NCBI GenBank assembly: GCA_040903985.1
Contig: JBBDUI010000002.1
Coordinates: forward strand, 326,038 to 390,037
Direction of reading: 5' to 3'
Length of the DNA: 64,000 bases
DNA from: Candidatus Saccharimonadales bacterium
GTDB taxonomy: Bacteria; Patescibacteriota; Saccharimonadia; QS-5-54-17
The notes under the pieces are model-generated. The model made no database searches. It was not told where the DNA came from and saw only the letters and a list, made by a program, of their open reading frames with translations. Below are positions 1-64,000 of this stretch, piece after piece (the first letter of the stretch is position 1; each line of letters starts with the position of its first letter). A program made the translations under genes and the position numbers.

Positions 1-283
1 CCACCTTACCATCTAGCCGCAACGGGCGCAGACGTCTGCTCTCCCCTCTACCTTCGCGGAAAAGCCGCTCGCTATACTCTGGAGACAGGCCGACGTACTG
101 AGCATAGCTACGCAACTTACCTCGCGTATATACGTCATCACTGAGAGCGGAAGTGTCGCCCGCCTCAAGCTGGGCGATGAATTCAGTGCTGATTCCCAGG
201 GCTCGACTCACCTGCTCCGGACTTTTCTCCCGTTTCTCTCGCGCTTGCCGTAACTGTTGAGAGAGGTCGACTTTAGAGCTCAT
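1..283 (-). CDS. Partial CDS (5' part only; continues beyond window start): helix-turn-helix domain protein, RodZ/XRE-like N-terminus
   Basis: The minus-strand ATG at 281-283 overlaps the ftsK stop (ATGA-type overlap). Translation reads MSSKVDLSQQLRQAREKREKSPEQVSRALGISTEFIAQLEAGD, a typical HTH. It is absent from the ORF track because it runs off the window. Confidence 0.4.
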   Translation of the reverse strand, partial: MSSKVDLSQQLRQAREKREKSPEQVSRALGISTEFIAQLEAGDTSALSDDVYTRGKLRSYAQYVGLSPEYSERLFREGRGESRRLRPLRLDGKV

Positions 284-2396
284 CGTCTCCCATAATCTCA
301 GACACATCTCTAACTAGGACGTCACGCGGACGAGAACCGTCGGGACCGGAAACGATTCCCTGTTCCTCCAGCATGTCGATCAAGCGCGCGGCGCGTGAGT
401 AACCGACCCGGAGGCGACGCTGTAGCAATGAAGCCGAAGCCTTCCCCGACTCGATGACCAGCTTAGCTGCATCCATAAATAAGTCATCATCTCCATCACC
501 GATATCACCGAGTGCGTTAGCTCCTCCGCCCAGCTTTACTTTCTGGTTCAGCACCTCATCGTTGTACTGCGGTGGTCGGGCTTCCCTTAAGAAATCAGTT
601 ACCTTACGTACTTCCTGCTCACTTATAAATACACCTTGATTACGTCGTGGCTTGATAAAATCAGGGGCAAGAAACAGCATGTCGCCATTCCCTAGCAACT
701 TTTCGGCTCCGGCCGAATCAATGATGGTTCGGGAGTCGACCTGACTAACGGTCGAGAAGCTCATCCGAGCCGGTACGTTAGCCTTAATCAAGCCAGTGAT
801 CACGTTTACACTGGGTCTCTGGGTCGCTAATACCAAGTGGATACCGGTAGCGCGCGACTTCTGCGCTAAGCGGACGATTAAGCTCTCCACATCTTGAGCG
901 GCTAGCATCATCAGGTCGGCCATCTCATCGATGACGATGACGATATATGGCATATGTTCGTCGGTTTGAGAGGAGTTGTACTCACCGATGTTACGTTTAC
1001 CCAGTTCGGCAAACACGCTATAACGCCGTTCCATCTCCGCCACGGCCCACTTCAGGGCCGAAATCGTCTTCTCCGGATCGGTGATTACCGGACTGAGTAA
1101 GTGCGGGATGTCCTTATACAAGCTCAGCTCCACCTGCTTCGGATCGACTAAAATCAGCTTTAAGTCGGCCGGCGAGTTACGATAAAGGAGACTAAGCAAA
1201 AAAGCGTTAATCATCACCGACTTACCAGAACCGGTAGCGCCGGCTACTAGCAAATGGGGCATTTTAGCCAGATCGGCCACTTCGGCATTTCCTGCCACTC
1301 CACGTCCGAGAACGAAATTAAGCGAACTCTTGGCCTGTAGCCACTCATCCGCCTGTAATATCTCTCGCAAACGAACCACAGCCGATTTCTCGTTTGGCAC
1401 CTCGATACCGACTGCACTCTTGCCAGGAATCGGGGCCTCAACTCGCAGCGATTGAGCCGCTAAGTTCAACGCCAGGTTATGCTCTAGCTCCGTAATCTTG
1501 CTCAATTTAACGCCGCTAGCCGGTCGCAATGTATATTGAGTAACGGTTGGCCCGATATTAACCTCTTCCATCTCAACGTCTACACCGAAGCTACGTAGGG
1601 TCTCTTTAATAATTTCGGCTTTCTCTTCGGGTTTTCCAGCGCTAGCCTTGCCCTGCTTATCTTCTAGTAACTCTATAGAAGGCAGTGTCCAGTCAGGGTC
1701 GTTACTGGCGGTTAGAACCTCCGGCTCAGCGGTGCTCTCCTCAATACGATTTGAACTGCTACCTGATTTAGCTAACGGTACTTTGGCATTAATCTTCATC
1801 TTAGCCGGCATATCCTCGCCTAGCTGAGAGGCGAAATCATCTCGCGTCTGGGCACTACTCGCCCGCAAGCGGCCGAATGCTGCCCAGACCTCGCTTAAGG
1901 TCACATTTGCAGCTAGCACTGCACCGATCACACTGGTAGCTACCAAAGCAATCCCAGCCCCTACCTGGCTTAACAGTGCCGCCAGGGCAACACTCATACC
2001 GAAACCGATCACTCCGCCACCGACACCCTGTCGGGCCGTTGCGAAGTCGGTCACATCACTCAAGAGGCTAAACAAGCCAGCTAGCGAAGCCACTAAGAGT
2101 AGTAAGCCACCGTAATGAATCAGATGTAACTCTCGTGTCTTAGCTAGAAACAGCCGGATAGCAGTGTAGATTAAAGCAAAAGGTAGTACATATACTACCC
2201 GGCCAAACTGCCAAGATAAGACATCGATCAGTCCATCAGTTAGACGACCACCGACAAAGAACAGCGCTACTAGCAGCAACAGACCGAGCGCCAGCACAGC
2301 TACGGCGGCGGCCTCGCGGCCAACGCCCGGCGCCAGACTGGCGGGAACCTGGGTTTTTTTAGCTTTGGATTTGGACTTTTTTGCCGACTTTGCCAT
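273..2396 (-). CDS. ftsK: DNA translocase FtsK/SpoIIIE
   Basis: N-terminal multi-TM region. Motor domain with Walker A VAGATGSGKSVMINAFLLSLL and Walker B IVIVIDEMADLM. C-terminal gamma winged-helix LLQRRLRVGYSRAARLIDMLEEQGIV. Confidence 0.9.
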   Translation of the reverse strand: MAKSAKKSKSKAKKTQVPASLAPGVGREAAAVAVLALGLLLLVALFFVGGRLTDGLIDVLSWQFGRVVYVLPFALIYTAIRLFLAKTRELHLIHYGGLLLLVASLAGLFSLLSDVTDFATARQGVGGGVIGFGMSVALAALLSQVGAGIALVATSVIGAVLAANVTLSEVWAAFGRLRASSAQTRDDFASQLGEDMPAKMKINAKVPLAKSGSSSNRIEESTAEPEVLTASNDPDWTLPSIELLEDKQGKASAGKPEEKAEIIKETLRSFGVDVEMEEVNIGPTVTQYTLRPASGVKLSKITELEHNLALNLAAQSLRVEAPIPGKSAVGIEVPNEKSAVVRLREILQADEWLQAKSSLNFVLGRGVAGNAEVADLAKMPHLLVAGATGSGKSVMINAFLLSLLYRNSPADLKLILVDPKQVELSLYKDIPHLLSPVITDPEKTISALKWAVAEMERRYSVFAELGKRNIGEYNSSQTDEHMPYIVIVIDEMADLMMLAAQDVESLIVRLAQKSRATGIHLVLATQRPSVNVITGLIKANVPARMSFSTVSQVDSRTIIDSAGAEKLLGNGDMLFLAPDFIKPRRNQGVFISEQEVRKVTDFLREARPPQYNDEVLNQKVKLGGGANALGDIGDGDDDLFMDAAKLVIESGKASASLLQRRLRVGYSRAARLIDMLEEQGIVSGPDGSRPRDVLVRDVSEIMGDDEL

Positions 2397-2450
2397 TACT
2401 CAAGTAGTATACAGGACTTAACCTGATCGATGCACCGTAATCGCCACAGA

Positions 2451-4517
2451 TTACTGCTGATTCGAGTTGGGTGCTTTAGCCTGACTAGGCTTAGCCTGGC
2501 CAGACTGACCGTTTGGTGGAGTATTCCCGCGGTGGCGGTTACGTCCTCCCCCATTCGGACGGGACTGAGACTTACCCCCACCCCCAACCAAGTTGACTAC
2601 TGGAATTACCATTGGAGCCTTACCGGTCTCATTAAAGAGAAAGCCACTAACTTCATCGCGCAAGTTCTGTTTGAAGACTTTTAGATCACTCCGACGAATC
2701 TGCTGCTTAGTGAAATCACGCAATTGGTTACGTAGGCCGTCAAGTAGTTCACCCTGCTCCTGCATGTGGATGAAACCGCGCGAGATGATATCCGGGCTGC
2801 TTAACATCTGCTTCGACTGCTTATCGACGGTCAGTACGACCACTACTATGCCGTCCTCGCCCATGAGCAGACGGTCCTTAATCACTAAGTTCGGCACAAC
2901 CGAGCCGGTCTGATCGACCAGTACCGTACCGGCCGGGACATGACCGTCTCGGTTCAGCTGGCCAGAATCGTTAAACTCAAGTACGTCACCGTTATCGATT
3001 AGTACGACCTGCTCCCGAGTGTAACCGGCGCTTTCGGCGATACTGACGTAACGTTGGCGGTGGAAATACGGACCATGATTCGGCATGATGTACTTCGGCT
3101 TGGTCATCTCAATCATCTGTTTAAGCTCATCTCGGTTACCATGACCGGAAACGTGCAATGGACCACAACCGTCGAGTTCGTGAGTTCGGTGACGGTAAAC
3201 GCTAGCACCCAGCCGCATCAGACGATCGACATTTTTCGCCACTGCCACTTCGTTACCGGGGATTGGGTTTGAGCTTAAGATCACGGTGTCGCCCTCTTTG
3301 AGCTTGATGTGGTTGTGATCGCCATAAGACATTCGCTGCAGGGCGGCGTTAGGTTCACCCTGAGAACCGGTGCAGATAATGGTCACCTCACGATCATCGA
3401 CGTTGGCGATGTCTTTCATGGCCACGATCGTACCCTGAGGAATCTTCATATAGCCCAACTTGAAGGCAAGCTCGACGGTGGCTAGCATACTGCGGCCATC
3501 GATGGCGACACGGCGGCCGCTTTCAACGGAAGCGTTAATGATCATCTGCATACGGTTAATATTACTGGAGAATGTCGAGACCAGTACTCGCCCGCTGGAC
3601 TGATGCAAAATGTCATGGAAGCTCTTCTCTAGAGTGTGTTCCGTCTCGGTACGTCCTGGGCTCTCGGTATTGGTGCTCTCAGCCATCAATAGCAATACAC
3701 CTTCACGGCCCAACTCCTCTAATCGACTAATGTCAGACGGGTGGTGATCCAGTGGTTCTGGATCGAGCCGGAAGTCACCAGTGTGGATAATGCGACCAAC
3801 TGGAGTATCTATCACTACCGCGGTACAGTCCGGAATCGAGTGAGTAACGCGTACCAGTTCGATGAAGAAGGGTCCAACCTTCAGCTTCTCATGGTTGTCG
3901 ATATTCATCGCCACTGTCTCTGGTACAAAATCTAACTCGAGGTCACTGTCTTTAATCTGTTTCTCCACCATACCGACGGTAAAGGTAGAGCCGTAAACCG
4001 GGGCCGGGATCTTCGGTATCACAAACGGAGTAGCTCCAATGTGGTCTAGGTGGCCATGAGTAAAGACATAGCCGCGTACCTTGTGTTTAATCGACTCTAA
4101 GTAGGTAATGTCCGGGATGCCGTAGTTAATGCCCGGCAGATCCAGTCCGAGGGCAAATCCACAGTCGACTACGATAGCATCATCGCCGTACTCGATTACG
4201 TTCATGTTGTTGTTACCGACCTCATCTTGACCGCCTAGTGGAGTCACTTTTAGCTTCGGTGTGCCCTCATCAAGCTGATTGGCCTGTTTCTGACGCATAG
4301 CTAATCGAGCACGGTCAGCATCGGTTACGACATCATCAAACAGCGCATTACGGTGGGCATCGTCTTGATTACGACGCACCTCACGTTCGGCTGCTCGGGC
4401 ATTACGCCGTGAATTGTGTGGCTTGCTGTTGGCCGATGACTGATTCTGCGGCCGACGATTCCGACCACGATTCCGATTTTGGTTATTGTTATTGTTCTTC
4501 TTATTTTCTTCTGACAT
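2451..4517 (-). CDS. rnj: Ribonuclease J (metallo-beta-lactamase / beta-CASP) with Arg/Gly/Asn-rich low-complexity N- and C-terminal extensions
   Basis: HxHxDH motif VFTHGHLDHIGA and overall RNase J architecture. N-terminus NNNNNQNRNRGRNRRPQ and C-terminus GGGGKSQSRPNGGGRNRHRG are low complexity. Confidence 0.85.
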   Translation of the reverse strand: MSEENKKNNNNNQNRNRGRNRRPQNQSSANSKPHNSRRNARAAEREVRRNQDDAHRNALFDDVVTDADRARLAMRQKQANQLDEGTPKLKVTPLGGQDEVGNNNMNVIEYGDDAIVVDCGFALGLDLPGINYGIPDITYLESIKHKVRGYVFTHGHLDHIGATPFVIPKIPAPVYGSTFTVGMVEKQIKDSDLELDFVPETVAMNIDNHEKLKVGPFFIELVRVTHSIPDCTAVVIDTPVGRIIHTGDFRLDPEPLDHHPSDISRLEELGREGVLLLMAESTNTESPGRTETEHTLEKSFHDILHQSSGRVLVSTFSSNINRMQMIINASVESGRRVAIDGRSMLATVELAFKLGYMKIPQGTIVAMKDIANVDDREVTIICTGSQGEPNAALQRMSYGDHNHIKLKEGDTVILSSNPIPGNEVAVAKNVDRLMRLGASVYRHRTHELDGCGPLHVSGHGNRDELKQMIEMTKPKYIMPNHGPYFHRQRYVSIAESAGYTREQVVLIDNGDVLEFNDSGQLNRDGHVPAGTVLVDQTGSVVPNLVIKDRLLMGEDGIVVVVLTVDKQSKQMLSSPDIISRGFIHMQEQGELLDGLRNQLRDFTKQQIRRSDLKVFKQNLRDEVSGFLFNETGKAPMVIPVVNLVGGGGKSQSRPNGGGRNRHRGNTPPNGQSGQAKPSQAKAPNSNQQ

Positions 4518-4545
4518 AGTTTATGTCTCCTTATTATATAATTGG

Positions 4546-5202
4546 TTAATTAGTTAATAATTCTAAAATTTGGGGTATCTGGGCAAAGTCATCCAGTAAG
4601 GTTTGCCGCTGAGCGCCGTTATACAGTGCAGCGGCAGGATGATATAGCGGCAAAAGGACTACTCGCCCATCAGCTAAGAGGTCTGACTCTAGCTGCATGG
4701 GCTTGACGTCACCCGCACCGGACTCCATCAGCTTAACGCTTTGCGGTTGCCCGTGAATGTGGCCGATAGTTTCGTTCGGCAAGAACACATTCATAGGAAA
4801 CCGTCCGAGAGTGACTACTAACTTCGGCTGAATGATTTCCAGCTGCCGAGCCAGATACGGCATAAAGGCCGCCACTTCAGCCGGAGCAGGATCTCGGTTG
4901 TCTGGCGGACGATACTTTACAATGTTAGTAATGTAGATATCATCCCGGGCTAAATTAACCGAGTCCAGCATTACGTCTAGGAATTTTCCAGCTGCGCCAA
5001 CAAATGGCTGACCACTCTCATCTTCGCGCTTACCGGGTGCTTCACCGATGAAAACGGTGCTGGCATCGGGATTGCCGGCACCCATGACTAACTGTTGGGC
5101 CGTAGCCCGTAACTCAGCAGTAGTACCACTGGTCTCAATATCTCGGGCCAAAGTATTTAACTGAAGTGTCTTATCCATAGTTACAAACGGCATAGCTAGC
5201 AC
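4546..5202 (-). CDS. Uracil-DNA glycosylase superfamily protein (family 4-like, cysteine-free)
   Basis: Motif A GEAPGKREDESGQPFVGAAGKFL and motif B LYHPAAALY. No Cys residues, so no Fe-S cluster. Start codon uncertain (alternative MDKTLQ at 5175). Confidence 0.75.
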   Translation of the reverse strand: MLAMPFVTMDKTLQLNTLARDIETSGTTAELRATAQQLVMGAGNPDASTVFIGEAPGKREDESGQPFVGAAGKFLDVMLDSVNLARDDIYITNIVKYRPPDNRDPAPAEVAAFMPYLARQLEIIQPKLVVTLGRFPMNVFLPNETIGHIHGQPQSVKLMESGAGDVKPMQLESDLLADGRVVLLPLYHPAAALYNGAQRQTLLDDFAQIPQILELLTN

Positions 5203-5250
5203 CGTGAAGCTACTGCCGCGACTGCTAAGTCGAGCCTAGCTCTCCGGTTG

Positions 5251-7374
5251 CTACTCATCGGCAGCTTTCTTGCTTAGCTTGAGGCGACCCATGTCGTCGA
5301 TACCGATTAGTTTGACGCGAATCGAATCGCCCTCACTAACCTCATCTTCTACCCGCTCAATTCGGTGATCGGCAAACTCGGAAATATGCACGAGTCCATC
5401 CTTGCCAGGCATGATCTCAACGAAAGCACCGAAGTCCATGATCTTCACCACCTTACCATCGTAGACGGTGCCGATCTCCGGATCCTCAGTTAGACCACGG
5501 ATCAACTCGATCGCCTTCTCAGCTCCAGCTGCATTACCGGTCTCTGCCGCTACCAGAACTAAACCGTCATCTTTAATATCGATCTGAGCCCCGGTTTCGT
5601 CAATGATGCCGTTAATCGTCTCGCCGCCCTTGCCGATGACGGTCCGAATCTTATCTGGACTGATCTTAACCGTCAAGATACGCGGCGCATTCTGGTTAAG
5701 CTCGGGTCTAGGGGCCTCTAGTACGCTTAGCATATGGTCGAGGATATGAGCTCGACCAGCTTTAGCTTGGGTTAAAGCCTCGCTCATGATCTGAGGTGTA
5801 ATACCTTTAACCTTGATATCCATCTGCAGCGCTGTAATGCCCTCACTAGTTCCAGCCACCTTGAAGTCCATATCACCGGCGAAGTCCTCGGCACCAGCGA
5901 TATCAGAGAGAATCTTATACTCCCCGTCTTCGCCCTTCATCAATCCCATAGCGATACCGGAAACCGGTCGCTTCAGCGGTACACCGGCGTCCATCATACT
6001 CAGTGTCGCACTGCAGACACTAGCCATCGACGTCGAACCGTTACTAGTAGTAATCTCTGAGACGCTACGGATTACGTAAGGGAAGTCTTCCTGAGAAGGA
6101 ATCATCGGGTCCAGTGCTCGTTCAGCTAAGGCACCGTGACCGATCTCCCGCCGACCAGGTGTGCGCATCGGGCTCACCTCACCGACCGAGTAACCGGGAA
6201 AATTGTAATGATGCAGGAAGTGCTTTTCGCGATCTTCTTCCATAGTGTCAATCATGAGAGCAAAACTCGACGAGGCCAGGGTAGTAATATTCAGCGCCTG
6301 GGTGCTACCTCTAGTAAAGAGAGCTGAGCCGTGAGTTCGAGGCAGTACCCCTACTTGGGAGCTAAGCGGTCGAACTTCATCAGTTTGGCGATTATCCGGA
6401 CGAGCGCCTTCCTCTAGAATAGCCCGCCGGACTTCACGCTTAATGGCAGCCTCAAAGCTCTCCGACACGTGAGCTCGTTCGTAACGATCGGCATGCGTAC
6501 TAGCAAAGTGCTCGATCACTTCCTCTCTCAGGTTCTCTACTGCCCGGTGCCGCGCATAGTGACTTTCGTGACGAACGGCTGGGCCTAATCGATCGCGCAA
6601 AAACTTACTCATCTCATCTTCCAACTCAGTATCATCCTCATGGACCTCATACTTCATAGTAGTCACTTCCATCTGCTGGGCCAGATCCTGCTGTAGCTTA
6701 ATCACTGGCTGCATAGCCTGATGGGCCAGCTCTAGAGCCTCACTCATCGTGGCTTCATCTACTTCGTCGGCGGCTGCCTCTACCATCATGATAGCTTCGC
6801 TTGTTCCGGCTACGGTCAGCTCGAGATCACTCTCATCCATCTGCTTGTTAGTCGGATATGGCACTAACTTGCCGTCGATCAAACCTACCTTCACCCCGGC
6901 AATCGGTCCGGCAAAAGGAGCTCCACTGAGCGTGAGAGCACTAGAGATCGCGATCATAGCCAGAATGTCGGTACTGTGCTCCATATCGGCACTCAACACA
7001 GTAGCTACGCCCTGAACATCATGACGGAAGCCTTTCGGAAACAGGGGTCGAATTGGTCGGTCGATCAACCGCGCCGTTAAAGTGGCGGCCTCACTAGGGC
7101 GACCTTCCCGCTTAACGTAACGTGAACCGGATATCTTACCGGTAGCGTACATCTTCTCCTCATAATCAATTAGTAGCGGGAAAAAATCAATGCCATCCCG
7201 TACCTTGTTCGACACTACGGCCGTCCCCATGATGACAGTATCACCATATCGAACCGTAACTGCACCATCGGCTAGAAAGGCCATATGTCCGGTCTCGATC
7301 GTCAGTGTCTTACCACAAAACTCGGTCTCGACTTTTAGTTGTTTTCCGTTAAATGGGTGGATAATTGTATCCAT
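5251..7374 (-). CDS. pnp: Polyribonucleotide nucleotidyltransferase (PNPase)
   Basis: Two RNase PH domains, then a KH domain (ILTVKISPDKIRTVIGKGGETINGI) and an S1 domain (GTVYDGKVVKIMDFGAFVEI). Confidence 0.9.
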   Translation of the reverse strand: MDTIIHPFNGKQLKVETEFCGKTLTIETGHMAFLADGAVTVRYGDTVIMGTAVVSNKVRDGIDFFPLLIDYEEKMYATGKISGSRYVKREGRPSEAATLTARLIDRPIRPLFPKGFRHDVQGVATVLSADMEHSTDILAMIAISSALTLSGAPFAGPIAGVKVGLIDGKLVPYPTNKQMDESDLELTVAGTSEAIMMVEAAADEVDEATMSEALELAHQAMQPVIKLQQDLAQQMEVTTMKYEVHEDDTELEDEMSKFLRDRLGPAVRHESHYARHRAVENLREEVIEHFASTHADRYERAHVSESFEAAIKREVRRAILEEGARPDNRQTDEVRPLSSQVGVLPRTHGSALFTRGSTQALNITTLASSSFALMIDTMEEDREKHFLHHYNFPGYSVGEVSPMRTPGRREIGHGALAERALDPMIPSQEDFPYVIRSVSEITTSNGSTSMASVCSATLSMMDAGVPLKRPVSGIAMGLMKGEDGEYKILSDIAGAEDFAGDMDFKVAGTSEGITALQMDIKVKGITPQIMSEALTQAKAGRAHILDHMLSVLEAPRPELNQNAPRILTVKISPDKIRTVIGKGGETINGIIDETGAQIDIKDDGLVLVAAETGNAAGAEKAIELIRGLTEDPEIGTVYDGKVVKIMDFGAFVEIMPGKDGLVHISEFADHRIERVEDEVSEGDSIRVKLIGIDDMGRLKLSKKAADE

Positions 7375-7504
7375 AGACTCCTTTGCTTACCACATATGAG
7401 GCAGGGTACAGACATCGCTTTATAAAAAGCATGGCTGTTGCACTACCTCAACCTGGATAAATTAATTTATTAACACTTACGATGACTCCTCTACACTTCG
7501 TCAT

Positions 7505-7551
7505 CCTAAAACTGTTTCAGGGGTGAATCAGCTCAGCCTAAGCTGAAACAG
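7505..7551 (-). terminator. Intrinsic terminator of rpsO / pnp leader hairpin
   Basis: Minus-strand hairpin CUGUUUCAG...CUGAAACAG (9 bp stem) followed by UUUUAGG, immediately downstream of the rpsO stop. This is the classic rpsO-pnp intergenic structure. Confidence 0.6.
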
Positions 7552-7565
7552 ATCCAGAATGACGC

Positions 7566-7832
7566 TTAGCGACGAAGGCCTAGCTTCTTCACAATCTTCT
7601 GGTAGCTATCAACATCTTTACGCTTGAGATAGTCGAGCAGACGGCGGCGCTTACCTACCATCTGTAGCAGGCCGCGGCGGGAGTGACGATCCTTCTTGTG
7701 AATCTTAAGGTGTTCGGTCAGAGACTGAATACGCTCGGTAAGAATACCTACCTGCACCTGAGGAGAACCGGTATCGGTCTTGTGGGTGCCCAGCTCTTGG
7801 ACAATTTGTTGTTTCTTCTTATTCTCTAACAT
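7566..7832 (-). CDS. rpsO: 30S ribosomal protein S15
   Basis: 89 aa from internal Met [11 protein letters not shown]...[20 protein letters not shown]. The tracked ORF extends 17 codons upstream, but the S15 alignment starts at this Met. Confidence 0.85.
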
Positions 7833-7975
7833 TGCTCTTTCATAGTACCAATTATTACGACTTGCAACAATAACACAGCGCACTGAAACGGCGCAACTAG
7901 TCTGTTATCTTACCCTGTTATCCCGGTGGGCTCCGGTAAGTTATTAATTTACTATAACTAAGAATGCTATATTTG

Positions 7976-8710
7976 TCAAATAAATGCCTGCTCTAGAGGA
8001 ATGATCTGGCGTCGCAACTCCTCGGCCGTCAGTTGGGGCGAAACCGCCGTCGCCACACTCCACTCACCAATTGCAGTCCGGCGCAGACTGCTCAGGTAGC
8101 CCCCCACCCCTAAACCAGCTCCGATATCACGCGCCAAGCTGCGAATATAGGTACCGCTCGATACATGTACATTAAAACCAAGGCGGGGGTAGTGATAACT
8201 GATACCACTGATTTCATGCACGATAACCGGGCGCGGGTGCAATTCCACCGGTTCTCCCCGTCGCGCCAGCTTATAGGCACGCTGGCCATCGATCTTAATC
8301 GCCGAGTGCTGGGGTGGTAGCTGTGTAATGGGGCCGCGGAAACGCTGCAGCACCGTCTCTACATCGGCCAAGGTAGGCGGCTGTGCTCGCCCAGTAGCTA
8401 GATCAGTAGTGATCTTCCCTTCGGCGTCGTCGGTACTACTGATAGCTCCCAGAGTCATCTCGGCCGTGTACCACTTATCGAGCTTCATAAAGTCGGCCTG
8501 CGCCTTAGTGGCCTTCCCGACTAAAACGATTAAAAGACCGGTCGCCATAGGATCCAGTGTTCCGGCGTGGCCAACTCGAAACTTTACTGCTCTATCGAGA
8601 TCGGCAGGCTGACTGGTTTGCCATAACGAACGCAGAGATGATCGGATCTTCCCGACCACATCGTGTGAGGTCCAGCTCTCGGGCTTATCTACTAGAAGTA
8701 TGCCATCCAT
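7976..8710 (-). CDS. truB: tRNA pseudouridine(55) synthase TruB
   Basis: LLVDKPESWTSHDVV and the catalytic Asp motif RVGHAGTLDPMATGLL. Confidence 0.9.
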   Translation of the reverse strand: MDGILLVDKPESWTSHDVVGKIRSSLRSLWQTSQPADLDRAVKFRVGHAGTLDPMATGLLIVLVGKATKAQADFMKLDKWYTAEMTLGAISSTDDAEGKITTDLATGRAQPPTLADVETVLQRFRGPITQLPPQHSAIKIDGQRAYKLARRGEPVELHPRPVIVHEISGISYHYPRLGFNVHVSSGTYIRSLARDIGAGLGVGGYLSSLRRTAIGEWSVATAVSPQLTAEELRRQIIPLEQAFI

Positions 8711-8749
8711 AACTCCTAGGGTATAGGGTTTGTGTCCGACGGGCTAGAC

Positions 8750-10186
8750 TCAAACTCCCGCCGGTGGCGGTGGTGGCTGATTAGCGGCTGGAGCTTGGCC
8801 ACCTTGATGCGCCTGCTCGACCGCCTTACGGGCGGCTTCCAGCTCGGCACCTAAATCAGGCGCCTCCGGGTTAGGAGCGGTAGGACCAGTCTGAGCGGTA
8901 TCGCCAATATCATTAATGTTGGGTGGTGGAGTGGGTGGCGGTGGCTGGATCACCTTCTCGCCATGCTGAGGCTGATCAGTCGGTCCTTGGGTACCTCCAC
9001 CCTGATGAGCTGGTCCATCAATACTGGGCGTCGGTGGGTTGGGTTGCAATGGTGGGGCTAGTTGTCCGCCTATACTGTGACCCATAGCGGGAAAGCCAGG
9101 ATTAGGTGGTGAGGATGGTGGCGATATCGGCGGGGTAATCGGAGTTGGAGCTGACGGTGGTGGCTGAACGGCAGTAGGCTCCGGCTTGGGTGGTGCAGGC
9201 GGCGGTGTTGGCTCAGGTGGTTGAGTAACAACCGACTCTGGCTCAGGTGAAAGAGTAAATCCTTCACTACTGGCTGGCGTTGGCTGAGTATGACGAATCT
9301 GGAACTCATTCGACGGTACCTCAGAAGGTTTAGGCGGCTGCTCTTGATCGTGCTTACCCTCTTTAGTCTCGTCTGATGCCTTAGCTGTAGACGATTTAGA
9401 CGCTGAACTGTGTGGCTTTGGGTGAGTTACCGGGGCAGATAGACGCTTCACCACCTCGGCCTGATTAGCTCCGGCCGCTAGCAGCTGTGCCGCCATAGTC
9501 ATAACTTTCGGAGTAGTAGCACTGTTAGTAAAATGCTCCGTCTTGTCCACGATACCGGTGAAGAGTGCGGTAGCAATATCTTTATCTACCATGCCACTAC
9601 CTAGTGCTTCGGACATACTCATCACCATCTCACAAATCGAACTCGCACTCGGATCGTTCCAGCTTAACGCCTCCCCTGCTTCACTACTAGTCGTGATAAA
9701 GGCAAACTTAGCATTTTGGGTTAGCTTCTGCTCTTTAGTTACAGCTGGATCGAGTTGACTCGGGTTGGTAGCTCCTAGTCCGATGATAACGTCACAATGA
9801 TAATCCCCATAACTAAAGCCGACATCACTAGCACTATACACGCCATTATAAGGAGTAATGTATATCTTTAATTTTCCACCCTCAGTTACATATTTAAGAT
9901 GGTCGGCCTCAGTGCGCGATTGATCGACTTCGATAACGAAGTCGCGTTGACCTTGTAGTTTATCATTAACAAGTTTTACTGGAAGGAAGTCGAGCTGACT
10001 CGGCACAGGAGTCGCGATGACTATCTCTGCCACCTTCTCTAACTTCATTAGTAATAAATGCAGTCCTATGGCAGCTGCGATTTCATCTCGACCAGGATTT
10101 TTCGCGGTCGTAATAACAACACTTTCTGCACCGCGTAACGCCTCAGTTAGCTGTTGTTTTGGAGAGGGCTGTCCATTGTTATCCAT
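8750..10186 (-). CDS. DHH-family phosphoesterase (NrnA-like) with ~220 aa Pro-rich low-complexity C-terminal extension
   Basis: N-terminal DHH-like motifs VVITTAKNPGRDEIAAAIGL and GDYHCDVIIGLG. Location downstream of truB is typical for nrnA. C-terminal half is PPEPTPPPAPPKPEPTAVQPPPSAPTPITPPISPPSSPP. Confidence 0.6.
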   Translation of the reverse strand: MDNNGQPSPKQQLTEALRGAESVVITTAKNPGRDEIAAAIGLHLLLMKLEKVAEIVIATPVPSQLDFLPVKLVNDKLQGQRDFVIEVDQSRTEADHLKYVTEGGKLKIYITPYNGVYSASDVGFSYGDYHCDVIIGLGATNPSQLDPAVTKEQKLTQNAKFAFITTSSEAGEALSWNDPSASSICEMVMSMSEALGSGMVDKDIATALFTGIVDKTEHFTNSATTPKVMTMAAQLLAAGANQAEVVKRLSAPVTHPKPHSSASKSSTAKASDETKEGKHDQEQPPKPSEVPSNEFQIRHTQPTPASSEGFTLSPEPESVVTQPPEPTPPPAPPKPEPTAVQPPPSAPTPITPPISPPSSPPNPGFPAMGHSIGGQLAPPLQPNPPTPSIDGPAHQGGGTQGPTDQPQHGEKVIQPPPPTPPPNINDIGDTAQTGPTAPNPEAPDLGAELEAARKAVEQAHQGGQAPAANQPPPPPAGV

Positions 10187-10234
10187 AATTCTTACGCTAC
10201 GCTAACCATCCCTGTTTTGTCAAACCTACAACAC

Positions 10235-10263
10235 TTTACAAGCCGCCCACCCTTAGCTATAGT
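10235..10263 (+). promoter_or_regulatory. Sigma-70-like promoter of rpsT
   Basis: TTTACA, 17 nt spacer, TATAGT. RBS AAGGGAG lies 9 nt upstream of the ATG at 10310. Confidence 0.45.
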
Positions 10264-10309
10264 CTAACTTTGAATTTATCGAGCAATAAGCCAAGGGAGC
10301 TAGAAGCAT

Positions 10310-10741
10310 ATGCCAATCATTAAATCTGCCGCCAAACGTGTGCGGCAAAACGCTAAACGAGCCACTATTAACTCACGTTATAAACGAGAGATGCGCGCTA
10401 GTATCAAACAGCTAGAGGCCGACATCGCCACCAAGAAGAAGACGACTGCACCCGCCTCACTCGCTGCCGCTCAAAAAGCCATCGACAAGGCCGTTAAGAA
10501 AGGTGTGATTCACCAGAACACGGCCGCTCGACGTAAATCACGTCTCAGCCGTAGCTTTGCGGCTACTTTCGATACACCTGCTTCGACTACTAAAACAGCT
10601 AAGAAGACTCCGGCGAAAAAGACCGCACCGACTAAGAAAACCTCAACTAAGAAACCGGCAGCTAAGAAAACAGCTAAGGCCCCAGCTAAGAAGCCGGCTA
10701 CGAAATCGACTGCCAAGAAAACAGCTACCAAAAAGTCCTAG
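10310..10741 (+). CDS. rpsT: 30S ribosomal protein S20 fused to a Lys/Ala-rich histone-H1-like C-terminal tail
   Basis: First ~85 aa align to S20: MPIIKSAAKRVRQNAKRATINSRYKREMRASIKQ...KGVIHQNTAARRKSRL. Last ~55 aa are AKKT/PAKK repeats: TKTAKKTPAKKTAPTKKTSTKKPAAKKTAKAPAKKPATK. Confidence 0.85.
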   Translation: MPIIKSAAKRVRQNAKRATINSRYKREMRASIKQLEADIATKKKTTAPASLAAAQKAIDKAVKKGVIHQNTAARRKSRLSRSFAATFDTPASTTKTAKKTPAKKTAPTKKTSTKKPAAKKTAKAPAKKPATKSTAKKTATKKS

Positions 10742-10771
10742 CACTATAAACTATCACTAAGTATCGACTAG

Positions 10772-10806
10772 CCTACCCGGTAATCTGCCGGGTAGGTTTA
10801 TTTTTA
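10772..10806 (+). terminator. Intrinsic terminator after rpsT
   Basis: CCTACCCGG-TAATCTG-CCGGGTAGG followed by TTTATTTTT. Confidence 0.7.
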
Positions 10807-10809
10807 GGC

Positions 10810-11754
10810 TTAGTTTCTACTCCGTGGTCGACTGACATCGGCTATATAGAAGATCACCCGCTCGATTAGACCCTCTGGGTCGGTAGAACGGCCGGTCTTT
10901 AACTCATAATCGGCTTGTATCACCTGCTGATAGGCCGCAATTAGTGCCTCCAAGGGTATACGCTTAGCCGTCGCCTTCGACTTACTAACCACATACGGAT
11001 TAAGGCCGTGGTCGCGCGCAATCGCAGTGTCCGAATGCTCCCTGCAGCTAGCGATAACTATCAGATTACGTAGCTGCCAGCTAATCATCGTCAGTATCTC
11101 TAACACATGCACGCCCTGCGCACGTAAATCGTCCCAGTAGCGCAGGGCTGTCTCAGTATCCCCGCGAGCTAACACTTCTAGTAGTTCAAATATAGTGTGG
11201 CGGGGACTGGGCAACACCAGACTCTCAATTAATTCAACCGTTAGATCGCTCCTGGAGGCTAGCTTTGCCACCTCCTGGCTTAAACGCCACTGGTCGGAGC
11301 CAACACGATCGAGTAATAATCGAGCCAATTCCGGAGATAACTCGAGCCCTTCGGCCTTAGACTGCTGCTGCAACCAGGCCAGTAACTGAGCATCGCTTTT
11401 CGGTTTAAACTCCTTAAGTTTAGCTTGCTGTTGCAGAGTCTTAAACCACTTAGTCCGTTTGTCGATATTCGGATCTACTAACACTACTACTGTACTCGAC
11501 GGTATCTGATCGATATTAGCTAAAATCTTAGTTTGCAGCTCTTTATTCTGCGATGGATTCTCTACCACTACTAGGCTACTATCGGCAAACATCGGTTGCG
11601 CCGTCAGAGCCGTTAGCACTTGGGTGCTATCACTGTCGCTCTCGAACCAGTGCAGGCCGTAGTTCGAACCAGTACTGCCCTCATAGCGCTTCGCTAGCTT
11701 ACGGACTTGGTCCTTAGCCGCAAAAGTATTCTCACCGTAGAATAGATACACCAT
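10810..11754 (-). CDS. holA: DNA polymerase III delta subunit (HolA)
   Basis: N-terminus MVYLFYGENTFAAKDQVRKL, with the length and helical C-terminus typical of clamp-loader delta. Confidence 0.65.
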   Translation of the reverse strand: MVYLFYGENTFAAKDQVRKLAKRYEGSTGSNYGLHWFESDSDSTQVLTALTAQPMFADSSLVVVENPSQNKELQTKILANIDQIPSSTVVVLVDPNIDKRTKWFKTLQQQAKLKEFKPKSDAQLLAWLQQQSKAEGLELSPELARLLLDRVGSDQWRLSQEVAKLASRSDLTVELIESLVLPSPRHTIFELLEVLARGDTETALRYWDDLRAQGVHVLEILTMISWQLRNLIVIASCREHSDTAIARDHGLNPYVVSKSKATAKRIPLEALIAAYQQVIQADYELKTGRSTDPEGLIERVIFYIADVSRPRSRN

Positions 11755-11779
11755 ACAGGTAGTATCTAGGATTTAAGTC

Positions 11780-12661
11780 TTAGGTTCTAGTCTTGAGCAG
11801 CTGACACTGTGGGCAAATGTGTGTACCGCGGCCAGCTACCCGCAGTTTATCGATCGGCGTACTACACTCCGGACAGGGTTGGTTCGTGCGCCCAAATACG
11901 CGGGCCATTTCGAAATAACCACCACTCTCCCCTTTGTGATTCCTAAAGTTACGAAAAGTTGTACCTTTGAGCTCGATAGCTCGGGTGATAATAGTGATGA
12001 TGGCTTGATGCAGTCGCCTCAGCTCAGTTGGAGACAGATCAATACCGTGGGTGAGCGGGTGAATTCGCGCTAAGTGCAACGCCTCATCGACGTAAATGTT
12101 TCCCAGTCCTGCCACAGTCGACTGGTCCAGTAGTACCGCTTTGATCGGTGATTTACGGCGAGCTACTTTAGCGGTGAAGTTCGAGAACGTAAATTCTGTA
12201 CTCAAAGGTTCCACGCCCATACGAGTGAGTAATGAATCTTGCTCAACCTCCGCCGTTGGTAGTAGTTTTATCCAGCCGAATTTACGCTGATCGTTGAAAA
12301 AAAGTCGATCTCCACCCCTGAAATTGAACACGACGCGGGTGCTATTATCCGGCAGCTCACGCACCATCGATTTTGTAGGATGGCCACCACCGCGCCGCAC
12401 GCCATCAGCGCGCTGCAGGATTAGCTGGCCGGTCATTTTTAGGTGCACCATTAGACTATAGTGGGTGTCGAGATCGACAATCATCACCTTACCCCGGCGG
12501 CGCAGAGCACTCACCTTTGCTCCTACTACCCTATCCGCGATCAGCTGCTCGAGGGCGGGCATCGACTTGGCAAACAGTATCTCCGTGCTCGCAATCAGCT
12601 GTCCCGTTAGCTCTCTCTCCAGTCCACTGCGAATCGTCTCTACTTCCGGTAGTTCCGGCAT
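11780..12661 (-). CDS. mutM: Formamidopyrimidine-DNA glycosylase (Fpg/MutM)
   Basis: Catalytic N-terminus MPELPEVE, H2TH region, and C-terminal zinc finger CPECSTPIDKLRVAGRGTHICPQCQ. Confidence 0.9.
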   Translation of the reverse strand: MPELPEVETIRSGLERELTGQLIASTEILFAKSMPALEQLIADRVVGAKVSALRRRGKVMIVDLDTHYSLMVHLKMTGQLILQRADGVRRGGGHPTKSMVRELPDNSTRVVFNFRGGDRLFFNDQRKFGWIKLLPTAEVEQDSLLTRMGVEPLSTEFTFSNFTAKVARRKSPIKAVLLDQSTVAGLGNIYVDEALHLARIHPLTHGIDLSPTELRRLHQAIITIITRAIELKGTTFRNFRNHKGESGGYFEMARVFGRTNQPCPECSTPIDKLRVAGRGTHICPQCQLLKTRT

Positions 12662-12668
12662 AACTCCC

Positions 12669-13103
12669 CTAGCCCTGTATGGTGCGTTTGAGCATTAAGA
12701 GGCAGACGCCAACGACTCCGAAGGCTAACAGTGAACCGAACGGGATCGTCATAAAGCCTAGAAGCTCGATCTGCTTCTCTGTGCAGGAAACTAGCGAAGC
12801 GCTGCAGACACTAGATACCTGCGGTGACATCTGTAGGACATAGTGATAGAGCGCAACGGCCGCGCCGACTATCACTAGTGGCATACCGTACCAGAAGACA
12901 TCGGTCTTCTTCTGCGCTAGAGCGGCCCCGAAAATAAACGGTAGCGGATACATAAAGGCGCGCTGCCACCAGCATAGTTCACAGGGGAGAAAATCAAGAA
13001 CGTTGCTAAGAATAATTGAGCCTAAAGCAGCTGAAAGCGAGATGAAGAAGGCGGCCTGCAGCCAAAACAGGGGCGTCACAGTAAGTTGTCTGACTTTATC
13101 CAT
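12669..13103 (-). CDS. Disulfide bond formation protein B (DsbB/BdbC-like thiol-disulfide oxidoreductase)
   Basis: Four TM helices. First loop CELCWWQR (CxxC) and second-loop cysteine pair VCSASLVSC. Resembles Bacillus BdbC PPCELCWYQR. Confidence 0.7.
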   Translation of the reverse strand: MDKVRQLTVTPLFWLQAAFFISLSAALGSIILSNVLDFLPCELCWWQRAFMYPLPFIFGAALAQKKTDVFWYGMPLVIVGAAVALYHYVLQMSPQVSSVCSASLVSCTEKQIELLGFMTIPFGSLLAFGVVGVCLLMLKRTIQG

Positions 13104-13142
13104 ACCTATCTCCTTATCGGTCTTGAGTATTAATATAGCAGA

Positions 13143-14075
13143 TTATTGCGGTCGACTGTGTTGGCTCACGCCCTCAACCCAGCGCCCATACTCTGCCCGC
13201 GTCTCCTCTACTGTGCGCCCATTGGTATCGAATAAGACATGCCTGGAATCACTCCCGTCTGGCTGTCTCCCTACGACTAGTTCAACCTTCCCGTGCCAAA
13301 GCCGGGCATCTGTCTCCGTACTCCAGGCTACTAAGTGGTCTTTGGTCAGTGCCATCGGGTCGGCATGGTTACTAGAATCGCTATCCCGCGCGTTACGCTC
13401 ACTAAGACTCCGGGCGCGGGTGCGGACTATTGGATCGTCATTTGAGAGTGTCCTGTAGGGTATATCTTTGTCCCGCGATAGCGTCCTATGAGCTGCCTCG
13501 ACCACATCGACCTTAAAAAAAGCCGGCAGGCCTAGGCGCGCCTGTTGGCGTAAGCGAAGATTCTGACGCAGACCGCGGATCATCACGTTGCGCTCACTAC
13601 GACCGTCGAGGTAGACACTGTCCAACTCCCGCTCGGCCGCATCGAGTACAAAGCGAACCGAAATATTACCGCAAAAGCTCCGCACCGCCTCTTTACGGGC
13701 GAGAAATGAGATGACGTCATTAATCGCATCGTGATATAGAACCTGAGGAATGTTAGCCAGCGGAATATGGTCGGTATCGATGCGTACGCCTTCCACCCCA
13801 AACGCTACCGTTCGACTGAGCGAGTCAGCAAACTGAGCTAAGTGTTCCTCATCTTCGGTGAACGCCCGCGCCTGCTGGCGCAGACGTTCAGTGTCGCTGC
13901 GATCAAAATTAGCATCTGCTTCGGCTTGAACTCGGAGCCAATACTCAGTAACGGCCCGGTAACCCTGGCCAGTATCGAGGTGCGGCACGCCCTGCTTGCT
14001 CAGCCAGCTGCCGATAGTTCCCTTGCCGGATCCACCGGTTCCGTCACCGGTATGTACTAGTACTTCATGGGGCAT
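13143..14075 (-). CDS. cmk: Cytidylate kinase-like P-loop kinase with insertions/extension
   Basis: N-terminus VHTGDGTGGSGKGTIGSWLSKQGVPHLDTGQGYRAVT resembles Cmk IAIDGPAGSGKST...YLDTGAMYRAVT. At 310 aa it is longer than canonical Cmk. Confidence 0.55.
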   Translation of the reverse strand: MPHEVLVHTGDGTGGSGKGTIGSWLSKQGVPHLDTGQGYRAVTEYWLRVQAEADANFDRSDTERLRQQARAFTEDEEHLAQFADSLSRTVAFGVEGVRIDTDHIPLANIPQVLYHDAINDVISFLARKEAVRSFCGNISVRFVLDAAERELDSVYLDGRSERNVMIRGLRQNLRLRQQARLGLPAFFKVDVVEAAHRTLSRDKDIPYRTLSNDDPIVRTRARSLSERNARDSDSSNHADPMALTKDHLVAWSTETDARLWHGKVELVVGRQPDGSDSRHVLFDTNGRTVEETRAEYGRWVEGVSQHSRPQ

Positions 14076-14146
14076 ATTTAATCTCTACCTTCTTCTACTA
14101 CTCCTAGCATAGAGCTAACACTTCAGAAGACACAAGCATGAGCGTC

Positions 14147-16693
14147 TTAGTGCAGCTCGCCCCACGTCTCACCGATCGAAGTATCGACATCGAGCCGGAC
14201 CGCTAATTCCGGAGCGATCGCCTCCATAATCTCCTTGAGCATCTGGGCCACCTGCTTACTCTTGGTTTGGGGCGCCTCCACGATAATCGAGTCGTGCACC
14301 TGCATCACCTGACGGCAGTCCTCATCTAATACTTCCTCCACTCTAATCATCGCCAGCTTCATTAAATCGGCCTCTGTGCCCTGAATCGGCATGTTCATCG
14401 CCGCTCGTTCGGCCCCGGCACGTACCGCGAAATTACTAGAATGAATATCCGGCATCGGGCGGCGGCGCCCCAAAAGAGTCTCAACGTAACCTTGAGACTT
14501 AGCCAACCCTTTCAACCCCTCCAGATAGGTATGCAGCTCCGGGCGCAGATCAAAGTACTTCTTGATAAAGCTAGCGGCCTCTTCCCGGCTCATACCGGTA
14601 GCAATACTCAATCCGTGCGGACTCATGCCATACATCACACCAAAATTAACCGCCTTGGCATTGTAACGCTGCTCCTTGCTGACCTTCTCCGGTTCAACCC
14701 CATAAAGTTCAGCCGCCGTTAACTGGTGGATATCCCACCCGGCGTTAAAGGCCGTAATCATCTGTTTATCCCCACTGAGGGCGGCAGCTAAGCGCAGCTC
14801 GAACTGCGAGTAGTCGGCACTAATTAACACGTTCCCGGATTCGGCCGTAAAGGCCGTACGAATTGCCCGACTCTCTTCGGTGCGCACCGGTATATTTTGC
14901 AAATTCGGATGCAGCGAGGATAGGCGACCGGTCTGAGCCACAGTCTGCGACAGGGTCGTATGTAGGCGCCCATCTTTACCTACCTGCCGGGGCAGAGTAT
15001 CGATATAAGTACTCTTCAGCTTAGTTAGCTCACGGTACCGGCTGATTAGATCGATGACCGGGTGCAGATGACGCAGTTTAGCCAATTCGCTAGCTCCGGT
15101 AGAGTAACCGGTCTTAGTCTTTTTAATCCCGGTGCTATCAAGTTGAAGCTTCTCAAATAAAATCGTTTGCAGCTGCTGGGGGGAGTTAATGTTGAACTCC
15201 TGTCCGGCTGCCTCATAAATCGCCGTCTCCAGCTCCTTAATCCGACCACTGAAATCATCGCTCATTTTCTCCAAATACCCTACATCCAGCTTCATGCCCC
15301 GAGCTTCCATTCGTGCTAAGACTGGGATCAAGGGCCACTCGATCTCCTTAACCACTCGGCTTAAAGCCGGAACAGCAGCCAGTTGATCTCGATAGACATC
15401 GTATAGCTTCCACATTACGGCCAAGATTAATCCGGCCTGAGCTAGGTCCATGTCGTCATGCCGCTCAAACTCGGCTAATTCTACCGTTAATACCTCTTGC
15501 GCTAAAGCCGCTAGCGACTGGCGACGCAGGAGCGGGTTCAGCACGAAAGCAGCCACCATAATGTCAAACTCTACCGCAACCGAGGAGTTAAGCCGGTGCA
15601 AATCAAGCTTAGTGTCAAAACCGATGATCTGGTCCACTTCGACTTGAGAGGACGGCAGTAGGTAGGCCTCGTCTGGCTTCGGGCTAATGAAGGTCAGCTC
15701 CTTCAAAGTTAAGACCAGTGCCGTCTCGCAAGAAAGTTTAGTCTCGCGCCGTTTAACTGTTATCGGTTCAATACCTGGTGCCGCTACCTCAGCCGAGTTG
15801 AACAGGCCAGCCTGCGGTTTCATCCACTCCGGTAGATCGTTCAGGAGACGCCGGAAATTTAACTCCGCAAACAAAGCTTGGATGGCAGCCGGATCACAGT
15901 CTTCAGTCCGCGCTGCAGCCAGATCTAGCTGCACCGGAGCGTCACACATGATCTCAACCAGCTGGCGACTGAGGTAGGCCATATCACGATCAGCCTCTAG
16001 TTTAGCTCGCACGGCCCCTTTAATCTCCGCAAGGTGGGCATAAACCCCATCTAGCGAATCATACTCAGCGATCAACTGTTTAGCCGTCTTCTCTCCTACC
16101 CCAGCCACTCCGGGGATGTTATCACTCGGATCACCACGTAGAGCCTTGTAGTCGATGAACTGAGCTGGAGTCATGCCGAACTCCTCTTGCAGGCGCTGGG
16201 GCGTGTACTCCACGGTCTGAGTCAGACCTTTCTTCAGTGTCAGTACACTAGTATGACCGTTAACCAGCTGCAAAGTATCTAGATCACTAGTCACTAGTAC
16301 TACATCAATGCCCTCAGCATAGGCCTGCTCCCGCAATGTACCCATGATGTCATCAGCTTCGTAGTCATCTACTTCGAGAAATGGCCAAGAGAAAGCTGCA
16401 CACAGTCGTCTCACATCTGGAATCTGCTCCCGTAAGTCCTCCGGCATTGGCTTACGCTGGGCTTTGTACTCAGGATACAGCTCACGTCGAGAGCGGATGT
16501 TAGTCTTCGACATATCCCATGCCACGATGACATAATCTGGCTTAAGATCTTTGATAATTCTCAATCCCATCATAGCAAAACCGTAGGTCGCCCCGGTCGG
16601 TTTGCCCGCCTTATTACTTAGATGAGTCATGGCATAGTAGCCCCGATAGAGGACGCTCTTACCGTCGATTACTACCAGTTTTTTTCTAGCCAT
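14147..16693 (-). CDS. polA: DNA polymerase I (5'-3' exonuclease domain plus polymerase domain)
   Basis: N-terminal 5' nuclease region. Polymerase motifs RRRPMPDIHSSNFAVRAGAERAAMNMPIQGTEADLMK and VHDSIIVE. Confidence 0.95.
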   Translation of the reverse strand: MARKKLVVIDGKSVLYRGYYAMTHLSNKAGKPTGATYGFAMMGLRIIKDLKPDYVIVAWDMSKTNIRSRRELYPEYKAQRKPMPEDLREQIPDVRRLCAAFSWPFLEVDDYEADDIMGTLREQAYAEGIDVVLVTSDLDTLQLVNGHTSVLTLKKGLTQTVEYTPQRLQEEFGMTPAQFIDYKALRGDPSDNIPGVAGVGEKTAKQLIAEYDSLDGVYAHLAEIKGAVRAKLEADRDMAYLSRQLVEIMCDAPVQLDLAAARTEDCDPAAIQALFAELNFRRLLNDLPEWMKPQAGLFNSAEVAAPGIEPITVKRRETKLSCETALVLTLKELTFISPKPDEAYLLPSSQVEVDQIIGFDTKLDLHRLNSSVAVEFDIMVAAFVLNPLLRRQSLAALAQEVLTVELAEFERHDDMDLAQAGLILAVMWKLYDVYRDQLAAVPALSRVVKEIEWPLIPVLARMEARGMKLDVGYLEKMSDDFSGRIKELETAIYEAAGQEFNINSPQQLQTILFEKLQLDSTGIKKTKTGYSTGASELAKLRHLHPVIDLISRYRELTKLKSTYIDTLPRQVGKDGRLHTTLSQTVAQTGRLSSLHPNLQNIPVRTEESRAIRTAFTAESGNVLISADYSQFELRLAAALSGDKQMITAFNAGWDIHQLTAAELYGVEPEKVSKEQRYNAKAVNFGVMYGMSPHGLSIATGMSREEAASFIKKYFDLRPELHTYLEGLKGLAKSQGYVETLLGRRRPMPDIHSSNFAVRAGAERAAMNMPIQGTEADLMKLAMIRVEEVLDEDCRQVMQVHDSIIVEAPQTKSKQVAQMLKEIMEAIAPELAVRLDVDTSIGETWGELH

Positions 16694-16738
16694 CCGAGCT
16701 CCCTAGTTTCTTCAGCCAGTATAACAACCGAATCGGGT

Positions 16739-17827
16739 TTAGCCGAGGTAGTCTCGCAGATCACGTGACTCGCGGTTCTTACGCAGCTTAGCTAAGGCCT
16801 TAGCTTCGATTTGACGAATTCGTTCACGTGTAACACCGAACTCCTGCCCCACTTCTTCCAGAGTATGAGTCCGTCCATCTTCCAGGCCGAAACGCATCTT
16901 AAGAATCTTCTGCTCCCGAGGAGTCAGGATATCAAGCATGACGTTCACATGCTCTTTAAGTAGTTGCTGCGTAGCAGCCTCTTCGGGAGTATCTGATTCT
17001 TCGTCTTCGATGAAATCACCTAATTTCGAATCCTCCTCCTCGTCTCGTACCGGAGCATCGAGGCTGGAGATCTCCTGCTTAATCTTCATGATGTGATCTA
17101 CCTTCTCGACCTCCATCTCCATCTCTTTCGCGATCTCCTCATTGGTCGGCTCACGACCCATCTCCTGGGTCATGCGGCGCTGGGTCCGCAACAGCTTATT
17201 GATCGTCTCCACCATATGAACTGGAATACGAATCGTACGGGCCTGATCAGCTATAGCGCGGGTGATAGCTTGACGAATCCACCAAGTTGCATAGGTCGAA
17301 AACTTAAAGCCTCGAGTCGGGTCGAACTTCTCTACCGCCCGCAACAGACCAGTGTTACCTTCCTGAATGAGGTCGAGCAGATCCAGACCTCGTCCGACAT
17401 ACTTCTTAGCAATCGAAACCACCAACCGCATGTTGGCTTCGGCCATCTGATCTTTTGCCTCCTTATCACCCTCAGTAACCCGGGTGGCTAGCGCTACCTC
17501 TTCCTCAGCTGAGAGCAAAGGAATCTTACCGATCTCGCGCAAGTACAGTCGAACCGAGTCGTCGGCGATGTCGTCGATATATTTATCATCGTTCTCCTCT
17601 TCCTCATCCTCGTCTTCCCAGGTAGTTCCCTTTTCGTTAATTAGCTCGACTCCGGCATCGATAAAATCGGAATGTAGTGAATCGAGAATCTCTAGGTTGT
17701 CCTCCGTCTCCGGAATGTTTTTTATAACTTCTTTATAATCGATATAGCCCTGACTTTTGCCCTTTTTAAAGAGCTTCTCTGCTACATCTTCTAAATTAAC
17801 CGGCGGTTTAGGATCTCGCTTTGCCAA
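16739..17827 (-). CDS. rpoD: RNA polymerase sigma-70 factor RpoD
   Basis: Region 2 [51 protein letters not shown] and region 4 [15 protein letters not shown]...[24 protein letters not shown]. Confidence 0.9.
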
Positions 17828-17843
17828 ACTGGACTCCTTCGTA

Positions 17844-19574
17844 TTATGTAAGTGACTGATACTGTTTTAGTAGTTTCCGGCGCAAATCATCATCTCCGGC
17901 TGCCTCTGCAGCTGCTATTTCCTGACTGATGCGCTGTCTGTGTCGTTTAGTTTGGAGTTCTTGTAGGCGGTGGGTCAAACTAAAGGCCTCAACTTGTCGG
18001 TCAAGCAGTGCCCAGGACCCGTATTCTTCTTCGCCTCTTAATAGTAGTATTTTGACATAGTTTTCTAGCGGTAGCAACTCCTCAGGGATGGCGCTATCCG
18101 TTATATCCTCTCCATGCTCTCGTAAGTAAGCTAACAGCTGAATGGCGAAGTCGTCCAGTTGTTCCGGTTTAACCTCTTTAAGCGCGCCGCGCACATCCGG
18201 GTAGGTCACCGCTAGACTCAACAGCGCAGTACTGACCGTCGTCACTTCATCATGTGTCGGCGTGGCAGTGGATACCGCCTTAACTCGCTTCAAAGTGGCT
18301 GAGCCACCCGGGCTCACCTGAGACAACTTATCCTTCACCGTCGCTGGTGCTACCGCCGTCATATCAGCTAATAGCTTAATGTAATGCTCCTGCTCGACCG
18401 GATCACGTAAGCGACGCAAACTGTCTGCAATACTACTAGTGAAGTCTCGCTTGCCCTCGGCAGTAGCGAGATCATAATCAACCGCAAGAGCTTCGATGAG
18501 CCAGTCCATCACATACTGCTTATCACTCAGTAGCTGCTGCCACTGCTTGGGATTAGCCCGTATCACATCATCCGGGTCAGAGCCGGCCGGCAGAGTCACT
18601 ACCGATAAATTTATTCCGACCTCCTGGGCCAGCGGTACAGCTCGCATGCAGGCTTTAATCCCGGCACTATCGGCATCAAAGGCAAACGTCACTTTATCAC
18701 TCAGACGAGCTAACTGCTTTAGCTGTGGCAGTGTTACAGCCGTACCACTCACCGCCACCACTCGGGCAACTCCAGCCTGATGTGAACTAAGCACGTCTAA
18801 GTTTCCCTCCACTACTACGGATTCGTCCTGAGTGCGGATACTTTCTTTCGCCTGATACAGGCCAAAAACGAAACGGCTTTTGTCGAAGAGTTGAGTCTGG
18901 GGCGTGTTGAGATACTTTGGCATCCCTTCACCCAAGACACGGCCGGTAAAACCGATGATCCGGCCCTGAACGTCAAAAAAGGGTACCATTATTCGCCCCC
19001 AGAATAGGTCTTGTAGCTGTGAACCGCGCCGGCGAGCCAACCCCGCCTCCAGCAGCTCCTTATCGGTAAAGCCCTGTTTAGTTAAGAAGTGGGTCAAACG
19101 CGAACCTTCAGGCGGAGCCCATCCCAGTCGAAACTGTTTAATTGTCGCCTCACTCAAACTCCGACGTTCAGTAACGTACTCCCTAGCGACCGACGAGCGA
19201 CTAAGCTGGATGTGATAATACTGAGCCGCGGTCTCCAGGACTGAGTACAGACGGGCCTTATGGTCCTTAGCTGCTTGGGTGTTAGCCCCACTCCGCTCGG
19301 CGAGTTCGACACCGGCCTTGCTAGCTAACTTCTCTAGGGCTTCCCTGAAAGTTAGTCCGTCGACCTTTTCCACGAAAGTGAATATGTCGCCACCTTCACC
19401 ACAACCGAAACAGTGGTATATTCCCTTATCGGGGCTAACCATGAAGCTGGGGGTCTTTTCATTGTGAAACGGGCAAAGACCCTTAAAGTTACTACCGGCC
19501 GGCTTAAGCTGAACGTACTCGCCCACCACCTCATCAACCCCAAGTCGATCTTTGATCTCCGCCACTTCATCCAT
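17844..19574 (-). CDS. dnaG: DNA primase DnaG
   Basis: Zinc ribbon [30 protein letters not shown] and TOPRIM region [11 protein letters not shown]. Confidence 0.9.
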
Positions 19575-19665
19575 GGCATTTAGTATATAGGTTTTAGGTC
19601 TAAGGTGTTAGATATTCATCTCAACAACGCTTGACCCTGACAGCTTAAGCGATAATACTTAGGCT

Positions 19666-20154
19666 ATGGAACGCTCAAAACTTATCCTCATCGGCGCTAT
19701 CTTAGGTGGAGTAGCCCTTATCTTATTCATATTGCGAGCCACGGTGGGCGGCAGTGGTGGCATCGAGATTAACCTCCGAGAGAGCCTAACAGATCATCTG
19801 ACCATGATCGAACTCAGTACGACCGCTAGCCAACAGGAGGGCAACCCTGATACCCAAGCTATTGCCGCGAGCATCACTAGCACAGCCGCCAGCGACTATA
19901 CACAGTTGGCAGCGTACTATGAGTCAGACTTTGGCGCTCCGCCCACCGAAGGCGACCCGGAAGCAATCGAAAGCCTGGCCAGAGCGGGAGAGAACTTCAA
20001 CCAAGTATACCGAGAGCTTGTCACTGCTACACTCCAAGCCTCACGCACTAACCTGTTTGCGCTCCAAGCTAACGCCGCTCACGATGACTTCGCTGCTGCT
20101 ATCGAAGTAGCCCTAGCTAATCACGAGGCTCATCTGAGCCGACTAGCGCGTTAG
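19666..20154 (+). CDS. Hypothetical membrane-anchored protein
   Basis: ORF with one N-terminal TM helix (LILIGAILGGVALILFIL). No recognisable domain. Confidence 0.4.
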   Translation: MERSKLILIGAILGGVALILFILRATVGGSGGIEINLRESLTDHLTMIELSTTASQQEGNPDTQAIAASITSTAASDYTQLAAYYESDFGAPPTEGDPEAIESLARAGENFNQVYRELVTATLQASRTNLFALQANAAHDDFAAAIEVALANHEAHLSRLAR

Positions 20155-20218
20155 CTTATCCCCTCCGGAGTGCGTATTATTAATTAAAATAAGTTAAACG
20201 ATTAAGTAGGATATAGCA

Positions 20219-20407
20219 ATGCAACTCAGCACCGGAATGATTAGAGCCATCGTCGTCTTCATAATTACCGCCAGCTTCATCTGGATGCTGCTCTATCTCA
20301 TCGGTCAGGTCGGTCTCAACTTCTTCGCCGAACCCCTGTTGATTATCATCGGTGCTGGCTGGGCGGCCTACTATATTTGGAAGAAGACCGAATACGGCCG
20401 CTATTAA
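20219..20407 (+). CDS. Hypothetical small two-TM membrane protein
   Basis: 62 aa with two hydrophobic helices. Overlaps the downstream gene by 4 nt. Confidence 0.35.
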   Translation: MQLSTGMIRAIVVFIITASFIWMLLYLIGQVGLNFFAEPLLIIIGAGWAAYYIWKKTEYGRY

Positions 20408-21024
20408 AATAGCGTTGGCGTCGCCTTGTAGCCACGAAGATAGTCCGGTACCGCGTACTTACTAAATTCATCCAGTAGGACCTGGCCCGTTAAGAGACGA
20501 CTAAACGCTTCGGCTTCCATCTTCGCTCCCATAAGAGCAATATGTGGGGTCGGCTCGAGCGGTAGGCCGACGTAGCGCAGCACCGTATTAGCTTTGATGT
20601 CAGATAAGCCCTGATAAAGCGGCAGTGGATGATTGAGACGTTTCATCTGCAGATACGCCATCGAATGCAAATCTAGAGCTCTGAAACCAAACGGCCAACG
20701 CAATCGCGAAGGATGCACTACTGCCTGAAGCATCGCCACGTCAAAATGAGTATTATGACCACCCAGCGTGCGCTCCTTGATCGGCTCACTCCACTCGATG
20801 AAGCGGGCCACCGCTTCGACCGCCGTAGCCTTACTATCATCACGTACTTCAGTCTCCGTAAACCCGTTCACTCGCAAGGCGCCTGGATCGATTTCAATAT
20901 TATCTGCGATACAGCACTCAACATAAAACTGGTTCGTAGCATTAGTTAAATCAACTGCACCGATACTGACGATACCGTGCCGTCCCGGCACTAGACCGGT
21001 TGTCTCTACATCTACTACTATCAT
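20404..21024 (-). CDS. DEDD-family 3'-5' exonuclease (DnaQ/epsilon-like)
   Basis: Exo I motif MIVVDVETTGL and Exo II-like motif GHNTHFDVAML. Confidence 0.75.
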   Translation of the reverse strand: MIVVDVETTGLVPGRHGIVSIGAVDLTNATNQFYVECCIADNIEIDPGALRVNGFTETEVRDDSKATAVEAVARFIEWSEPIKERTLGGHNTHFDVAMLQAVVHPSRLRWPFGFRALDLHSMAYLQMKRLNHPLPLYQGLSDIKANTVLRYVGLPLEPTPHIALMGAKMEAEAFSRLLTGQVLLDEFSKYAVPDYLRGYKATPTLF

Positions 21025-21169
21025 AGTACTGCCCCTGTTGATCTCACGATTACTAGCTTTATTGTAGCAGTTGCTGCTAACGCCAGCCTATGCGAGAATA
21101 CGGGTAGGCAAGCAGTGCAAATGTTCGCCTCGTACCTAATCAGGCAGTCGACAAATCTGGGGGTATGTC

Positions 21170-21616
21170 ATGGGAAGCGCTCACGTAGTATCGACCACAG
21201 ATAGCCGACCTACGGAAGCGGTGCTGCAGCAAGCATCACGAGCCGTCCGAGCCAACTTACGAGATCAGTTTCGTAGCTGGCGAGACGAGAGTCGACTCGA
21301 TCCATGCATCAGTCTGCCCGACGGACTGGTGGTATATCTCGAGGAGCACCGAGCTGACCAGAGTCAAACGGTCAGCGATGACCACCAGCTGACGAAATAC
21401 GGCGTTGGAATTCTCGACTATCAGGGCTGTCAGACGCTGCTGATGGTACCGGCCAAAAGAATCGTTGGGGCCTGGAGCAGTGTGCAGACCCAGTTCACTG
21501 CTAACGGCCTTGTGATCGAGAGTTGGTCGCCGGCCGATCTACCCGGCACCATCAAAGACGCTTTCCGCGTCATTGACCTGGACCGGATCGAACCCCTCTT
21601 CCCTACTAGTTGGTAG
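21170..21616 (+). CDS. Hypothetical protein
   Basis: 148 aa ORF with no recognisable motif. Confidence 0.4.
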   Translation: MGSAHVVSTTDSRPTEAVLQQASRAVRANLRDQFRSWRDESRLDPCISLPDGLVVYLEEHRADQSQTVSDDHQLTKYGVGILDYQGCQTLLMVPAKRIVGAWSSVQTQFTANGLVIESWSPADLPGTIKDAFRVIDLDRIEPLFPTSW

Positions 21617-21639
21617 CGGGGTTGTCCACTGCCCACCCA

Positions 21640-21712
21640 GCGCCAACACTTCTCAGTCGTTCCGGGATTCCTCGGGACGCGGACTGGCGAGTGTTGGCGC
21701 GTTACTTTTATA
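21640..21712 (+). terminator. Compound GC-rich hairpin / intrinsic terminator between convergent genes
   Basis: Outer stem GCGCCAACACU / AGUGUUGGCGC (11 bp) with inner stems, followed by GUUACUUUUAUACUU on the plus strand. Confidence 0.5.
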
Positions 21713-21718
21713 CTTAAT

Positions 21719-22864
21719 TTAATAACGCAAGATAGCCAATGCTGGAGCCATACCTACCCCAGCTAGATCGTTGGCCTCGTGCACCTCACCTCCATGGGCA
21801 TAGGTGCCGGCGATGGCGATATCTATCAAATCAACTGCCCCGGGACGACGTTCAGAGAGTGAGACTACCTGCTGGTCATCAACTTCTCCCCATACCTGCT
21901 GATTGCCACGATAAAGTAATCGCTCCACCTTACCGGCTAAAGCCGCCCGGACGATCTCTTCCAGTCGGCCACTGGCTAGTTGCTGATTCTTCGCCTTTAA
22001 TTCGTGGTAGCGCTCAACTACCTCCGCCGTATCAATTGCAAAACGCGGCTGCATCAGTTCAAGTGCCCGTCGATGCAGCTCGTGGGGTTTTACGGTATCG
22101 AAGTTACCACTTAGATGTTCCTCGACTAGTTTATGTTTTAGTTTAGCCCCTCTGTATAGGGAAAATAACTTATCATCTCCGGCAAATAGCACAGGAGCGT
22201 GGCTGTCACGGAGTTCCTGGTTTACACCCTCAGCAATCAGGCGGATAAAACGAGGCGGATCAACATCCTGTAGGTCCTTAGCACCACCATGGCCATGAAA
22301 GATCGCGTCCCCCCTGCTACCGCCCTGATCGGCCACGTGGTTCTGTAGTTGCCGTTCGTTATCGTCCGTGCCCAAGCCCTGCTTAATATCGACAGGTATG
22401 GCGTCGGAGTTGATCACAGATATTCCCTCCATATTCGCCCGGTAAAGCTGTACTCGATTTAAGCTGGCCTGCAGGATATAGAAAATCTGATTAGCACTGA
22501 TTAGTGGTATCAGTGGCTTAATATGGTAGTGACCAGCTGTAATCGAGACCTCCGGCACTGGCAATGGCAGGCGGTAATCTTTCGTCCCTTGCTCCGATAT
22601 ATAAACGGCTAGCCCTTGACGCTGATGCTGCCAGAAAAGGTCATCGCCCAAGAAATCGCGGGCTTTACGTAGACGCTCCTCCACTTTACGGCGCTTATAA
22701 CCAAGTTCAATTAAATCAGTAGCGGCGCTATCCAGAAGATTACGGAAACGAATACGGTCTTCCTCCAGCTCCCGCACCGCCGCTTTATGGGTGGGTAGGT
22801 AAATCGAAGTGACGTGGCCACTCTGCGGTCGCATTAACCTATCGATTAGCTTACGGTTGATCAT
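21719..22864 (-). CDS. Hypothetical protein, possibly eRF1/Pelota-like (baeRF-type) fold; assignment tentative
   Basis: 381 aa, soluble. The motifs YLPTHKA and FHGHGGAKDLQD and the predicted alpha/beta organisation resemble bacterial eRF1-like families. This is my recollection only, not verified. Confidence 0.45.
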   Translation of the reverse strand: MINRKLIDRLMRPQSGHVTSIYLPTHKAAVRELEEDRIRFRNLLDSAATDLIELGYKRRKVEERLRKARDFLGDDLFWQHQRQGLAVYISEQGTKDYRLPLPVPEVSITAGHYHIKPLIPLISANQIFYILQASLNRVQLYRANMEGISVINSDAIPVDIKQGLGTDDNERQLQNHVADQGGSRGDAIFHGHGGAKDLQDVDPPRFIRLIAEGVNQELRDSHAPVLFAGDDKLFSLYRGAKLKHKLVEEHLSGNFDTVKPHELHRRALELMQPRFAIDTAEVVERYHELKAKNQQLASGRLEEIVRAALAGKVERLLYRGNQQVWGEVDDQQVVSLSERRPGAVDLIDIAIAGTYAHGGEVHEANDLAGVGMAPALAILRY

Positions 22865-22967
22865 ACCTACCTCCTGCTTTTAACGTACTCACTAAGTATA
22901 CCAAGCCAGTGACATTTAACAGGGGCGGATGTTTGACTTAGCCTACATCAAGTAGTCTAGTAATGAG

Positions 22968-23369
22968 CTAGGCGTTATCACTACTATCTGGGTCGAAATC
23001 AAGTGCTAGCGAGTTGATACAGTAGCGCTGTCCCGTCGGCTGAGGTCCGTCACTGAAAAGGTGACCCAGATGGGAGCCGCAACGCTTGCAACGCACTTCG
23101 ATGCGACTCATACCGTGAGAACTATCGCTGACAAGCTTAACCCTCTCACTGTCTTTAACATCGCAAAAGCTGGGCCATCCGCTGCTTGAATCAAACTTTG
23201 TTTCAGAATCGAACAGCACTTGATGACAGGCAGCACACGAGTAGCTACCGTGTTCGGAATTATGCAGCAGAGTACCACTGCCTGGTAATTCCGTTTCACC
23301 TTGACGCAGTATTCTATACCGAGCCGGACTTAAGCGCTCCTGCCACTGTTCATCTGTTAATTCATCCAT
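22968..23369 (-). CDS. msrB: Peptide methionine (R)-S-oxide reductase MsrB
   Basis: Two CxxC zinc pairs (CAACHQ, CKRCGSH) and the catalytic RYCINSLAL. Start moved to MDELTDEQW (23369), which matches MsrB N-termini. Confidence 0.9.
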   Translation of the reverse strand: MDELTDEQWQERLSPARYRILRQGETELPGSGTLLHNSEHGSYSCAACHQVLFDSETKFDSSSGWPSFCDVKDSERVKLVSDSSHGMSRIEVRCKRCGSHLGHLFSDGPQPTGQRYCINSLALDFDPDSSDNA

Positions 23370-23422
23370 AGCTACTATTATACGCCCTGGACATCGGCCC
23401 ACTTCAATGGGAAACTAGCCGT

Positions 23423-23920
23423 ATGGCAAACTACTCATTCGACATTGAATCAACTTTCGATAAAGCGGAGCTAAACAACGTTTTCGATCAAACTCAACGC
23501 GAGATAGCTAACCGGTATGATTTTAAAGGTACTCCAGCCCAACTGGAATGGCTAAATAGCGATAGAACCGGCTTTAAGGTAACCGGCAGTGGGGACTGGC
23601 AAATTGACGCCATCCTTGACATAGTCCGCAAGAAGTTAGCTAGCCGAGGGCAGAGCCAAAAGATACTCGACACCAACCGTGACTCCATAACCCGTAACCT
23701 CAAGACCACGAAAGAAGTACTGTTTAAGCAGGGCTTAGATCAGGACAAGGCTAAACATCTCACCAAGCTTATCCGGGATAAATTTCCTAAAGTTAAGACC
23801 CAGATTCAAGGTGATGCAGTCCGGGTAAACGGTAGTAGCAAGGACGACCTCCAGGCGGTCATGCAACTGATTAATTCCCAAGAGTTAGACTTTCCAGTTA
23901 GTTTTACTAACTACCGCTAG
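23423..23920 (+). CDS. yajQ: YajQ family nucleotide-binding protein (UPF0234)
   Basis: MANYSFDIESTFDKAELNNVFDQTQREIANRYDFKGT matches the YajQ N-terminus. 165 aa. Confidence 0.8.
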   Translation: MANYSFDIESTFDKAELNNVFDQTQREIANRYDFKGTPAQLEWLNSDRTGFKVTGSGDWQIDAILDIVRKKLASRGQSQKILDTNRDSITRNLKTTKEVLFKQGLDQDKAKHLTKLIRDKFPKVKTQIQGDAVRVNGSSKDDLQAVMQLINSQELDFPVSFTNYR

Positions 23921-24888
23921 CTATCGATCACTCCGAGCCTCGCGAACAGTCGCTGCATAAAGTGTGATTTATGGTGCTTGGTGTGGACGTGATAGTGGTG
24001 GAAGACGCGTACGTGGTGCGGATGAGACAGTAATACACCGGCTAAAATAACTACCGCGCCTATAACCGCACTTACTGCTAGTCGTTCGCCTAGCAGTGTA
24101 GCTGCCGCTGCCGCGCCCACCAGTGGCTCTAAGTAGTATATCGGCGCCGTATCCTCTGCCCTCACCTCATGTAGTGACCAATAGTAGAGACCGTTAGCTA
24201 TGACACCAGGCACGATAGTGCAGTAGAGTAAGGACCACCAAGCTACAGAATCCCCGAGCGGTAGCGTCGACCAATCACTGGAAATAGCCACATAGGCTAA
24301 AACCAAGCCGCCGGCGAGTATAAACCGTAAGCTGATCAACTCATTGGGCGCCAACCAGGTGTACATGTATTTAGCGTGAACTATACCGGCTGCAACCGAT
24401 GCGTAAGCTGTCAGTAGTAATACATCGCCTAGAACCAGCGTCTGACCTAAAACCACCGGCAGACCGATTAGCATCAGGCCACCGGTAAGCGATATCATAC
24501 CACCGATTAAGACACGTTTTATCGCCGGTTCATGCAGCAAGATCAGCGAGAACAGATAGACAAAGATCGGTGTAGTCAGGCCTAGAATTGAGGCCTTTAA
24601 GGCAGTCGATGCATCTACCCCAAGTGGAAATGCGACTACAAATACGATTATAAACGCTACCGATACACCTAACTGTAACAGTAGCCACTTATTCTTAAGG
24701 AAGCTTAGGCTGTGCACAAAACTTAACAAGATTAGACCGATGAGAAAGAAGCGTAATGAACTAAATAGCAAGGGGTCCATCGTCTCTATTCCGACCTTCA
24801 TGACTACGGCATTAGTGCCATACAGACTAATGGCAAAGGCAGCGACTGCTAGAGCGTTATAGTTTCTGGTTTTATTAATACTCAACAT
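23917..24888 (-). CDS. EamA/DMT-family transporter
   Basis: About 10 TM helices arranged as two EamA-like repeats. The C-terminus is His-rich. Confidence 0.65.
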   Translation of the reverse strand: MLSINKTRNYNALAVAAFAISLYGTNAVVMKVGIETMDPLLFSSLRFFLIGLILLSFVHSLSFLKNKWLLLQLGVSVAFIIVFVVAFPLGVDASTALKASILGLTTPIFVYLFSLILLHEPAIKRVLIGGMISLTGGLMLIGLPVVLGQTLVLGDVLLLTAYASVAAGIVHAKYMYTWLAPNELISLRFILAGGLVLAYVAISSDWSTLPLGDSVAWWSLLYCTIVPGVIANGLYYWSLHEVRAEDTAPIYYLEPLVGAAAAATLLGERLAVSAVIGAVVILAGVLLSHPHHVRVFHHYHVHTKHHKSHFMQRLFARLGVIDS

Positions 24889-25002
24889 TTCTCTGACATA
24901 GTAGCACAGAGGCTCGGGGGGTGCGGGACCATAACCAGGTCGTACGCCACTCCACTTTAACTCCTATATAATAGAGCTAACTGACTTAACTTGAAGTGAT
25001 CT

Positions 25003-25581
25003 ATGCCCGATAAACTCTCTACTCGCTACAAACTCGGCTGGCAAGCAATCCGTCGGCTCCTTAGCCGCCCCCGCTATCTTCTCCTAGCCGCTCTGCTCTA
25101 TCCTCCGGTGCTCTGGCTGTTCACCTACCTCAGCAACCTCAACCTATTTATCTATGTAATGCGGGCCAACTTCTTAAGTGGCCGGGATAAGATTGAATTT
25201 CTGCTCAGCTCCTTCACTAATGTCTTCGCTAATCTGAATGATCCCTTAGCACTATCGATCGTCATCTTCGCCGGCTTCGCCACCCTGAACTTAGTCATGT
25301 TAAGCTATGCTATTAAAATGAACCGTCGAATCAGCGGCGCTAAGAGTTCATCAGCAGCGGCGCTAACCCTAGCTGGCTCCCACTGCATCGCTTGTGGCGG
25401 CTCCCTGCTGGCTCCGATCTTAACTGCTCTCTCCGGCAGCGGTGCATACATCAGCGCTACTCGAGCAAATACTACCGTACTGTTAGTGGTATCAATCAAT
25501 ATCATAGCAATCTTAATCATAGTCCACGCGACTTTAACGCTTGCGCAGCGGTCAAATGTCGGGCTGGCTAGGGCGCAGTAA
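25003..25581 (+). CDS. Hypothetical polytopic membrane protein
   Basis: Several hydrophobic helices. No known motif. Confidence 0.4.
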   Translation: MPDKLSTRYKLGWQAIRRLLSRPRYLLLAALLYPPVLWLFTYLSNLNLFIYVMRANFLSGRDKIEFLLSSFTNVFANLNDPLALSIVIFAGFATLNLVMLSYAIKMNRRISGAKSSSAAALTLAGSHCIACGGSLLAPILTALSGSGAYISATRANTTVLLVVSINIIAILIIVHATLTLAQRSNVGLARAQ

Positions 25582-25748
25582 GGATAGTCGGTATAATTAT
25601 TCACATGAATAACTACAAACTACTTAGAATTGGAGTCTTAACAGTAGGACCGTTAATGTCCGCTACATTTACGCTATAGCCTATCTTCCGCTACGCTAGC
25701 CCTTCTGAACTTATTAACGAATTAATATATGGTTCAGGGATCGGCTGG

Positions 25749-25970
25749 ATGATACTATCTCTACCCTATGTTTGGTTCTGGGCGGTTACTAAGAAAGCCA
25801 AAGGCATTTTAGTGCCAATCTCAGCTAGTGTCTTAATTATGACAGGTCTAGCGGGGATGTTATTTGTACACCTATCTAGCGGTGCGCAGTCTGGTCTAGT
25901 GTTCTTATATATTATACCGATTCAGTTCATCGCTGTAGCTTATCTGGCTTTCCAGACTAAAACCAGTTAG
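25749..25970 (+). CDS. Hypothetical small membrane protein
   Basis: 73 aa with two TM helices. Confidence 0.3.
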   Translation: MILSLPYVWFWAVTKKAKGILVPISASVLIMTGLAGMLFVHLSSGAQSGLVFLYIIPIQFIAVAYLAFQTKTS

Positions 25971-26064
25971 CATTCCTTATGCACTGAATCCTAATTGGGA
26001 GCTGTTTCGTTCGGAAAAGGAAGAACCATAGCCCTTAGCAAGTGCCGAATAGCGGAGAGGGCGG

Positions 26065-26115
26065 GTCCAAACCCCGATCTCCAGAAGACTATGCCCCACC
26101 GTTGGCGGAGACATA
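26065..26115 (-). repeat. Two short direct copies of the 3' end of tRNA-Ser(GGA) (possible att-site remnants)
   Basis: gcggagagggcggg (14 nt) and ttggcggaga (10 nt) both match the 3' end of the tRNA-Ser gene at 26772-26788, in the same orientation, about 700 bp away. Confidence 0.4.
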
Positions 26116-26138
26116 GTCATTAAAGCAGAGCAACTGGA

Positions 26139-26741
26139 TCAAGAACTCGACTTCCGAGCAATAAAGTTAAGATAATTACTAGCTCTGGGCTGAAACTTAG
26201 AGAAGAACAAGATATCGAATCCGTGCTTTTCCATCAAGCTCCTGATCTCACTCTCTGTATAGTAGCTAAACCAGCGCGGCTTGTTTACTCCTGCACTTTC
26301 CCGATAGCCTTCGCCCTTCCCTTCAATCATGCCTAGCCCTATGACCCCATTCGGCCGCAAAACCCGACTCACCTCAATTAATGGAATATCTACAGCTGAC
26401 TTTTTAGCGTGCAGCAAGGAAGTATATGCCCAAACAGCGTCGAAGCTTCTATCCCCAAAAGGCATACTATTATAGTCACCCATTACTGCCCTTAGCCCAC
26501 GTGCTGAACAGAAATCAATCATAGCCTGAGATGCATCAAGACAGGTGACATCCAAGCCTTTTTCCCTAAGGATCAGTCCATCCCTCCCGGGGCCACTCCC
26601 TACATCTAGCACCTTCTTGCCAAACGCTAACTCAGTAAACTTATCGATGAATTCTCGAGGATGGTCATCCCAAAAACCAGTAGTCTCTTCGTCGTACTCC
26701 GACGCCAACTGGTTATATGTATTGATTGTGATTTTATCCAT
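26139..26741 (-). CDS. Class I SAM-dependent methyltransferase
   Basis: Motif I VLDVGSGPGRDGLIL and post-I LDASQAMI. Confidence 0.75.
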   Translation of the reverse strand: MDKITINTYNQLASEYDEETTGFWDDHPREFIDKFTELAFGKKVLDVGSGPGRDGLILREKGLDVTCLDASQAMIDFCSARGLRAVMGDYNSMPFGDRSFDAVWAYTSLLHAKKSAVDIPLIEVSRVLRPNGVIGLGMIEGKGEGYRESAGVNKPRWFSYYTESEIRSLMEKHGFDILFFSKFQPRASNYLNFIARKSSS

Positions 26742-26771
26742 AACAGATAGGCCTTAATAAAATTTAATAAT

Positions 26772-26863
26772 TGGCGGAGAGGGCGGGATTCGAACCCGCG
26801 AAACGGATTGCTCCGCTTACACGCTTTCCAAGCGTGCTCCTTCAGCCTCTCGGACACCTCTCC
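26772..26863 (-). tRNA. tRNA-Ser (anticodon GGA), CCA encoded
   Basis: The reverse complement folds as a type II tRNA: acceptor GGAGAGG/CCUCUCC, anticodon stem CACGC/GCGUG, loop UUGGAAA, long variable arm, T-loop GGUUCGAAUCC. Confidence 0.85.
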
Positions 26864-26897
26864 ACGCATACTATGATATCAAAGTAGCCTCAATGAC

Positions 26898-27500
26898 CTA
26901 GCTATACGACCAGTCTACAGGGGTAAGCTTAAAACCAAGCGCCTGGGCACCGGTAGACTCCACTAATGTCACCCCTTGATCGACATCACAGATAGCCGAG
27001 GCCATCGCCAGTAGAACTGCCCGGTCTTGCTGGCACTTCTCTTTTGGCATACCAGCACTAAGATCTACTTCCGGCAGATTATAGAGATGCGCACTATAAA
27101 CTGAACCGAACCGGTCCACTCCGAAGGCACTCACCGTATGAGCCGCCACAACGTTCTGCGCTAAGCCCGGAGTCGGAAACATACTAGCTGTAAAGTCCGG
27201 CTCATCAGAACCGATCGCTATCTTACCAAAGCCATAACGCATAGCTTCTTTACGGATGAACCGGGCTACCTCTGCCTGCATTACCTCAAAAGGCTCATTC
27301 TCAATGAATCCCAGTAAGTAGTCCATCTCTAACGGTACGCGTTCCGGTATATTCGGTATATCACGCCTATTCCGGATCGCTATACTGCTACTTAACGCTC
27401 GCAATAGCCAAGATTGAGCTTGACTGACCTCGACTAGTTTGGGCCGCAAGCCAGCTTCTTTTGAGGAGATCGGGGCTACATAGTTAGGGTTTGCGGCCAT
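26898..27500 (-). CDS. Hypothetical protein
   Basis: 200 aa soluble ORF with no recognisable motif. Confidence 0.4.
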   Translation of the reverse strand: MAANPNYVAPISSKEAGLRPKLVEVSQAQSWLLRALSSSIAIRNRRDIPNIPERVPLEMDYLLGFIENEPFEVMQAEVARFIRKEAMRYGFGKIAIGSDEPDFTASMFPTPGLAQNVVAAHTVSAFGVDRFGSVYSAHLYNLPEVDLSAGMPKEKCQQDRAVLLAMASAICDVDQGVTLVESTGAQALGFKLTPVDWSYS

Positions 27501-27580
27501 GTGTTTATTTCTGCTTGTGAATGTACTTAGAAAATACCATAAGAATTACTGGATTACAATCGAGATTGAATTATGCTTGA

Positions 27581-27610
27581 TTGAACAAATATGTGAGAGG
27601 TATGTATAAT
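27581..27610 (+). promoter_or_regulatory. Sigma-70-like promoter giving an apparently leaderless ABC-transporter mRNA
   Basis: TTGAAC, 18 nt spacer, TATAAT ending 7 nt before the ATG at 27618. No room for an RBS. Confidence 0.45.
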
Positions 27611-27617
27611 AGAGTCA

Positions 27618-28295
27618 ATGTCGCTTATAAAGCTGAACAACATTACGAAGTCCTACGGCAAGGGTGACACCTCTACGCAAGTACTGGAAGATGTCTCCCT
27701 GGAGATAAACGAAGGTGAATTTGTCGCTATCGTCGGTGCCTCCGGTAGTGGTAAGACCACTCTGATGAACCTTATCGGTCTACTCGATCGACCCGATAGT
27801 GGTACCTACACACTCAACGATAAGGACGTCAGCAAGTTATCCGACGCTCGCCGAGCCCAAGTGCGCCGGGAGCAAGTTGGCTTCGTCTTCCAAAGTTTCA
27901 ACCTCATCCCCCGCCTCAGTGCTCAAGGCAACGTAGAACTACCGATGATTTATGACAAAGTCAGTAGTAAAAATCGCCGCGTTCAGTCTGAGCGCTTACT
28001 TAAACTCGTCGGGCTCGGTGACCGGATGAAAAACCGACCAAACCAGCTCTCCGGCGGACAGATGCAACGCGTAGCCATCGCTCGTGCCTTAGCTAATCGC
28101 CCGAAGCTGATTCTAGCCGACGAACCGACCGGCAACCTCGACAGCAAGACCGGTGCTACAATCTTAAAGATGTTCCAGAAACTGAACGCCAAGGGCAATA
28201 CCATTATTATCATCACCCACGATACCGAGGTCGCACAATATGTAAATCGCACTATCACTATTAAAGATGGTCGCATTGAGGAGAAAACCGAATGA
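27618..28295 (+). CDS. ABC transporter ATP-binding protein (MacB/LolD/FtsE-like)
   Basis: Walker [10 protein letters not shown], signature [15 protein letters not shown], Walker [13 protein letters not shown]. Confidence 0.9.
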
Positions 28296-29533
28296 TCTGG
28301 CGCAACTTCAAAATGGCAGTGGCTTCTCTCCGGCACAGTAAGTTACGTTCATTTTTAACCATGCTAGGCATCATCATCGGCGTATCTTCCGTGATTACCG
28401 TGATCGCTGTCGGCGAGGGTGTGAAGCAACAGATTGTAGGTGAGTCGGAAACCTTAGGGGCTAACCTAATCAGTATCACCCCTGGCCAAACCTTCGGTGA
28501 AGACGGTCAGGGCTTTAACCCAGCCGCCTCGATCGGCGTATCTACTCTGACTGAGGCCGATTTAGCAACTATCCGTAACATCGACACGGTCGCAGTAGCC
28601 GCCCCACTCTCTCTCATCTCCGGTGTACCGAGTCGTGGCGAGACTCGCGCCAGTGGATCCACTATCATGTCCACTACACCCGATATAGCTGAAGTACTAA
28701 AGCTAGACCTCGCTGTCGGCAACTTCTTCGCTACCTCAACCGCTGAGGGAACAGAGAATGCCGCTGCTAGTCCCGAGACGGTACTCGGCTTTAACGTAGC
28801 TGACCAATTATTTGACTCTCCTGAGCAGGCAGTAGGAGAAACTATCAAGCTACGAGACCGTAACTTTGTAGTTACCGGAGTGCTTGCCGAACCGGCCGAT
28901 GGCTTCGCTTTCGGCGTGGAAGCTCAAATGGCTGGAGGAGTCTTTATACCCTTTGAGGTTGGGCGTGATATAGCCGGTGGGGTAGCTAACATCATTGAAA
29001 TCGATGCTCTCGCTACTGATACTGAGGTGCTAGACGAGACTGTCGCCGCTATCGAGAGCGCCATCCTCGCCAACCATGATGGTGAAGAAGATTTTACTGT
29101 CATGACTCAGGACCAATTCGTCGAAGTCTTCGACACCATTTTCGGCTCAGTGGCTGCTTTCATCGCAGCTATTGCTGCCATCTCCCTCCTAGTTGGTGGT
29201 ATCGGGGTAGCCAACATCATGCTCGTCTCCGTAACCGAGCGCACCCGTGAAATCGGTATTCGTAAGGCCGTAGGTGCCACCCGCCTACATATCATGCTAC
29301 AGTTCCTGATTGAAGCTATAGTACTCTCTGTTATCGGTGGTCTGCTAGGAGTGGCAGCGGCCTATGGATTAACCCAGATTATCGAGTCCCAAGCCAGTAT
29401 CCAAGCCATATTTACACCGATGGCATTCATGCTAGCCCTAGGTGTATCTGGCGGTGTCGGTATTCTCTTCGGTATCGCACCAGCTATTAAAGCCGCCCGT
29501 AAGGACCCCATCAAATCCCTCCGCTACGAATGA
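28292..29533 (+). CDS. ABC transporter permease, FtsX/MacB-type with large extracytoplasmic domain
   Basis: N-terminal TM, ~250 aa periplasmic-like domain, C-terminal three-TM FtsX domain. Overlaps the ATPase gene by 4 nt. Confidence 0.85.
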
Positions 29534-29569
29534 ACCGGTAGAACATTAACGTAGAACTACGATATGCCA

Positions 29570-29603
29570 AAACGAAAACATCTTATGGTGTTTTCGTTTT
29601 GTT
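29570..29603 (+). terminator. Intrinsic terminator after ABC operon
   Basis: AAACGAAAACA-UCUUAUGG-UGUUUUCGUUU (11 bp perfect stem) followed by UGUU. Confidence 0.55.
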
Positions 29604-29704
29604 AAGGAGGAGTCGATGACAAGCAAGGCGTAAGCCAGTGGCGGCATTGACGTAAAGCTGAGCGGACTCCGACGTGATATACTGTCGCCAAAGGATTATT
29701 CAGG

Positions 29705-30424
29705 ATGAAGCTGCTAGCTCCCACTATCTTCGACCCCTTTCCGGAAGTAGTAGCAGCTATGAGTATGCGTGACACTGCTGGTGCGAACCAGCTAAACATG
29801 AGCCGGCAGCAAGAAAGTAAAATCGCTCGTACTAACCGCCAACAATTCGCTGCTGAGATCGGGTTCGACCTAGAGCAGCTAGCCGCTCCCGAACAGAATC
29901 ACACTGATATAGTCCATGTCGTTCAAGGAGAGTACCACCCCCACCCGGGAGACGGCGTGATTACTAGTGAGCCAGGCTGGCTACTTGGTATCACGGTGGC
30001 TGACTGCGTACCGCTCCTACTGTTCGACCCCTTATCTGGTAGTTACGGCGCTATCCACTCTGGCTGGCGTGGCAGCGCCCAGAACATCGCCGGTATAACC
30101 GTGCAGAAAATGATGCGAGAGTTCTCCCTGCGACCAGAGAACCTCTATGCCTGGATCGGTCCCAGTGCCGATAAAGCCACCTATGAGGTCGGCTACGATG
30201 TAGTCAGTCAGTTTAATCCTAAATACTCCACTCCCCTAGATGCCGACCGCTGGCTATTTGATAACAAGAGGGTGGTACATGATCAGCTATTAGACAATGG
30301 GCTAAGACTAGAGCGGATCGAGATATCCAGCCTTGATACTATCTCCAACCCCGAGCTACACTCCGAACGGCGAGATGAAGAGACCTCCGGACGGATGTTA
30401 GCCGCCATCGGCATAACTCGTTAG
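29705..30424 (+). CDS. pgeF: YfiH/PgeF-family (DUF152, laccase-domain) purine-nucleoside/peptidoglycan-editing enzyme
   Basis: GITVADCVPLLLFDP and AIHSGWRGSAQNI motifs. Confidence 0.8.
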   Translation: MKLLAPTIFDPFPEVVAAMSMRDTAGANQLNMSRQQESKIARTNRQQFAAEIGFDLEQLAAPEQNHTDIVHVVQGEYHPHPGDGVITSEPGWLLGITVADCVPLLLFDPLSGSYGAIHSGWRGSAQNIAGITVQKMMREFSLRPENLYAWIGPSADKATYEVGYDVVSQFNPKYSTPLDADRWLFDNKRVVHDQLLDNGLRLERIEISSLDTISNPELHSERRDEETSGRMLAAIGITR

Positions 30425-30427
30425 GAC

Positions 30428-31462
30428 CTACAACTGGCCCTTTAACTTCTCGATCGTCTCAACTCTAACTGGGTTCACGCCGTTGAGGATGCCACTGTAT
30501 ACACTGACGAAATCACCCAGCAGACAGCTCCAAAGCAACTGCTCGAGACGATTCTGTCCCTTTACTTCCACCTCGATTGGGGCCGGCATTTGTCCGGACA
30601 ACAAACGATTACTGAGGTCAAAGCGCTTCTGTACTTGCGGATGATCTAGGTGGGAGCGTAGCTCTACTATGCCAAATGGCTTCTCTACTGGGTGAGAGGT
30701 CCAGCCGATAAACTCATTGTGGTTAAACTCCGGTAGCTCATTCCAGCTAGCTACACTCTTCGCGTTCTCGTTAAAATCAATCTTCCATTTGTAAGCTGCG
30801 CTAGCCAGGCTGGCACTGGCATAGATCCAAACCGCCTTGCCCATCAGCTGCTCCGCTATTTGTTTAGCATAGTTGCTATCGGTCGGCACACTAAGCTCCC
30901 ACGCTTTCGCCGCGGAACGCAGTAGGCCTTCGGCTTGCTGTAGTTCATTAGTTGCATCCTCCACTAGCTTTAACGCCTCGAAGAGTGTGGCTAGTGACTT
31001 AACTCCGTACCAGACCGCCATGCGTGGCTGATAGCCAGTCGGCAGTTCGATAAAGGTCGAGTTATCAGCCTGGGCTAAGTCGCGAAGCTCTCCCCCGCTA
31101 GCCATGACTATGATCTGCGCCTGTATACGCTTAGCCTCGATGAAACAACTCAATACCTCTTCGGTATTTCCGGAGTAGCTAGCGCAGATGATTAAGGTCC
31201 GATCATTCGCATAAGCCGGGAGCTTATAATCTCGAATGACTATGAACGGCACTGCCAGGCGATCACTCCACCAGTTCTGGCAAAGGGCAGCGGCCAGAGC
31301 GGAGCCCCCCATACCGACGAAGACCACTTGATCGATCTTATCCTTATCAATTGCCTCAAGTGTTAATGCCGGTGTATAGCTTAGCTGCTCCGGCTGGGTC
31401 GCGGTAACTGCTAAGGCATTATCTGCATCGATTCGTCGCACATAGTGTTCGTCGTCTAGCAT
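30428..31462 (-). CDS. Bifunctional phosphoglucose/phosphomannose isomerase (SIS domain)
   Basis: SIS motifs VVFVGMGGSALAA and LIICASYSGNTEEVL. The size and C-terminal domain resemble archaeal-type PGI/PMI. Confidence 0.7.
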   Translation of the reverse strand: MLDDEHYVRRIDADNALAVTATQPEQLSYTPALTLEAIDKDKIDQVVFVGMGGSALAAALCQNWWSDRLAVPFIVIRDYKLPAYANDRTLIICASYSGNTEEVLSCFIEAKRIQAQIIVMASGGELRDLAQADNSTFIELPTGYQPRMAVWYGVKSLATLFEALKLVEDATNELQQAEGLLRSAAKAWELSVPTDSNYAKQIAEQLMGKAVWIYASASLASAAYKWKIDFNENAKSVASWNELPEFNHNEFIGWTSHPVEKPFGIVELRSHLDHPQVQKRFDLSNRLLSGQMPAPIEVEVKGQNRLEQLLWSCLLGDFVSVYSGILNGVNPVRVETIEKLKGQL

Positions 31463-31517
31463 GTTAGCGTTTCCATTTAGGATTTACCCTAGTATAACGG
31501 GTTTAGAAAATTGACGC

Positions 31518-31538
31518 GACCGCCAGTGACTGGCGGTC
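31518..31538 (-). terminator. Putative terminator hairpin downstream of ORF 31577-31840
   Basis: GACCGCCAG-UGA-CUGGCGGUC, with a U-rich tract 7 nt further on the minus strand. Confidence 0.4.
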
Positions 31539-31576
31539 GTTTGATCGTCTAAATTATAAATTGTTTGATCTAGCTT

Positions 31577-31840
31577 CTACTCAGTAGTATGGCGAATCGC
31601 GATACGGCCAGCTGGATACTGAACATGCTGGCGGGCCTCTTCATGTTGCTTAGCGTCGGCCTTGGCCTCCATGGCTGTAAGTCGGGCCAATCGCACTTCG
31701 CGAGCCTCGCCCCAATGTTCCGCTGAGGCAGCGGCATGGACAGGTTCGACTAAATTACTACTTTCAAATACTCGAGTTGTCATAGTTGATTTATATTTAT
31801 TTAATTGTATTTTATCTAAGAGTTCGACCGACCATCGCAA
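31577..31840 (-). CDS. Hypothetical small protein
   Basis: 87 aa ORF with no motif. May be spurious. Confidence 0.3.
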   Translation of the reverse strand: MRWSVELLDKIQLNKYKSTMTTRVFESSNLVEPVHAAASAEHWGEAREVRLARLTAMEAKADAKQHEEARQHVQYPAGRIAIRHTTE

Positions 31841-31913
31841 AACGACAGTAATTACCCTTACCTACATCAAACTCTTATGGTTAAGGTTTGTCAATAAAGC
31901 TATACACTATACT

Positions 31914-32432
31914 TTAGCCGTCTGCACCTTCTACGCCATCAGCCGCTGGTTCCCACTTAATCTGAGTATAAAAAGCCTCATACTGCCGATCATCACTACT
32001 GAAACTAATTAACGGAACAGGAATAGCAGTATGTGGCTTAGGGAGGACCATACTTACGCCCACCACTGAGAGGATCGCGGTCTCTAGCTCTACCACTTTA
32101 GCCTGATCACGCTGCGTAACTTCTGCTAGCGTACCCCTCACTATTACCCTAGGAGGCAATAGAGACTCAATTAGCTCTTGAGTATCCTGACTGGCATGCA
32201 TGAGCTGCTCCTGTGATATTTCTAATTGACGCTTTAGGTGCCGCACATGAGAAAGACCTTCCCCGTAGCGGCTAAGTTCTCCTTGGTAGATTCTGCTGTC
32301 GTACGCCACCTGCGCGCGCCAGGATGCCAGATGGGCTAACTGGTAGCCGATAATCGCATGAGGATCTTCTATCTTACGGGGTCGGGTCTCCATGAGCCTA
32401 TTCTCTACCGCTAGTAGTGCACATGCAAGCAC
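31914..32432 (-). CDS. Hypothetical protein
   Basis: 172 aa. Likely true start at METRPRK (32393). Confidence 0.4.
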   Translation of the reverse strand: MLACALLAVENRLMETRPRKIEDPHAIIGYQLAHLASWRAQVAYDSRIYQGELSRYGEGLSHVRHLKRQLEISQEQLMHASQDTQELIESLLPPRVIVRGTLAEVTQRDQAKVVELETAILSVVGVSMVLPKPHTAIPVPLISFSSDDRQYEAFYTQIKWEPAADGVEGADG

Positions 32433-32510
32433 AAGTGATTACGCTAAACACCCCGACAGTTTATCGCCGGGGTGTTTAAAAGGTGCTTTGAGGACAGGGG
32501 CGCCGAGCGC

Positions 32511-34175
32511 CTACATCATGCCCATGCCACCGGGCATACCGCCACCCATACCACCTGCTGCGCTACCTTCATCTTTTTCCGGAATATCAACGATCAGCGC
32601 GCCCATTGTCATGGCCGTACCGGCCACTGAAGCTGCGTTCTGCACTGCCTCACGAGTTACCTTAGCCGGATCGATGATACCGGCCTTAATTAGATCCTGA
32701 ATCTTAGCCGGATCGTTCACATCAAACCCCTGACCCGGTTTAGCCTTCAGTACTTCCGGTAACTTCTCATCCGGGTTGACCCCAGCGTTAGCCATCAAGT
32801 GTCGGAAGGGTTGCTGCAGGGCGTTCTTGAGGATTAACCAACCAGCACCCTCAGAATCTGCTACCTTGTGATCGTCGAGATCGATTTTCTTTGCTAGATC
32901 TACAAATGTAACCGCACCACCAGCTACGATACCTTCAGCCACGGCTGCCTTAGTGGCCGCCACTGCATCATCGACACGAAACTTCTTCTCCTCGATCTCG
33001 GTCTCAGTCGCACCGCCGACACGGATGACAGCTACCTTACCGGTAAGAGCAGCTAATCGCTTCTCTAGATTTTCTTTCTCATACTCACTAGGTACGTTTT
33101 CAATCTGACCGCGAATCTGCTGCATGCGGGCCTCGACCTCACTCGGGTCGCCACCGCCCTCAATGATGGTGGTGTTGTCCTTGTCCGAAATGATCTTCCG
33201 AGCCGTTCCTAGCATATCTAGATCGGCCGTCTCGAAACTGTAACCACGCTCCTCGCTGATCACGGTAGCCCCAGTTAAGGCGGCGATGTCCTCTAGGATT
33301 GCCTTGCGACGATCACCGAATGCTGGCGCTTTAATAGCGAGAGCGTTGAAGACACCCTTTAGCTTGTTCAGCACCAAGGTAGCTAAAGCCTCACCTTCCA
33401 GCTCCTCAGCGATGATAACTAGATCTTTCTTACCGGCTTGAGCAGCTTTTTCCAGAATCGGCAGAATCTCCTGTACACTAGCGATCTTCTTATCAGTTAT
33501 CAAAATAGCTGGCTTATCATATACCGCCTCCATCCGAGCCGGGTCGGTCACCATGTAGGGACTCACGAAACCACGATCGATAGTGAAGCCTTCCACGACC
33601 TCACTCTCAAGCTCTAGACCCTGGCTTTCTTCCACGGTTACGACACCGTCTTTACCGATTTGCTCAATCACATTGGCAATCATCTTACCAATCTCCTCTG
33701 AGCCAGCTGAAATAGTAGCTACCTCGGCGATACGTTCTTTCTTCTCGCCGATCTGCTCAGTCAAATTAGTGATCTCTCCTAAGACATGAGCCGTTGCCGC
33801 ATCGAGACCTTTGCGTAAATCCATTGGATTGTGCCCAGCTGCGATTAAACGGTTAGCCTCACTGAGAATGTGGTAAGTCAGCACCGTTACTGAAGTAGTA
33901 CCGTCTCCGGCCACATCGTTCATCTTAGTAGCAGCCTGCTTGACTAGCTCGGCACCGACACTCTGACCGAGTGTTTCATCATCTTCGCTCGGCAGCTCGA
34001 CTCCCTTAGCTACAGTCACCCCGTCGTGAGTGATGGTCGGACTACCATAGCCCTTCTCGATCATCACATTACGACCCTTCGGCCCCATCGTTACCTTAAC
34101 TGCATTATATAAAGCCTCGGCTCCTTCGAGAATGCGCTTTCGGGCCTCATCGTCATAAAAAATTTTCTTTGCCAT
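32511..34175 (-). CDS. groL: Chaperonin GroEL
   Basis: MAKKIFYDDEARKRILEGAEALYNAVKVTMGPKGRNVMIEK and the C-terminal GGM repeat. Confidence 0.95.
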   Translation of the reverse strand: MAKKIFYDDEARKRILEGAEALYNAVKVTMGPKGRNVMIEKGYGSPTITHDGVTVAKGVELPSEDDETLGQSVGAELVKQAATKMNDVAGDGTTSVTVLTYHILSEANRLIAAGHNPMDLRKGLDAATAHVLGEITNLTEQIGEKKERIAEVATISAGSEEIGKMIANVIEQIGKDGVVTVEESQGLELESEVVEGFTIDRGFVSPYMVTDPARMEAVYDKPAILITDKKIASVQEILPILEKAAQAGKKDLVIIAEELEGEALATLVLNKLKGVFNALAIKAPAFGDRRKAILEDIAALTGATVISEERGYSFETADLDMLGTARKIISDKDNTTIIEGGGDPSEVEARMQQIRGQIENVPSEYEKENLEKRLAALTGKVAVIRVGGATETEIEEKKFRVDDAVAATKAAVAEGIVAGGAVTFVDLAKKIDLDDHKVADSEGAGWLILKNALQQPFRHLMANAGVNPDEKLPEVLKAKPGQGFDVNDPAKIQDLIKAGIIDPAKVTREAVQNAASVAGTAMTMGALIVDIPEKDEGSAAGGMGGGMPGGMGMM

Positions 34176-34197
34176 TACTATCTCCTTATTGCTTTAG

Positions 34198-34461
34198 CTA
34201 CTTTACGATTCCCAGTACATCCTCTTCCTTGAGGATCATGTATTCATTGGACTCTACCTTAATCTCGGTCGTACCGAATTTCGGGTAGATGATGGTATCG
34301 CCTTTTTTCACCTCACTGACGTCTTTACCAACGGCCACGACTTTAGCTAGTTGTGGCTTTTCCTTGGCATCTTGCGGTAGATAGAACCCCGACTCGGTCT
34401 TATCACTAGCTTGAATCGGCTCAGCAACGATGCGGTCGGCTAACGGCTGAATCTTACTCAT
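34198..34461 (-). CDS. groS: Co-chaperonin GroES
   Basis: 87 aa: IQPLADRIVAEPIQASDKTESGFYLP...GDTIIYPKFGTTEIKV. Confidence 0.9.
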   Translation of the reverse strand: MSKIQPLADRIVAEPIQASDKTESGFYLPQDAKEKPQLAKVVAVGKDVSEVKKGDTIIYPKFGTTEIKVESNEYMILKEEDVLGIVK

Positions 34462-34591
34462 CTCTCCTCCTTTACCCTGCGCTTGTTGCAGGGTTTACCT
34501 TGGTAGCGCACAATATCACTCTCGAACACATCAACGAGTGCTAATTAGACACTACCAAGTATTATTAATAAATTAACCTAATGTAAATTAT

Positions 34592-34618
34592 TTAGCACTC
34601 TTATATTTAGAGTGCTAG
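34592..34618. promoter_or_regulatory. CIRCE operator (HrcA binding site) upstream of groES-groEL
   Basis: TTAGCACTC-N9-GAGTGCTAg, which is the consensus TTAGCACTC-N9-GAGTGCTAA with one mismatch. It lies 131 nt upstream of the groES start. Confidence 0.8.
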
Positions 34619-34701
34619 TACATCTTAATAGTAGCGAATCGCCGAGAAGGGTGTCAAGTAGCAAAGGTAGATAAATCGCTTACTCGGCAAAGGCGATCGC
34701 G

Positions 34702-35163
34702 CTATTGTGAGGCTAGCCCAGCCGCTTCATTAAGTTTCTGCGAACAGTACATAATCTTTATAACCTCATCCTGGGGTTCGACTGGAATCTCACTATTAAG
34801 ATCGGGAGTAAAGAGTTTTACCGTTACTCGGCCAGTATCGCACATCTCTAGAACTAACCTACCGTCTTGCCGTGAACTAGCATAATCCATATACACATAG
34901 ACCGACTCTACCCCGTCTTCATACTGGCGCTCCTCAACTTCCGCTACTCCTTTGACCAACGGTATCTCAGCCCGTTTACCTGCATAGGGCTGATAGCTTT
35001 TATTCTCATCGTCTAGGCGTACTGCGTCGGCGTTATGCTGCTGAAATGGAAAGGTCTCCTCTACTCTTATCAGGCTATCTTTTATGAAACCGGTAGTAGG
35101 CATATAGTCTTTGGCAGCAAAGTTAGGGTTACCATTGGGAGTTGATGCGCCTTCAAATGACAT
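34702..35163 (-). CDS. Hypothetical protein
   Basis: 153 aa soluble ORF with no recognisable motif. Confidence 0.45.
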   Translation of the reverse strand: MSFEGASTPNGNPNFAAKDYMPTTGFIKDSLIRVEETFPFQQHNADAVRLDDENKSYQPYAGKRAEIPLVKGVAEVEERQYEDGVESVYVYMDYASSRQDGRLVLEMCDTGRVTVKLFTPDLNSEIPVEPQDEVIKIMYCSQKLNEAAGLASQ

Positions 35164-35231
35164 ACTATTTATTCCTGTTTAAGTAAGATTGACTTATTTC
35201 ATACTTTAGCATAAGTTTGATTAAAAATCAA

Positions 35232-36590
35232 CTAGCTGTCCTGACCAATAAGAGAGGTGAGACGGCCAACTAGCTCGTCTACCTGATCTTGATCACGAGC
35301 CTCTATATTGAGACGGAGAAGCGGCTCCGTATTACTGGCTCGGACATTAAACCACTTATCTTTGTAGTTCACGCTCAGCCCGTCCAGTTCATCCTGCTCT
35401 CCATCATTAAAAGCCGTCTTAATACGCGCGATAACGGTTTCCTTATCAGCCACTTCGAAGTTAATCTCTCCCGACTGAACATAGGAAGTACGAAAACGAT
35501 TAGCCAACTCACTTAAGCTACCTCCCGCTTCGCTTAAGACGCTCATAGCCACTAAAGCGGCAATGAGCCCAGAGTCGGCCGACCAGTTATCCCGGAAATA
35601 GTAGTGCGCCGAGTGTTCACCGCCGAATGGCGCATCATACTCCCGCATGGCTGCCTTGATATAGGAATGGCCTACCTTGGTCCGGACCGGTATACCCCCA
35701 TTCTCGCGGATAGTTTGATCCACTACCCGAGAGCAGATGGCGTTATACAGAATTGTGCTGCCCGGATGCTCATCTAAAAAATGCTCGGCCAGAATAGCCG
35801 CCGTTACACTACCAGATACAGTCTGACCTGTCTCATCTATAAGCACTACCCGGTCTCCATCACCATCAAAAGCGAGGCCTAGATCTAGACCGTTCTCGAC
35901 TACTGTCCGCTTCAACACTTCCAGCGTCTCTTCTTTGAGCGGATTGGCCTCGTGATTTGGAAACGTCCCATCCAACTCAAAATAAAGCGGTGTGATCTCT
36001 AACGGCGTCTTACCAATAAGGTGCGGAATGACGGCCCCGGCCATGCCGTTACCGGCATCGACGGCGACTCGGAACGGCTTGAGCTCGCCTGTAAAGCTAA
36101 GGGCATGCTCGACCCATGCTTTCATAATGTTAGCCTCAGCTATCGTACCTGGCGAGCACTGGGGAAATTCGCCTAATTCTACCGCCCGCTTTATATCAAG
36201 CAGACCCGTATCGACCCCCACCGGGCGAGCCTCTTCGCGACAGATCTTCATACCGTTGTATTTGCCCGGGTTATGACTGGCTGTTACAACTACCCCACCA
36301 GCCGCTCGCAGGTGCCCTACCGCGAAATAGAGCATGTCACTTGCTACCAGCCCCACGCTGATCACATCTCTACCCTGTGTCTTTATGCCGGTAATAACCG
36401 CTTGAGCTAAAGCTTTCGAATCACTCCGCATATCGTGTCCGACTATCAGCGGTTGCGAGTTAGTTTCGGGGGATTTATCAGTTAAAAACTCGGCAAAAGC
36501 GCGACCGATCCGAGTGGCGACCGCTTCATTCAACTCATCGGGGACTAGACCCCGGATATCATAAGCTTTAAATATCGCATCCAGACTCAT
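35232..36590 (-). CDS. Phosphomannomutase/phosphoglucomutase (alpha-D-phosphohexomutase)
   Basis: Active-site loop VVVTASHNPGKYNGMKI. Start set at MSLDAIFKAYDIRG (36590), which has a GGAG RBS 7 nt upstream. The tracked ORF begins 13 codons earlier. Confidence 0.85.
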   Translation of the reverse strand: MSLDAIFKAYDIRGLVPDELNEAVATRIGRAFAEFLTDKSPETNSQPLIVGHDMRSDSKALAQAVITGIKTQGRDVISVGLVASDMLYFAVGHLRAAGGVVVTASHNPGKYNGMKICREEARPVGVDTGLLDIKRAVELGEFPQCSPGTIAEANIMKAWVEHALSFTGELKPFRVAVDAGNGMAGAVIPHLIGKTPLEITPLYFELDGTFPNHEANPLKEETLEVLKRTVVENGLDLGLAFDGDGDRVVLIDETGQTVSGSVTAAILAEHFLDEHPGSTILYNAICSRVVDQTIRENGGIPVRTKVGHSYIKAAMREYDAPFGGEHSAHYYFRDNWSADSGLIAALVAMSVLSEAGGSLSELANRFRTSYVQSGEINFEVADKETVIARIKTAFNDGEQDELDGLSVNYKDKWFNVRASNTEPLLRLNIEARDQDQVDELVGRLTSLIGQDS

Positions 36591-36639
36591 CGATAGCTCC
36601 TGCTTACTACATGATTGACAATACCACAATTGCTACGAT

Positions 36640-37150
36640 TAAATACTCTGGTTGGGGAAAGTCTCCAGCACCTTACCATTGGGGTAAACAGATGCAACGC
36701 CCGACAGACTCGCAATACGAGCTACACAGCACGCACAAGCTCCCGAACGGTCGGTGCAAAGTCCTTTTCCGCCACTCCGGCGGAGGGCTCAATAGCGCCA
36801 CCCTCAGGGGGCTAGCCTCGCAAGCTGACGGCAGCACCATAGCTCGAGTCGATATCGGCCCCAACCAGGGTCGGTTCGTTAAGATCTTCCTCCACGACGG
36901 AAAGAAGATCATCGACTTCGCGCCAGCCGTACCGGCTCCAGAGCCGGAGCTCGTCAAGGCCCGATAGGGCTGATACTGCGATCCTGTGACACACGTGATC
37001 ACGGGATCAACTGCGAGACTGGGGTGACTTCCCTGCGCTGACGTCGGTGTAAACCGAAATTAGCGCGCCCCACGGCCCGAGCGGATTCCTTGTTGCGGAC
37101 GCGCTGCGTCCACGAACCCAACAGGATCCGCTCGGGCCATCTCTCTTTCA
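36640..37150 (+). other. GC-rich non-coding island A (~510 bp); candidate structured RNA or foreign DNA fragment
   Basis: About 60-65% GC against ~50% background. Six-frame ORFs here overlap on both strands and lack RBSs. Many hairpins. Ends with a ~30 bp imperfect inverted repeat (37070-37135) followed by a UCUCUCUUUC tract on the plus strand. A possible promoter TTGACA-17-(a)TTAAAT lies at 36614-36646. Confidence 0.35.
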
Positions 37151-37385
37151 TTAGAACGCTAATTATGTTATAAATACATTCCTTATGAATCCTAATAGAC
37201 TCCCTGCCGACTCCACCAACGAATCCGCGCTCCAAACAGCGCGAATTGAAGGTGTACTTGAACAAACCCTCCCACCCCAGGAGGGAGACCAATCGATAGA
37301 GAATAGAGAAGCAATGCTGCGCCAAGATATTCAGAGACTTTCTCAAGTTGCAGTTAAACAGGTTACGAGCAGAACAGAAGAGTAG

Positions 37386-38510
37386 CTACAAGCTAGAGAT
37401 ACTAGAGGCAGCTAGCTCCTTTACCTCTCCTGCTACCTGGCGGCGCTCACTTTTTCCCTCGCGCAGGATATTACTTCCCTCTATCTCGTACGCCACCCGC
37501 GTGGCAACAAGTTCATGCTCAATGCTGCGCCGTAAATTATTGGAATTGGCACTTACTACCAGAACTCTCTCATCATACTGTCCGGATACCTCAGAATCTT
37601 TATAAGCCTTGAGTTGTATCGGTACGCTAACATCGTCACGACTCGCCACCGCATCAAATGCCTGATTTTTAAGCCCGTGCCGCTTGAATCCGTCATGAGG
37701 ACGGTCCTGACGCGGAAAGCTTGAAGATATATCTATATCGTCACCTTGATGAGCCTCCCAGAGCAGACGGCGAACTGCAATCTGGTAGTACTCTTCCCAC
37801 ATGAAGCCAGTAGACACACCCTCCGTTATAACAGCCTGAATCCGTCGGATCTGATTAAGCTGAGAGTGCACAAATGCCTGCTGATATTTTTTAGCACTCA
37901 TCTCTGGTTGGTGTGTTAATAAGTAGAATTCTATATCACTTAAGTACTGATGAGCCTCTTCCTTGTAGTGGGCTGACCAAGAAACGTCACTATTAACGAT
38001 GCTGCTATACACGTCGTGCGCGGATCGAAGCAATATATCTCTGACTTGAGGGTTACGGTGCTGCAGTCCCATTTCATGTATACAGCAGCCAGCAAGTAGC
38101 TTGCCTTCTGATGGTGGTCGTTCTAGTGCCTTCTCTTTTACGAACGACAGGAATTCGGTGGGGTTGTCAGGATCCTGCTTTAAGTCCTCATCACCTAGAA
38201 AGATCAATACTAATCGAGCTAGTTCACCACCGGCCTCTTCCATAGCGTTAAAGCTACCATATGACAGATATAGTTCACGAGCAGCGCCAGTTCGACTAGC
38301 GAACGGGCGCGGTGTTTCATGAACAGTGAGAACGCTATGTCTAAGCGCCTGTAGGCGATCCTGATTTACTTCACATTCCTCTCTAGCTTCCGGGTATTCA
38401 GCGGCCATTTCTGCCCAATGATTTAGATACGGTGGTAGGGCAGGGTCGATCTCAAGCCTGGTGCTATCCTCGAGTACCCTAGATTGAGATGTTTCGTACA
38501 TATTTGTCAT
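37386..38510 (-). CDS. Hypothetical protein (374 aa, acidic, no recognisable domain)
   Basis: Long ORF with no TM helices or known motifs. Confidence 0.5.
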   Translation of the reverse strand: MTNMYETSQSRVLEDSTRLEIDPALPPYLNHWAEMAAEYPEAREECEVNQDRLQALRHSVLTVHETPRPFASRTGAARELYLSYGSFNAMEEAGGELARLVLIFLGDEDLKQDPDNPTEFLSFVKEKALERPPSEGKLLAGCCIHEMGLQHRNPQVRDILLRSAHDVYSSIVNSDVSWSAHYKEEAHQYLSDIEFYLLTHQPEMSAKKYQQAFVHSQLNQIRRIQAVITEGVSTGFMWEEYYQIAVRRLLWEAHQGDDIDISSSFPRQDRPHDGFKRHGLKNQAFDAVASRDDVSVPIQLKAYKDSEVSGQYDERVLVVSANSNNLRRSIEHELVATRVAYEIEGSNILREGKSERRQVAGEVKELAASSISSL

Positions 38511-38589
38511 GTTTGTTTTTATCGTATACTAACTTTATATACATTAGCATATTATTGCTAAATAATCAACTACTTGGTCTGCTTGCAGG

Positions 38590-38990
38590 AGACTACCCCT
38601 CGTGCTTAAATAGCCGTATCACGGTGGAAATCGTGTGAACTTAGAGAAGGAGAGCGCTGCATGGACAAGGTAAACCCGTACGCTCGTAGAGCCGGTATCC
38701 ATGCCCTACGACACGGCGACGCCGGGCAAAACGGCAGCCATGGCAAAGGTGATGATGCCGGCGGGTCCAAGCCCGCCCAACACATCACCCATAACCAACC
38801 GATGGCCAATCGGCCGCAGCCATACGGCAAGTAATGGCTTCTACGTGTCGCCCCGAACGAGCTGGCCGCATGAATGTGGCACAACAGACGTTCGTTCGGG
38901 GCAGAGCTATTAGCGATGGGCTGGACTTACCTTCAGGCTGTACACTTACCCCGCCACTCTCCTTCTCGTTTCTTTTCTTTCTTTGTATTA
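38590..38990 (+). other. GC-rich non-coding island B (~350-400 bp); candidate structured RNA / long 5' leader
   Basis: GC-rich with overlapping spurious ORFs on both strands. Hairpins include GCCCCGAACGA...UCGUUCGGGGC (11 bp stem), GGCGGG-UCCAA-GCCCGCC and GCCAU...AUGGC. Ends in a pyrimidine tract CUCUCCUUCUCGUUUCUUUUCUUUCUUUG. An extended -10 candidate TGCTTAAAT lies at ~38633. Confidence 0.3.
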
Positions 38991-39077
38991 AGCCAGATCT
39001 AAATTTAATACCGACTAACCACCTTTGTCCTTGTCGGTGTTTCAGCGTATTGTAGTGGCAATACGAGGTTTACCACG

Positions 39078-39314
39078 GTGAGCATAGAGCGATTTCGACA
39101 AAAGCAACTCAGCAGCAAAGAGGCATCTGAAGCACTCGATGAAACGGATGATAACCAGAGTGAAGCTGAGCACCTAGACATCTTCCAAGAGGCTATCATG
39201 CAGGCACTGCCGGCCAGCGTTACAGTACATTTCTTAGCGGACGGAACACGCGTATTTGAGATCGAAACCAACCCCCCAGGAACTATGCTGCCAGTCGATC
39301 ATGAAACGGATTGA
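39078..39314 (+). CDS. Hypothetical small acidic protein
   Basis: 78 aa ORF immediately downstream of island B. Its 3' end overlaps the convergent gene by 32 nt. Confidence 0.3.
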   Translation: MSIERFRQKQLSSKEASEALDETDDNQSEAEHLDIFQEAIMQALPASVTVHFLADGTRVFEIETNPPGTMLPVDHETD

Positions 39315-40485
39315 GCGCTGCCTCTAAGGTCCGTTGTTCGGAAAGCTGTAAGGGTTGGTTGGCGTAGTCCTTACCCATCGCCCGAGCTGCCCCCCCAAGC
39401 ACCTCCGATAAACCAACCCCATCTTCAAAACTAAAAACTATCTTCTCGATGTCGGGCAGACACTCTGTAGTTCCGCCACCTACTTTTAACTGAATTGGGC
39501 GCGACCTAGGACTTCCACCCTCCCCTCTTTCCGTCACTATGATGTTGAAACCGTGCTTTGGTACTTGGTGCGTATTGCGCGTGCCGCCCCGATTTGATTT
39601 CTTGGTTACATGGAACCACGGCTCCTCCTCACGCGGTAGAGCGGTACGGATAAAGGAGTCCCTATGTAGGCTAGCCTGATCGATAAAGCGCCGGTAAGCC
39701 AGCACCGAGAACCACTCCAGACATAATCTGCGGGCATGAGTAGCGGTACCGTCTAGCTTTTTACGTAACTCATCCCGCTCTTGACCCTTAGCCCGCATAA
39801 GCCCCTGTCGTATCCGCTCCTCATGTTGATTCAGTTGATTTAAATAAAGTAGAAAATCGTTGATGTAGGCTATCTGTAGATCTTTATGCATCGACCGTAA
39901 CTGTTCCAGTCTGTATGTGCCCGCTTTTGTGGCATCGAACACTCGCAAAAACTGAATGTCGTAGCTATAGCGCAGAGCGTGCTGCGCGTTAACACCGATT
40001 AGATCATCCTTCTCCTGATCTAGAACTCCCTGATACTGAGCTAAAGCCCGGCTCAACATCGAGGCCCGGAAACTACCGTCACTAACGAGCGCCGACTCTT
40101 CGAATAGACACCCGCTCAGCAGCTGGTCATGTGTCGCATACTCCCCACGTTCAGTGCTGGCTTCAGCTCTACGCTGCAGGATCAGTCCGGCCTCGGCTAG
40201 AATCTCGTTAGCTCCAACTAGCTGATTCAAACTACCTAAACGGTAGTAAAAGTTCTTTGCTTCAGTTGAAGAATCTCTACCTGCCTGATCCCAAGTATCA
40301 CCAACGACACCCTCCATACGCTTACTACACTTGTCAGTGGAGCGAGCGATATCCTCGATATCTTTATTACTTTTTATCATCTTAGGATGGCCACTGATGA
40401 AATCTGACCAATAGTCTCGATATGATGAAGCGGCCTCAGAGGCCGCTTCATCATATCCTTCGCTCAACTTTTCGCTAGATTGCAT
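39283..40485 (-). CDS. Hypothetical protein (400 aa, no recognisable domain)
   Basis: Long soluble ORF with no TM helices or known motifs. Confidence 0.5.
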   Translation of the reverse strand: MQSSEKLSEGYDEAASEAASSYRDYWSDFISGHPKMIKSNKDIEDIARSTDKCSKRMEGVVGDTWDQAGRDSSTEAKNFYYRLGSLNQLVGANEILAEAGLILQRRAEASTERGEYATHDQLLSGCLFEESALVSDGSFRASMLSRALAQYQGVLDQEKDDLIGVNAQHALRYSYDIQFLRVFDATKAGTYRLEQLRSMHKDLQIAYINDFLLYLNQLNQHEERIRQGLMRAKGQERDELRKKLDGTATHARRLCLEWFSVLAYRRFIDQASLHRDSFIRTALPREEEPWFHVTKKSNRGGTRNTHQVPKHGFNIIVTERGEGGSPRSRPIQLKVGGGTTECLPDIEKIVFSFEDGVGLSEVLGGAARAMGKDYANQPLQLSEQRTLEAALNPFHDRLAA

Positions 40486-40546
40486 TTAGCTTTCTCCGCC
40501 AGTTTGCTTTTCATTAGCATAATCCAACTACGGGAACGGAGCAAAT

Positions 40547-41848
40547 TTAAGCCATAGTCTCCAATAACTCTCGCGCCACGGCTCGATCATCCCACTCTAT
40601 GCGCTGAGCGTTACCGATTCGGCGATACTTCTGATGCCCGAGACAAAGCAGTGCTACCGTATCATCTGCTCCTGCCAGTGCAAAAGCCCGCGCTATCCCA
40701 TCTCTGCGATCAGCTATCTCTTCCACTTGAGCGGTAGCTGCCGTTCTGGCAGCCTCTACTATCTCTTCTCTGATCACTCTCGGATCACTATCCATTGGCT
40801 CATCATCAGTTACAATTACTACATCACTCAACCGCCCTGCCGCTTCTCCGAGGCCACGATAATCATGAGTCGGAGCACCCCCGAAGACGGTAATGATCCG
40901 GCCCTTAGTTACCGGCCGTAAGTTGCCCAGGACATTCTCAAACGCATCAGGTGTATGGGCGTAATCGACGATAACGGTGAAGTCTTGACCGGTATGAATG
41001 GCCTCCATGCGACCCGGGACCCCGCTGAGCAGCTTTAACCCCGCCTGCACGTCCTCCCAATCAATCTCTAGCCCAAAGGCGACTGTAGCGGCTGCAAGAG
41101 CGTTATAGACGTTAAACTTACCAGGTAACTGCAGGTCGAGCTCCATCATCCGCTCCCCATAACGAATCTTGATATGCGAGGTATCGGAATGCAGTTTAGC
41201 TTTTTCTAGTCGGACGTCAGCCTCCTTCGCGGTGCCATAAGTATAAGCCGCATGGAAAGCGCTCTTACGAAAATAGTCGTACCATTCGTCGTCTCGGTTT
41301 AATACCGTGGCTACTCGAGCCTGACAGAGCAGTTTAGCTTTAGTAGCAGCATACTCCTCGACCGTACCGTGATAGTCCAGGTGGTCGGGGCTGAGATTAG
41401 TCAGTACCGCCGTATGAATCGGTACTCCCCAGGTACGGTACTGGCTTAAAGCGTGCGAGGTGACTTCGAGCACTACCCAATCGACCTGCGCCTCCCGCAT
41501 TCGGCGCAGGAGCTTCTGTAGTGCGAAAGGATTAGTGGTGGTCATATTCAATTCGTTATCCCATGCCTCCTCACCGATACGAAAGTTAGCCGTCGTACTC
41601 ACCCCTACCTTATACCCGGCAGCCCCTAATATACTGGCCAGATAGTTGGCGCTGGTTGTCTTACCATTCGTACCAGTTATGCCGATAACTTTTAGGCCCC
41701 GAGCCGGAAAACCATAGATTAAATTTGCCAGCAGCGCTCGCGAGAAATGATACGGGCGTAAGATCGGTTTAACGAGTGAGCTGGGTAGGAGACTTTTTAT
41801 GAGTTTTTTCATCTTCTTAAGTATGCCATCTCCGTCCCAGCTACTCAA
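40547..41848 (-). CDS. murE: Mur ligase (UDP-N-acetylmuramoyl-tripeptide synthetase, MurE-like)
   Basis: P-loop VIGITGTNGKTTSANYLASIL and the MurE-type DYAHTPDAFENVL motif. Confidence 0.8.
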   Translation of the reverse strand: MSSWDGDGILKKMKKLIKSLLPSSLVKPILRPYHFSRALLANLIYGFPARGLKVIGITGTNGKTTSANYLASILGAAGYKVGVSTTANFRIGEEAWDNELNMTTTNPFALQKLLRRMREAQVDWVVLEVTSHALSQYRTWGVPIHTAVLTNLSPDHLDYHGTVEEYAATKAKLLCQARVATVLNRDDEWYDYFRKSAFHAAYTYGTAKEADVRLEKAKLHSDTSHIKIRYGERMMELDLQLPGKFNVYNALAAATVAFGLEIDWEDVQAGLKLLSGVPGRMEAIHTGQDFTVIVDYAHTPDAFENVLGNLRPVTKGRIITVFGGAPTHDYRGLGEAAGRLSDVVIVTDDEPMDSDPRVIREEIVEAARTAATAQVEEIADRRDGIARAFALAGADDTVALLCLGHQKYRRIGNAQRIEWDDRAVARELLETMA

Positions 41849-42591
41849 TTCGCGCGAGCTGGCTCCATTAACCTCAGGGTAGGATTATCACCATCTGGTC
41901 GAAACAAGTCACGACCAACCTGCGCACCAATTCGCACTATCATCCTGGGTATCTGCTCTCCTTCTGCGACTAACTCATCCGGTGCATCTGCTGCCGGCAC
42001 AAATGGCTCAGCATCTAGCACGTAGATGTAGCCAGCGGTAAATATCTCCTCTGGATGCTCCACGATGTAGTCAAATACTGCCTTACTATCAACTCCGATG
42101 TATGGTGCCGCCGGCTTATCACTTACTTGGCTCACGCCGAAAGACGTCACAAAGCTGTCGAAACCGCGTTGGCGCAGAGCTTTCCGGTTCATCAAGGCGT
42201 ACGGGATAACCGCCACCGAATTATCTGTAGCGTAAACCCCATACCTCTGCCCGGACTCTCGCCGTACATCGTGACCTTGATAAGGAGTCAGGGTACGGTG
42301 AAGCTGCTCTGACCCAGGGTTAGAACCGTGCAATAGATATCCCTTCCCTACCAGCTCGGTGAGCGACTCTCGCACCTCAGCATAAGATAAGGCTGTCCAG
42401 TCGTACACTTCAGGAACACTGGTACGCTCGGGAGTATCGGCAACTAAGCTTGGACCGGTATCTTCCCTGGAGCCACTCGGTAGATCATCCATAAGTTCTA
42501 TACTAATCTCAGCTAAGGAATGGGCTACCCGCTCACTACCGCGGCCCGATCGAGCTTCCTCTACTGGAGTGTGCAGCGACTGCTCGCGCAT
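41845..42591 (-). CDS. Hypothetical protein
   Basis: 248 aa. The ATGA overlap with murE suggests an operon. Confidence 0.45.
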   Translation of the reverse strand: MREQSLHTPVEEARSGRGSERVAHSLAEISIELMDDLPSGSREDTGPSLVADTPERTSVPEVYDWTALSYAEVRESLTELVGKGYLLHGSNPGSEQLHRTLTPYQGHDVRRESGQRYGVYATDNSVAVIPYALMNRKALRQRGFDSFVTSFGVSQVSDKPAAPYIGVDSKAVFDYIVEHPEEIFTAGYIYVLDAEPFVPAADAPDELVAEGEQIPRMIVRIGAQVGRDLFRPDGDNPTLRLMEPARAN

Positions 42592-42740
42592 GGTTACTTC
42601 CCTTCTTTTGAATGTTTTTATTTTTTTCTATGTAGCTTTCTTATGTAACTATCTGCATATCATAGCATGAATTGGCCCAATTTACAAGGGTAGGGTTACG
42701 ACATGGCGTTGTGAATAAAGACTTTGATACTATAGATAGC

Positions 42741-43817
42741 ATGAATATCCTCGGGGTTGAGACTAGTTGTGACGAAACGGCGGCGGCCGTCGTGACCGAC
42801 GGCACTACTCTACTTTCGCACGTAGTCGTCAGTCAGATCGATATCCACCGCGAGTTTGGAGGAGTGGTCCCAGAGATAGCCTCCCGAAGCCATATAGAAG
42901 TTATTCTACCCGTCATTAGTAAGGCTTTAGACGATGCCCGCCTAGACTGGGAGGAGATCGATGGAATCGCCGTGACTTTCGGCCCCGGTCTATCTGGTAG
43001 CCTCCTCATCGGCTCCCTGACCGCTCGCACCCTAGCCCTGCTCAAGCATAAACCTCTCTATCCCATCCATCACGTGGAAGCTCACACCTATGCTAACTTC
43101 ATCATTAGAGTGAAAGATGAGGCCGCTACCGGTTTAAGGGTCGATGATCTTCCATCACGTGAACCTAGCTTTCCCCTCCTGTCCTTAACCGTCTCCGGGG
43201 GGCATTCTCAACTCGTACTATTTCAGGCTCACGGTGATTACCGCTTACTGGGGCAGACTCAGGATGATGCCGTAGGAGAGGCTTTCGATAAAGTGGCTAA
43301 GGTGCTGGGGCTAGAGTACCCGGGTGGACCCGCGATCGCACAAGCCGCTAAAGCGGGTGATCCCAAGGCTTACAAATTTCCTATCAGTAAACTAGATAAT
43401 CCATATGATTTTAGTTTTTCCGGATTAAAGACAGCTGTACTGCGCCACCTACAAAATCTAATCGGCGAAGACTTCAACTATCCCTCCCACCAGATAGCGA
43501 TGCGGCTCAGTCCCCAGCAAATAAACGATACGGCAGCCAGTTTCCAGCTGGTAGCAGTCCAAACTCTGGTAGATAAGACAGTGATGGCCCAACGAGAATA
43601 TACTCCGAGAACAGTAGTTATAGCTGGCGGGGTAGCTGCCAATCAAGAGCTACGCCATCAGCTTAGAGAGAAGCTACCGGTCGAGATCGAGTATGCCCCC
43701 AGTAGTCTATGCACTGATAACGCCGCTATGATTGCTGCGCTTGGTTACTACAAATCGCGGCAGACTGAGTCGGTCGACCCTTATAACCTGGAAATTGCTC
43801 CTAGCTTGAGCATGTAA
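42741..43817 (+). CDS. tsaD: tRNA N6-adenosine threonylcarbamoyltransferase TsaD (Kae1/Gcp)
   Basis: MNILGVETSCDETAAAVV and the His pair HVEAH. Start moved to MNILG (42741), since the tracked ORF has a 23-codon non-homologous lead-in. Confidence 0.9.
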   Translation: MNILGVETSCDETAAAVVTDGTTLLSHVVVSQIDIHREFGGVVPEIASRSHIEVILPVISKALDDARLDWEEIDGIAVTFGPGLSGSLLIGSLTARTLALLKHKPLYPIHHVEAHTYANFIIRVKDEAATGLRVDDLPSREPSFPLLSLTVSGGHSQLVLFQAHGDYRLLGQTQDDAVGEAFDKVAKVLGLEYPGGPAIAQAAKAGDPKAYKFPISKLDNPYDFSFSGLKTAVLRHLQNLIGEDFNYPSHQIAMRLSPQQINDTAASFQLVAVQTLVDKTVMAQREYTPRTVVIAGGVAANQELRHQLREKLPVEIEYAPSSLCTDNAAMIAALGYYKSRQTESVDPYNLEIAPSLSM

Positions 43818-43819
43818 GC

Positions 43820-43833
43820 GTTTCACGTGAAAC
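43820..43833. promoter_or_regulatory. Perfect 14-bp palindrome GTTTCACGTGAAAC (copy 1), candidate dimeric regulator site
   Basis: Exact palindrome centred on CACGTG, 3 nt after the tsaD stop. An identical copy sits at 43980-43993, and a related ATCACGTGACTTC at ~44138 upstream of valS. Confidence 0.35.
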
Positions 43834-43979
43834 TATGCGTTCTGCTACTGAGCTGTTGCTTAGTCTAACGTTCATGGTAAAATCTAACCAGACAAACAAA
43901 AACGTCCGTTGCTTAGGGAGCTTTAAAAATATGGAGGTTTGAGTCGCGAGAGTACTACTTAAGTACCTTACGCCAGACC

Positions 43980-43993
43980 GTTTCACGTGAAAC
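43980..43993. promoter_or_regulatory. Perfect 14-bp palindrome GTTTCACGTGAAAC (copy 2)
   Basis: Identical to copy 1. Its 3' half is also the 5' arm of the following terminator stem. Confidence 0.35.
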
Positions 43994-44022
43994 ACCCTCG
44001 CTTTAGCGAGGGTGTTTCTTTT
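43989..44022 (+). terminator. Intrinsic terminator
   Basis: GAAACACCCUCGC-UUUA-GCGAGGGUGUUUC (13 bp stem) followed by UUUUAC. Confidence 0.7.
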
Positions 44023-44206
44023 ACGAGCTCATTATAAACCTAGCTTGTCCTAGCTATAGGCTATGCCGTAGCCTACTGGCACTAAGGTACGGGTGAGGGG
44101 AGTGAGTATTTATCTACAGATATTTAACCCTTATATATCACGTGACTTCTACTAAAGTATCCGCTCTAGTAGAAAAATACCAATTATCTCCTATACTTAT
44201 ATCCAT

Positions 44207-46738
44207 ATGGCCCTAGAGAAGAACTACGAACCACAGCAGCATGAAGCCGACATCTACCACCGTTGGGAGGAGTCCGGGGCCTTTCAGCCTCAGGGATCGG
44301 GAGAGCCTTACACCATCATCATGCCGCCGCCCAATGCCAACGGTTCACTCCATGCTGGGCACGCCAGTGGTTATACACTCGAGGACGTACTAATTCGCTA
44401 TCACCGCATGCAGGGCCGCCGTACTCTGTGGCTGCCCGGTACCGATCATGCCGGCATCGAGACGCAGTTCGTCTATGAGCGTGAACTAGCTAAGGCGGGC
44501 AAGGATCGTTTCGACCTCGGGCCAGAGAAGTTCTACGCCGCCGTCATGGAATTTACTCAAGCCTCCCAAGGCAACATGCTAGCTCAGATGCGGGCGATGG
44601 GCTGGAGCGCTGACTGGAGTAAGCTGAAGTTCACACTCGACGAGGATATCATCGGTACCGTCTACGATACTTTTATCCAAATGCACCGAGACGGACTGGT
44701 CTATCGGGGTAATCGTATCGTTAACTGGTGTCCGCGGTGCAGCGCCGCTTTCGCCGATATCGAGCTAGACCACGTCGACCAAGAGGGCAAACTCTACACC
44801 TTGGACTACGGCTCGATTCAGATCGCTACCACCCGTCCCGAAACCATCTTTGCCGATACTGCGGTGGCGGTCCACCCAGAGGATGAGCGCTACCGAGACC
44901 TAGTAGGGCAGACCGCTACCGTACCCCTAGTAGAGCGACCGGTAGCCATTATCGCCGATAAGTACGTCGACCCTGGTGCCGGTACTGGTGCGTTAAAGGT
45001 GACGCCCGGCCATGACCCAAACGATTATGAGATCGGCGTGCGCCACCAACTAGCTGAGATCAGCGTGATCGATCCGGAGGGTAAACTGATCAATGTACCG
45101 GAAGAGTTTGCCGGGTTAGATGTGGGGGAGGGTAGGTTCGCCGTAGTAGCTGCTCTGGAGAAAGCCGGCAAACTACTCAAACAACAATCCATCCAGCATG
45201 CAGTCGCCATTCACGACCGTTGTGGAACCACTATTGAGCCCTTGATCTCGGAGCAGTGGTTCTTACGTGTCGGCGAGCTGAACCGCACGACCATCAAAGC
45301 CATCGAAACCGACGCGATCACCATCGTACCGCAGCGTTTTAAGAAAATCGCTCTCAATTGGCTGGAGCAGGAACACGACTGGTGTATCTCCCGACAGATA
45401 TGGTGGGGAATACGCATTCCGGTCTTTTATAAGACCTCCAATGATCCGGATAAAGAGCCCTATCTGGTAGCTAAGACCGAAGCTGAGGCTACGGCCTACT
45501 ACGGTAGTAACAACTATCGGGCCGAAACCGACACCTTCGATACCTGGTTCTCTTCCGGTCAGTGGCCTTACGCTACCTTAATGGCTCACGACCTAGAGAA
45601 TGAGTTCTACCCCACTACAGTCATGGCGACTGCTCGCGAGATTCTCCATAAATGGGTCACCCGAATGATAATGTTTGGCCTCTATCGTACCGGTGAAGTA
45701 CCGTTTAAGAGTGTCTACCTCTGGGGATTAGTGACCGACGAAGCGGGGCAGAAGATGAGTAAGAGTAAAGGGAACGTACTCGACCCGCTCGAACTCAGTC
45801 AGCGTTACGGCACCGATGCGCTCCGCATGACCATGGTGGTGAAGAATACCCCCGGTAACGACAGTCCCTTAAGCGAAAAGCAGGTCGAGGCTTACCGCAA
45901 CTTCTGCAACAAACTCTGGAACGTTTCGCGCTACACCTTGACCCAGCTAGGTAATACAGCAGCTAAGCCCCCGGTAGCTGTGACACTGGCAGACCGCTGG
46001 ATATACAGTCGCTTGCAGGCGGTTACGGCTGAAATCGACCGATTAGTCGCAGCTTATCGCCTCGATGAGGCAGCTCAAGCCATTTATCACCTACTCTGGA
46101 GTGACTTTGCCGACTGGTACCTCGAAGCGCATAAGCTAGAACAAAACCACGCCATGTTGTCATACGGTCTCGAGACTATCCTTAAACTGGCTCACCCTAT
46201 AGTTCCATTCATCACCGAGGCTATCTGGGGCGAACTACCGGGCTCGCGTGACCCCTTGATCACTACCTCTTGGCCCCACCCTGAGCGCATCGATCAGAAG
46301 TCTATAAGTGAGTTTAATCAGCTACAGTCGCTCATCTCACAAATTCGCACAGTCATCGCTGAAACCGGAGAAACTGCTCCTAACCTCTACTATCGAGAGG
46401 CCGACCTACTGGACGATAACGCCGCCCTAGTGAGCAAACTGGCCGGGCTAGAAAGCTGCACCCGCGTAACCGATGGGCGAGGACTGCCGATACCGGGCAC
46501 TCCCATCGCCTGCTGGCTCGATGTAGATGAGCACACTATCGCTCGTTATCGCCAAAAACTAGAAGCTAGCCTAAAAGAGACGCAAGCGCAGGTTGCTGGC
46601 TTTGAGTCAAAGCTAGATAATAAGGCCTACAGGCGCAATGCACCCAAAGAGATAGTCAAGGAGACGCGAGTACGGCTAAAGGCTGCTCAGATGCGCTTAC
46701 AAACACTCTCAGAGCAACTTAAAGATCTGGATCAATAG
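44207..46738 (+). CDS. valS: Valine--tRNA ligase
   Basis: HIGH motif PPPNANGSLHAGHASGYTLEDVLIRY and KMSKS motif KMSKSKGN. Editing domain and C-terminal coiled coil present. Confidence 0.95.
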   Translation: MALEKNYEPQQHEADIYHRWEESGAFQPQGSGEPYTIIMPPPNANGSLHAGHASGYTLEDVLIRYHRMQGRRTLWLPGTDHAGIETQFVYERELAKAGKDRFDLGPEKFYAAVMEFTQASQGNMLAQMRAMGWSADWSKLKFTLDEDIIGTVYDTFIQMHRDGLVYRGNRIVNWCPRCSAAFADIELDHVDQEGKLYTLDYGSIQIATTRPETIFADTAVAVHPEDERYRDLVGQTATVPLVERPVAIIADKYVDPGAGTGALKVTPGHDPNDYEIGVRHQLAEISVIDPEGKLINVPEEFAGLDVGEGRFAVVAALEKAGKLLKQQSIQHAVAIHDRCGTTIEPLISEQWFLRVGELNRTTIKAIETDAITIVPQRFKKIALNWLEQEHDWCISRQIWWGIRIPVFYKTSNDPDKEPYLVAKTEAEATAYYGSNNYRAETDTFDTWFSSGQWPYATLMAHDLENEFYPTTVMATAREILHKWVTRMIMFGLYRTGEVPFKSVYLWGLVTDEAGQKMSKSKGNVLDPLELSQRYGTDALRMTMVVKNTPGNDSPLSEKQVEAYRNFCNKLWNVSRYTLTQLGNTAAKPPVAVTLADRWIYSRLQAVTAEIDRLVAAYRLDEAAQAIYHLLWSDFADWYLEAHKLEQNHAMLSYGLETILKLAHPIVPFITEAIWGELPGSRDPLITTSWPHPERIDQKSISEFNQLQSLISQIRTVIAETGETAPNLYYREADLLDDNAALVSKLAGLESCTRVTDGRGLPIPGTPIACWLDVDEHTIARYRQKLEASLKETQAQVAGFESKLDNKAYRRNAPKEIVKETRVRLKAAQMRLQTLSEQLKDLDQ

Positions 46739-47286
46739 CCCCAAGCATCCACTACGCGTGCTATCACCAACGACTCAGCATGTTTTCGAACGTGATCCGG
46801 AGTGTCTCGATACAACATCCGGGTGCGATACTTGTACACGCAAAGCTCACGAGCTAGCTCTAACGTCACTCCTAGAAGCATCTCAATCTCAGCTTGACGA
46901 TCATCTGGCACCTCTGGCGGCTCATGCAAACCATAGAGTAACCAGCGACCACCGGGCTGTTCTAGGTAGTAGATAATATCGGCAATCTCCAGTGCCTTAT
47001 CGGCTGTAAGCCCTGGTTCATCCCGGTCTTTCGCCAACCGACGCTGCTCGATAAGCTCCCACATCTCTCCCGGCTTATCGACAGCGGTAGAGAATAACTT
47101 AGCGTAGACTTCACCCTGAGAACACGGCTTAATCCGCCCCCTATGAGCATCCATCTCTGGATGCAGAGTGTCATGGATATAGGCCACTACGCTTTCAGCC
47201 TGCGCTAATTCAAATCGTATCGACTCATAAAGCGCATCGGTAGCCGACATTTCAGCTGTGATTATTGTCTTGCCTTGCTCACCCAT
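46732..47286 (-). CDS. Hypothetical protein (possibly MazG-like NTP pyrophosphohydrolase fold)
   Basis: 184 aa. KALEIADIIYYLEQ weakly resembles the MazG EE-x-D motif. Tentative. Confidence 0.4.
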   Translation of the reverse strand: MGEQGKTIITAEMSATDALYESIRFELAQAESVVAYIHDTLHPEMDAHRGRIKPCSQGEVYAKLFSTAVDKPGEMWELIEQRRLAKDRDEPGLTADKALEIADIIYYLEQPGGRWLLYGLHEPPEVPDDRQAEIEMLLGVTLELARELCVYKYRTRMLYRDTPDHVRKHAESLVIARVVDAWGY

Positions 47287-47315
47287 TACTACAACTATAC
47301 CATCGCTAAGTCGAA

Positions 47316-48152
47316 TTAAGCGGTAAAGTGTCGGGCTACGATACGTTTGATACTGGCCTGCGGGTCATACTCGTCGAACCATTCGGCTTGCCAGCCAAAG
47401 CTCTGGGCGGCCGCAACGTTTACCTTTGAATCATCGATAAATAGGATATCGCCCGGCTGCGCCCTAGCTGCTTGCGTAGCTATATCATAGATGGCCGAAT
47501 CCGGCTTGGTTACCCCCAGATCGCACGACTGTACTACCGCCTTATACTTCAAACTGGGTACTAGTTTGCGCTCTATGTACTCGCTGTAGGCTCCTTTACC
47601 GATATTGGTCAGTAGTCCGATCGGATAACTACGACTCATGGCTGCGATAAAAGTATGGGTCGGCAAGATTGGCCGCATATCATCAACCCAGGACTGCAGC
47701 GCCGCCTCACGACCAGCTCCGCTTGGATCAAGCTTCAACTTCAGCATGCAAAGCAGCTGAAATTCCTCGAAGTCCATCTCGCCACGACAGGTAGGACCCA
47801 GATACTCATAAAATAGCTTCAACACTTGGTCGTATGGTCGATTGATCCGTTCGGCGTAAGCCTGGACACTGGGTAGCCAGTGCACTAATACACCGCCCAC
47901 ATCAAAGTAGACGAACTTGATGCTGTCGCTTAGGGCGATCTTCAGTTTAGGTAATGTCAGTAAATCGGCCGCCGTACAGTGCAATGCATCGGCTAAATTG
48001 TGTACAGCCGTAACGGAAGGGGAGGGAATCTGTCCTTGCTCCAATTTAGTCAAAGTGGAATAGGCAACTCCTGAGCGGCGAGCCAACTCAGTCTGGGTAA
48101 AGCCGGCCGATTTACGTTCTTTCTTGAGTGCTTTTGGATCGAGCTGCGACAC
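47316..48152 (-). CDS. Fusion protein: N-terminal XRE-family HTH plus C-terminal HAD-superfamily hydrolase domain
   Basis: HTH ERKSAGFTQTELARRSGVAYSTLTKLEQG. HAD motif I FDVGGVL and motif IV ILFIDDSKVNV. Confidence 0.6.
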   Translation of the reverse strand: MSQLDPKALKKERKSAGFTQTELARRSGVAYSTLTKLEQGQIPSPSVTAVHNLADALHCTAADLLTLPKLKIALSDSIKFVYFDVGGVLVHWLPSVQAYAERINRPYDQVLKLFYEYLGPTCRGEMDFEEFQLLCMLKLKLDPSGAGREAALQSWVDDMRPILPTHTFIAAMSRSYPIGLLTNIGKGAYSEYIERKLVPSLKYKAVVQSCDLGVTKPDSAIYDIATQAARAQPGDILFIDDSKVNVAAAQSFGWQAEWFDEYDPQASIKRIVARHFTA

Positions 48153-48535
48153 TAGCTTGTTAACACCTGATGCGTAGAGATTAACTCCGCTTCTGTTACC
48201 TTCTCGGTATGCTGAAGCTGGATCTTACCCGGACCCTCCATCGGGATCAGATGTACATGAGCGTGCGGCACATCAAAACCATAGACCACTAGACCTACCC
48301 GCTTGGGATTAAGCTTCTCTTTCAGGAGCCGGGCCATCTTATGCACTGTCGTCATCACGGCCTGATACATGTCTGGCTCTAAATCCTGCAGTTCATCAAC
48401 TTCTAGCTTGGGCACAACCAGTAAGTGCCCCTCGCTGACCGGTCGAATATCAAGGAAGGCAAGCGTCATCTCATCTTCATAGACAATGTGTGCCGGAATC
48501 TCCCGCTGAATAATCTTGGTGAATATACTCGACAT
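48152..48535 (-). CDS. HIT-family (histidine triad) nucleotide hydrolase
   Basis: Histidine triad HAHVHLIP. N-terminus MSSIFTKIIQREIPAHIVYEDEMTLAFLD. Confidence 0.85.
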   Translation of the reverse strand: MSSIFTKIIQREIPAHIVYEDEMTLAFLDIRPVSEGHLLVVPKLEVDELQDLEPDMYQAVMTTVHKMARLLKEKLNPKRVGLVVYGFDVPHAHVHLIPMEGPGKIQLQHTEKVTEAELISTHQVLTS

Positions 48536-48642
48536 GGCTTCTATTATAGCAAGATATGGCTAGTTATCACCTACCGGTTCGCTCTCCTGATAGGATTTAA
48601 GCTTGGTGAGATCGCTTAGTTTAGTATAAAGTAGCTAACCTA

Positions 48643-49023
48643 ATGGAAACTAACGACTCACACTTGGAAATCGACCCCCGACAAGACGCCCTGGAAGAAG
48701 TAGCATTTATAGTCTGGCAGTTTGCTGCGGCCTGGCAGCAAGTGTCGTTTCATGACGATATGAAGCCAGTCAGACAGCCTAGTCATGATGAGCGCCTCAA
48801 AGCAGCTGAGTTGATGTATGACTTTGACTTAACCGCTGATGAGGTAGATGCGCAGGCCCGAAGCTTTTATCAGGAAACCGTCGAGATACTCTATCCGACA
48901 GATGGCTTAGACCCTATTCAGAGAGAACTAACACTGGACCAGCGCGATCGCCAGTATCTCAATGCACTATGGTCTATAAATGGAGCGATACGTACACGTA
49001 TACTCCAGGAGCGAGAAGCATAA
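48643..49023 (+). CDS. Hypothetical protein
   Basis: 126 aa acidic ORF. Confidence 0.4.
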   Translation: METNDSHLEIDPRQDALEEVAFIVWQFAAAWQQVSFHDDMKPVRQPSHDERLKAAELMYDFDLTADEVDAQARSFYQETVEILYPTDGLDPIQRELTLDQRDRQYLNALWSINGAIRTRILQEREA

Positions 49024-49045
49024 ATTAAAGAGTCGAGCACCACAG

Positions 49046-49133
49046 CGGAGGGAGTGGGATTCGAACCCACGATTCCGGGTTACGGAATACTGCTTTTCGA
49101 GAGCAGCGCCTTCAGCCGCTCGGCCATCCCTCC
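49046..49133 (-). tRNA. tRNA-Ser (anticodon CGA)
   Basis: Reverse complement GGAGGGAUGGCCGAGCGG... with anticodon stem CUGCU/AGCAG, loop CUCGAAA, long variable arm, and T-arm GUGGGUUCGAAUCCCAC. Confidence 0.8.
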
Positions 49134-49192
49134 GCTCTAATGCTTACAACCTACAGTTTAAAAGCAAACGAACTTAAAGTCGAAACCTTAAA

Positions 49193-49588
49193 CTACTTAA
49201 TCTCTGGGTACTTATCCGGCTTTGTCTCGAAATACTCTATCCAGGGACTGTCGTTCGGCACCGACACCTGCTCGATCCAGATTGACTGCACAAAGCCGCC
49301 TTTCTTCCTTAGCTTTGCTTCATGGAGCTCGACAAACTTAGCCCTATCATCGCTCCTCAGCCCTTCAACTAGCGCATCGATAACCAGCTGGACGTCGGCC
49401 AGCTCCTCCAAGAAATCGTCTTGATCGCTAGCTGCCGAGATTTCCTGCGACTCCTCATTAAGCTTTTCCGTCAGTTTAGCCTGTCGTTCAGCTCCCTCTA
49501 GCACTCGATACTTAACCTCGCAGCCCTCATCCTGCATCGCATCTAGTATCTTATCTCTGATTACTTTCCCGAAGTAAAATGTTCTCAT
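49193..49588 (-). CDS. MazG/HisE-like nucleoside triphosphate pyrophosphohydrolase domain protein
   Basis: EELADVQLVIDALVEGL is a typical NTP-PPase metal-binding helix. 131 aa. Confidence 0.5.
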   Translation of the reverse strand: MRTFYFGKVIRDKILDAMQDEGCEVKYRVLEGAERQAKLTEKLNEESQEISAASDQDDFLEELADVQLVIDALVEGLRSDDRAKFVELHEAKLRKKGGFVQSIWIEQVSVPNDSPWIEYFETKPDKYPEIK

Positions 49589-49814
49589 AGCAGCTCCTTG
49601 CAGGCATTATACATATTTTCACTTCGTAAAAGATCAGGTTCGAATCCGCTATCAAAGATAGCCATAGAATTAAAAATACCCTCTAACGAGGGCAGTGATT
49701 GGCTGTTTGCCCAGACAAAACGATACTGTTTTGTCTGGAGAAGGAAGACAAACCGAAAGCTGAAAGTAAAACAGCTTCCGCTGTTTGTACGGAAGCTATA
49801 GGTTTAGTCTGACG

Positions 49815-49891
49815 TGGTGTCCTCGGCAGGATTCGAACCTGCGGCCTTTGGCTCCGCAAGCCAACGCTCTATCCAGCTGAGCTACGAGGAC
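49815..49891 (-). tRNA. tRNA-Arg (anticodon GCG as read), CCA encoded
   Basis: Reverse complement GUCCUCGUAGCUCAGCUGGAUAGAGCG-UUGGC-UUGCGGA-GCCAA-AGGCC-GCAGGUUCGAAUCCUGC-CGAGGAC-A-CCA. It is co-linear with E. coli tRNA-Arg(ACG). The anticodon loop reads U-U-GCG-G-A. Confidence 0.75.
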
Positions 49892-49953
49892 ACATACCCT
49901 TCATTATGCCATCTTTAATCAGTTTCTCAATCACTTTAAGCCTAAAATAGGCC

Positions 49954-50802
49954 CTACAGCTTGAGGCGTCTACTCAAACGGTCCACAGTATCCGGCTTGC
50001 GCTCCTCAAACGGAAGTCGATTCATCAGTATATCTAGTACTTGCTCTTCGGTCTTTGGTTCTAAGTTAACACTTAAGCTAGGCGAAAAACGCTTGGTTGG
50101 TATTAACTCTACAACTTGAGCGGTATCGCCCATCATACTGAAAGCCCGCAAGTCACTGAAAGAATAGTGTCTCTCACCAAGGGTAATGCCATCCTCGTAT
50201 AGCGCATATGACTCAAGGTGTCCATGGCGGCGATTCGACACGATCAGTGCCACTACACCTAAGATTACGGCAACCGCGCTAAGTACTGAGCTGAAGTTAA
50301 ACCCTCCCACTACAAACAAAGCTACCGTAACCAGAAGTCCTACGCCTCCGTAAACTAGCACCTGGCGCGAGCTACTACTGCCGCTGACCGGCTCGGCAGC
50401 CTGCCAAGAAAGCAAGGGGGCGTCGTCTGTCTGATCTACAGCCGGTGCAGTAGGATAATCTGCCGGATCGGTCGCCACCTCTTCCGGTAGTGGTTGAGGG
50501 GGTGTACCTGATGGCGATAAGGGCCGGTCTGAAACAGAGGGTACAGATGGTGTAGGAGTAAGGGGCTCGGCCACAGCGGCCGGTTCTGGAGCTACCGGTG
50601 GCTGCTGCTGCATCGCCATTTCTATCTGGGCGATCTCATCCGGCGTCTTGGGCGCGACTGGCTGAGACCCCGGAGCGGCCTCTTCTTTCACTACTGGCTC
50701 AGGTACTGGCGGCGGAGTCACTAAATCGGCCGGGCGATTTGCCGGTAGATCAGTATTGCTAGATTGAGGAGTAAATATTTGTCCGGGTCGCTGGTCTTTC
50801 AT
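49954..50802 (-). CDS. Hypothetical membrane protein with Pro-rich N-terminal region
   Basis: About 160 aa of Pro/Ala/Thr-rich low complexity, a central TM pair, and a C-terminal globular region. Confidence 0.45.
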   Translation of the reverse strand: MKDQRPGQIFTPQSSNTDLPANRPADLVTPPPVPEPVVKEEAAPGSQPVAPKTPDEIAQIEMAMQQQPPVAPEPAAVAEPLTPTPSVPSVSDRPLSPSGTPPQPLPEEVATDPADYPTAPAVDQTDDAPLLSWQAAEPVSGSSSSRQVLVYGGVGLLVTVALFVVGGFNFSSVLSAVAVILGVVALIVSNRRHGHLESYALYEDGITLGERHYSFSDLRAFSMMGDTAQVVELIPTKRFSPSLSVNLEPKTEEQVLDILMNRLPFEERKPDTVDRLSRRLKL

Positions 50803-50919
50803 AACTTGGATTATAGCAAACGCTTATGTTTTTAGCCCGCTCACTAATTAGCTTTGACTACTACTGCGACTCTAGTTTGCTTAAAATCATTGCTGTACAA
50901 TTAACTCTGACTGAGGTGA

Positions 50920-51009
50920 GGAGAGGTGGCCGAGCGGTTGAAGGCACTGGTCTTGAAAACCAGCAGGCCCTCACGGGTCTCGTGGGTTCGAATCCCACCC
51001 TCTCCGCCA
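50920..51009 (+). tRNA. tRNA-Ser (anticodon TGA), CCA encoded
   Basis: GGAGAGGUGGCCGAGCGGUUGAAGGCA-CUGGU-CUUGAAA-ACCAG... long variable arm ...GUGGGUUCGAAUCCCAC-CCUCUCC-G-CCA. Confidence 0.85.
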
Positions 51010-51086
51010 GTCGATAAGTGTTACACTTTAAAATACGGCCGAGCTGCAGCTATGCTCAATCGGAGAAGTACAGCTATCAAGCACGT

Positions 51087-51179
51087 GGAGAGGTACCCAA
51101 GAGGCTGAAGGGGCTGGTTTGCTAAACCGGTAGGGGGGAGCAATCCCCCGCGAGGGTTCGAATCCCTCCCTCTCCGCCA
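51087..51179 (+). tRNA. tRNA-Ser (anticodon GCT), CCA encoded
   Basis: GGAGAGGUACCCAAGAGGCUGAAGGGG-CUGGU-UUGCUAA-ACCGG... long variable arm ...GAGGGUUCGAAUCCCUC-CCUCUCC-G-CCA. Confidence 0.85.
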
Positions 51180-51188
51180 AAGAAAAAT

Positions 51189-51216
51189 CCTTGCATGAAT
51201 GCAGGGGTTTTTCTTT
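51189..51216 (+). terminator. Intrinsic terminator after tRNA-Ser(GCT)
   Basis: CCUUGCA-UGAA-UGCAGGG(G) followed by UUUUUCUUU. Confidence 0.65.
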
Positions 51217-51367
51217 GGTATAGGGAAGCAAATGAATAGTTTCAGTTGCGAGGGATTCGAGCAGGCGGAGCGATGTCTAAGTTTACCCTGCCAACGGCAG
51301 GGTAAGGCGAAGACCGCGAGCCATGCCGACGAGAAAATTCCGTCAGGAGTTTTACTCGTGGGGCGAT

Positions 51368-51383
51368 AACCCTCCCTCTCCGC
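51368..51383 (+). repeat. 16-nt direct copy of the tRNA-Ser(GCT) 3' end (CCCTCCCTCTCCGCCA)
   Basis: Exact match to 51164-51179, 189 bp downstream in the same orientation. Followed by GGAGAG, which can pair back on it. Confidence 0.5.
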
Positions 51384-51447
51384 CAGGAGAGTGTATCCGA
51401 GCTGTAAGCTCGGGTATAGTCTCCTGGACTGGGACTCGAACCTAAAT

Positions 51448-52119
51448 CTAATGTTTCGCTACCACCACCGCATCCACTCGTTTCGCGCCGCCCGCCCGCA
51501 AAAGTCGGGCGCATTCGTTTAGAGTGGCTCCAGTCGTCACCACGTCATCAACTAGCAGTACGCGTAGGCCTTTGACTCGGTCTGTACTCCGCAGCTTAAT
51601 GCTGCCCCTCACTTGGATTAAGCGCTGCTTGCGATCGGCACCGACCTGACGCAATCTACCCGCCTTATATCCCGTCTCGATGCAGGGTAGATCCATTAGA
51701 CGGGCTAATGCCCTAGCCAACTCTGCCGCCTGATTATAGCCCCGACGGCGAAAGCTGCGTGCAGTAGTTGGAGCCCAGGTAATCACATCGTAGCTCTGCT
51801 CCAGACTCACTAATTTAGTCGCTAGCAGTCGCGCCAAGGGAGTAGTCGCGTCTATACCGTTCTCGTACTTAAGGTAGCGAATCAGTTCCTTCACTAGACC
51901 GTCGTACTGGCTGGCCACCACCACCCGATAGAGCTGACTCTGCTTGCGGCAGCGGCTACAGGTACGAAAGCTCGGGCTGAGACGGTTACAGTTATAGCAG
52001 GTCTCTGCTCGGGGATTATCGAGATAGGGAAGGCAGTCGCGACATACCAGCTCACCGGTCGCACCGCAGCGACGGCAGGTGTGAGGCGCTATCAGTTTGA
52101 GGATTTGCTTGAAAAACAT
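51448..52119 (-). CDS. ComF family protein (competence protein ComFC-like, phosphoribosyltransferase domain)
   Basis: N-terminal Cys-rich zinc region CRRCG...CRDC...CYNC...CSRC. C-terminal PRTase motif VLLVDDVVTTGATLNE. Confidence 0.75.
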   Translation of the reverse strand: MFFKQILKLIAPHTCRRCGATGELVCRDCLPYLDNPRAETCYNCNRLSPSFRTCSRCRKQSQLYRVVVASQYDGLVKELIRYLKYENGIDATTPLARLLATKLVSLEQSYDVITWAPTTARSFRRRGYNQAAELARALARLMDLPCIETGYKAGRLRQVGADRKQRLIQVRGSIKLRSTDRVKGLRVLLVDDVVTTGATLNECARLLRAGGAKRVDAVVVAKH

Positions 52120-52208
52120 AGGATTTGCTTGCGTAAGTACACCTTATGTAGCTATAATAGGCGAAAATAGAAAACAAATGGAGTAACTAATACGCAAACG
52201 GAGGTGCT

Positions 52209-52685
52209 ATGGCTGCACGTGATAACGACCTAGATGATTTATTTGCCGAAGAACTCGAAGGTGATTTTTTAAATGATACCCCGGCTCAGACTAGCCCGGT
52301 AGCTGCTAACGACAGCGATAACAGTACGGAATCTGATGACTGGTTAGCCGAATCAGAAGTACCAGGTCAACTAGCGGTAGATGTCTACCAGACCAAGGAA
52401 AGCATCGTAGTGGTAGCTCCAGTCCCTGGCGTCAGTAAGGCCGACCTCGACCTTAGTATCGTCGAAAGCACCTTAACGGTCCGCGGCGCTCGCCGTGAGA
52501 GCGAGAAGATCCGTACTAGCGACTACTTCGTTCAGGAATGCTATTGGGGAGAGTTCTCTCGCTCTATAATTCTACCGGTCCAGGTCAAGGAAGAAGAGGC
52601 TGAAGCCGAGCTCAAAGACGGTATGCTGACAGTCACTATTCCTAAAGCTGAACAAGACCGCATCAAGAAGATCAGCATTAGCTAA
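52209..52685 (+). CDS. Small heat-shock protein (Hsp20/alpha-crystallin) with acidic N-terminal extension
   Basis: Alpha-crystallin domain AVDVYQTKESIVVVAPVPGVSKADLDLSIVESTLTVRG...KDGMLTVTIPK. Upstream candidate promoter TTGCGT-18-TATAAT and a tandem AGGATTTGCTTG direct repeat. Confidence 0.85.
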   Translation: MAARDNDLDDLFAEELEGDFLNDTPAQTSPVAANDSDNSTESDDWLAESEVPGQLAVDVYQTKESIVVVAPVPGVSKADLDLSIVESTLTVRGARRESEKIRTSDYFVQECYWGEFSRSIILPVQVKEEEAEAELKDGMLTVTIPKAEQDRIKKISIS

Positions 52686-52712
52686 ACTGCCCGGCGGTAG
52701 TCCGCACCCAAG

Positions 52713-52741
52713 AATAACCCCGCCATGATGGCGGGGTTATT
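52713..52741. terminator. Bidirectional hairpin terminator between hsp20 and pilin array
   Basis: AAUAACCCCGCCAU-G-AUGGCGGGGUUAUU, a 14 bp perfect stem between convergent transcription units. Confidence 0.6.
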
Positions 52742-52774
52742 CTCTTGCATCAACCTCTATGCACTCCGCTAGAT

Positions 52775-53122
52775 CTAAGTGGCGTTACCCTGGCTCAGCT
52801 GATCGATCACAAAGTCGACGGCAGCCCAGGATAGGAAGGCGACGATGATACCGATGATGGCGTAGAGAATAGTATTCTTAGCTCCTTCAACGGCACTGGA
52901 ATCACCTCCGGATACTACGTAGCGGAAACCACCGATGATTAGCATGATGACGGCGATGGCACCGAGTAGAGAAAGAAGGGTGTTAGCGATCGACTCAAAC
53001 ACCCCACCCGAACCGAATAAGCTATCGGCTACACCGCTGGGTTTAGTCGCATTAACCCCCCGCTCCAGGCTAGACTGAGCCACAGTATTAATAGCGCTTT
53101 GCAATATGCTGAGTTTATCCAT
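52775..53122 (-). CDS. VirB2/TrbC-like T4SS pilin-family paralog 1 (no signal peptide; possible silent/cassette copy)
   Basis: C-terminal 57 aa LGAIAVIMLIIGGFRYVVSGGDSSAVEGAKNTILYAIIGIIVAFLSWAAVDFVIDQL are identical to paralog 2. The N-terminus is hydrophilic. No RBS within 15 nt of the ATG. Confidence 0.6.
   Translation of the reverse strand: MDKLSILQSAINTVAQSSLERGVNATKPSGVADSLFGSGGVFESIANTLLSLLGAIAVIMLIIGGFRYVVSGGDSSAVEGAKNTILYAIIGIIVAFLSWAAVDFVIDQLSQGNAT
52798..52970 (-). repeat. 173-bp exact direct repeat shared by pilin paralogs 1 and 2 (second copy at 53274-53446)
   Basis: Identical nucleotide sequence at an offset of 476 bp. Encodes the conserved C-terminal double-TM hairpin. Confidence 0.8.
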
Positions 53123-53224
53123 AGTCTATGAGCCGAACTGTACGCCCGGCCGCTCCCTAGTTAATGATTAGCGAATTAACTATATTATACAATAAATTGT
53201 GCTTCATACAAAGAGTAACCGACC

Positions 53225-53254
53225 CTGGGTCGGGTCGGTTACTGACTAGCCTGG
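53225..53254 (-). terminator. Hairpin terminator after pilin paralog 2
   Basis: AGUAACCGACCC-UGGGUC-GGGUCGGUUACU, a 12 bp stem just downstream of the paralog 2 stop on the minus strand. Confidence 0.5.
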
Positions 53255-53266
53255 TAGACCAGATTC

Positions 53267-53650
53267 TTACTGAAGCTGATCGATCACAAAGTCGACGGCA
53301 GCCCAGGATAGGAAGGCGACGATGATACCGATGATGGCGTAGAGAATAGTATTCTTAGCTCCTTCAACGGCACTGGAATCACCTCCGGATACTACGTAGC
53401 GGAAACCACCGATGATTAGCATGATGACGGCGATGGCACCGAGTAGAAGGAGTAGGATGTTAGCGACTGTCTGGAAGACTCCACCGGCCTCAAACAAGGA
53501 ACTAGCTGTTCCTTCAGGCTTAACATCATTCAACTTATCGCCACCCAACTGGGCAAAGGCACTAGATGGTGTTAGTACGGCGGTAAAGAATATTGCCGCT
53601 TCTAGCAGCTTACGCTGAACGCCTTTCGAGATAGTTTGTAATTTTTTCAC
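53267..53650 (-). CDS. VirB2/TrbC-like T4SS pilin-family paralog 2 (likely major expressed copy)
   Basis: GTG start with GGAGG RBS 8 nt upstream. Own -10 TATAAT at ~53697-53702 on the minus strand. Signal peptide ending AFA-QL, variable region, then the conserved double-TM C-terminus. Confidence 0.7.
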   Translation of the reverse strand: MKKLQTISKGVQRKLLEAAIFFTAVLTPSSAFAQLGGDKLNDVKPEGTASSLFEAGGVFQTVANILLLLLGAIAVIMLIIGGFRYVVSGGDSSAVEGAKNTILYAIIGIIVAFLSWAAVDFVIDQLQ

Positions 53651-53733
53651 TTAAATTCTCCTCTTATTAGATATTCTGTTTCGATGACTTATGCTGAAAT
53701 TATAGCATAATTGCAGACATTCAAAAATCTTAA

Positions 53734-54207
53734 CTATCGGGGTCTAGAAGTTCCACCTGCACCACTATTCTCACTCTGCGACTGAGTCGTTGTTCCGCTA
53801 TTAGCTAGCTGATCGATCACAAAGTCGACGGCAGCCCAAGATAGGAAGGCGACGATAATGCCAACGATAGCGTAGAGAATGGTGTTGCGTGCGCCCTGGA
53901 CGGCATTCGAATCACCCCCAGAGACGACGAAGCGAAAGGCCCCAATTACTAGCATGATAACCGCTACCGCCCCCAGCACGAGAAGGAGTACATCGATAAC
54001 CGTCTTCACCGTATCGATCAGCTCTGGGCTATCGCCACCCATACTACACTCACTACCAGTCCAGCTACCACCGGCACCGATACAGGCCGACTCCTGCGCC
54101 GTCTGGGCATAAACCACATTCACGGTGCCTACGGTGCCGAACGCGAGCACACCCGCTACTACGATTAACATGCTAGATAGTATTTTTCTCATCCTGTCCC
54201 TTATCAT
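53734..54207 (-). CDS. VirB2/TrbC-like T4SS pilin-family paralog 3
   Basis: Signal peptide, Cys-containing variable region (ACIGAGGSWTGSECS), and conserved C-terminus LGAVAVIMLVIGAFRFVVSGGDSNAVQGARNTILYAIVGIIVAFLSWAAVDFVIDQL with a Gly/Ser/Thr-rich tail. Confidence 0.65.
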   Translation of the reverse strand: MIRDRMRKILSSMLIVVAGVLAFGTVGTVNVVYAQTAQESACIGAGGSWTGSECSMGGDSPELIDTVKTVIDVLLLVLGAVAVIMLVIGAFRFVVSGGDSNAVQGARNTILYAIVGIIVAFLSWAAVDFVIDQLANSGTTTQSQSENSGAGGTSRPR

Positions 54208-54566
54208 ACTGCACCCAGGGCAAACTGCACAATTATCTTAGCGGCAGCGGCCACCACTACCCCGACCAGAGAATAGATGATAGCCTCTCGGGCTCGCTTA
54301 GTCCGGTCCGGGCTACCCCCAGAGGTAGTGTAGATAAATCCGGCGACAATGATTACTACCACCGCTCCGATACCCATCACCCACAGTAGTAAGTCAGTAA
54401 TCGTATCGATGATACCAAGCACGGCATTTTGGTCAGCACTCTCACACTCCGCCCGATTGGGGTTATGCTGACAGACTATCTCCTGAGCTGACTGAGCTAA
54501 CGCCGGAGCTGCTCCGCTCAACATCATAACGAGAATTAGTCCGGTACTTATAATTGTCTGTTTCAT
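54204..54566 (-). CDS. VirB2/TrbC-like T4SS pilin-family paralog 4 (divergent)
   Basis: Signal peptide ALA-QS, Cys pair in the variable region, and a double-TM C-terminus: AVVVIIVAGFIYTTSGGSPDRTKRAREAIIYSLVGVVVAAAAKIIVQF. Confidence 0.6.
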   Translation of the reverse strand: MKQTIISTGLILVMMLSGAAPALAQSAQEIVCQHNPNRAECESADQNAVLGIIDTITDLLLWVMGIGAVVVIIVAGFIYTTSGGSPDRTKRAREAIIYSLVGVVVAAAAKIIVQFALGAV

Positions 54567-55063
54567 AGGTTATTTATCACAAAGTTTACGATAGTATAGG
54601 CCAGCACGCTAACCAATAGGCCGACTACGGCATAGAGGATAGTATTACGCGCGCTCTTCACTCCGTCCGGGCTACCGGCGGTAAAGACGAATTTGATCCC
54701 ACCGATGATAATGAAGACGGTAGCCAGCGCGCCAGTAATGACGAATACGATGTTAAGCACGCGGTTAAGAGCATTCTGATCCGCCTCAACATCCGGTATG
54801 CCTAGATCGTCTGCACTGCCCAGCGTACCAATATTAGCTGCTCCCGTACTGTCGACTCCGTTCTTATCTTCACAGAAGTCCACGCTATATCCCGGATATG
54901 GAGCTGGCTGTGGCACAGTCGTTCCATCATTACACTGCAGATCATCAGCATACACGACCGAAACACTCAGGTGCATCGTGAATGTAAGGATAACACTAGA
55001 GATCAATAGGAATCCGAAGACTCTAAGATCATGCGACGAGTAAATACCTTTTATAAAGTGCAT
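54563..55063 (-). CDS. VirB2/TrbC-like T4SS pilin-family paralog 5
   Basis: Signal peptide, Cys pair (CNDG...FCEDK), and conserved C-terminus IIIGGIKFVFTAGSPDGVKSARNTILYAVVGLLVSVLAYTIVNFVINNL. Confidence 0.6.
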   Translation of the reverse strand: MHFIKGIYSSHDLRVFGFLLISSVILTFTMHLSVSVVYADDLQCNDGTTVPQPAPYPGYSVDFCEDKNGVDSTGAANIGTLGSADDLGIPDVEADQNALNRVLNIVFVITGALATVFIIIGGIKFVFTAGSPDGVKSARNTILYAVVGLLVSVLAYTIVNFVINNL

Positions 55064-55417
55064 TTAGAATAGCCCCGCAACGAAGCCCACTAACGTACTG
55101 GCTAGAATCGCTATTACTAATCCTATCAGGGCATTAAGTAGTATCTTCTTTGCACTCTCGACAGCCGACGAGCTACCGCCGGAGGTGATGTAGCGGATAC
55201 CGCCGAAAATAATGAAGATTACAGCTAGTAGCCCAGCCAAGCGAATCGTTATATCCATGACGTTAGCTACTACTACCCAAAGATTATTAATATCCTGAAA
55301 GACTACCTGGCCTCCGTCACACTCTAGGCCGCGATACCAGTTAGGAAAGCCAAGGAAGTTGCTTGTACTCGGACACACTGCAGCAAACGTGTTTAGCAAA
55401 GGCTCAAAGTAGCTCAT
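55064..55417 (-). CDS. VirB2/TrbC-like T4SS pilin-family paralog 6
   Basis: Conserved C-terminus LLAVIFIIFGGIRYITSGGSSSAVESAKKILLNALIGLVIAILASTLVGFVAGLF. Weak N-terminal signal. Confidence 0.55.
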   Translation of the reverse strand: MSYFEPLLNTFAAVCPSTSNFLGFPNWYRGLECDGGQVVFQDINNLWVVVANVMDITIRLAGLLAVIFIIFGGIRYITSGGSSSAVESAKKILLNALIGLVIAILASTLVGFVAGLF

Positions 55418-55882
55418 CTATAGTATCCCTCCCGGAATTACGAAGTTAAGGATAGCCGCCATAAAAATAAACAGCAGCAGAGCCTCAAAAGCTTCCGTTA
55501 TCCGCTTTTTAGCGTGCGCCATACCTTCTGGGTTACCGGAAGAAGTGATGTACTGCACCCCACCAACCGTGATCATGAGGGCAATTACCAGGCCTACTCC
55601 ACCGGCTAAGAAACGAATGATCCAGCCCAAGTAGACAATAATCGGGTTAGTAGCTGCGTCGTCACCTCTAGGAACACAATTCTCCCCGTCCAGACCTACA
55701 CTGACATGTATCTCGTCATTTGCACAATGGTCGGCTATAACTGGAGCTACAGATAGTACCCCGATAAGGAGTATTACCCCAGCCAAAGAGGCGATACATA
55801 GTAATTTAAATTTGGCTCCGTTATTTATTTTTCTCATAGATTTAAGCAAATTATATAAGGTACTAAGTATTTCTACAACCAT
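55418..55882 (-). CDS. VirB2/TrbC-like T4SS pilin-family paralog 7 (first gene of array)
   Basis: Signal peptide, Cys pair (HCAND...ENCVP), and a double-TM C-terminus LVIALMITVGGVQYITSSGNPEGMAHAKKRITEAFEALLLFIFMAAILNFVIPGGIL. Confidence 0.55.
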   Translation of the reverse strand: MVVEILSTLYNLLKSMRKINNGAKFKLLCIASLAGVILLIGVLSVAPVIADHCANDEIHVSVGLDGENCVPRGDDAATNPIIVYLGWIIRFLAGGVGLVIALMITVGGVQYITSSGNPEGMAHAKKRITEAFEALLLFIFMAAILNFVIPGGIL

Positions 55883-55909
55883 ACAGCTGTTGCATGTTCT
55901 TTTCGCCTA

Positions 55910-55938
55910 TTGACATTTATAAGCACAGGTGTTATAGT
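55910..55938 (+). promoter_or_regulatory. Sigma-70 consensus-like promoter for the plus-strand T4SS operon
   Basis: TTGACA, 17 nt spacer, TATAGT. Lies in the divergent intergenic region between the pilin array and ORF 55978. Confidence 0.5.
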
Positions 55939-55977
55939 TAAAAGTATAGATTTAAGTTCGAAAGGCTACTTTAAATC

Positions 55978-57099
55978 ATGCCTAACCCTAGCCAAGAGCA
56001 ACCACAGTTATTTCCGCTCGAACATGACAACCCTGGTGTAATAGCGCAACTTGAACAACCTCCTGCCACCGCTAATTATGAAACTACGGATAGAATACGG
56101 CAGATAGACCCCCGCACTGAGCAGGACTCCGATTCCATAGGCAGCTCTAGCGGGCTGCTAGATAAGCTCCGCAGTAACAAAACCGCCGCCGTATCTGCAC
56201 TCGGCGGGGCCGTAGTAGCGACCATTCTCTTCAATATGAGCAAGGGCAACGATGAGCCGGGGATCCGCAACACCGTGGAAGCGTCGGGACCAGCTGATAG
56301 TCTAGACCCTGAAGCTACTAGTACGCAGCCGGAGGGTGGGAATACTAGTGTGTCACCACCGACAGAGAGTGGTGCAATTGATCCTGCTCCTGTCTTTAGA
56401 GACCGCTACGAAAGCCCTATAAGCGGTAACTCTGCTCCACGTGAAACCTGGATTCAGCTATGGCGCATTGAGACAGATCAGTTAGCCGGTCCTAGCGCTA
56501 AAGAAACCGGCACTCTTTCGTATGTCGATAGCACTACGGCCGATCTTAAGGAAAGAGTCGGACTAGAAAGTACCCCAGAAAACCCGCAAGCACGACCAGA
56601 TACTATAGAAATAGCTGAAAACGTAGCCTACCTCTATGAGTATGAGGGGCGCACTATAACGATTGATCGGCCCGCAATCTATGGAATGCACTTTGCTCCA
56701 AAAGATGACGGTAGTTTTGAGGCTCAGTGGAGCTGGAACGCCACTCATGAAGCGTACGATAACTACACTTTGCTTTTCCCTCTTGATGGAGACATAGAGC
56801 AATTTACCGTTACTGGTGAAGATAGCGATGTTCGTTGGTTTACTCAAGAAGGAGCCCGACTACTCGGCCTCTTCTATACTGACGGAAGCGAAGAAGCGAG
56901 GCTATCGCAGGTGGTTGCGAACACCGACGAGAGTTATTTGCGACGCGAATCGATATCTAATCAAACACCTCGGCTTGACCTAGGCGTAGCCGAAACTAGC
57001 GAACACGCTACAATTTGGGATGCTTGGGATTCACTTGAGACCAAATACCCGCAACTAGTACCAGTAGAACTTTCCGAAATCTCAAACTTCGCAAAATAA
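55978..57099 (+). CDS. T4SS-associated bitopic membrane protein (possibly VirB8/TcpC-like); hypothetical
   Basis: Cytoplasmic Pro/Gln-rich N-terminus, single TM (AAVSALGGAVVATILF), then ~270 aa extracytoplasmic domain. This topology and size are typical of VirB8/TcpC-like proteins. No sequence motif confirmed. Confidence 0.4.
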   Translation: MPNPSQEQPQLFPLEHDNPGVIAQLEQPPATANYETTDRIRQIDPRTEQDSDSIGSSSGLLDKLRSNKTAAVSALGGAVVATILFNMSKGNDEPGIRNTVEASGPADSLDPEATSTQPEGGNTSVSPPTESGAIDPAPVFRDRYESPISGNSAPRETWIQLWRIETDQLAGPSAKETGTLSYVDSTTADLKERVGLESTPENPQARPDTIEIAENVAYLYEYEGRTITIDRPAIYGMHFAPKDDGSFEAQWSWNATHEAYDNYTLLFPLDGDIEQFTVTGEDSDVRWFTQEGARLLGLFYTDGSEEARLSQVVANTDESYLRRESISNQTPRLDLGVAETSEHATIWDAWDSLETKYPQLVPVELSEISNFAK

Positions 57100-57122
57100 A
57101 CACTTGCATTGAGTGGTGTACA

Positions 57123-59543
57123 GTGAAGGGGCTTCATATTATACTACCTCAAATGAGCTCTACACTTTCCGAAAAGCTAAAAACAAATAAGTTGTTCCGA
57201 CTTTTTGTCGGCACTATATTTATACTAAGCACTGTCTTTTTGTTTCAGCTCGGTACTCCCGATACAGTCTACGCCGGCCGAGGGAATGAGTGCCATGACG
57301 CCTATGACCGCACACAACCCAGGGGAAACCCCAATAATACCGCTGACTACGTACTGGGCTACGTTCAATCTTATCCGGATAAAGCCCCTGAAGTAGTTTG
57401 CGGTACGGATGCACAAGGCGATGACATACGGGTAGCCCTCCTGCAGTGGGGGCCTGACGCTGGTAGCTGGCTTGGTGACAGTTCTCTGCCTGATGCTGCG
57501 GCACGTTACCTATTCTGGGCCTGGACTAGAGGAGAGGACCATGCCTCATTTATCAGATACAGCTATGCGACTAACCCGCCCGAAGTGGCTAATATTGTTT
57601 ACTTAAACCGCAACCTAACCGTTAGCATAGACGGCAGTAGCCAACGAGTGGATGATCCAGTCGGCCTCTTGCCACTTATTGAGCAGACCGAAGAGAATGG
57701 TAATGAGGGGGTGGGGACGAACCCGGACGATGTGACCAGTGAAACACCGGGACCAGAGTTAGAGGAAGACGAAGAGTGCGTCAATGAGGGTGGACTCTTC
57801 GGTGTCCTTATGTGTGATGCGTTAGTTTGGACCTTAAGTGCTCTAGAGTCTGTCCAGAGCTTAATTGTTGAAGTTCTCTTTGAAACTAAACCACTCATAG
57901 TCGGAGACACTAGCGATCCCCTATTTCAGATATGGGGAAACATTAGGGATGTGGCCAACATTCTTCTAGTAGTAGCTTTCATGTTCGTCATCTACTCCTT
58001 AGCCGTATCGGTAAATATTGATGCTTACTCAGTTAAAAGGATTGTTCCGCGACTACTAGTTGCCGCAGTATCGATTCAAGCTTCTTATTTTATATCAGCT
58101 ATCTTCATAGATATGACGTCTATTCTAGGGGCGGGAATTCAAGGATTTACAGACATAGCCATGGATGATGTAAGAATATCTCTCGGTAATGCCGAGGGAG
58201 CCGGCGGGTTCATCGCCCTCGGGTCTATTGCTGGACTAGCAGTAGCTGGAGGAATATTGCTCGCTCCATCTATAGGGTTAGTGGCTGTTATAATTCTATT
58301 AGTAGTGCTCGCAGCATTTGTAGTGGTAGCAGCTCGTGACCTACTCATTCTGATGTGCGTAGTCTTATCGCCCATCGCCTTCCTGGCAAACCTACTACCA
58401 AATACCGAGAAGTGGTTTAAATTCTGGTGGTCCAACTTTGCACGACTTCTGTTTATGTACCCTTTCATGATTCTCATGATTCAAATCGGAAACCTTGGTG
58501 CCTATATAGCGCTAAGTGCAAATCGTGAAGCTAGCTTTTTGGCTCCATTTATGGCACTCATCATGCAGGGTGTAGCTATCGGGTCGATCCTCCTCGCCTT
58601 CAAGGTTGGGGGGTCTCTTCTCTCGGTTACAACCAGTGGATTCCAGAAGTTCGCTAAGGGTGGAGGCGGTAGGAGCAAAGACGGTAAGGGGTTGCGCGGC
58701 AAAATTGGTCAACGTGCTCGAGAACGCCGAGGTGAGTACGCTACCGGCACAAGAGGTAACGCCTTTACCCGCGGCATTACTAGCCCAGCCACCGCATCGG
58801 TTATGCCTAGTCGTTTCCGCAATCAGTCAAGAGCTCAAGCCCTTAGTGGCTTTAACCTTCAACGAGGCGAGGCGGCCAAAGCACTGGAAGCTGAAGGTCA
58901 CGATGCCGATGCACTCAACACTTTTGCTAGGTATGGTGAATCGACCGATAGTTTTAAGCAAGGGTTAAAAGAGCTCCGCTCTAGTACTCGAATTAACCGG
59001 GAGACAGGCGCTGTTGAGTATAAAGACGCAGATGACATAGATAGAGATAACGCTAAAGCCGACAAGCTTGCCAATATGTCGCACCACGTAGGAAAGCGTG
59101 CATTCCAAGCAGCTGCACTTAAGCAGGTGGCCGACATGGGCTTTGCCGATAATGAAAGTTTCGAATCTGTCAGAGGCCTACTTCAAGACAATCCCACCCT
59201 AAGCCAACAAGTACTTACTCCGGCAGCTGTCGGTGCTAAAAAGGCCGGGCGCATTGATCAGTGGAAAGAGTACGGCCCTCTCGAGGCAAAGGATATCGTG
59301 GCGGGTATGGGCACGAAGGATATCGTCGAAATGAAACCGGTCAGCCTGAAAGACGCTGAACTGGCCAACCAGTTTAGAGATCAAGCAAGTGTGCCGAAAA
59401 GTGCTGCGCGCAAAGCATTATCAAGTGCACTGGGCTCAGCCAGTGGTATGAGCGCCAAACAACACGAAGAGTTTGAGCGTGTATTAGGACCCGACCTATA
59501 TGCCAAGTTGGTGGAAGAAGCTGAAGAAGGATGGAAGCGGTAG
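57123..59543 (+). CDS. VirB6/TrbL-like polytopic T4SS channel protein (PrgH/TcpH-like)
   Basis: 806 aa. Signal-anchor, ~220 aa extracytoplasmic domain, at least 6 TM helices in the 250-560 region, and a ~250 aa hydrophilic C-terminal domain. This is the Gram-positive-type VirB6 architecture. Located 3 genes upstream of VirB4. Confidence 0.6.
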   Translation: MKGLHIILPQMSSTLSEKLKTNKLFRLFVGTIFILSTVFLFQLGTPDTVYAGRGNECHDAYDRTQPRGNPNNTADYVLGYVQSYPDKAPEVVCGTDAQGDDIRVALLQWGPDAGSWLGDSSLPDAAARYLFWAWTRGEDHASFIRYSYATNPPEVANIVYLNRNLTVSIDGSSQRVDDPVGLLPLIEQTEENGNEGVGTNPDDVTSETPGPELEEDEECVNEGGLFGVLMCDALVWTLSALESVQSLIVEVLFETKPLIVGDTSDPLFQIWGNIRDVANILLVVAFMFVIYSLAVSVNIDAYSVKRIVPRLLVAAVSIQASYFISAIFIDMTSILGAGIQGFTDIAMDDVRISLGNAEGAGGFIALGSIAGLAVAGGILLAPSIGLVAVIILLVVLAAFVVVAARDLLILMCVVLSPIAFLANLLPNTEKWFKFWWSNFARLLFMYPFMILMIQIGNLGAYIALSANREASFLAPFMALIMQGVAIGSILLAFKVGGSLLSVTTSGFQKFAKGGGGRSKDGKGLRGKIGQRARERRGEYATGTRGNAFTRGITSPATASVMPSRFRNQSRAQALSGFNLQRGEAAKALEAEGHDADALNTFARYGESTDSFKQGLKELRSSTRINRETGAVEYKDADDIDRDNAKADKLANMSHHVGKRAFQAAALKQVADMGFADNESFESVRGLLQDNPTLSQQVLTPAAVGAKKAGRIDQWKEYGPLEAKDIVAGMGTKDIVEMKPVSLKDAELANQFRDQASVPKSAARKALSSALGSASGMSAKQHEEFERVLGPDLYAKLVEEAEEGWKR

Positions 59544-59654
59544 TGGAGGGGCTAGCGTCTATAACCCAGGAGATGATCCCGGCAACACTACTAACTGAGA
59601 CTGAGTTTGTTCAGATACCGCAGGTTGCTATACTAAAACCATAAGTGATTTATT

Positions 59655-60497
59655 ATGGCTGTATATAAAGTACCCCAAGATGTCGAAGCCGAGGATAAGC
59701 TCCTCGGCCCTCTAACTTTTAAGCAGTTTATCTTTCTGCTGATTGCCGGTGGGGCGGCTATGTTTGCCTGGCTGCTCTTCACTATTCAGCCGGTACTCGC
59801 CATCATCCCTCTGCCCATCATACTAATCTTCGGTGGTCTAGCTGTCTTTCGTCGTGAGGATCAACCGGTTGAACGTTACCTCCTATCGTTCTTCAACTAC
59901 ACACTGCGCCCCCGGGTGCGACTATGGAGCACGGAGGGATACTACGACCACCTAGTCATTACGGCCCCTAAGACCATGGCCACACCCGCTCTAAAGCAGG
60001 ATGTTAGTCAGGTTCATGGCCAGCTCGAGAAGCTAGCGCAAATTGTCGATACTCGTGGCTGGTCGGTTAAACAGCCCAACATTACACTGCCGAACCAAGT
60101 CGGTCAGGGCGACGACCGTCTCTTTCTCCCTCAGGTAGAGGCTCCACCGGAAGAAGTCCAAGAGAGCGACGATATTATGGATGACGCCAACCCTGAAGTA
60201 GTGCAGCTCGACTCCATCCTACAACAAGAAGCCGAACGACAACGCCAAGCTTTGCTGGAGCGAGTCAAACAGCAGGCTAGCGAACCTAGCCATTCCACAG
60301 CCACCACTGAGCCCCAAGCCGGCTCTGCAGAGCAAGAACGTGTAGCACCAGCGGTAGAGCCGGCTCCATCTAGCGGCAATACATCTGATATAATGAACCT
60401 ATCTGACCAGCTGACCGTCAGCCAGATTCAAGATCAGGTTAATCGTCAGGCTACCGACCAAAAACTAGAAGAGGGTGAGGAGATAAAACTACGCTAA
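59655..60497 (+). CDS. VirB3/PrgI-like small membrane protein with extended C-terminus; hypothetical
   Basis: Two closely spaced N-terminal TM helices (FIFLLIAGGAAMFAWLLF, LAIIPLPIILIFGGLAVF), located immediately upstream of the VirB4 ORFs. C-terminus is Gln/Glu-rich. Confidence 0.4.
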   Translation: MAVYKVPQDVEAEDKLLGPLTFKQFIFLLIAGGAAMFAWLLFTIQPVLAIIPLPIILIFGGLAVFRREDQPVERYLLSFFNYTLRPRVRLWSTEGYYDHLVITAPKTMATPALKQDVSQVHGQLEKLAQIVDTRGWSVKQPNITLPNQVGQGDDRLFLPQVEAPPEEVQESDDIMDDANPEVVQLDSILQQEAERQRQALLERVKQQASEPSHSTATTEPQAGSAEQERVAPAVEPAPSSGNTSDIMNLSDQLTVSQIQDQVNRQATDQKLEEGEEIKLR

Positions 60498-61369
60498 TGC
60501 CACCGAACAACACGCCCAACCAGCCCCAATCACCGGCTACACCCGAACCGGCTCCAGCTACCCCTCAGACTCAGATCAACCCCAGCGCTGCACCCTTAGG
60601 TCCGCCGCCACGCTCGATGCCTAAAACCGCTAAGCCAGCGGTTAAAAAGAAGTCTGACAATACCGCTCAGAAGAGTCTACTTATCTCTGAGATCCGGGAC
60701 GGCATGGTAGTGATGAAGGACGGCTCGATGCGAGCGGTCGTGATGTGCCAATCAATCAACTTCGACCTAATGAGCCCACAGGAAAGGGAAGGGATAGAGT
60801 ACTCCTACCAGGGCTTCTTAAACTCACTCTACTTCCCAGTCCAGATACTAATCCGAAGCCAGCATATTAACCTCGACGGCTACATGGAGCGATTAGAAGC
60901 AATCAGACGAGACCAGGACAACATTCTGCTCGGACTGCTGATGGAAGATTACATCACCTACGTACGTTATCTGGTAGAAGCGGCCAACATTATGGACAAG
61001 CAGTTCTACATCGTGGTGCCTTACTACCCTAATATGCTGAACAAAGAGGGGATAGCCAGCGGCGCCCAGAAGTTCTCCGAACTCTTCAAACCGAAACAAG
61101 AAGGAGTAATCACTATTAACGAGACCGACTTCACCAAGGCTAAGCAGGAGTTGACGCAGCAGGTCCGGGTGGTAGCTAACGGCCTAAACCAACTAGGGGT
61201 TAAATCCATACCCCTAAACACCCAGGAGTTAATCGAGCTTTACTATAACGTCTACAATCCAGTCACTGCTAAACAGCAGCCGCTAACTGACGTCGGTGAC
61301 CTAGATGCATCGATCATCGGTAAGGGTGACGGCCAAGCAAAACAGGTATTCCCAGGGGGCGGGGCATAG
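60497..61369 (+). CDS. VirB4/TraC N-terminal-domain protein (Pro-rich leader plus CagE_TrbE_VirB-like domain); possibly the 5' part of a split virB4
   Basis: LLISEIRDGMVVMKDGSMRAVVMCQSINFDLMSPQEREGIEYSYQGFLNSL matches the conserved VirB4 N-terminal block (kdGs...G.dfe...see). The ORF ends with TAG 1 nt before the ATG of the ATPase ORF, at a G-run. Confidence 0.55.
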   Translation: MPPNNTPNQPQSPATPEPAPATPQTQINPSAAPLGPPPRSMPKTAKPAVKKKSDNTAQKSLLISEIRDGMVVMKDGSMRAVVMCQSINFDLMSPQEREGIEYSYQGFLNSLYFPVQILIRSQHINLDGYMERLEAIRRDQDNILLGLLMEDYITYVRYLVEAANIMDKQFYIVVPYYPNMLNKEGIASGAQKFSELFKPKQEGVITINETDFTKAKQELTQQVRVVANGLNQLGVKSIPLNTQELIELYYNVYNPVTAKQQPLTDVGDLDASIIGKGDGQAKQVFPGGGA

Positions 61370-61370
61370 T

Positions 61371-63266
61371 ATGGGTATATTTAGTAAAAAAACCGATCCG
61401 GTCAGCCTAGCCGATGAGCAGAAGCGGCGGGAGCAGCTGGAAGTAGAGGAGCAGTTCCGCGAAGGCATCACCGGGCTGCGCGACTTTATCGCCCCTTCCA
61501 GCCTAGAGTTCGAATCATCCCAGATGAAAATCGGCACCCGCTACGCCCGCACCGTCTACGTCTACGGTTATCCGCGTCAAATCTATACCGGATGGCTCTC
61601 GCCAATTATTAATCTAGACGAAGCGCTCGATATCAGTATGTTTATCTATCCGGTCGAAAGTAAAGTCGTACTCGACAACCTCCGCAAGAAGGTTTCCCAA
61701 TTAGAAGCTAGTATTCAGATCAACGCTGAGAAAGGCCGGGTGCGTGATCCCGGACTAGAAGCCGCTATCCAAGATGCGGAGGAGTTACGGAGTCGCCTGC
61801 AGGTTGGCGAAGAGCGCTTCTTCCGTTTCGGGCTCTACATCACAATGTATGCCGACTCCCTAGAAGAGATGACCTACATCCAGCGCAAGATCGAGGGCAT
61901 CTTCGGCCAAGAACTGGTCTACACCAAGACGGCGACAGTTCAGATGGAGCAGGCCTTCAACTCGACCGTACCCCAGCTAACTGATCAGCTACAGATCAAG
62001 CGTAACCTCGACACCGGTGCACTCTCTACCACCTTTCCCTTTACTTCAGCTGATCTATCTCAGGAAGAGGGGATACTCTATGGCATTAACATGCATAACA
62101 ACGGCTTAGTCATCTTCGACCGTTTCTCATTAGAGAATGCCAATATGGTCGTCTTCGCCAAGTCCGGTGCCGGTAAGAGCTTCACGGTTAAGCTCGAGGC
62201 TTTGCGTAGTCTTATGTTTGGTCGCCAGGTTATCATCATCGATCCGGAAAACGAGTATGAGCGTCTGTCCGATGCAGTGGGGGGCAGCTACATTCACCTT
62301 AGCCTCAACTCCGATACTTATGTGAACCCTTTCGATTTACCGCAAGTAACCGACTCGGAAGAGGCAGACAACGCCCTGCGGGCTAACCTCATCACCCTGC
62401 ACGGTATGCTACGCCTGATGATGGGCAGCACTCGGCAGCAGGAAGATGGCAGTATGAGCTCCGGCATTACTGCCGCCGAAGAGGCCGACCTCGATATGGC
62501 CCTAATTAACACCTACGCGGCACGCGGCATCACTAGTGATCCGCTCACCCACAGCGTCGAGCCCCCCACCATTAACGATCTATACGAAACCTTAGTTAAC
62601 ATGTCGGGCACCGGACCTAGCCTGGCTCAGCGTTTGCGTAAATACACCCAAGGCACCTTCTCCGGTATCTTCTCAAATCAATCTAACGTCACTCTGGATA
62701 ATAATTTCGTCGTCTTCAACATCCGTGATCTTGAAGACGAATTACGCCCCGTCGCCATGTACATCGTCTTAAACTATATCTGGAACCGCGTGAAGTCCGA
62801 CCAGCGCGAACGTTTCCTGATCGTCGATGAGGCCTGGCAGCTGATGAAGCACGAAGACTCAGCCAACTTCCTCTTCTCGGTCGCCAAGCGCGCCCGTAAG
62901 TACGCCCTGGGACTAACCACTATCTCACAAGACGTAGAGGACTTCTTAACTTCCCGTATGGGTCGCGCTATCGTCTCTAACTCCAGTATGCAGGTACTGC
63001 TCAAGCAGGCTCCTTCGGCCGTCGACCTAGTAGCTGACACCTTTAAACTCACTAGCGAGGAGAAAAAGCGGCTTAGCCAATTCCCGGTCGGCCAGGGATT
63101 ATTCTTCGCCGGCTCCAACCACGTCCACATCCGGATTGAGGCCAGCCCCACCGAAACTCAGCTCATCACTACCGACCCACGCCAACTAGCCGCTATGCAG
63201 GCCATCACTGAAGGTCAGGATGCCGCCCAAGCCGCCTCAGAAGCCGCTAAAGAGCCGGAACTGTAA
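61371..63266 (+). CDS. VirB4-family T4SS ATPase (TraC/TrsE/PrgJ-like)
   Basis: Walker A VVFAKSGAGKSFTV, Walker B FLIVDEAWQLM, and C-terminal motifs TISQDVEDF and SNSSMQVLLKQ. Start set at MGIFSKK (61371), 2 nt after the upstream stop. Confidence 0.85.
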   Translation: MGIFSKKTDPVSLADEQKRREQLEVEEQFREGITGLRDFIAPSSLEFESSQMKIGTRYARTVYVYGYPRQIYTGWLSPIINLDEALDISMFIYPVESKVVLDNLRKKVSQLEASIQINAEKGRVRDPGLEAAIQDAEELRSRLQVGEERFFRFGLYITMYADSLEEMTYIQRKIEGIFGQELVYTKTATVQMEQAFNSTVPQLTDQLQIKRNLDTGALSTTFPFTSADLSQEEGILYGINMHNNGLVIFDRFSLENANMVVFAKSGAGKSFTVKLEALRSLMFGRQVIIIDPENEYERLSDAVGGSYIHLSLNSDTYVNPFDLPQVTDSEEADNALRANLITLHGMLRLMMGSTRQQEDGSMSSGITAAEEADLDMALINTYAARGITSDPLTHSVEPPTINDLYETLVNMSGTGPSLAQRLRKYTQGTFSGIFSNQSNVTLDNNFVVFNIRDLEDELRPVAMYIVLNYIWNRVKSDQRERFLIVDEAWQLMKHEDSANFLFSVAKRARKYALGLTTISQDVEDFLTSRMGRAIVSNSSMQVLLKQAPSAVDLVADTFKLTSEEKKRLSQFPVGQGLFFAGSNHVHIRIEASPTETQLITTDPRQLAAMQAITEGQDAAQAASEAAKEPEL

Positions 63267-63321
63267 CTTATTTTCGTGCTCAATAGTATCAACATAAGGT
63301 TAACCACTTAAACACAATATT

Positions 63322-64000
63322 ATGTCCACCCTAGAAGATAAAAAGCCAGACACCAAACCAGACGGTAGCCATGACGACGTGGAGCTTAGCGCCGCCGAGC
63401 GGGCCGAGTCAGACCAGCTACTCGCTAGCGCCGAAGAGGGCGACTCCTTTTATAGCGATGAAGGGAGCGAGGGCAAAAGAGGGGCGGGAAGTAGGTTGGC
63501 CGGGGCCGCTCTTAAAACCACACCGGTGGGGCGGGCGCTTAGTTTTATCACTCGCAACAAGAAGAGTACGGCAGTCGGGGGAGGGATACTGGGATTTATC
63601 GTCAGCGTTGTCGCACTAATCGTTATGATTATACCTCCCACCCAGCTAATGTGGATGAACAACGTCTTCCAGGATTTTAACTTTGGTCCCCATGACCGTA
63701 GTGTGGTCGGGCGGGCTAACCGAATTAACGAGCACTTACGACTACGTCGGTCTAACGACACCCAGCTAGGCCAGAAAATAGAAAACGTAAGTGCCGATGA
63801 TGCTCAGCGTGCCCGAGTAGCTGAGACAAGTGGCGACAGGGTGAGCCGCTACAATCGCCGCGCACCCTTTAGGGATATGATAGGTAGTAGGATTAGGGGT
63901 GGTTTTAACTGGCGATTCTTCACTGGTCACTCACGCAGCTCTCCTTCTTATGTCAACAGCCGCAACAAGATGCTGGGAATTAACGATTCTTCCTTACGCG
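63322..64000 (+). CDS. Partial CDS (3' end beyond window): hypothetical membrane-anchored protein downstream of virB4
   Basis: ATG at 63322, open to the window end with no stop, which is why it is absent from the track. Acidic N-terminus, then a TM helix (GGGILGFIVSVVALIVMIIPP). The tracked ORF 63371-63619 is in another frame and is probably spurious. Confidence 0.4.
   Translation, partial: MSTLEDKKPDTKPDGSHDDVELSAAERAESDQLLASAEEGDSFYSDEGSEGKRGAGSRLAGAALKTTPVGRALSFITRNKKSTAVGGGILGFIVSVVALIVMIIPPTQLMWMNNVFQDFNFGPHDRSVVGRANRINEHLRLRRSNDTQLGQKIENVSADDAQRARVAETSGDRVSRYNRRAPFRDMIGSRIRGGFNWRFFTGHSRSSPSYVNSRNKMLGINDSSLR

What the first reader, a model, noticed from the sequence alone, without database searches (positions are those of the whole stretch)
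55978..64000. Minimal T4SS-like core with no coupling protein or relaxase in view
The plus-strand operon behind a consensus TTGACA-17-TATAGT promoter encodes five products. There is a bitopic membrane protein with a large extracytoplasmic domain (VirB8/TcpC-like topology), an 806 aa VirB6-like polytopic protein, a VirB3-like double-TM protein, a VirB4 N-domain protein and a VirB4 ATPase with clear Walker A/B motifs. A further membrane protein runs off the window end. Together with the divergent pilin array this is a compact Gram-positive-style T4SS. No VirD4 coupling ATPase, relaxase, oriT-like repeat, integrase or partition gene is present in the 11 kb shown, so the locus does not look like an integrated conjugative element. 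A ComF competence protein is encoded 600 bp upstream of the array. This configuration fits a chromosomal T4SS used for DNA uptake (ComB-like) or cell-cell/host interaction rather than plasmid transfer.
Basis: partly seen in the sequence, partly recalled or inferred. Interest (0 to 1): 0.65.

Follow-up and report, generated by a model that had tools for sequence, protein, structure and literature searches.

The report
Known Saccharibacteria chromosomal type IV secretion locus
This is the chromosomal, pilus-type type IV secretion gene cluster that sits next to the replication origin in essentially all Saccharibacteria, was already described in 2023-2025 and shown to be essential in a cultured relative, so it is a real system but an ordinary instance of a known one.

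Summary

The window is an exact piece of a 739-kb contig of a Candidatus Saccharimonadales MAG (GCA_040876815.1). Reading 10 kb past the window end finds a large membrane protein, a two-domain cell-wall hydrolase and a small exported protein. These are followed by dciA-recF-dnaN-dnaA-rpmH-rnpA-yidC, the chromosomal origin. No coupling protein, relaxase, integrase or partition gene occurs in about 74 kb.

Gene order matches the Southlakia epibionticum ML1 T4SS locus gene for gene (Wang 2023), whose genes are essential for growth on its host. It also matches the Patescibacteria T4SS survey (Quinonero-Coronel 2025).

VirB4 is 70-90% identical in the 80 best related loci. It is more conserved than DnaA or DnaN, whereas the 373-aa, VirB6-like and post-VirB4 proteins diverge fast.

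"Not an ICE" is supported. "ComB-like DNA uptake" is not. The VirB8-like fold of the 373-aa protein could not be tested because the AlphaFold models failed.

Side lead: the closest plasmid relatives, in Streptomycetaceae and Bacillaceae, also carry a pilin gene and a split VirB4.

The parts
51448..52119 (-). comF (ComFC-type phosphoribosyltransferase with N-terminal zinc ribbon). This is a conserved neighbour of the locus, not shown to be part of the machine.
   Evidence: TIGR00201 comF 9.9e-24 (84 bits, below its curated cutoff of 233.55) and Pfam Pribosyltran 1.5e-11. It occupies the same position as SEML1_0021 (K02242), which is non-essential in S. epibionticum.
52209..52685 (+). Hsp20 small heat-shock protein, a conserved neighbour.
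   Evidence: PF00011 1.4e-18. It occupies the same position as SEML1_0020.
52711..52743 (.). Perfect 16+16-nt hairpin between the convergent hsp20 gene and the last pilin gene; probably a bidirectional terminator.
   Evidence: Inverted repeat I1, L001 1341-1373, 100% complementary with a 1-nt loop. The terminator function is inferred.
52775..53122 (-). VirB2-like pilin 7 (115 aa).
   Evidence: PF18895 5.4e-11. Its C-terminal 225 nt are 92% identical to pilin 6.
53267..53650 (-). VirB2-like pilin 6 (127 aa).
   Evidence: PF18895 8.7e-11; TrbC/VirB2 PF04956 5e-6.
53734..54207 (-). VirB2-like pilin 5 (152-157 aa).
   Evidence: PF18895 2.1e-8.
54204..54566 (-). VirB2-like pilin 4 (120 aa).
   Evidence: PF18895 8.4e-13.
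54563..55063 (-). VirB2-like pilin 3 (137-166 aa).
   Evidence: PF18895 2.5e-12. NCBIfam Mbov_0395 pilin-like conjugal transfer protein 2.2e-7, at 30.5 bits below its cutoff of 40.
55064..55417 (-). VirB2-like pilin 2 (117 aa).
   Evidence: PF18895 1.2e-10.
55418..55882 (-). VirB2-like pilin 1 (139-154 aa).
   Evidence: PF18895 4.6e-6, 27.1 bits, just above the cutoff of 26.6.
55910..55938 (+). Sigma-70-type promoter TTGACA-17-TATAGT with a TG extended -10 element, in the divergent intergenic region.
   Evidence: 11/12 match; best site in 52-64 kb. Function is not tested.
55978..57099 (+). 373-aa bitopic membrane protein. It has a variable N-terminus, one TM (69-88), a low-complexity linker and a C-terminal domain of about 230 aa. 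It evolves fast and is lineage-restricted. It is the positional equivalent of SEML1_0012.
   Evidence: - Only 6 relatives among 1.84 billion representative proteins.
- 30% identity to the L004 orthologue while VirB4 is 87%.
- No Pfam, NCBIfam or PDB match.
- The AF2 model is unusable, pLDDT 29.
57123..59543 (+). Extended VirB6/TrbL-like polytopic membrane protein (796-806 aa) with a hydrophilic C-terminal region of about 270 aa.
   Evidence: - About 8 TM segments.
- 17 of 43 family members hit PF04610 TrbL/VirB6.
- The family profile's top PDB hit is TrwI/VirB6, E 0.022, over the conserved P-L-A-F...W motif.
- Precomputed PF19590 TrbL_3.
- Present in 44 of 45 related loci.
59655..60497 (+). 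VirB3-like PrgI family protein (280 aa; two TM helices and a long acidic tail).
   Evidence: PF12666 9e-15. Present in 45 of 45 loci. Its stop overlaps the next start (TAATG).
60497..61369 (+). TrsD-like protein (290 aa), the detached N-terminal part of VirB4.
   Evidence: NCBIfam TrsD 6.8e-7. It matches VirB4_plasma profile positions 98-283 and CD1110 positions 114-171. Present in 45 of 45 loci. Its stop codon lies 1 nt before the virB4 ATG.
61371..63266 (+). VirB4 ATPase (631 aa), the only NTPase of the locus.
   Evidence: - NF045971 conju_CD1110 3.2e-111, 372.9 bits against a cutoff of 325.
- PDB 4AG5 8.4e-52.
- Walker A at 263 and Walker B at 482.
- 70-90% identical in the 80 best related loci.
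63322..64000 (+). First 226 codons of a 722-aa membrane protein (full length at L001 11952-14120). It belongs to the conserved large protein family encoded directly after virB4 and is the positional equivalent of SEML1_0007.
   Evidence: - Profile-profile match to the family found in 78 loci: probability 99%, E 2.7e-18, residues 265-704.
- Other members carry C-terminal M23, VanY, CHAP, NlpC/P60 or other domains. This copy carries none.
- The AF2 model is unusable, pLDDT 35.

Best explanation
The region is the chromosomal type IV secretion system of Saccharibacteria (class Saccharimonadia, Patescibacteria). It is orthologous and syntenic to the S. epibionticum ML1 cluster SEML1_0005-0021, not a mobile element.

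Proposed working, with shown and inferred steps marked:
- Transcription. One promoter region drives two divergent units. On the minus strand are seven VirB2-like pilin genes. On the plus strand are the 373-aa, VirB6, VirB3/PrgI, TrsD, VirB4, 722-aa, hydrolase and small exported protein genes, several of them abutting or overlapping (shown).
- Motor. VirB4 is the only ATPase and is split into TrsD plus a 631-aa core (shown). It is inferred to dock on the membrane through PrgI and the VirB6-like protein, to extract pilins from the membrane and to polymerise them into a filament or tube, as VirB4 does in other T4SSs.
- Cell-wall passage. A lysozyme plus NlpC/P60 hydrolase is encoded two genes downstream of virB4 (shown). 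In related genomes the post-VirB4 protein also carries peptidase domains (shown). These enzymes are inferred to open peptidoglycan, the cell's own and possibly the host's.
- Host contact. The exposed parts (373 aa, VirB6 ectodomain, 722 aa, pilin N-termini) diverge fast while VirB4 is more conserved than DnaA (shown). This fits a host-contact interface.
- Substrate. With no coupling protein and no relaxase, the machine is not a conjugation apparatus. I favour a conduit or attachment organelle at the epibiont-host interface. Uptake of host material is more likely than effector export. The direction of transport is inferred, at about 50%.
For: Identity and context:
- Exact match to GCA_040876815.1, 739-kb contig.
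- Downstream genes run to dnaN, dnaA, rpmH, rnpA and yidC.

Synteny:
- Gene-for-gene match with SEML1_0005-0021, including comF, hsp20 and tRNA-Ser. Those genes are classed essential in Tn-seq (PMC10633639).
- The published survey describes the same set: TrsD, PrgI, VirB6 and VirB2 arrays of 2-11 genes, no relaxase, and proximity to dnaA in several Patescibacteria classes (PMC12102498).

Conservation:
- VirB6, PrgI, TrsD and VirB4 are present in 44-45 of 45 full related loci. dnaN is present in 42 of 45 and dnaA in 36 of 45.
- Median identity across those loci is VirB4 72%, DnaA 55%, DnaN 46% and L34 61%.
- Against the nearest relatives, VirB4 is 86-87% identical, while the 373-aa, VirB6-like and 722-aa proteins are 30-35%.

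Components:
- Only one Walker A/B protein in the locus.
- The hydrolase family profile matches the phi29 gp13 lysozyme domain (4.5e-16) and Spr/MepS NlpC/P60 (4e-5), with an invariant Cys316 and His381.

Not a mobile element:
- No mobile-element gene in about 74 kb.
- Uniform G+C across the window.
Against: - Function was not tested here. Essentiality is known only for one cultured relative.
- The transported substrate and its direction are unknown in the literature. One review states that the role 'is completely unknown' (PMC11665869).
- A T4CP or relaxase elsewhere in this genome could not be excluded. Only about 74 kb of the assembly was readable.
- The folds of the 373-aa and 722-aa proteins remain unknown.
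- The 722-aa protein lacks the hydrolase domain that its relatives carry.
Confidence: 0.85

Rival explanations
1. A ComB-like DNA-uptake T4SS that works with the adjacent comF and the competence machinery to import DNA.
For: - comF lies 656 bp from the pilin array and this adjacency is conserved.
- The locus lacks a T4CP and a relaxase, as ComB does.
- Reviews raise T4SS-mediated uptake as a possible nucleotide source (PMC11665869).
- There is a weak VirB4 hit to the archaeal DNA importer CedB, 4.4e-13, far below its cutoff.
Against: - The VirB4 is of the Firmicute CD1110 type, not MPF_T.
- There are no VirB7/9/10-type parts.
- In S. epibionticum, comEC deletion abolishes transformation but cells stay viable, while the T4SS is essential. 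The comF orthologue is non-essential there.
- comF was detected near the locus in only 11 of 45 related loci within the fetched flanks.
Confidence: 0.08
2. A conjugative T4SS whose coupling protein and relaxase are encoded elsewhere in the genome.
For: - T4CP homologues are reported in most Patescibacteria genomes, far from virB4 (PMC12102498).
- The closest plasmid relatives in Streptomycetaceae place a T4CP and a Replic_Relax protein directly after virB4.
Against: - Relaxases were found in only 103 of 3,035 Patescibacteria genomes.
- The distal T4CP is non-essential in S. epibionticum while the T4SS genes are essential.
- The only FtsK-like gene in the window has 4TM, alpha and gamma domains, which marks it as the chromosomal FtsK.
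- The locus has a fixed position at the origin across species.
Confidence: 0.05
3. A decaying remnant of an integrated conjugative element.
For: The system is related to monoderm conjugation systems and lacks the DNA-processing genes.
Against: - All ORFs are intact.
- VirB4 is more conserved than DnaA or DnaN.
- The same position and gene order are seen across the 45 full related loci examined.
- There is no integrase or att-type flank, and G+C is uniform.
- The orthologous genes are essential in a relative.
Confidence: 0.02

Closest known systems
Southlakia epibionticum ML1 T4SS cluster (SEML1_0005-0021; Wang et al. 2023, Cell, PMC10633639) and the Patescibacteria-clade T4SS surveyed by Quinonero-Coronel et al. 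2025 (PMC12102498)
   Same: The gene order is the same: comF, hsp20, divergent pilin array, small bitopic protein, VirB6, PrgI, TrsD-like, VirB4, large membrane protein, lysozyme-type hydrolase, small exported protein, recF, dnaN, dnaA. Neither has an adjacent T4CP or relaxase.
   Different: - This locus has one VirB6 paralogue where ML1 has two. About half of the related loci have one.
- It has seven pilin genes where ML1 has six.
- Its post-VirB4 protein is short (722 aa against 1113 aa) and has no recognisable enzymatic domain.
- Its hydrolase has lysozyme plus NlpC/P60 domains rather than three lysozyme-like domains.
CD1110-family (MPF_FATA) conjugative T4SSs of Bacillota plasmids and ICEs, for example the Brevibacillus and Clostridium perfringens plasmids
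   Same: - The VirB4 scores above the CD1110 family cutoff.
- The order PrgI, VirB4, large cell-wall hydrolase is shared.
   Different: - Those systems have MobC, a relaxase and a CD1115-type VirD4.
- Their VirB4 is unsplit, about 800 aa.
- No pilin or TrsD gene was detected in them.
- VirB4 identity to the window protein is only about 30%.
Plasmid T4SS loci in Streptomycetaceae (Embleya NZ_CP108778, Streptomyces NZ_CP081497) and Bacillaceae (Pontibacillus NZ_CP062975, Priestia NZ_CP045273)
   Same: - These are the closest plasmid VirB4 proteins, at 35-38% identity.
- A PF18895 pilin gene is present in all four loci, a VirB6/TrbL-like gene was detected in three of them (not in Priestia), followed by PrgI, TrsD and a short VirB4.
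- Pontibacillus also has a large M23 plus NlpC/P60 protein after virB4 and no T4CP or relaxase within 10 kb.
   Different: - They carry one or two pilin genes rather than seven.
- In the Streptomycetaceae loci PrgI and TrsD are fused, and virB4 is followed by a T4CP and a Replic_Relax protein.
- They are plasmid-borne rather than next to a chromosomal origin.
Helicobacter pylori ComB DNA-uptake T4SS
   Same: It lacks a coupling protein and a relaxase, and it is chromosomal.
   Different: ComB is a diderm MPF_T-type system with ComB7/9/10 outer-membrane core parts. None of these is present here, and the VirB4 affinity is to monoderm systems. The description of ComB rests on established knowledge and on PMC11665869 ref. 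57.

Membership tests
Patescibacteria/Saccharimonadia chromosomal T4SS | VirB4 of the Patescibacteria clade, related to MPF_FATA | tested here: met
   70-90% identity in the 80 best related loci, nearly all titled Saccharibacteria or Saccharimonadales. CD1110 family 3e-111. No formal tree was built.
Patescibacteria/Saccharimonadia chromosomal T4SS | TrsD-like gene immediately upstream of virB4 | tested here: met
   NCBIfam TrsD 6.8e-7. It tiles the VirB4 N-terminal profile region. Present in 45 of 45 loci.
Patescibacteria/Saccharimonadia chromosomal T4SS | VirB3 (PrgI) and VirB6 homologues next to virB4 | tested here: met
   PrgI 9e-15. VirB6 is supported at family level: 17 of 43 members hit PF04610, and TrwI is the top PDB hit.
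Patescibacteria/Saccharimonadia chromosomal T4SS | Array of divergent VirB2-like pilin genes | tested here: met
   Seven of seven genes pass PF18895. Identities to the first pilin in the alignment are 20-26%.
Patescibacteria/Saccharimonadia chromosomal T4SS | No relaxase or T4CP nearby; chromosomal position near dnaA | tested here: met
   dnaA lies about 7.5 kb past the end of virB4. No such genes occur in about 74 kb.
Patescibacteria/Saccharimonadia chromosomal T4SS | Required for epibiotic growth | not testable with these tools
   Known only for S. epibionticum ML1 from Tn-seq (PMC10633639).
Integrative conjugative element or conjugative T4SS | Relaxase, coupling protein (VirD4/TcpA), integrase or oriT associated with the T4SS genes | tested here: not met
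   - None is present in the window or 10 kb downstream.
- The only inverted repeat of 16 nt or more near the cluster is a terminator-like hairpin.
- The rest of the genome was not readable.
ComB-type DNA-uptake T4SS | MPF_T-type parts, including ComB7/9/10 core proteins and a ComB4-type VirB4 | tested here: not met
   No such ORFs were found. VirB4 matches monoderm 4AG5 at 8e-52 against TrwK at 7e-5.
VirB8/TcpC/TraM (for the 373-aa protein) | Bitopic topology with an extracytoplasmic NTF2-like domain | tested here: inconclusive
   - Topology is met: one TM at 69-88.
- There is no profile match in Pfam, NCBIfam or PDB, including with a 7-sequence profile.
- The AF2 model has pLDDT 29, so no fold search was justified.
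- The positional counterpart SEML1_0012 was assigned an NTF2-like domain (ECOD e4ec6D1) by others.
VirB1-like cell-wall hydrolase of monoderm T4SSs (PrgK/TcpG/CD419 type), for the 437-aa protein at L001 14120-15433 | Membrane-anchored protein combining a glycosidase domain and a Cys-peptidase domain, encoded beside virB4 | tested here: met
   - Single-sequence hits: Glucosaminidase 4.6e-6 and NlpC/P60 2e-3.
- Family profile hits: phi29 gp13 lysozyme 4.5e-16 and Spr 4e-5.
- Cys316 and His381 are invariant and E126 is nearly invariant.
- Enzyme activity was not tested.

The most novel reading that the evidence does not exclude
The Saccharibacteria system may descend from a piliated Gram-positive conjugation module of the kind still found on Streptomycetaceae and Bacillaceae plasmids.
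- That module has a PF18895 pilin, VirB6, PrgI, TrsD and a short VirB4.
- The Saccharibacteria version would differ mainly by loss of the T4CP and relaxase that follow virB4 there, and by amplification of the pilin gene.
- If so, the VirB2-like pilin was inherited rather than co-opted, and 'Gram-positive T4SSs lack pilins' is wrong for this subclass.

Separately, several parts may set host specificity, since their rate of change far exceeds that of VirB4. These are the fast-evolving 373-aa, VirB6 and post-VirB4 proteins, together with the interchangeable C-terminal wall-hydrolase domains of the last (M23, VanY, CHAP, NlpC/P60).
Probability: 0.35. Interest if true: 0.5.

Novelty: already known. 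Interest (0 to 1): 0.22.

Why it matters
The Patescibacteria T4SS is of real current interest. It is the first T4SS reported as essential for the bacterium that carries it. It may build a pilus in a monoderm, and its substrate is unknown. This window adds one more ordinary instance and confirms the published picture, so the finding opens no new question.

Three things here may be useful to the field:
- VirB4 is more conserved than DnaA or DnaN, while the exposed components diverge to 30-35% identity between the same genomes.
- The protein after virB4 has a conserved core with swappable wall-hydrolase domains.
- The nearest plasmid relatives in Actinomycetota and Bacillota also have a pilin gene and a split VirB4. 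This bears on where the system came from.

Tried and rejected
Attempts that gave no usable result:
- AlphaFold2 of the 373-aa protein with its only usable alignment (2 sequences) gave pLDDT 29.
- AlphaFold2 of the 722-aa protein (5 sequences) gave pLDDT 35. Both models are unusable, so no fold search was run.
- Homologue searches for the 373-aa protein found only itself and one partial protein in the 5.8-billion set. They found six weak relatives among 1.84 billion representatives.
- PDB sequence and profile searches for the 373-aa and 722-aa proteins returned nothing meaningful.
- Pfam scans of 33 positional equivalents of the 373-aa gene found no domain.

Leads checked and dropped:
- A weak DUF4440 (NTF2-like) hit in the 722-aa protein, E 0.052, is noted but not relied on.
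- dnaA downstream looked split. This is a 10-N scaffold gap, not a frameshift.
- Rfam found only tRNAs in the window.
- No oriT-like repeat was found near the cluster.

Explanations rejected:
- ICE remnant.
- ComB-like DNA uptake as the main explanation (see rival explanations).

Full report
**1. Observation**

- 55978-57099 (373 aa)
- 57123-59543 (806 aa from GTG; NCBI aa)
- 59655-60497 (280 aa)
- 60497-61369 (290 aa)
- 61371-63266 (631 aa; the longer ORF from 61305 overlaps the previous gene)

A sixth ORF starts at 63322 and runs off the window end. The promoter TTGACA-17-TATAGT lies at 55910-55938 and has a TG extended -10 element. It is the best match in 52-64 kb, although the total count of promoter-like sites there is not above shuffled expectation.

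Gene junctions indicate an operon. The prgI stop overlaps the next start (TAATG), and the 290-aa gene stops 1 nt before the virB4 ATG. Seven minus-strand genes at 52775-55882 all pass PF18895 T4SS_pilin. comF lies at 51448-52119.

**2. Identity of the parts**

- **VirB4.** It scores above the curated cutoff of the CD1110 VirB4 family (3e-111, 372.9 bits against 325). It matches the Thermoanaerobacter VirB4 structure 4AG5 at 8e-52, against 7e-5 for TrwK of R388. It holds the only Walker A/B motifs in the locus.
- **290-aa protein.** It matches TrsD (6.8e-7) and positions 98-283 of a full-length VirB4 profile. The 631-aa protein matches positions 285-893 of the same profile. VirB4 is therefore split into two adjacent genes. 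The split is present in all 45 full related loci.
- **280-aa protein.** It is PrgI/VirB3-like (9e-15).
- **806-aa protein.** It has about 8 TM segments and no Pfam hit of its own. In an alignment of its TM core with 42 relatives, 17 of the 43 members hit TrbL/VirB6 PF04610. The profile's top PDB hit is TrwI, the VirB6 of R388 (E 0.022).
- **373-aa protein.** It is bitopic, but no sequence or fold evidence makes it VirB8-like.

**3. Where it is**

The VirB4 protein is encoded on a 739-kb contig of GCA_040876815.1, a Candidatus Saccharimonadales MAG. The fetched locus overlaps the window over 12,630 bases with no mismatch.

Past the window end come, in order:
- the 722-aa protein;
- a 417-437-aa hydrolase;
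- a 199-aa exported protein with weak PEGA-like hits;
- dciA, recF, a 163-aa ORF, dnaN, dnaA, rpmH, rnpA and yidC.

The rest of the window encodes FtsK (with 4TM, alpha and gamma domains), RNase J, PNPase, PolA, sigma-70, DnaG, GroES/EL, ValRS, Mur ligase and similar functions. It has no integrase, relaxase, ParAB or VirD4 gene. G+C is uniform at 0.47-0.54. This is a core chromosomal locus beside the replication origin.

**4. Comparison across genomes**

A scan of one genome per species found at least 570 stretches encoding a relative of this VirB4. The 80 best are 70-90% identical, and nearly all are titled Saccharibacteria or Saccharimonadales.

In 45 loci with full flanks, presence was as follows:

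| Gene | Loci with the gene |
|---|---|
| VirB6-like | 44 |
| PrgI | 45 |
| TrsD | 45 |
| VirB4 | 45 |
| dnaN | 42 |
| dnaA | 36 |

Pilin genes, where detected within the 10-kb flanks, are always upstream and divergent.

Median identity across those loci is VirB4 72%, L34 61%, DnaA 55%, DnaN 46% and RecF 37%. Identity to the two nearest relatives is as follows:

| Protein | Identity to nearest relatives |
|---|---|
| VirB4 | 86-87% |
| DnaA | 70-71% |
| TrsD | 66-69% |
| DnaN | 65-68% |
| hydrolase | 50% |
| PrgI | 44-48% |
| pilins | 40-64% |
| 722-aa protein | 33-35% |
| VirB6-like | 31-32% |
| 373-aa protein | 30%, or undetectable |

The motor is under very strong constraint, and the exposed parts change fast.

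**5. The two unknown proteins**

- **373-aa protein.** It has only six weak relatives among 1.84 billion representative proteins.
- **722-aa protein.** It looked like an orphan by BLAST. A profile-profile comparison joins it (99% probability, E 2.7e-18, residues 265-704) to the family that follows virB4 in all 78 related loci where such a gene could be read.
- **C-terminal domains in that family.** Of 30 members scanned, the domains found were M23 (11), VanY (3), CHAP (2), NlpC/P60 (2), an endonuclease/phosphatase domain (1) and C39-like (1). The copy here has none.
- **Hydrolase next door.** Its family matches the phi29 gp13 lysozyme domain (4.5e-16) and Spr/MepS NlpC/P60 (4e-5), with an invariant Cys and His.
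- **Structure prediction.** AlphaFold2 models of both unknown proteins were unusable because the permitted alignments were too shallow.

**6. What is already known**

Wang et al. 2023 described the S. epibionticum ML1 T4SS (SEML1_0006-0019). They noted the pilin genes and the lack of a coupling protein and relaxase, and showed by Tn-seq that the genes are essential.

Their supplementary tables give a gene order that matches this window gene for gene. The match includes comF (non-essential), hsp20, tRNA-Ser and the recF-dnaN-dnaA side.

Quinonero-Coronel et al. 2025 surveyed 3,035 genomes. They reported:
- a monophyletic Patescibacteria VirB4 clade nested in MPF_FATA;
- TrsD, PrgI and VirB6;
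- VirB2 arrays of 2-11 genes;
- relaxases in only 103 genomes;
- proximity to dnaA.

Reviews state that the function is unknown and discuss effector delivery or uptake. A 2026 preprint on a cultivated ectoparasite of the same phylum reports tubular structures at the host interface that may be T4SS pili. The finding is therefore a rediscovery.

**7. Mechanism**

Shown:
- the parts list;
- a single ATPase;
- the operon layout;
- hydrolase domains with conserved catalytic residues;
- the pattern of conservation.

Inferred from established T4SS biology:
- VirB4, anchored by PrgI and VirB6, drives pilin extraction and polymerisation.
- The hydrolases open the cell wall.
- The variable ectodomains meet the host.

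With no coupling protein to recruit cytoplasmic substrates and no relaxase, conjugation is unlikely. The organism's dependence on its host makes a conduit for uptake, or an attachment organelle, the more economical reading. Export of effectors is not excluded.

The ComB analogy fails on homology and on the published genetics of the relative.

**8. Side lead**

The closest plasmid-borne VirB4 proteins (35-38% identity) are in Embleya, Streptomyces, Pontibacillus and Priestia.
- Those loci carry a PF18895 pilin gene (41.8-72.4 bits), PrgI, TrsD and a short VirB4. A VirB6/TrbL-like gene was detected in three of them, not in Priestia.
- TrsD is fused to PrgI in the two Streptomycetaceae loci.
- In those two loci virB4 is followed by a T4CP and a Replic_Relax protein.
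- Pontibacillus has a large M23 plus NlpC/P60 protein after virB4 and no T4CP or relaxase within 10 kb.
- Classical CD1110 plasmids, at about 30% identity, have an unsplit VirB4. No pilin or TrsD was detected in them.

The pilin and the split VirB4 are therefore not unique to Patescibacteria. This rests on four loci and best hits, not on a phylogeny.

**9. Verdict**

The ComB analogy and the VirB8 call are unsupported.
- The system is already known, so interest is low.

Noticed in passing
L086 5577-15441 (Embleya plasmid NZ_CP108778); L090 6571-15229 (Streptomyces plasmid NZ_CP081497); L087 5456-15009 (Pontibacillus NZ_CP062975); L091 7910-12136 (Priestia NZ_CP045273): The closest plasmid relatives of this VirB4 (35-38% identity) sit in loci with a PF18895 VirB2-like pilin gene, PrgI, TrsD and a short VirB4; a VirB6/TrbL-like gene was detected in three of the four. 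The two Streptomycetaceae loci continue with a T4CP and a Replic_Relax protein. The literature read here treats VirB2-like pilins as absent from Gram-positive T4SSs other than those of Patescibacteria.
   Followed up: partly
window 52797-53021 and 53274-53498 (third copy at 53807-54031): The last two pilin genes share a 225-nt stretch at 92% identity covering the C-terminal two-helix hairpin, and a third pilin matches at 67%. Their N-terminal halves differ. This points to a recent duplication or gene conversion inside the array.
   Followed up: partly
window 61371-63266 compared with L001 17922-20709: VirB4 is more conserved between Saccharimonadales genomes than DnaA, DnaN, RecF or ribosomal protein L34. 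Median identities are 72% against 55, 46, 37 and 61%. Against the nearest relatives the figures are 86-87% against 65-71%.
   Followed up: yes
L001 11952-14120 and the equivalent gene in 78 related loci: The large protein encoded after virB4 has a conserved core but interchangeable C-terminal domains in different genomes: M23, VanY, CHAP, NlpC/P60, an endonuclease/phosphatase domain and C39-like. The copy in this genome has none.
   Followed up: partly
L001 19915-19933 (about 7.3 kb beyond the window end): dnaA appears as two ORFs in the public gene calls. The cause is a run of 10 N (a scaffold gap) in the assembly, not a frameshift.
   Followed up: yes
window 52711-52743: A perfect 16-nt inverted repeat with a 1-nt loop lies between the convergent hsp20 gene and the last pilin gene. 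It is probably a bidirectional terminator.
   Followed up: no
window 49045-51179: Four tRNA genes lie just upstream of comF: three tRNA-Ser and one tRNA-Arg. S. epibionticum also has a tRNA-Ser next to comF, so the synteny extends beyond the T4SS genes.
   Followed up: no
L001 17401-17892 (beyond the window): A 163-aa ORF between recF and dnaN has no detectable homologue in any of the related loci and no Pfam match.
   Followed up: no
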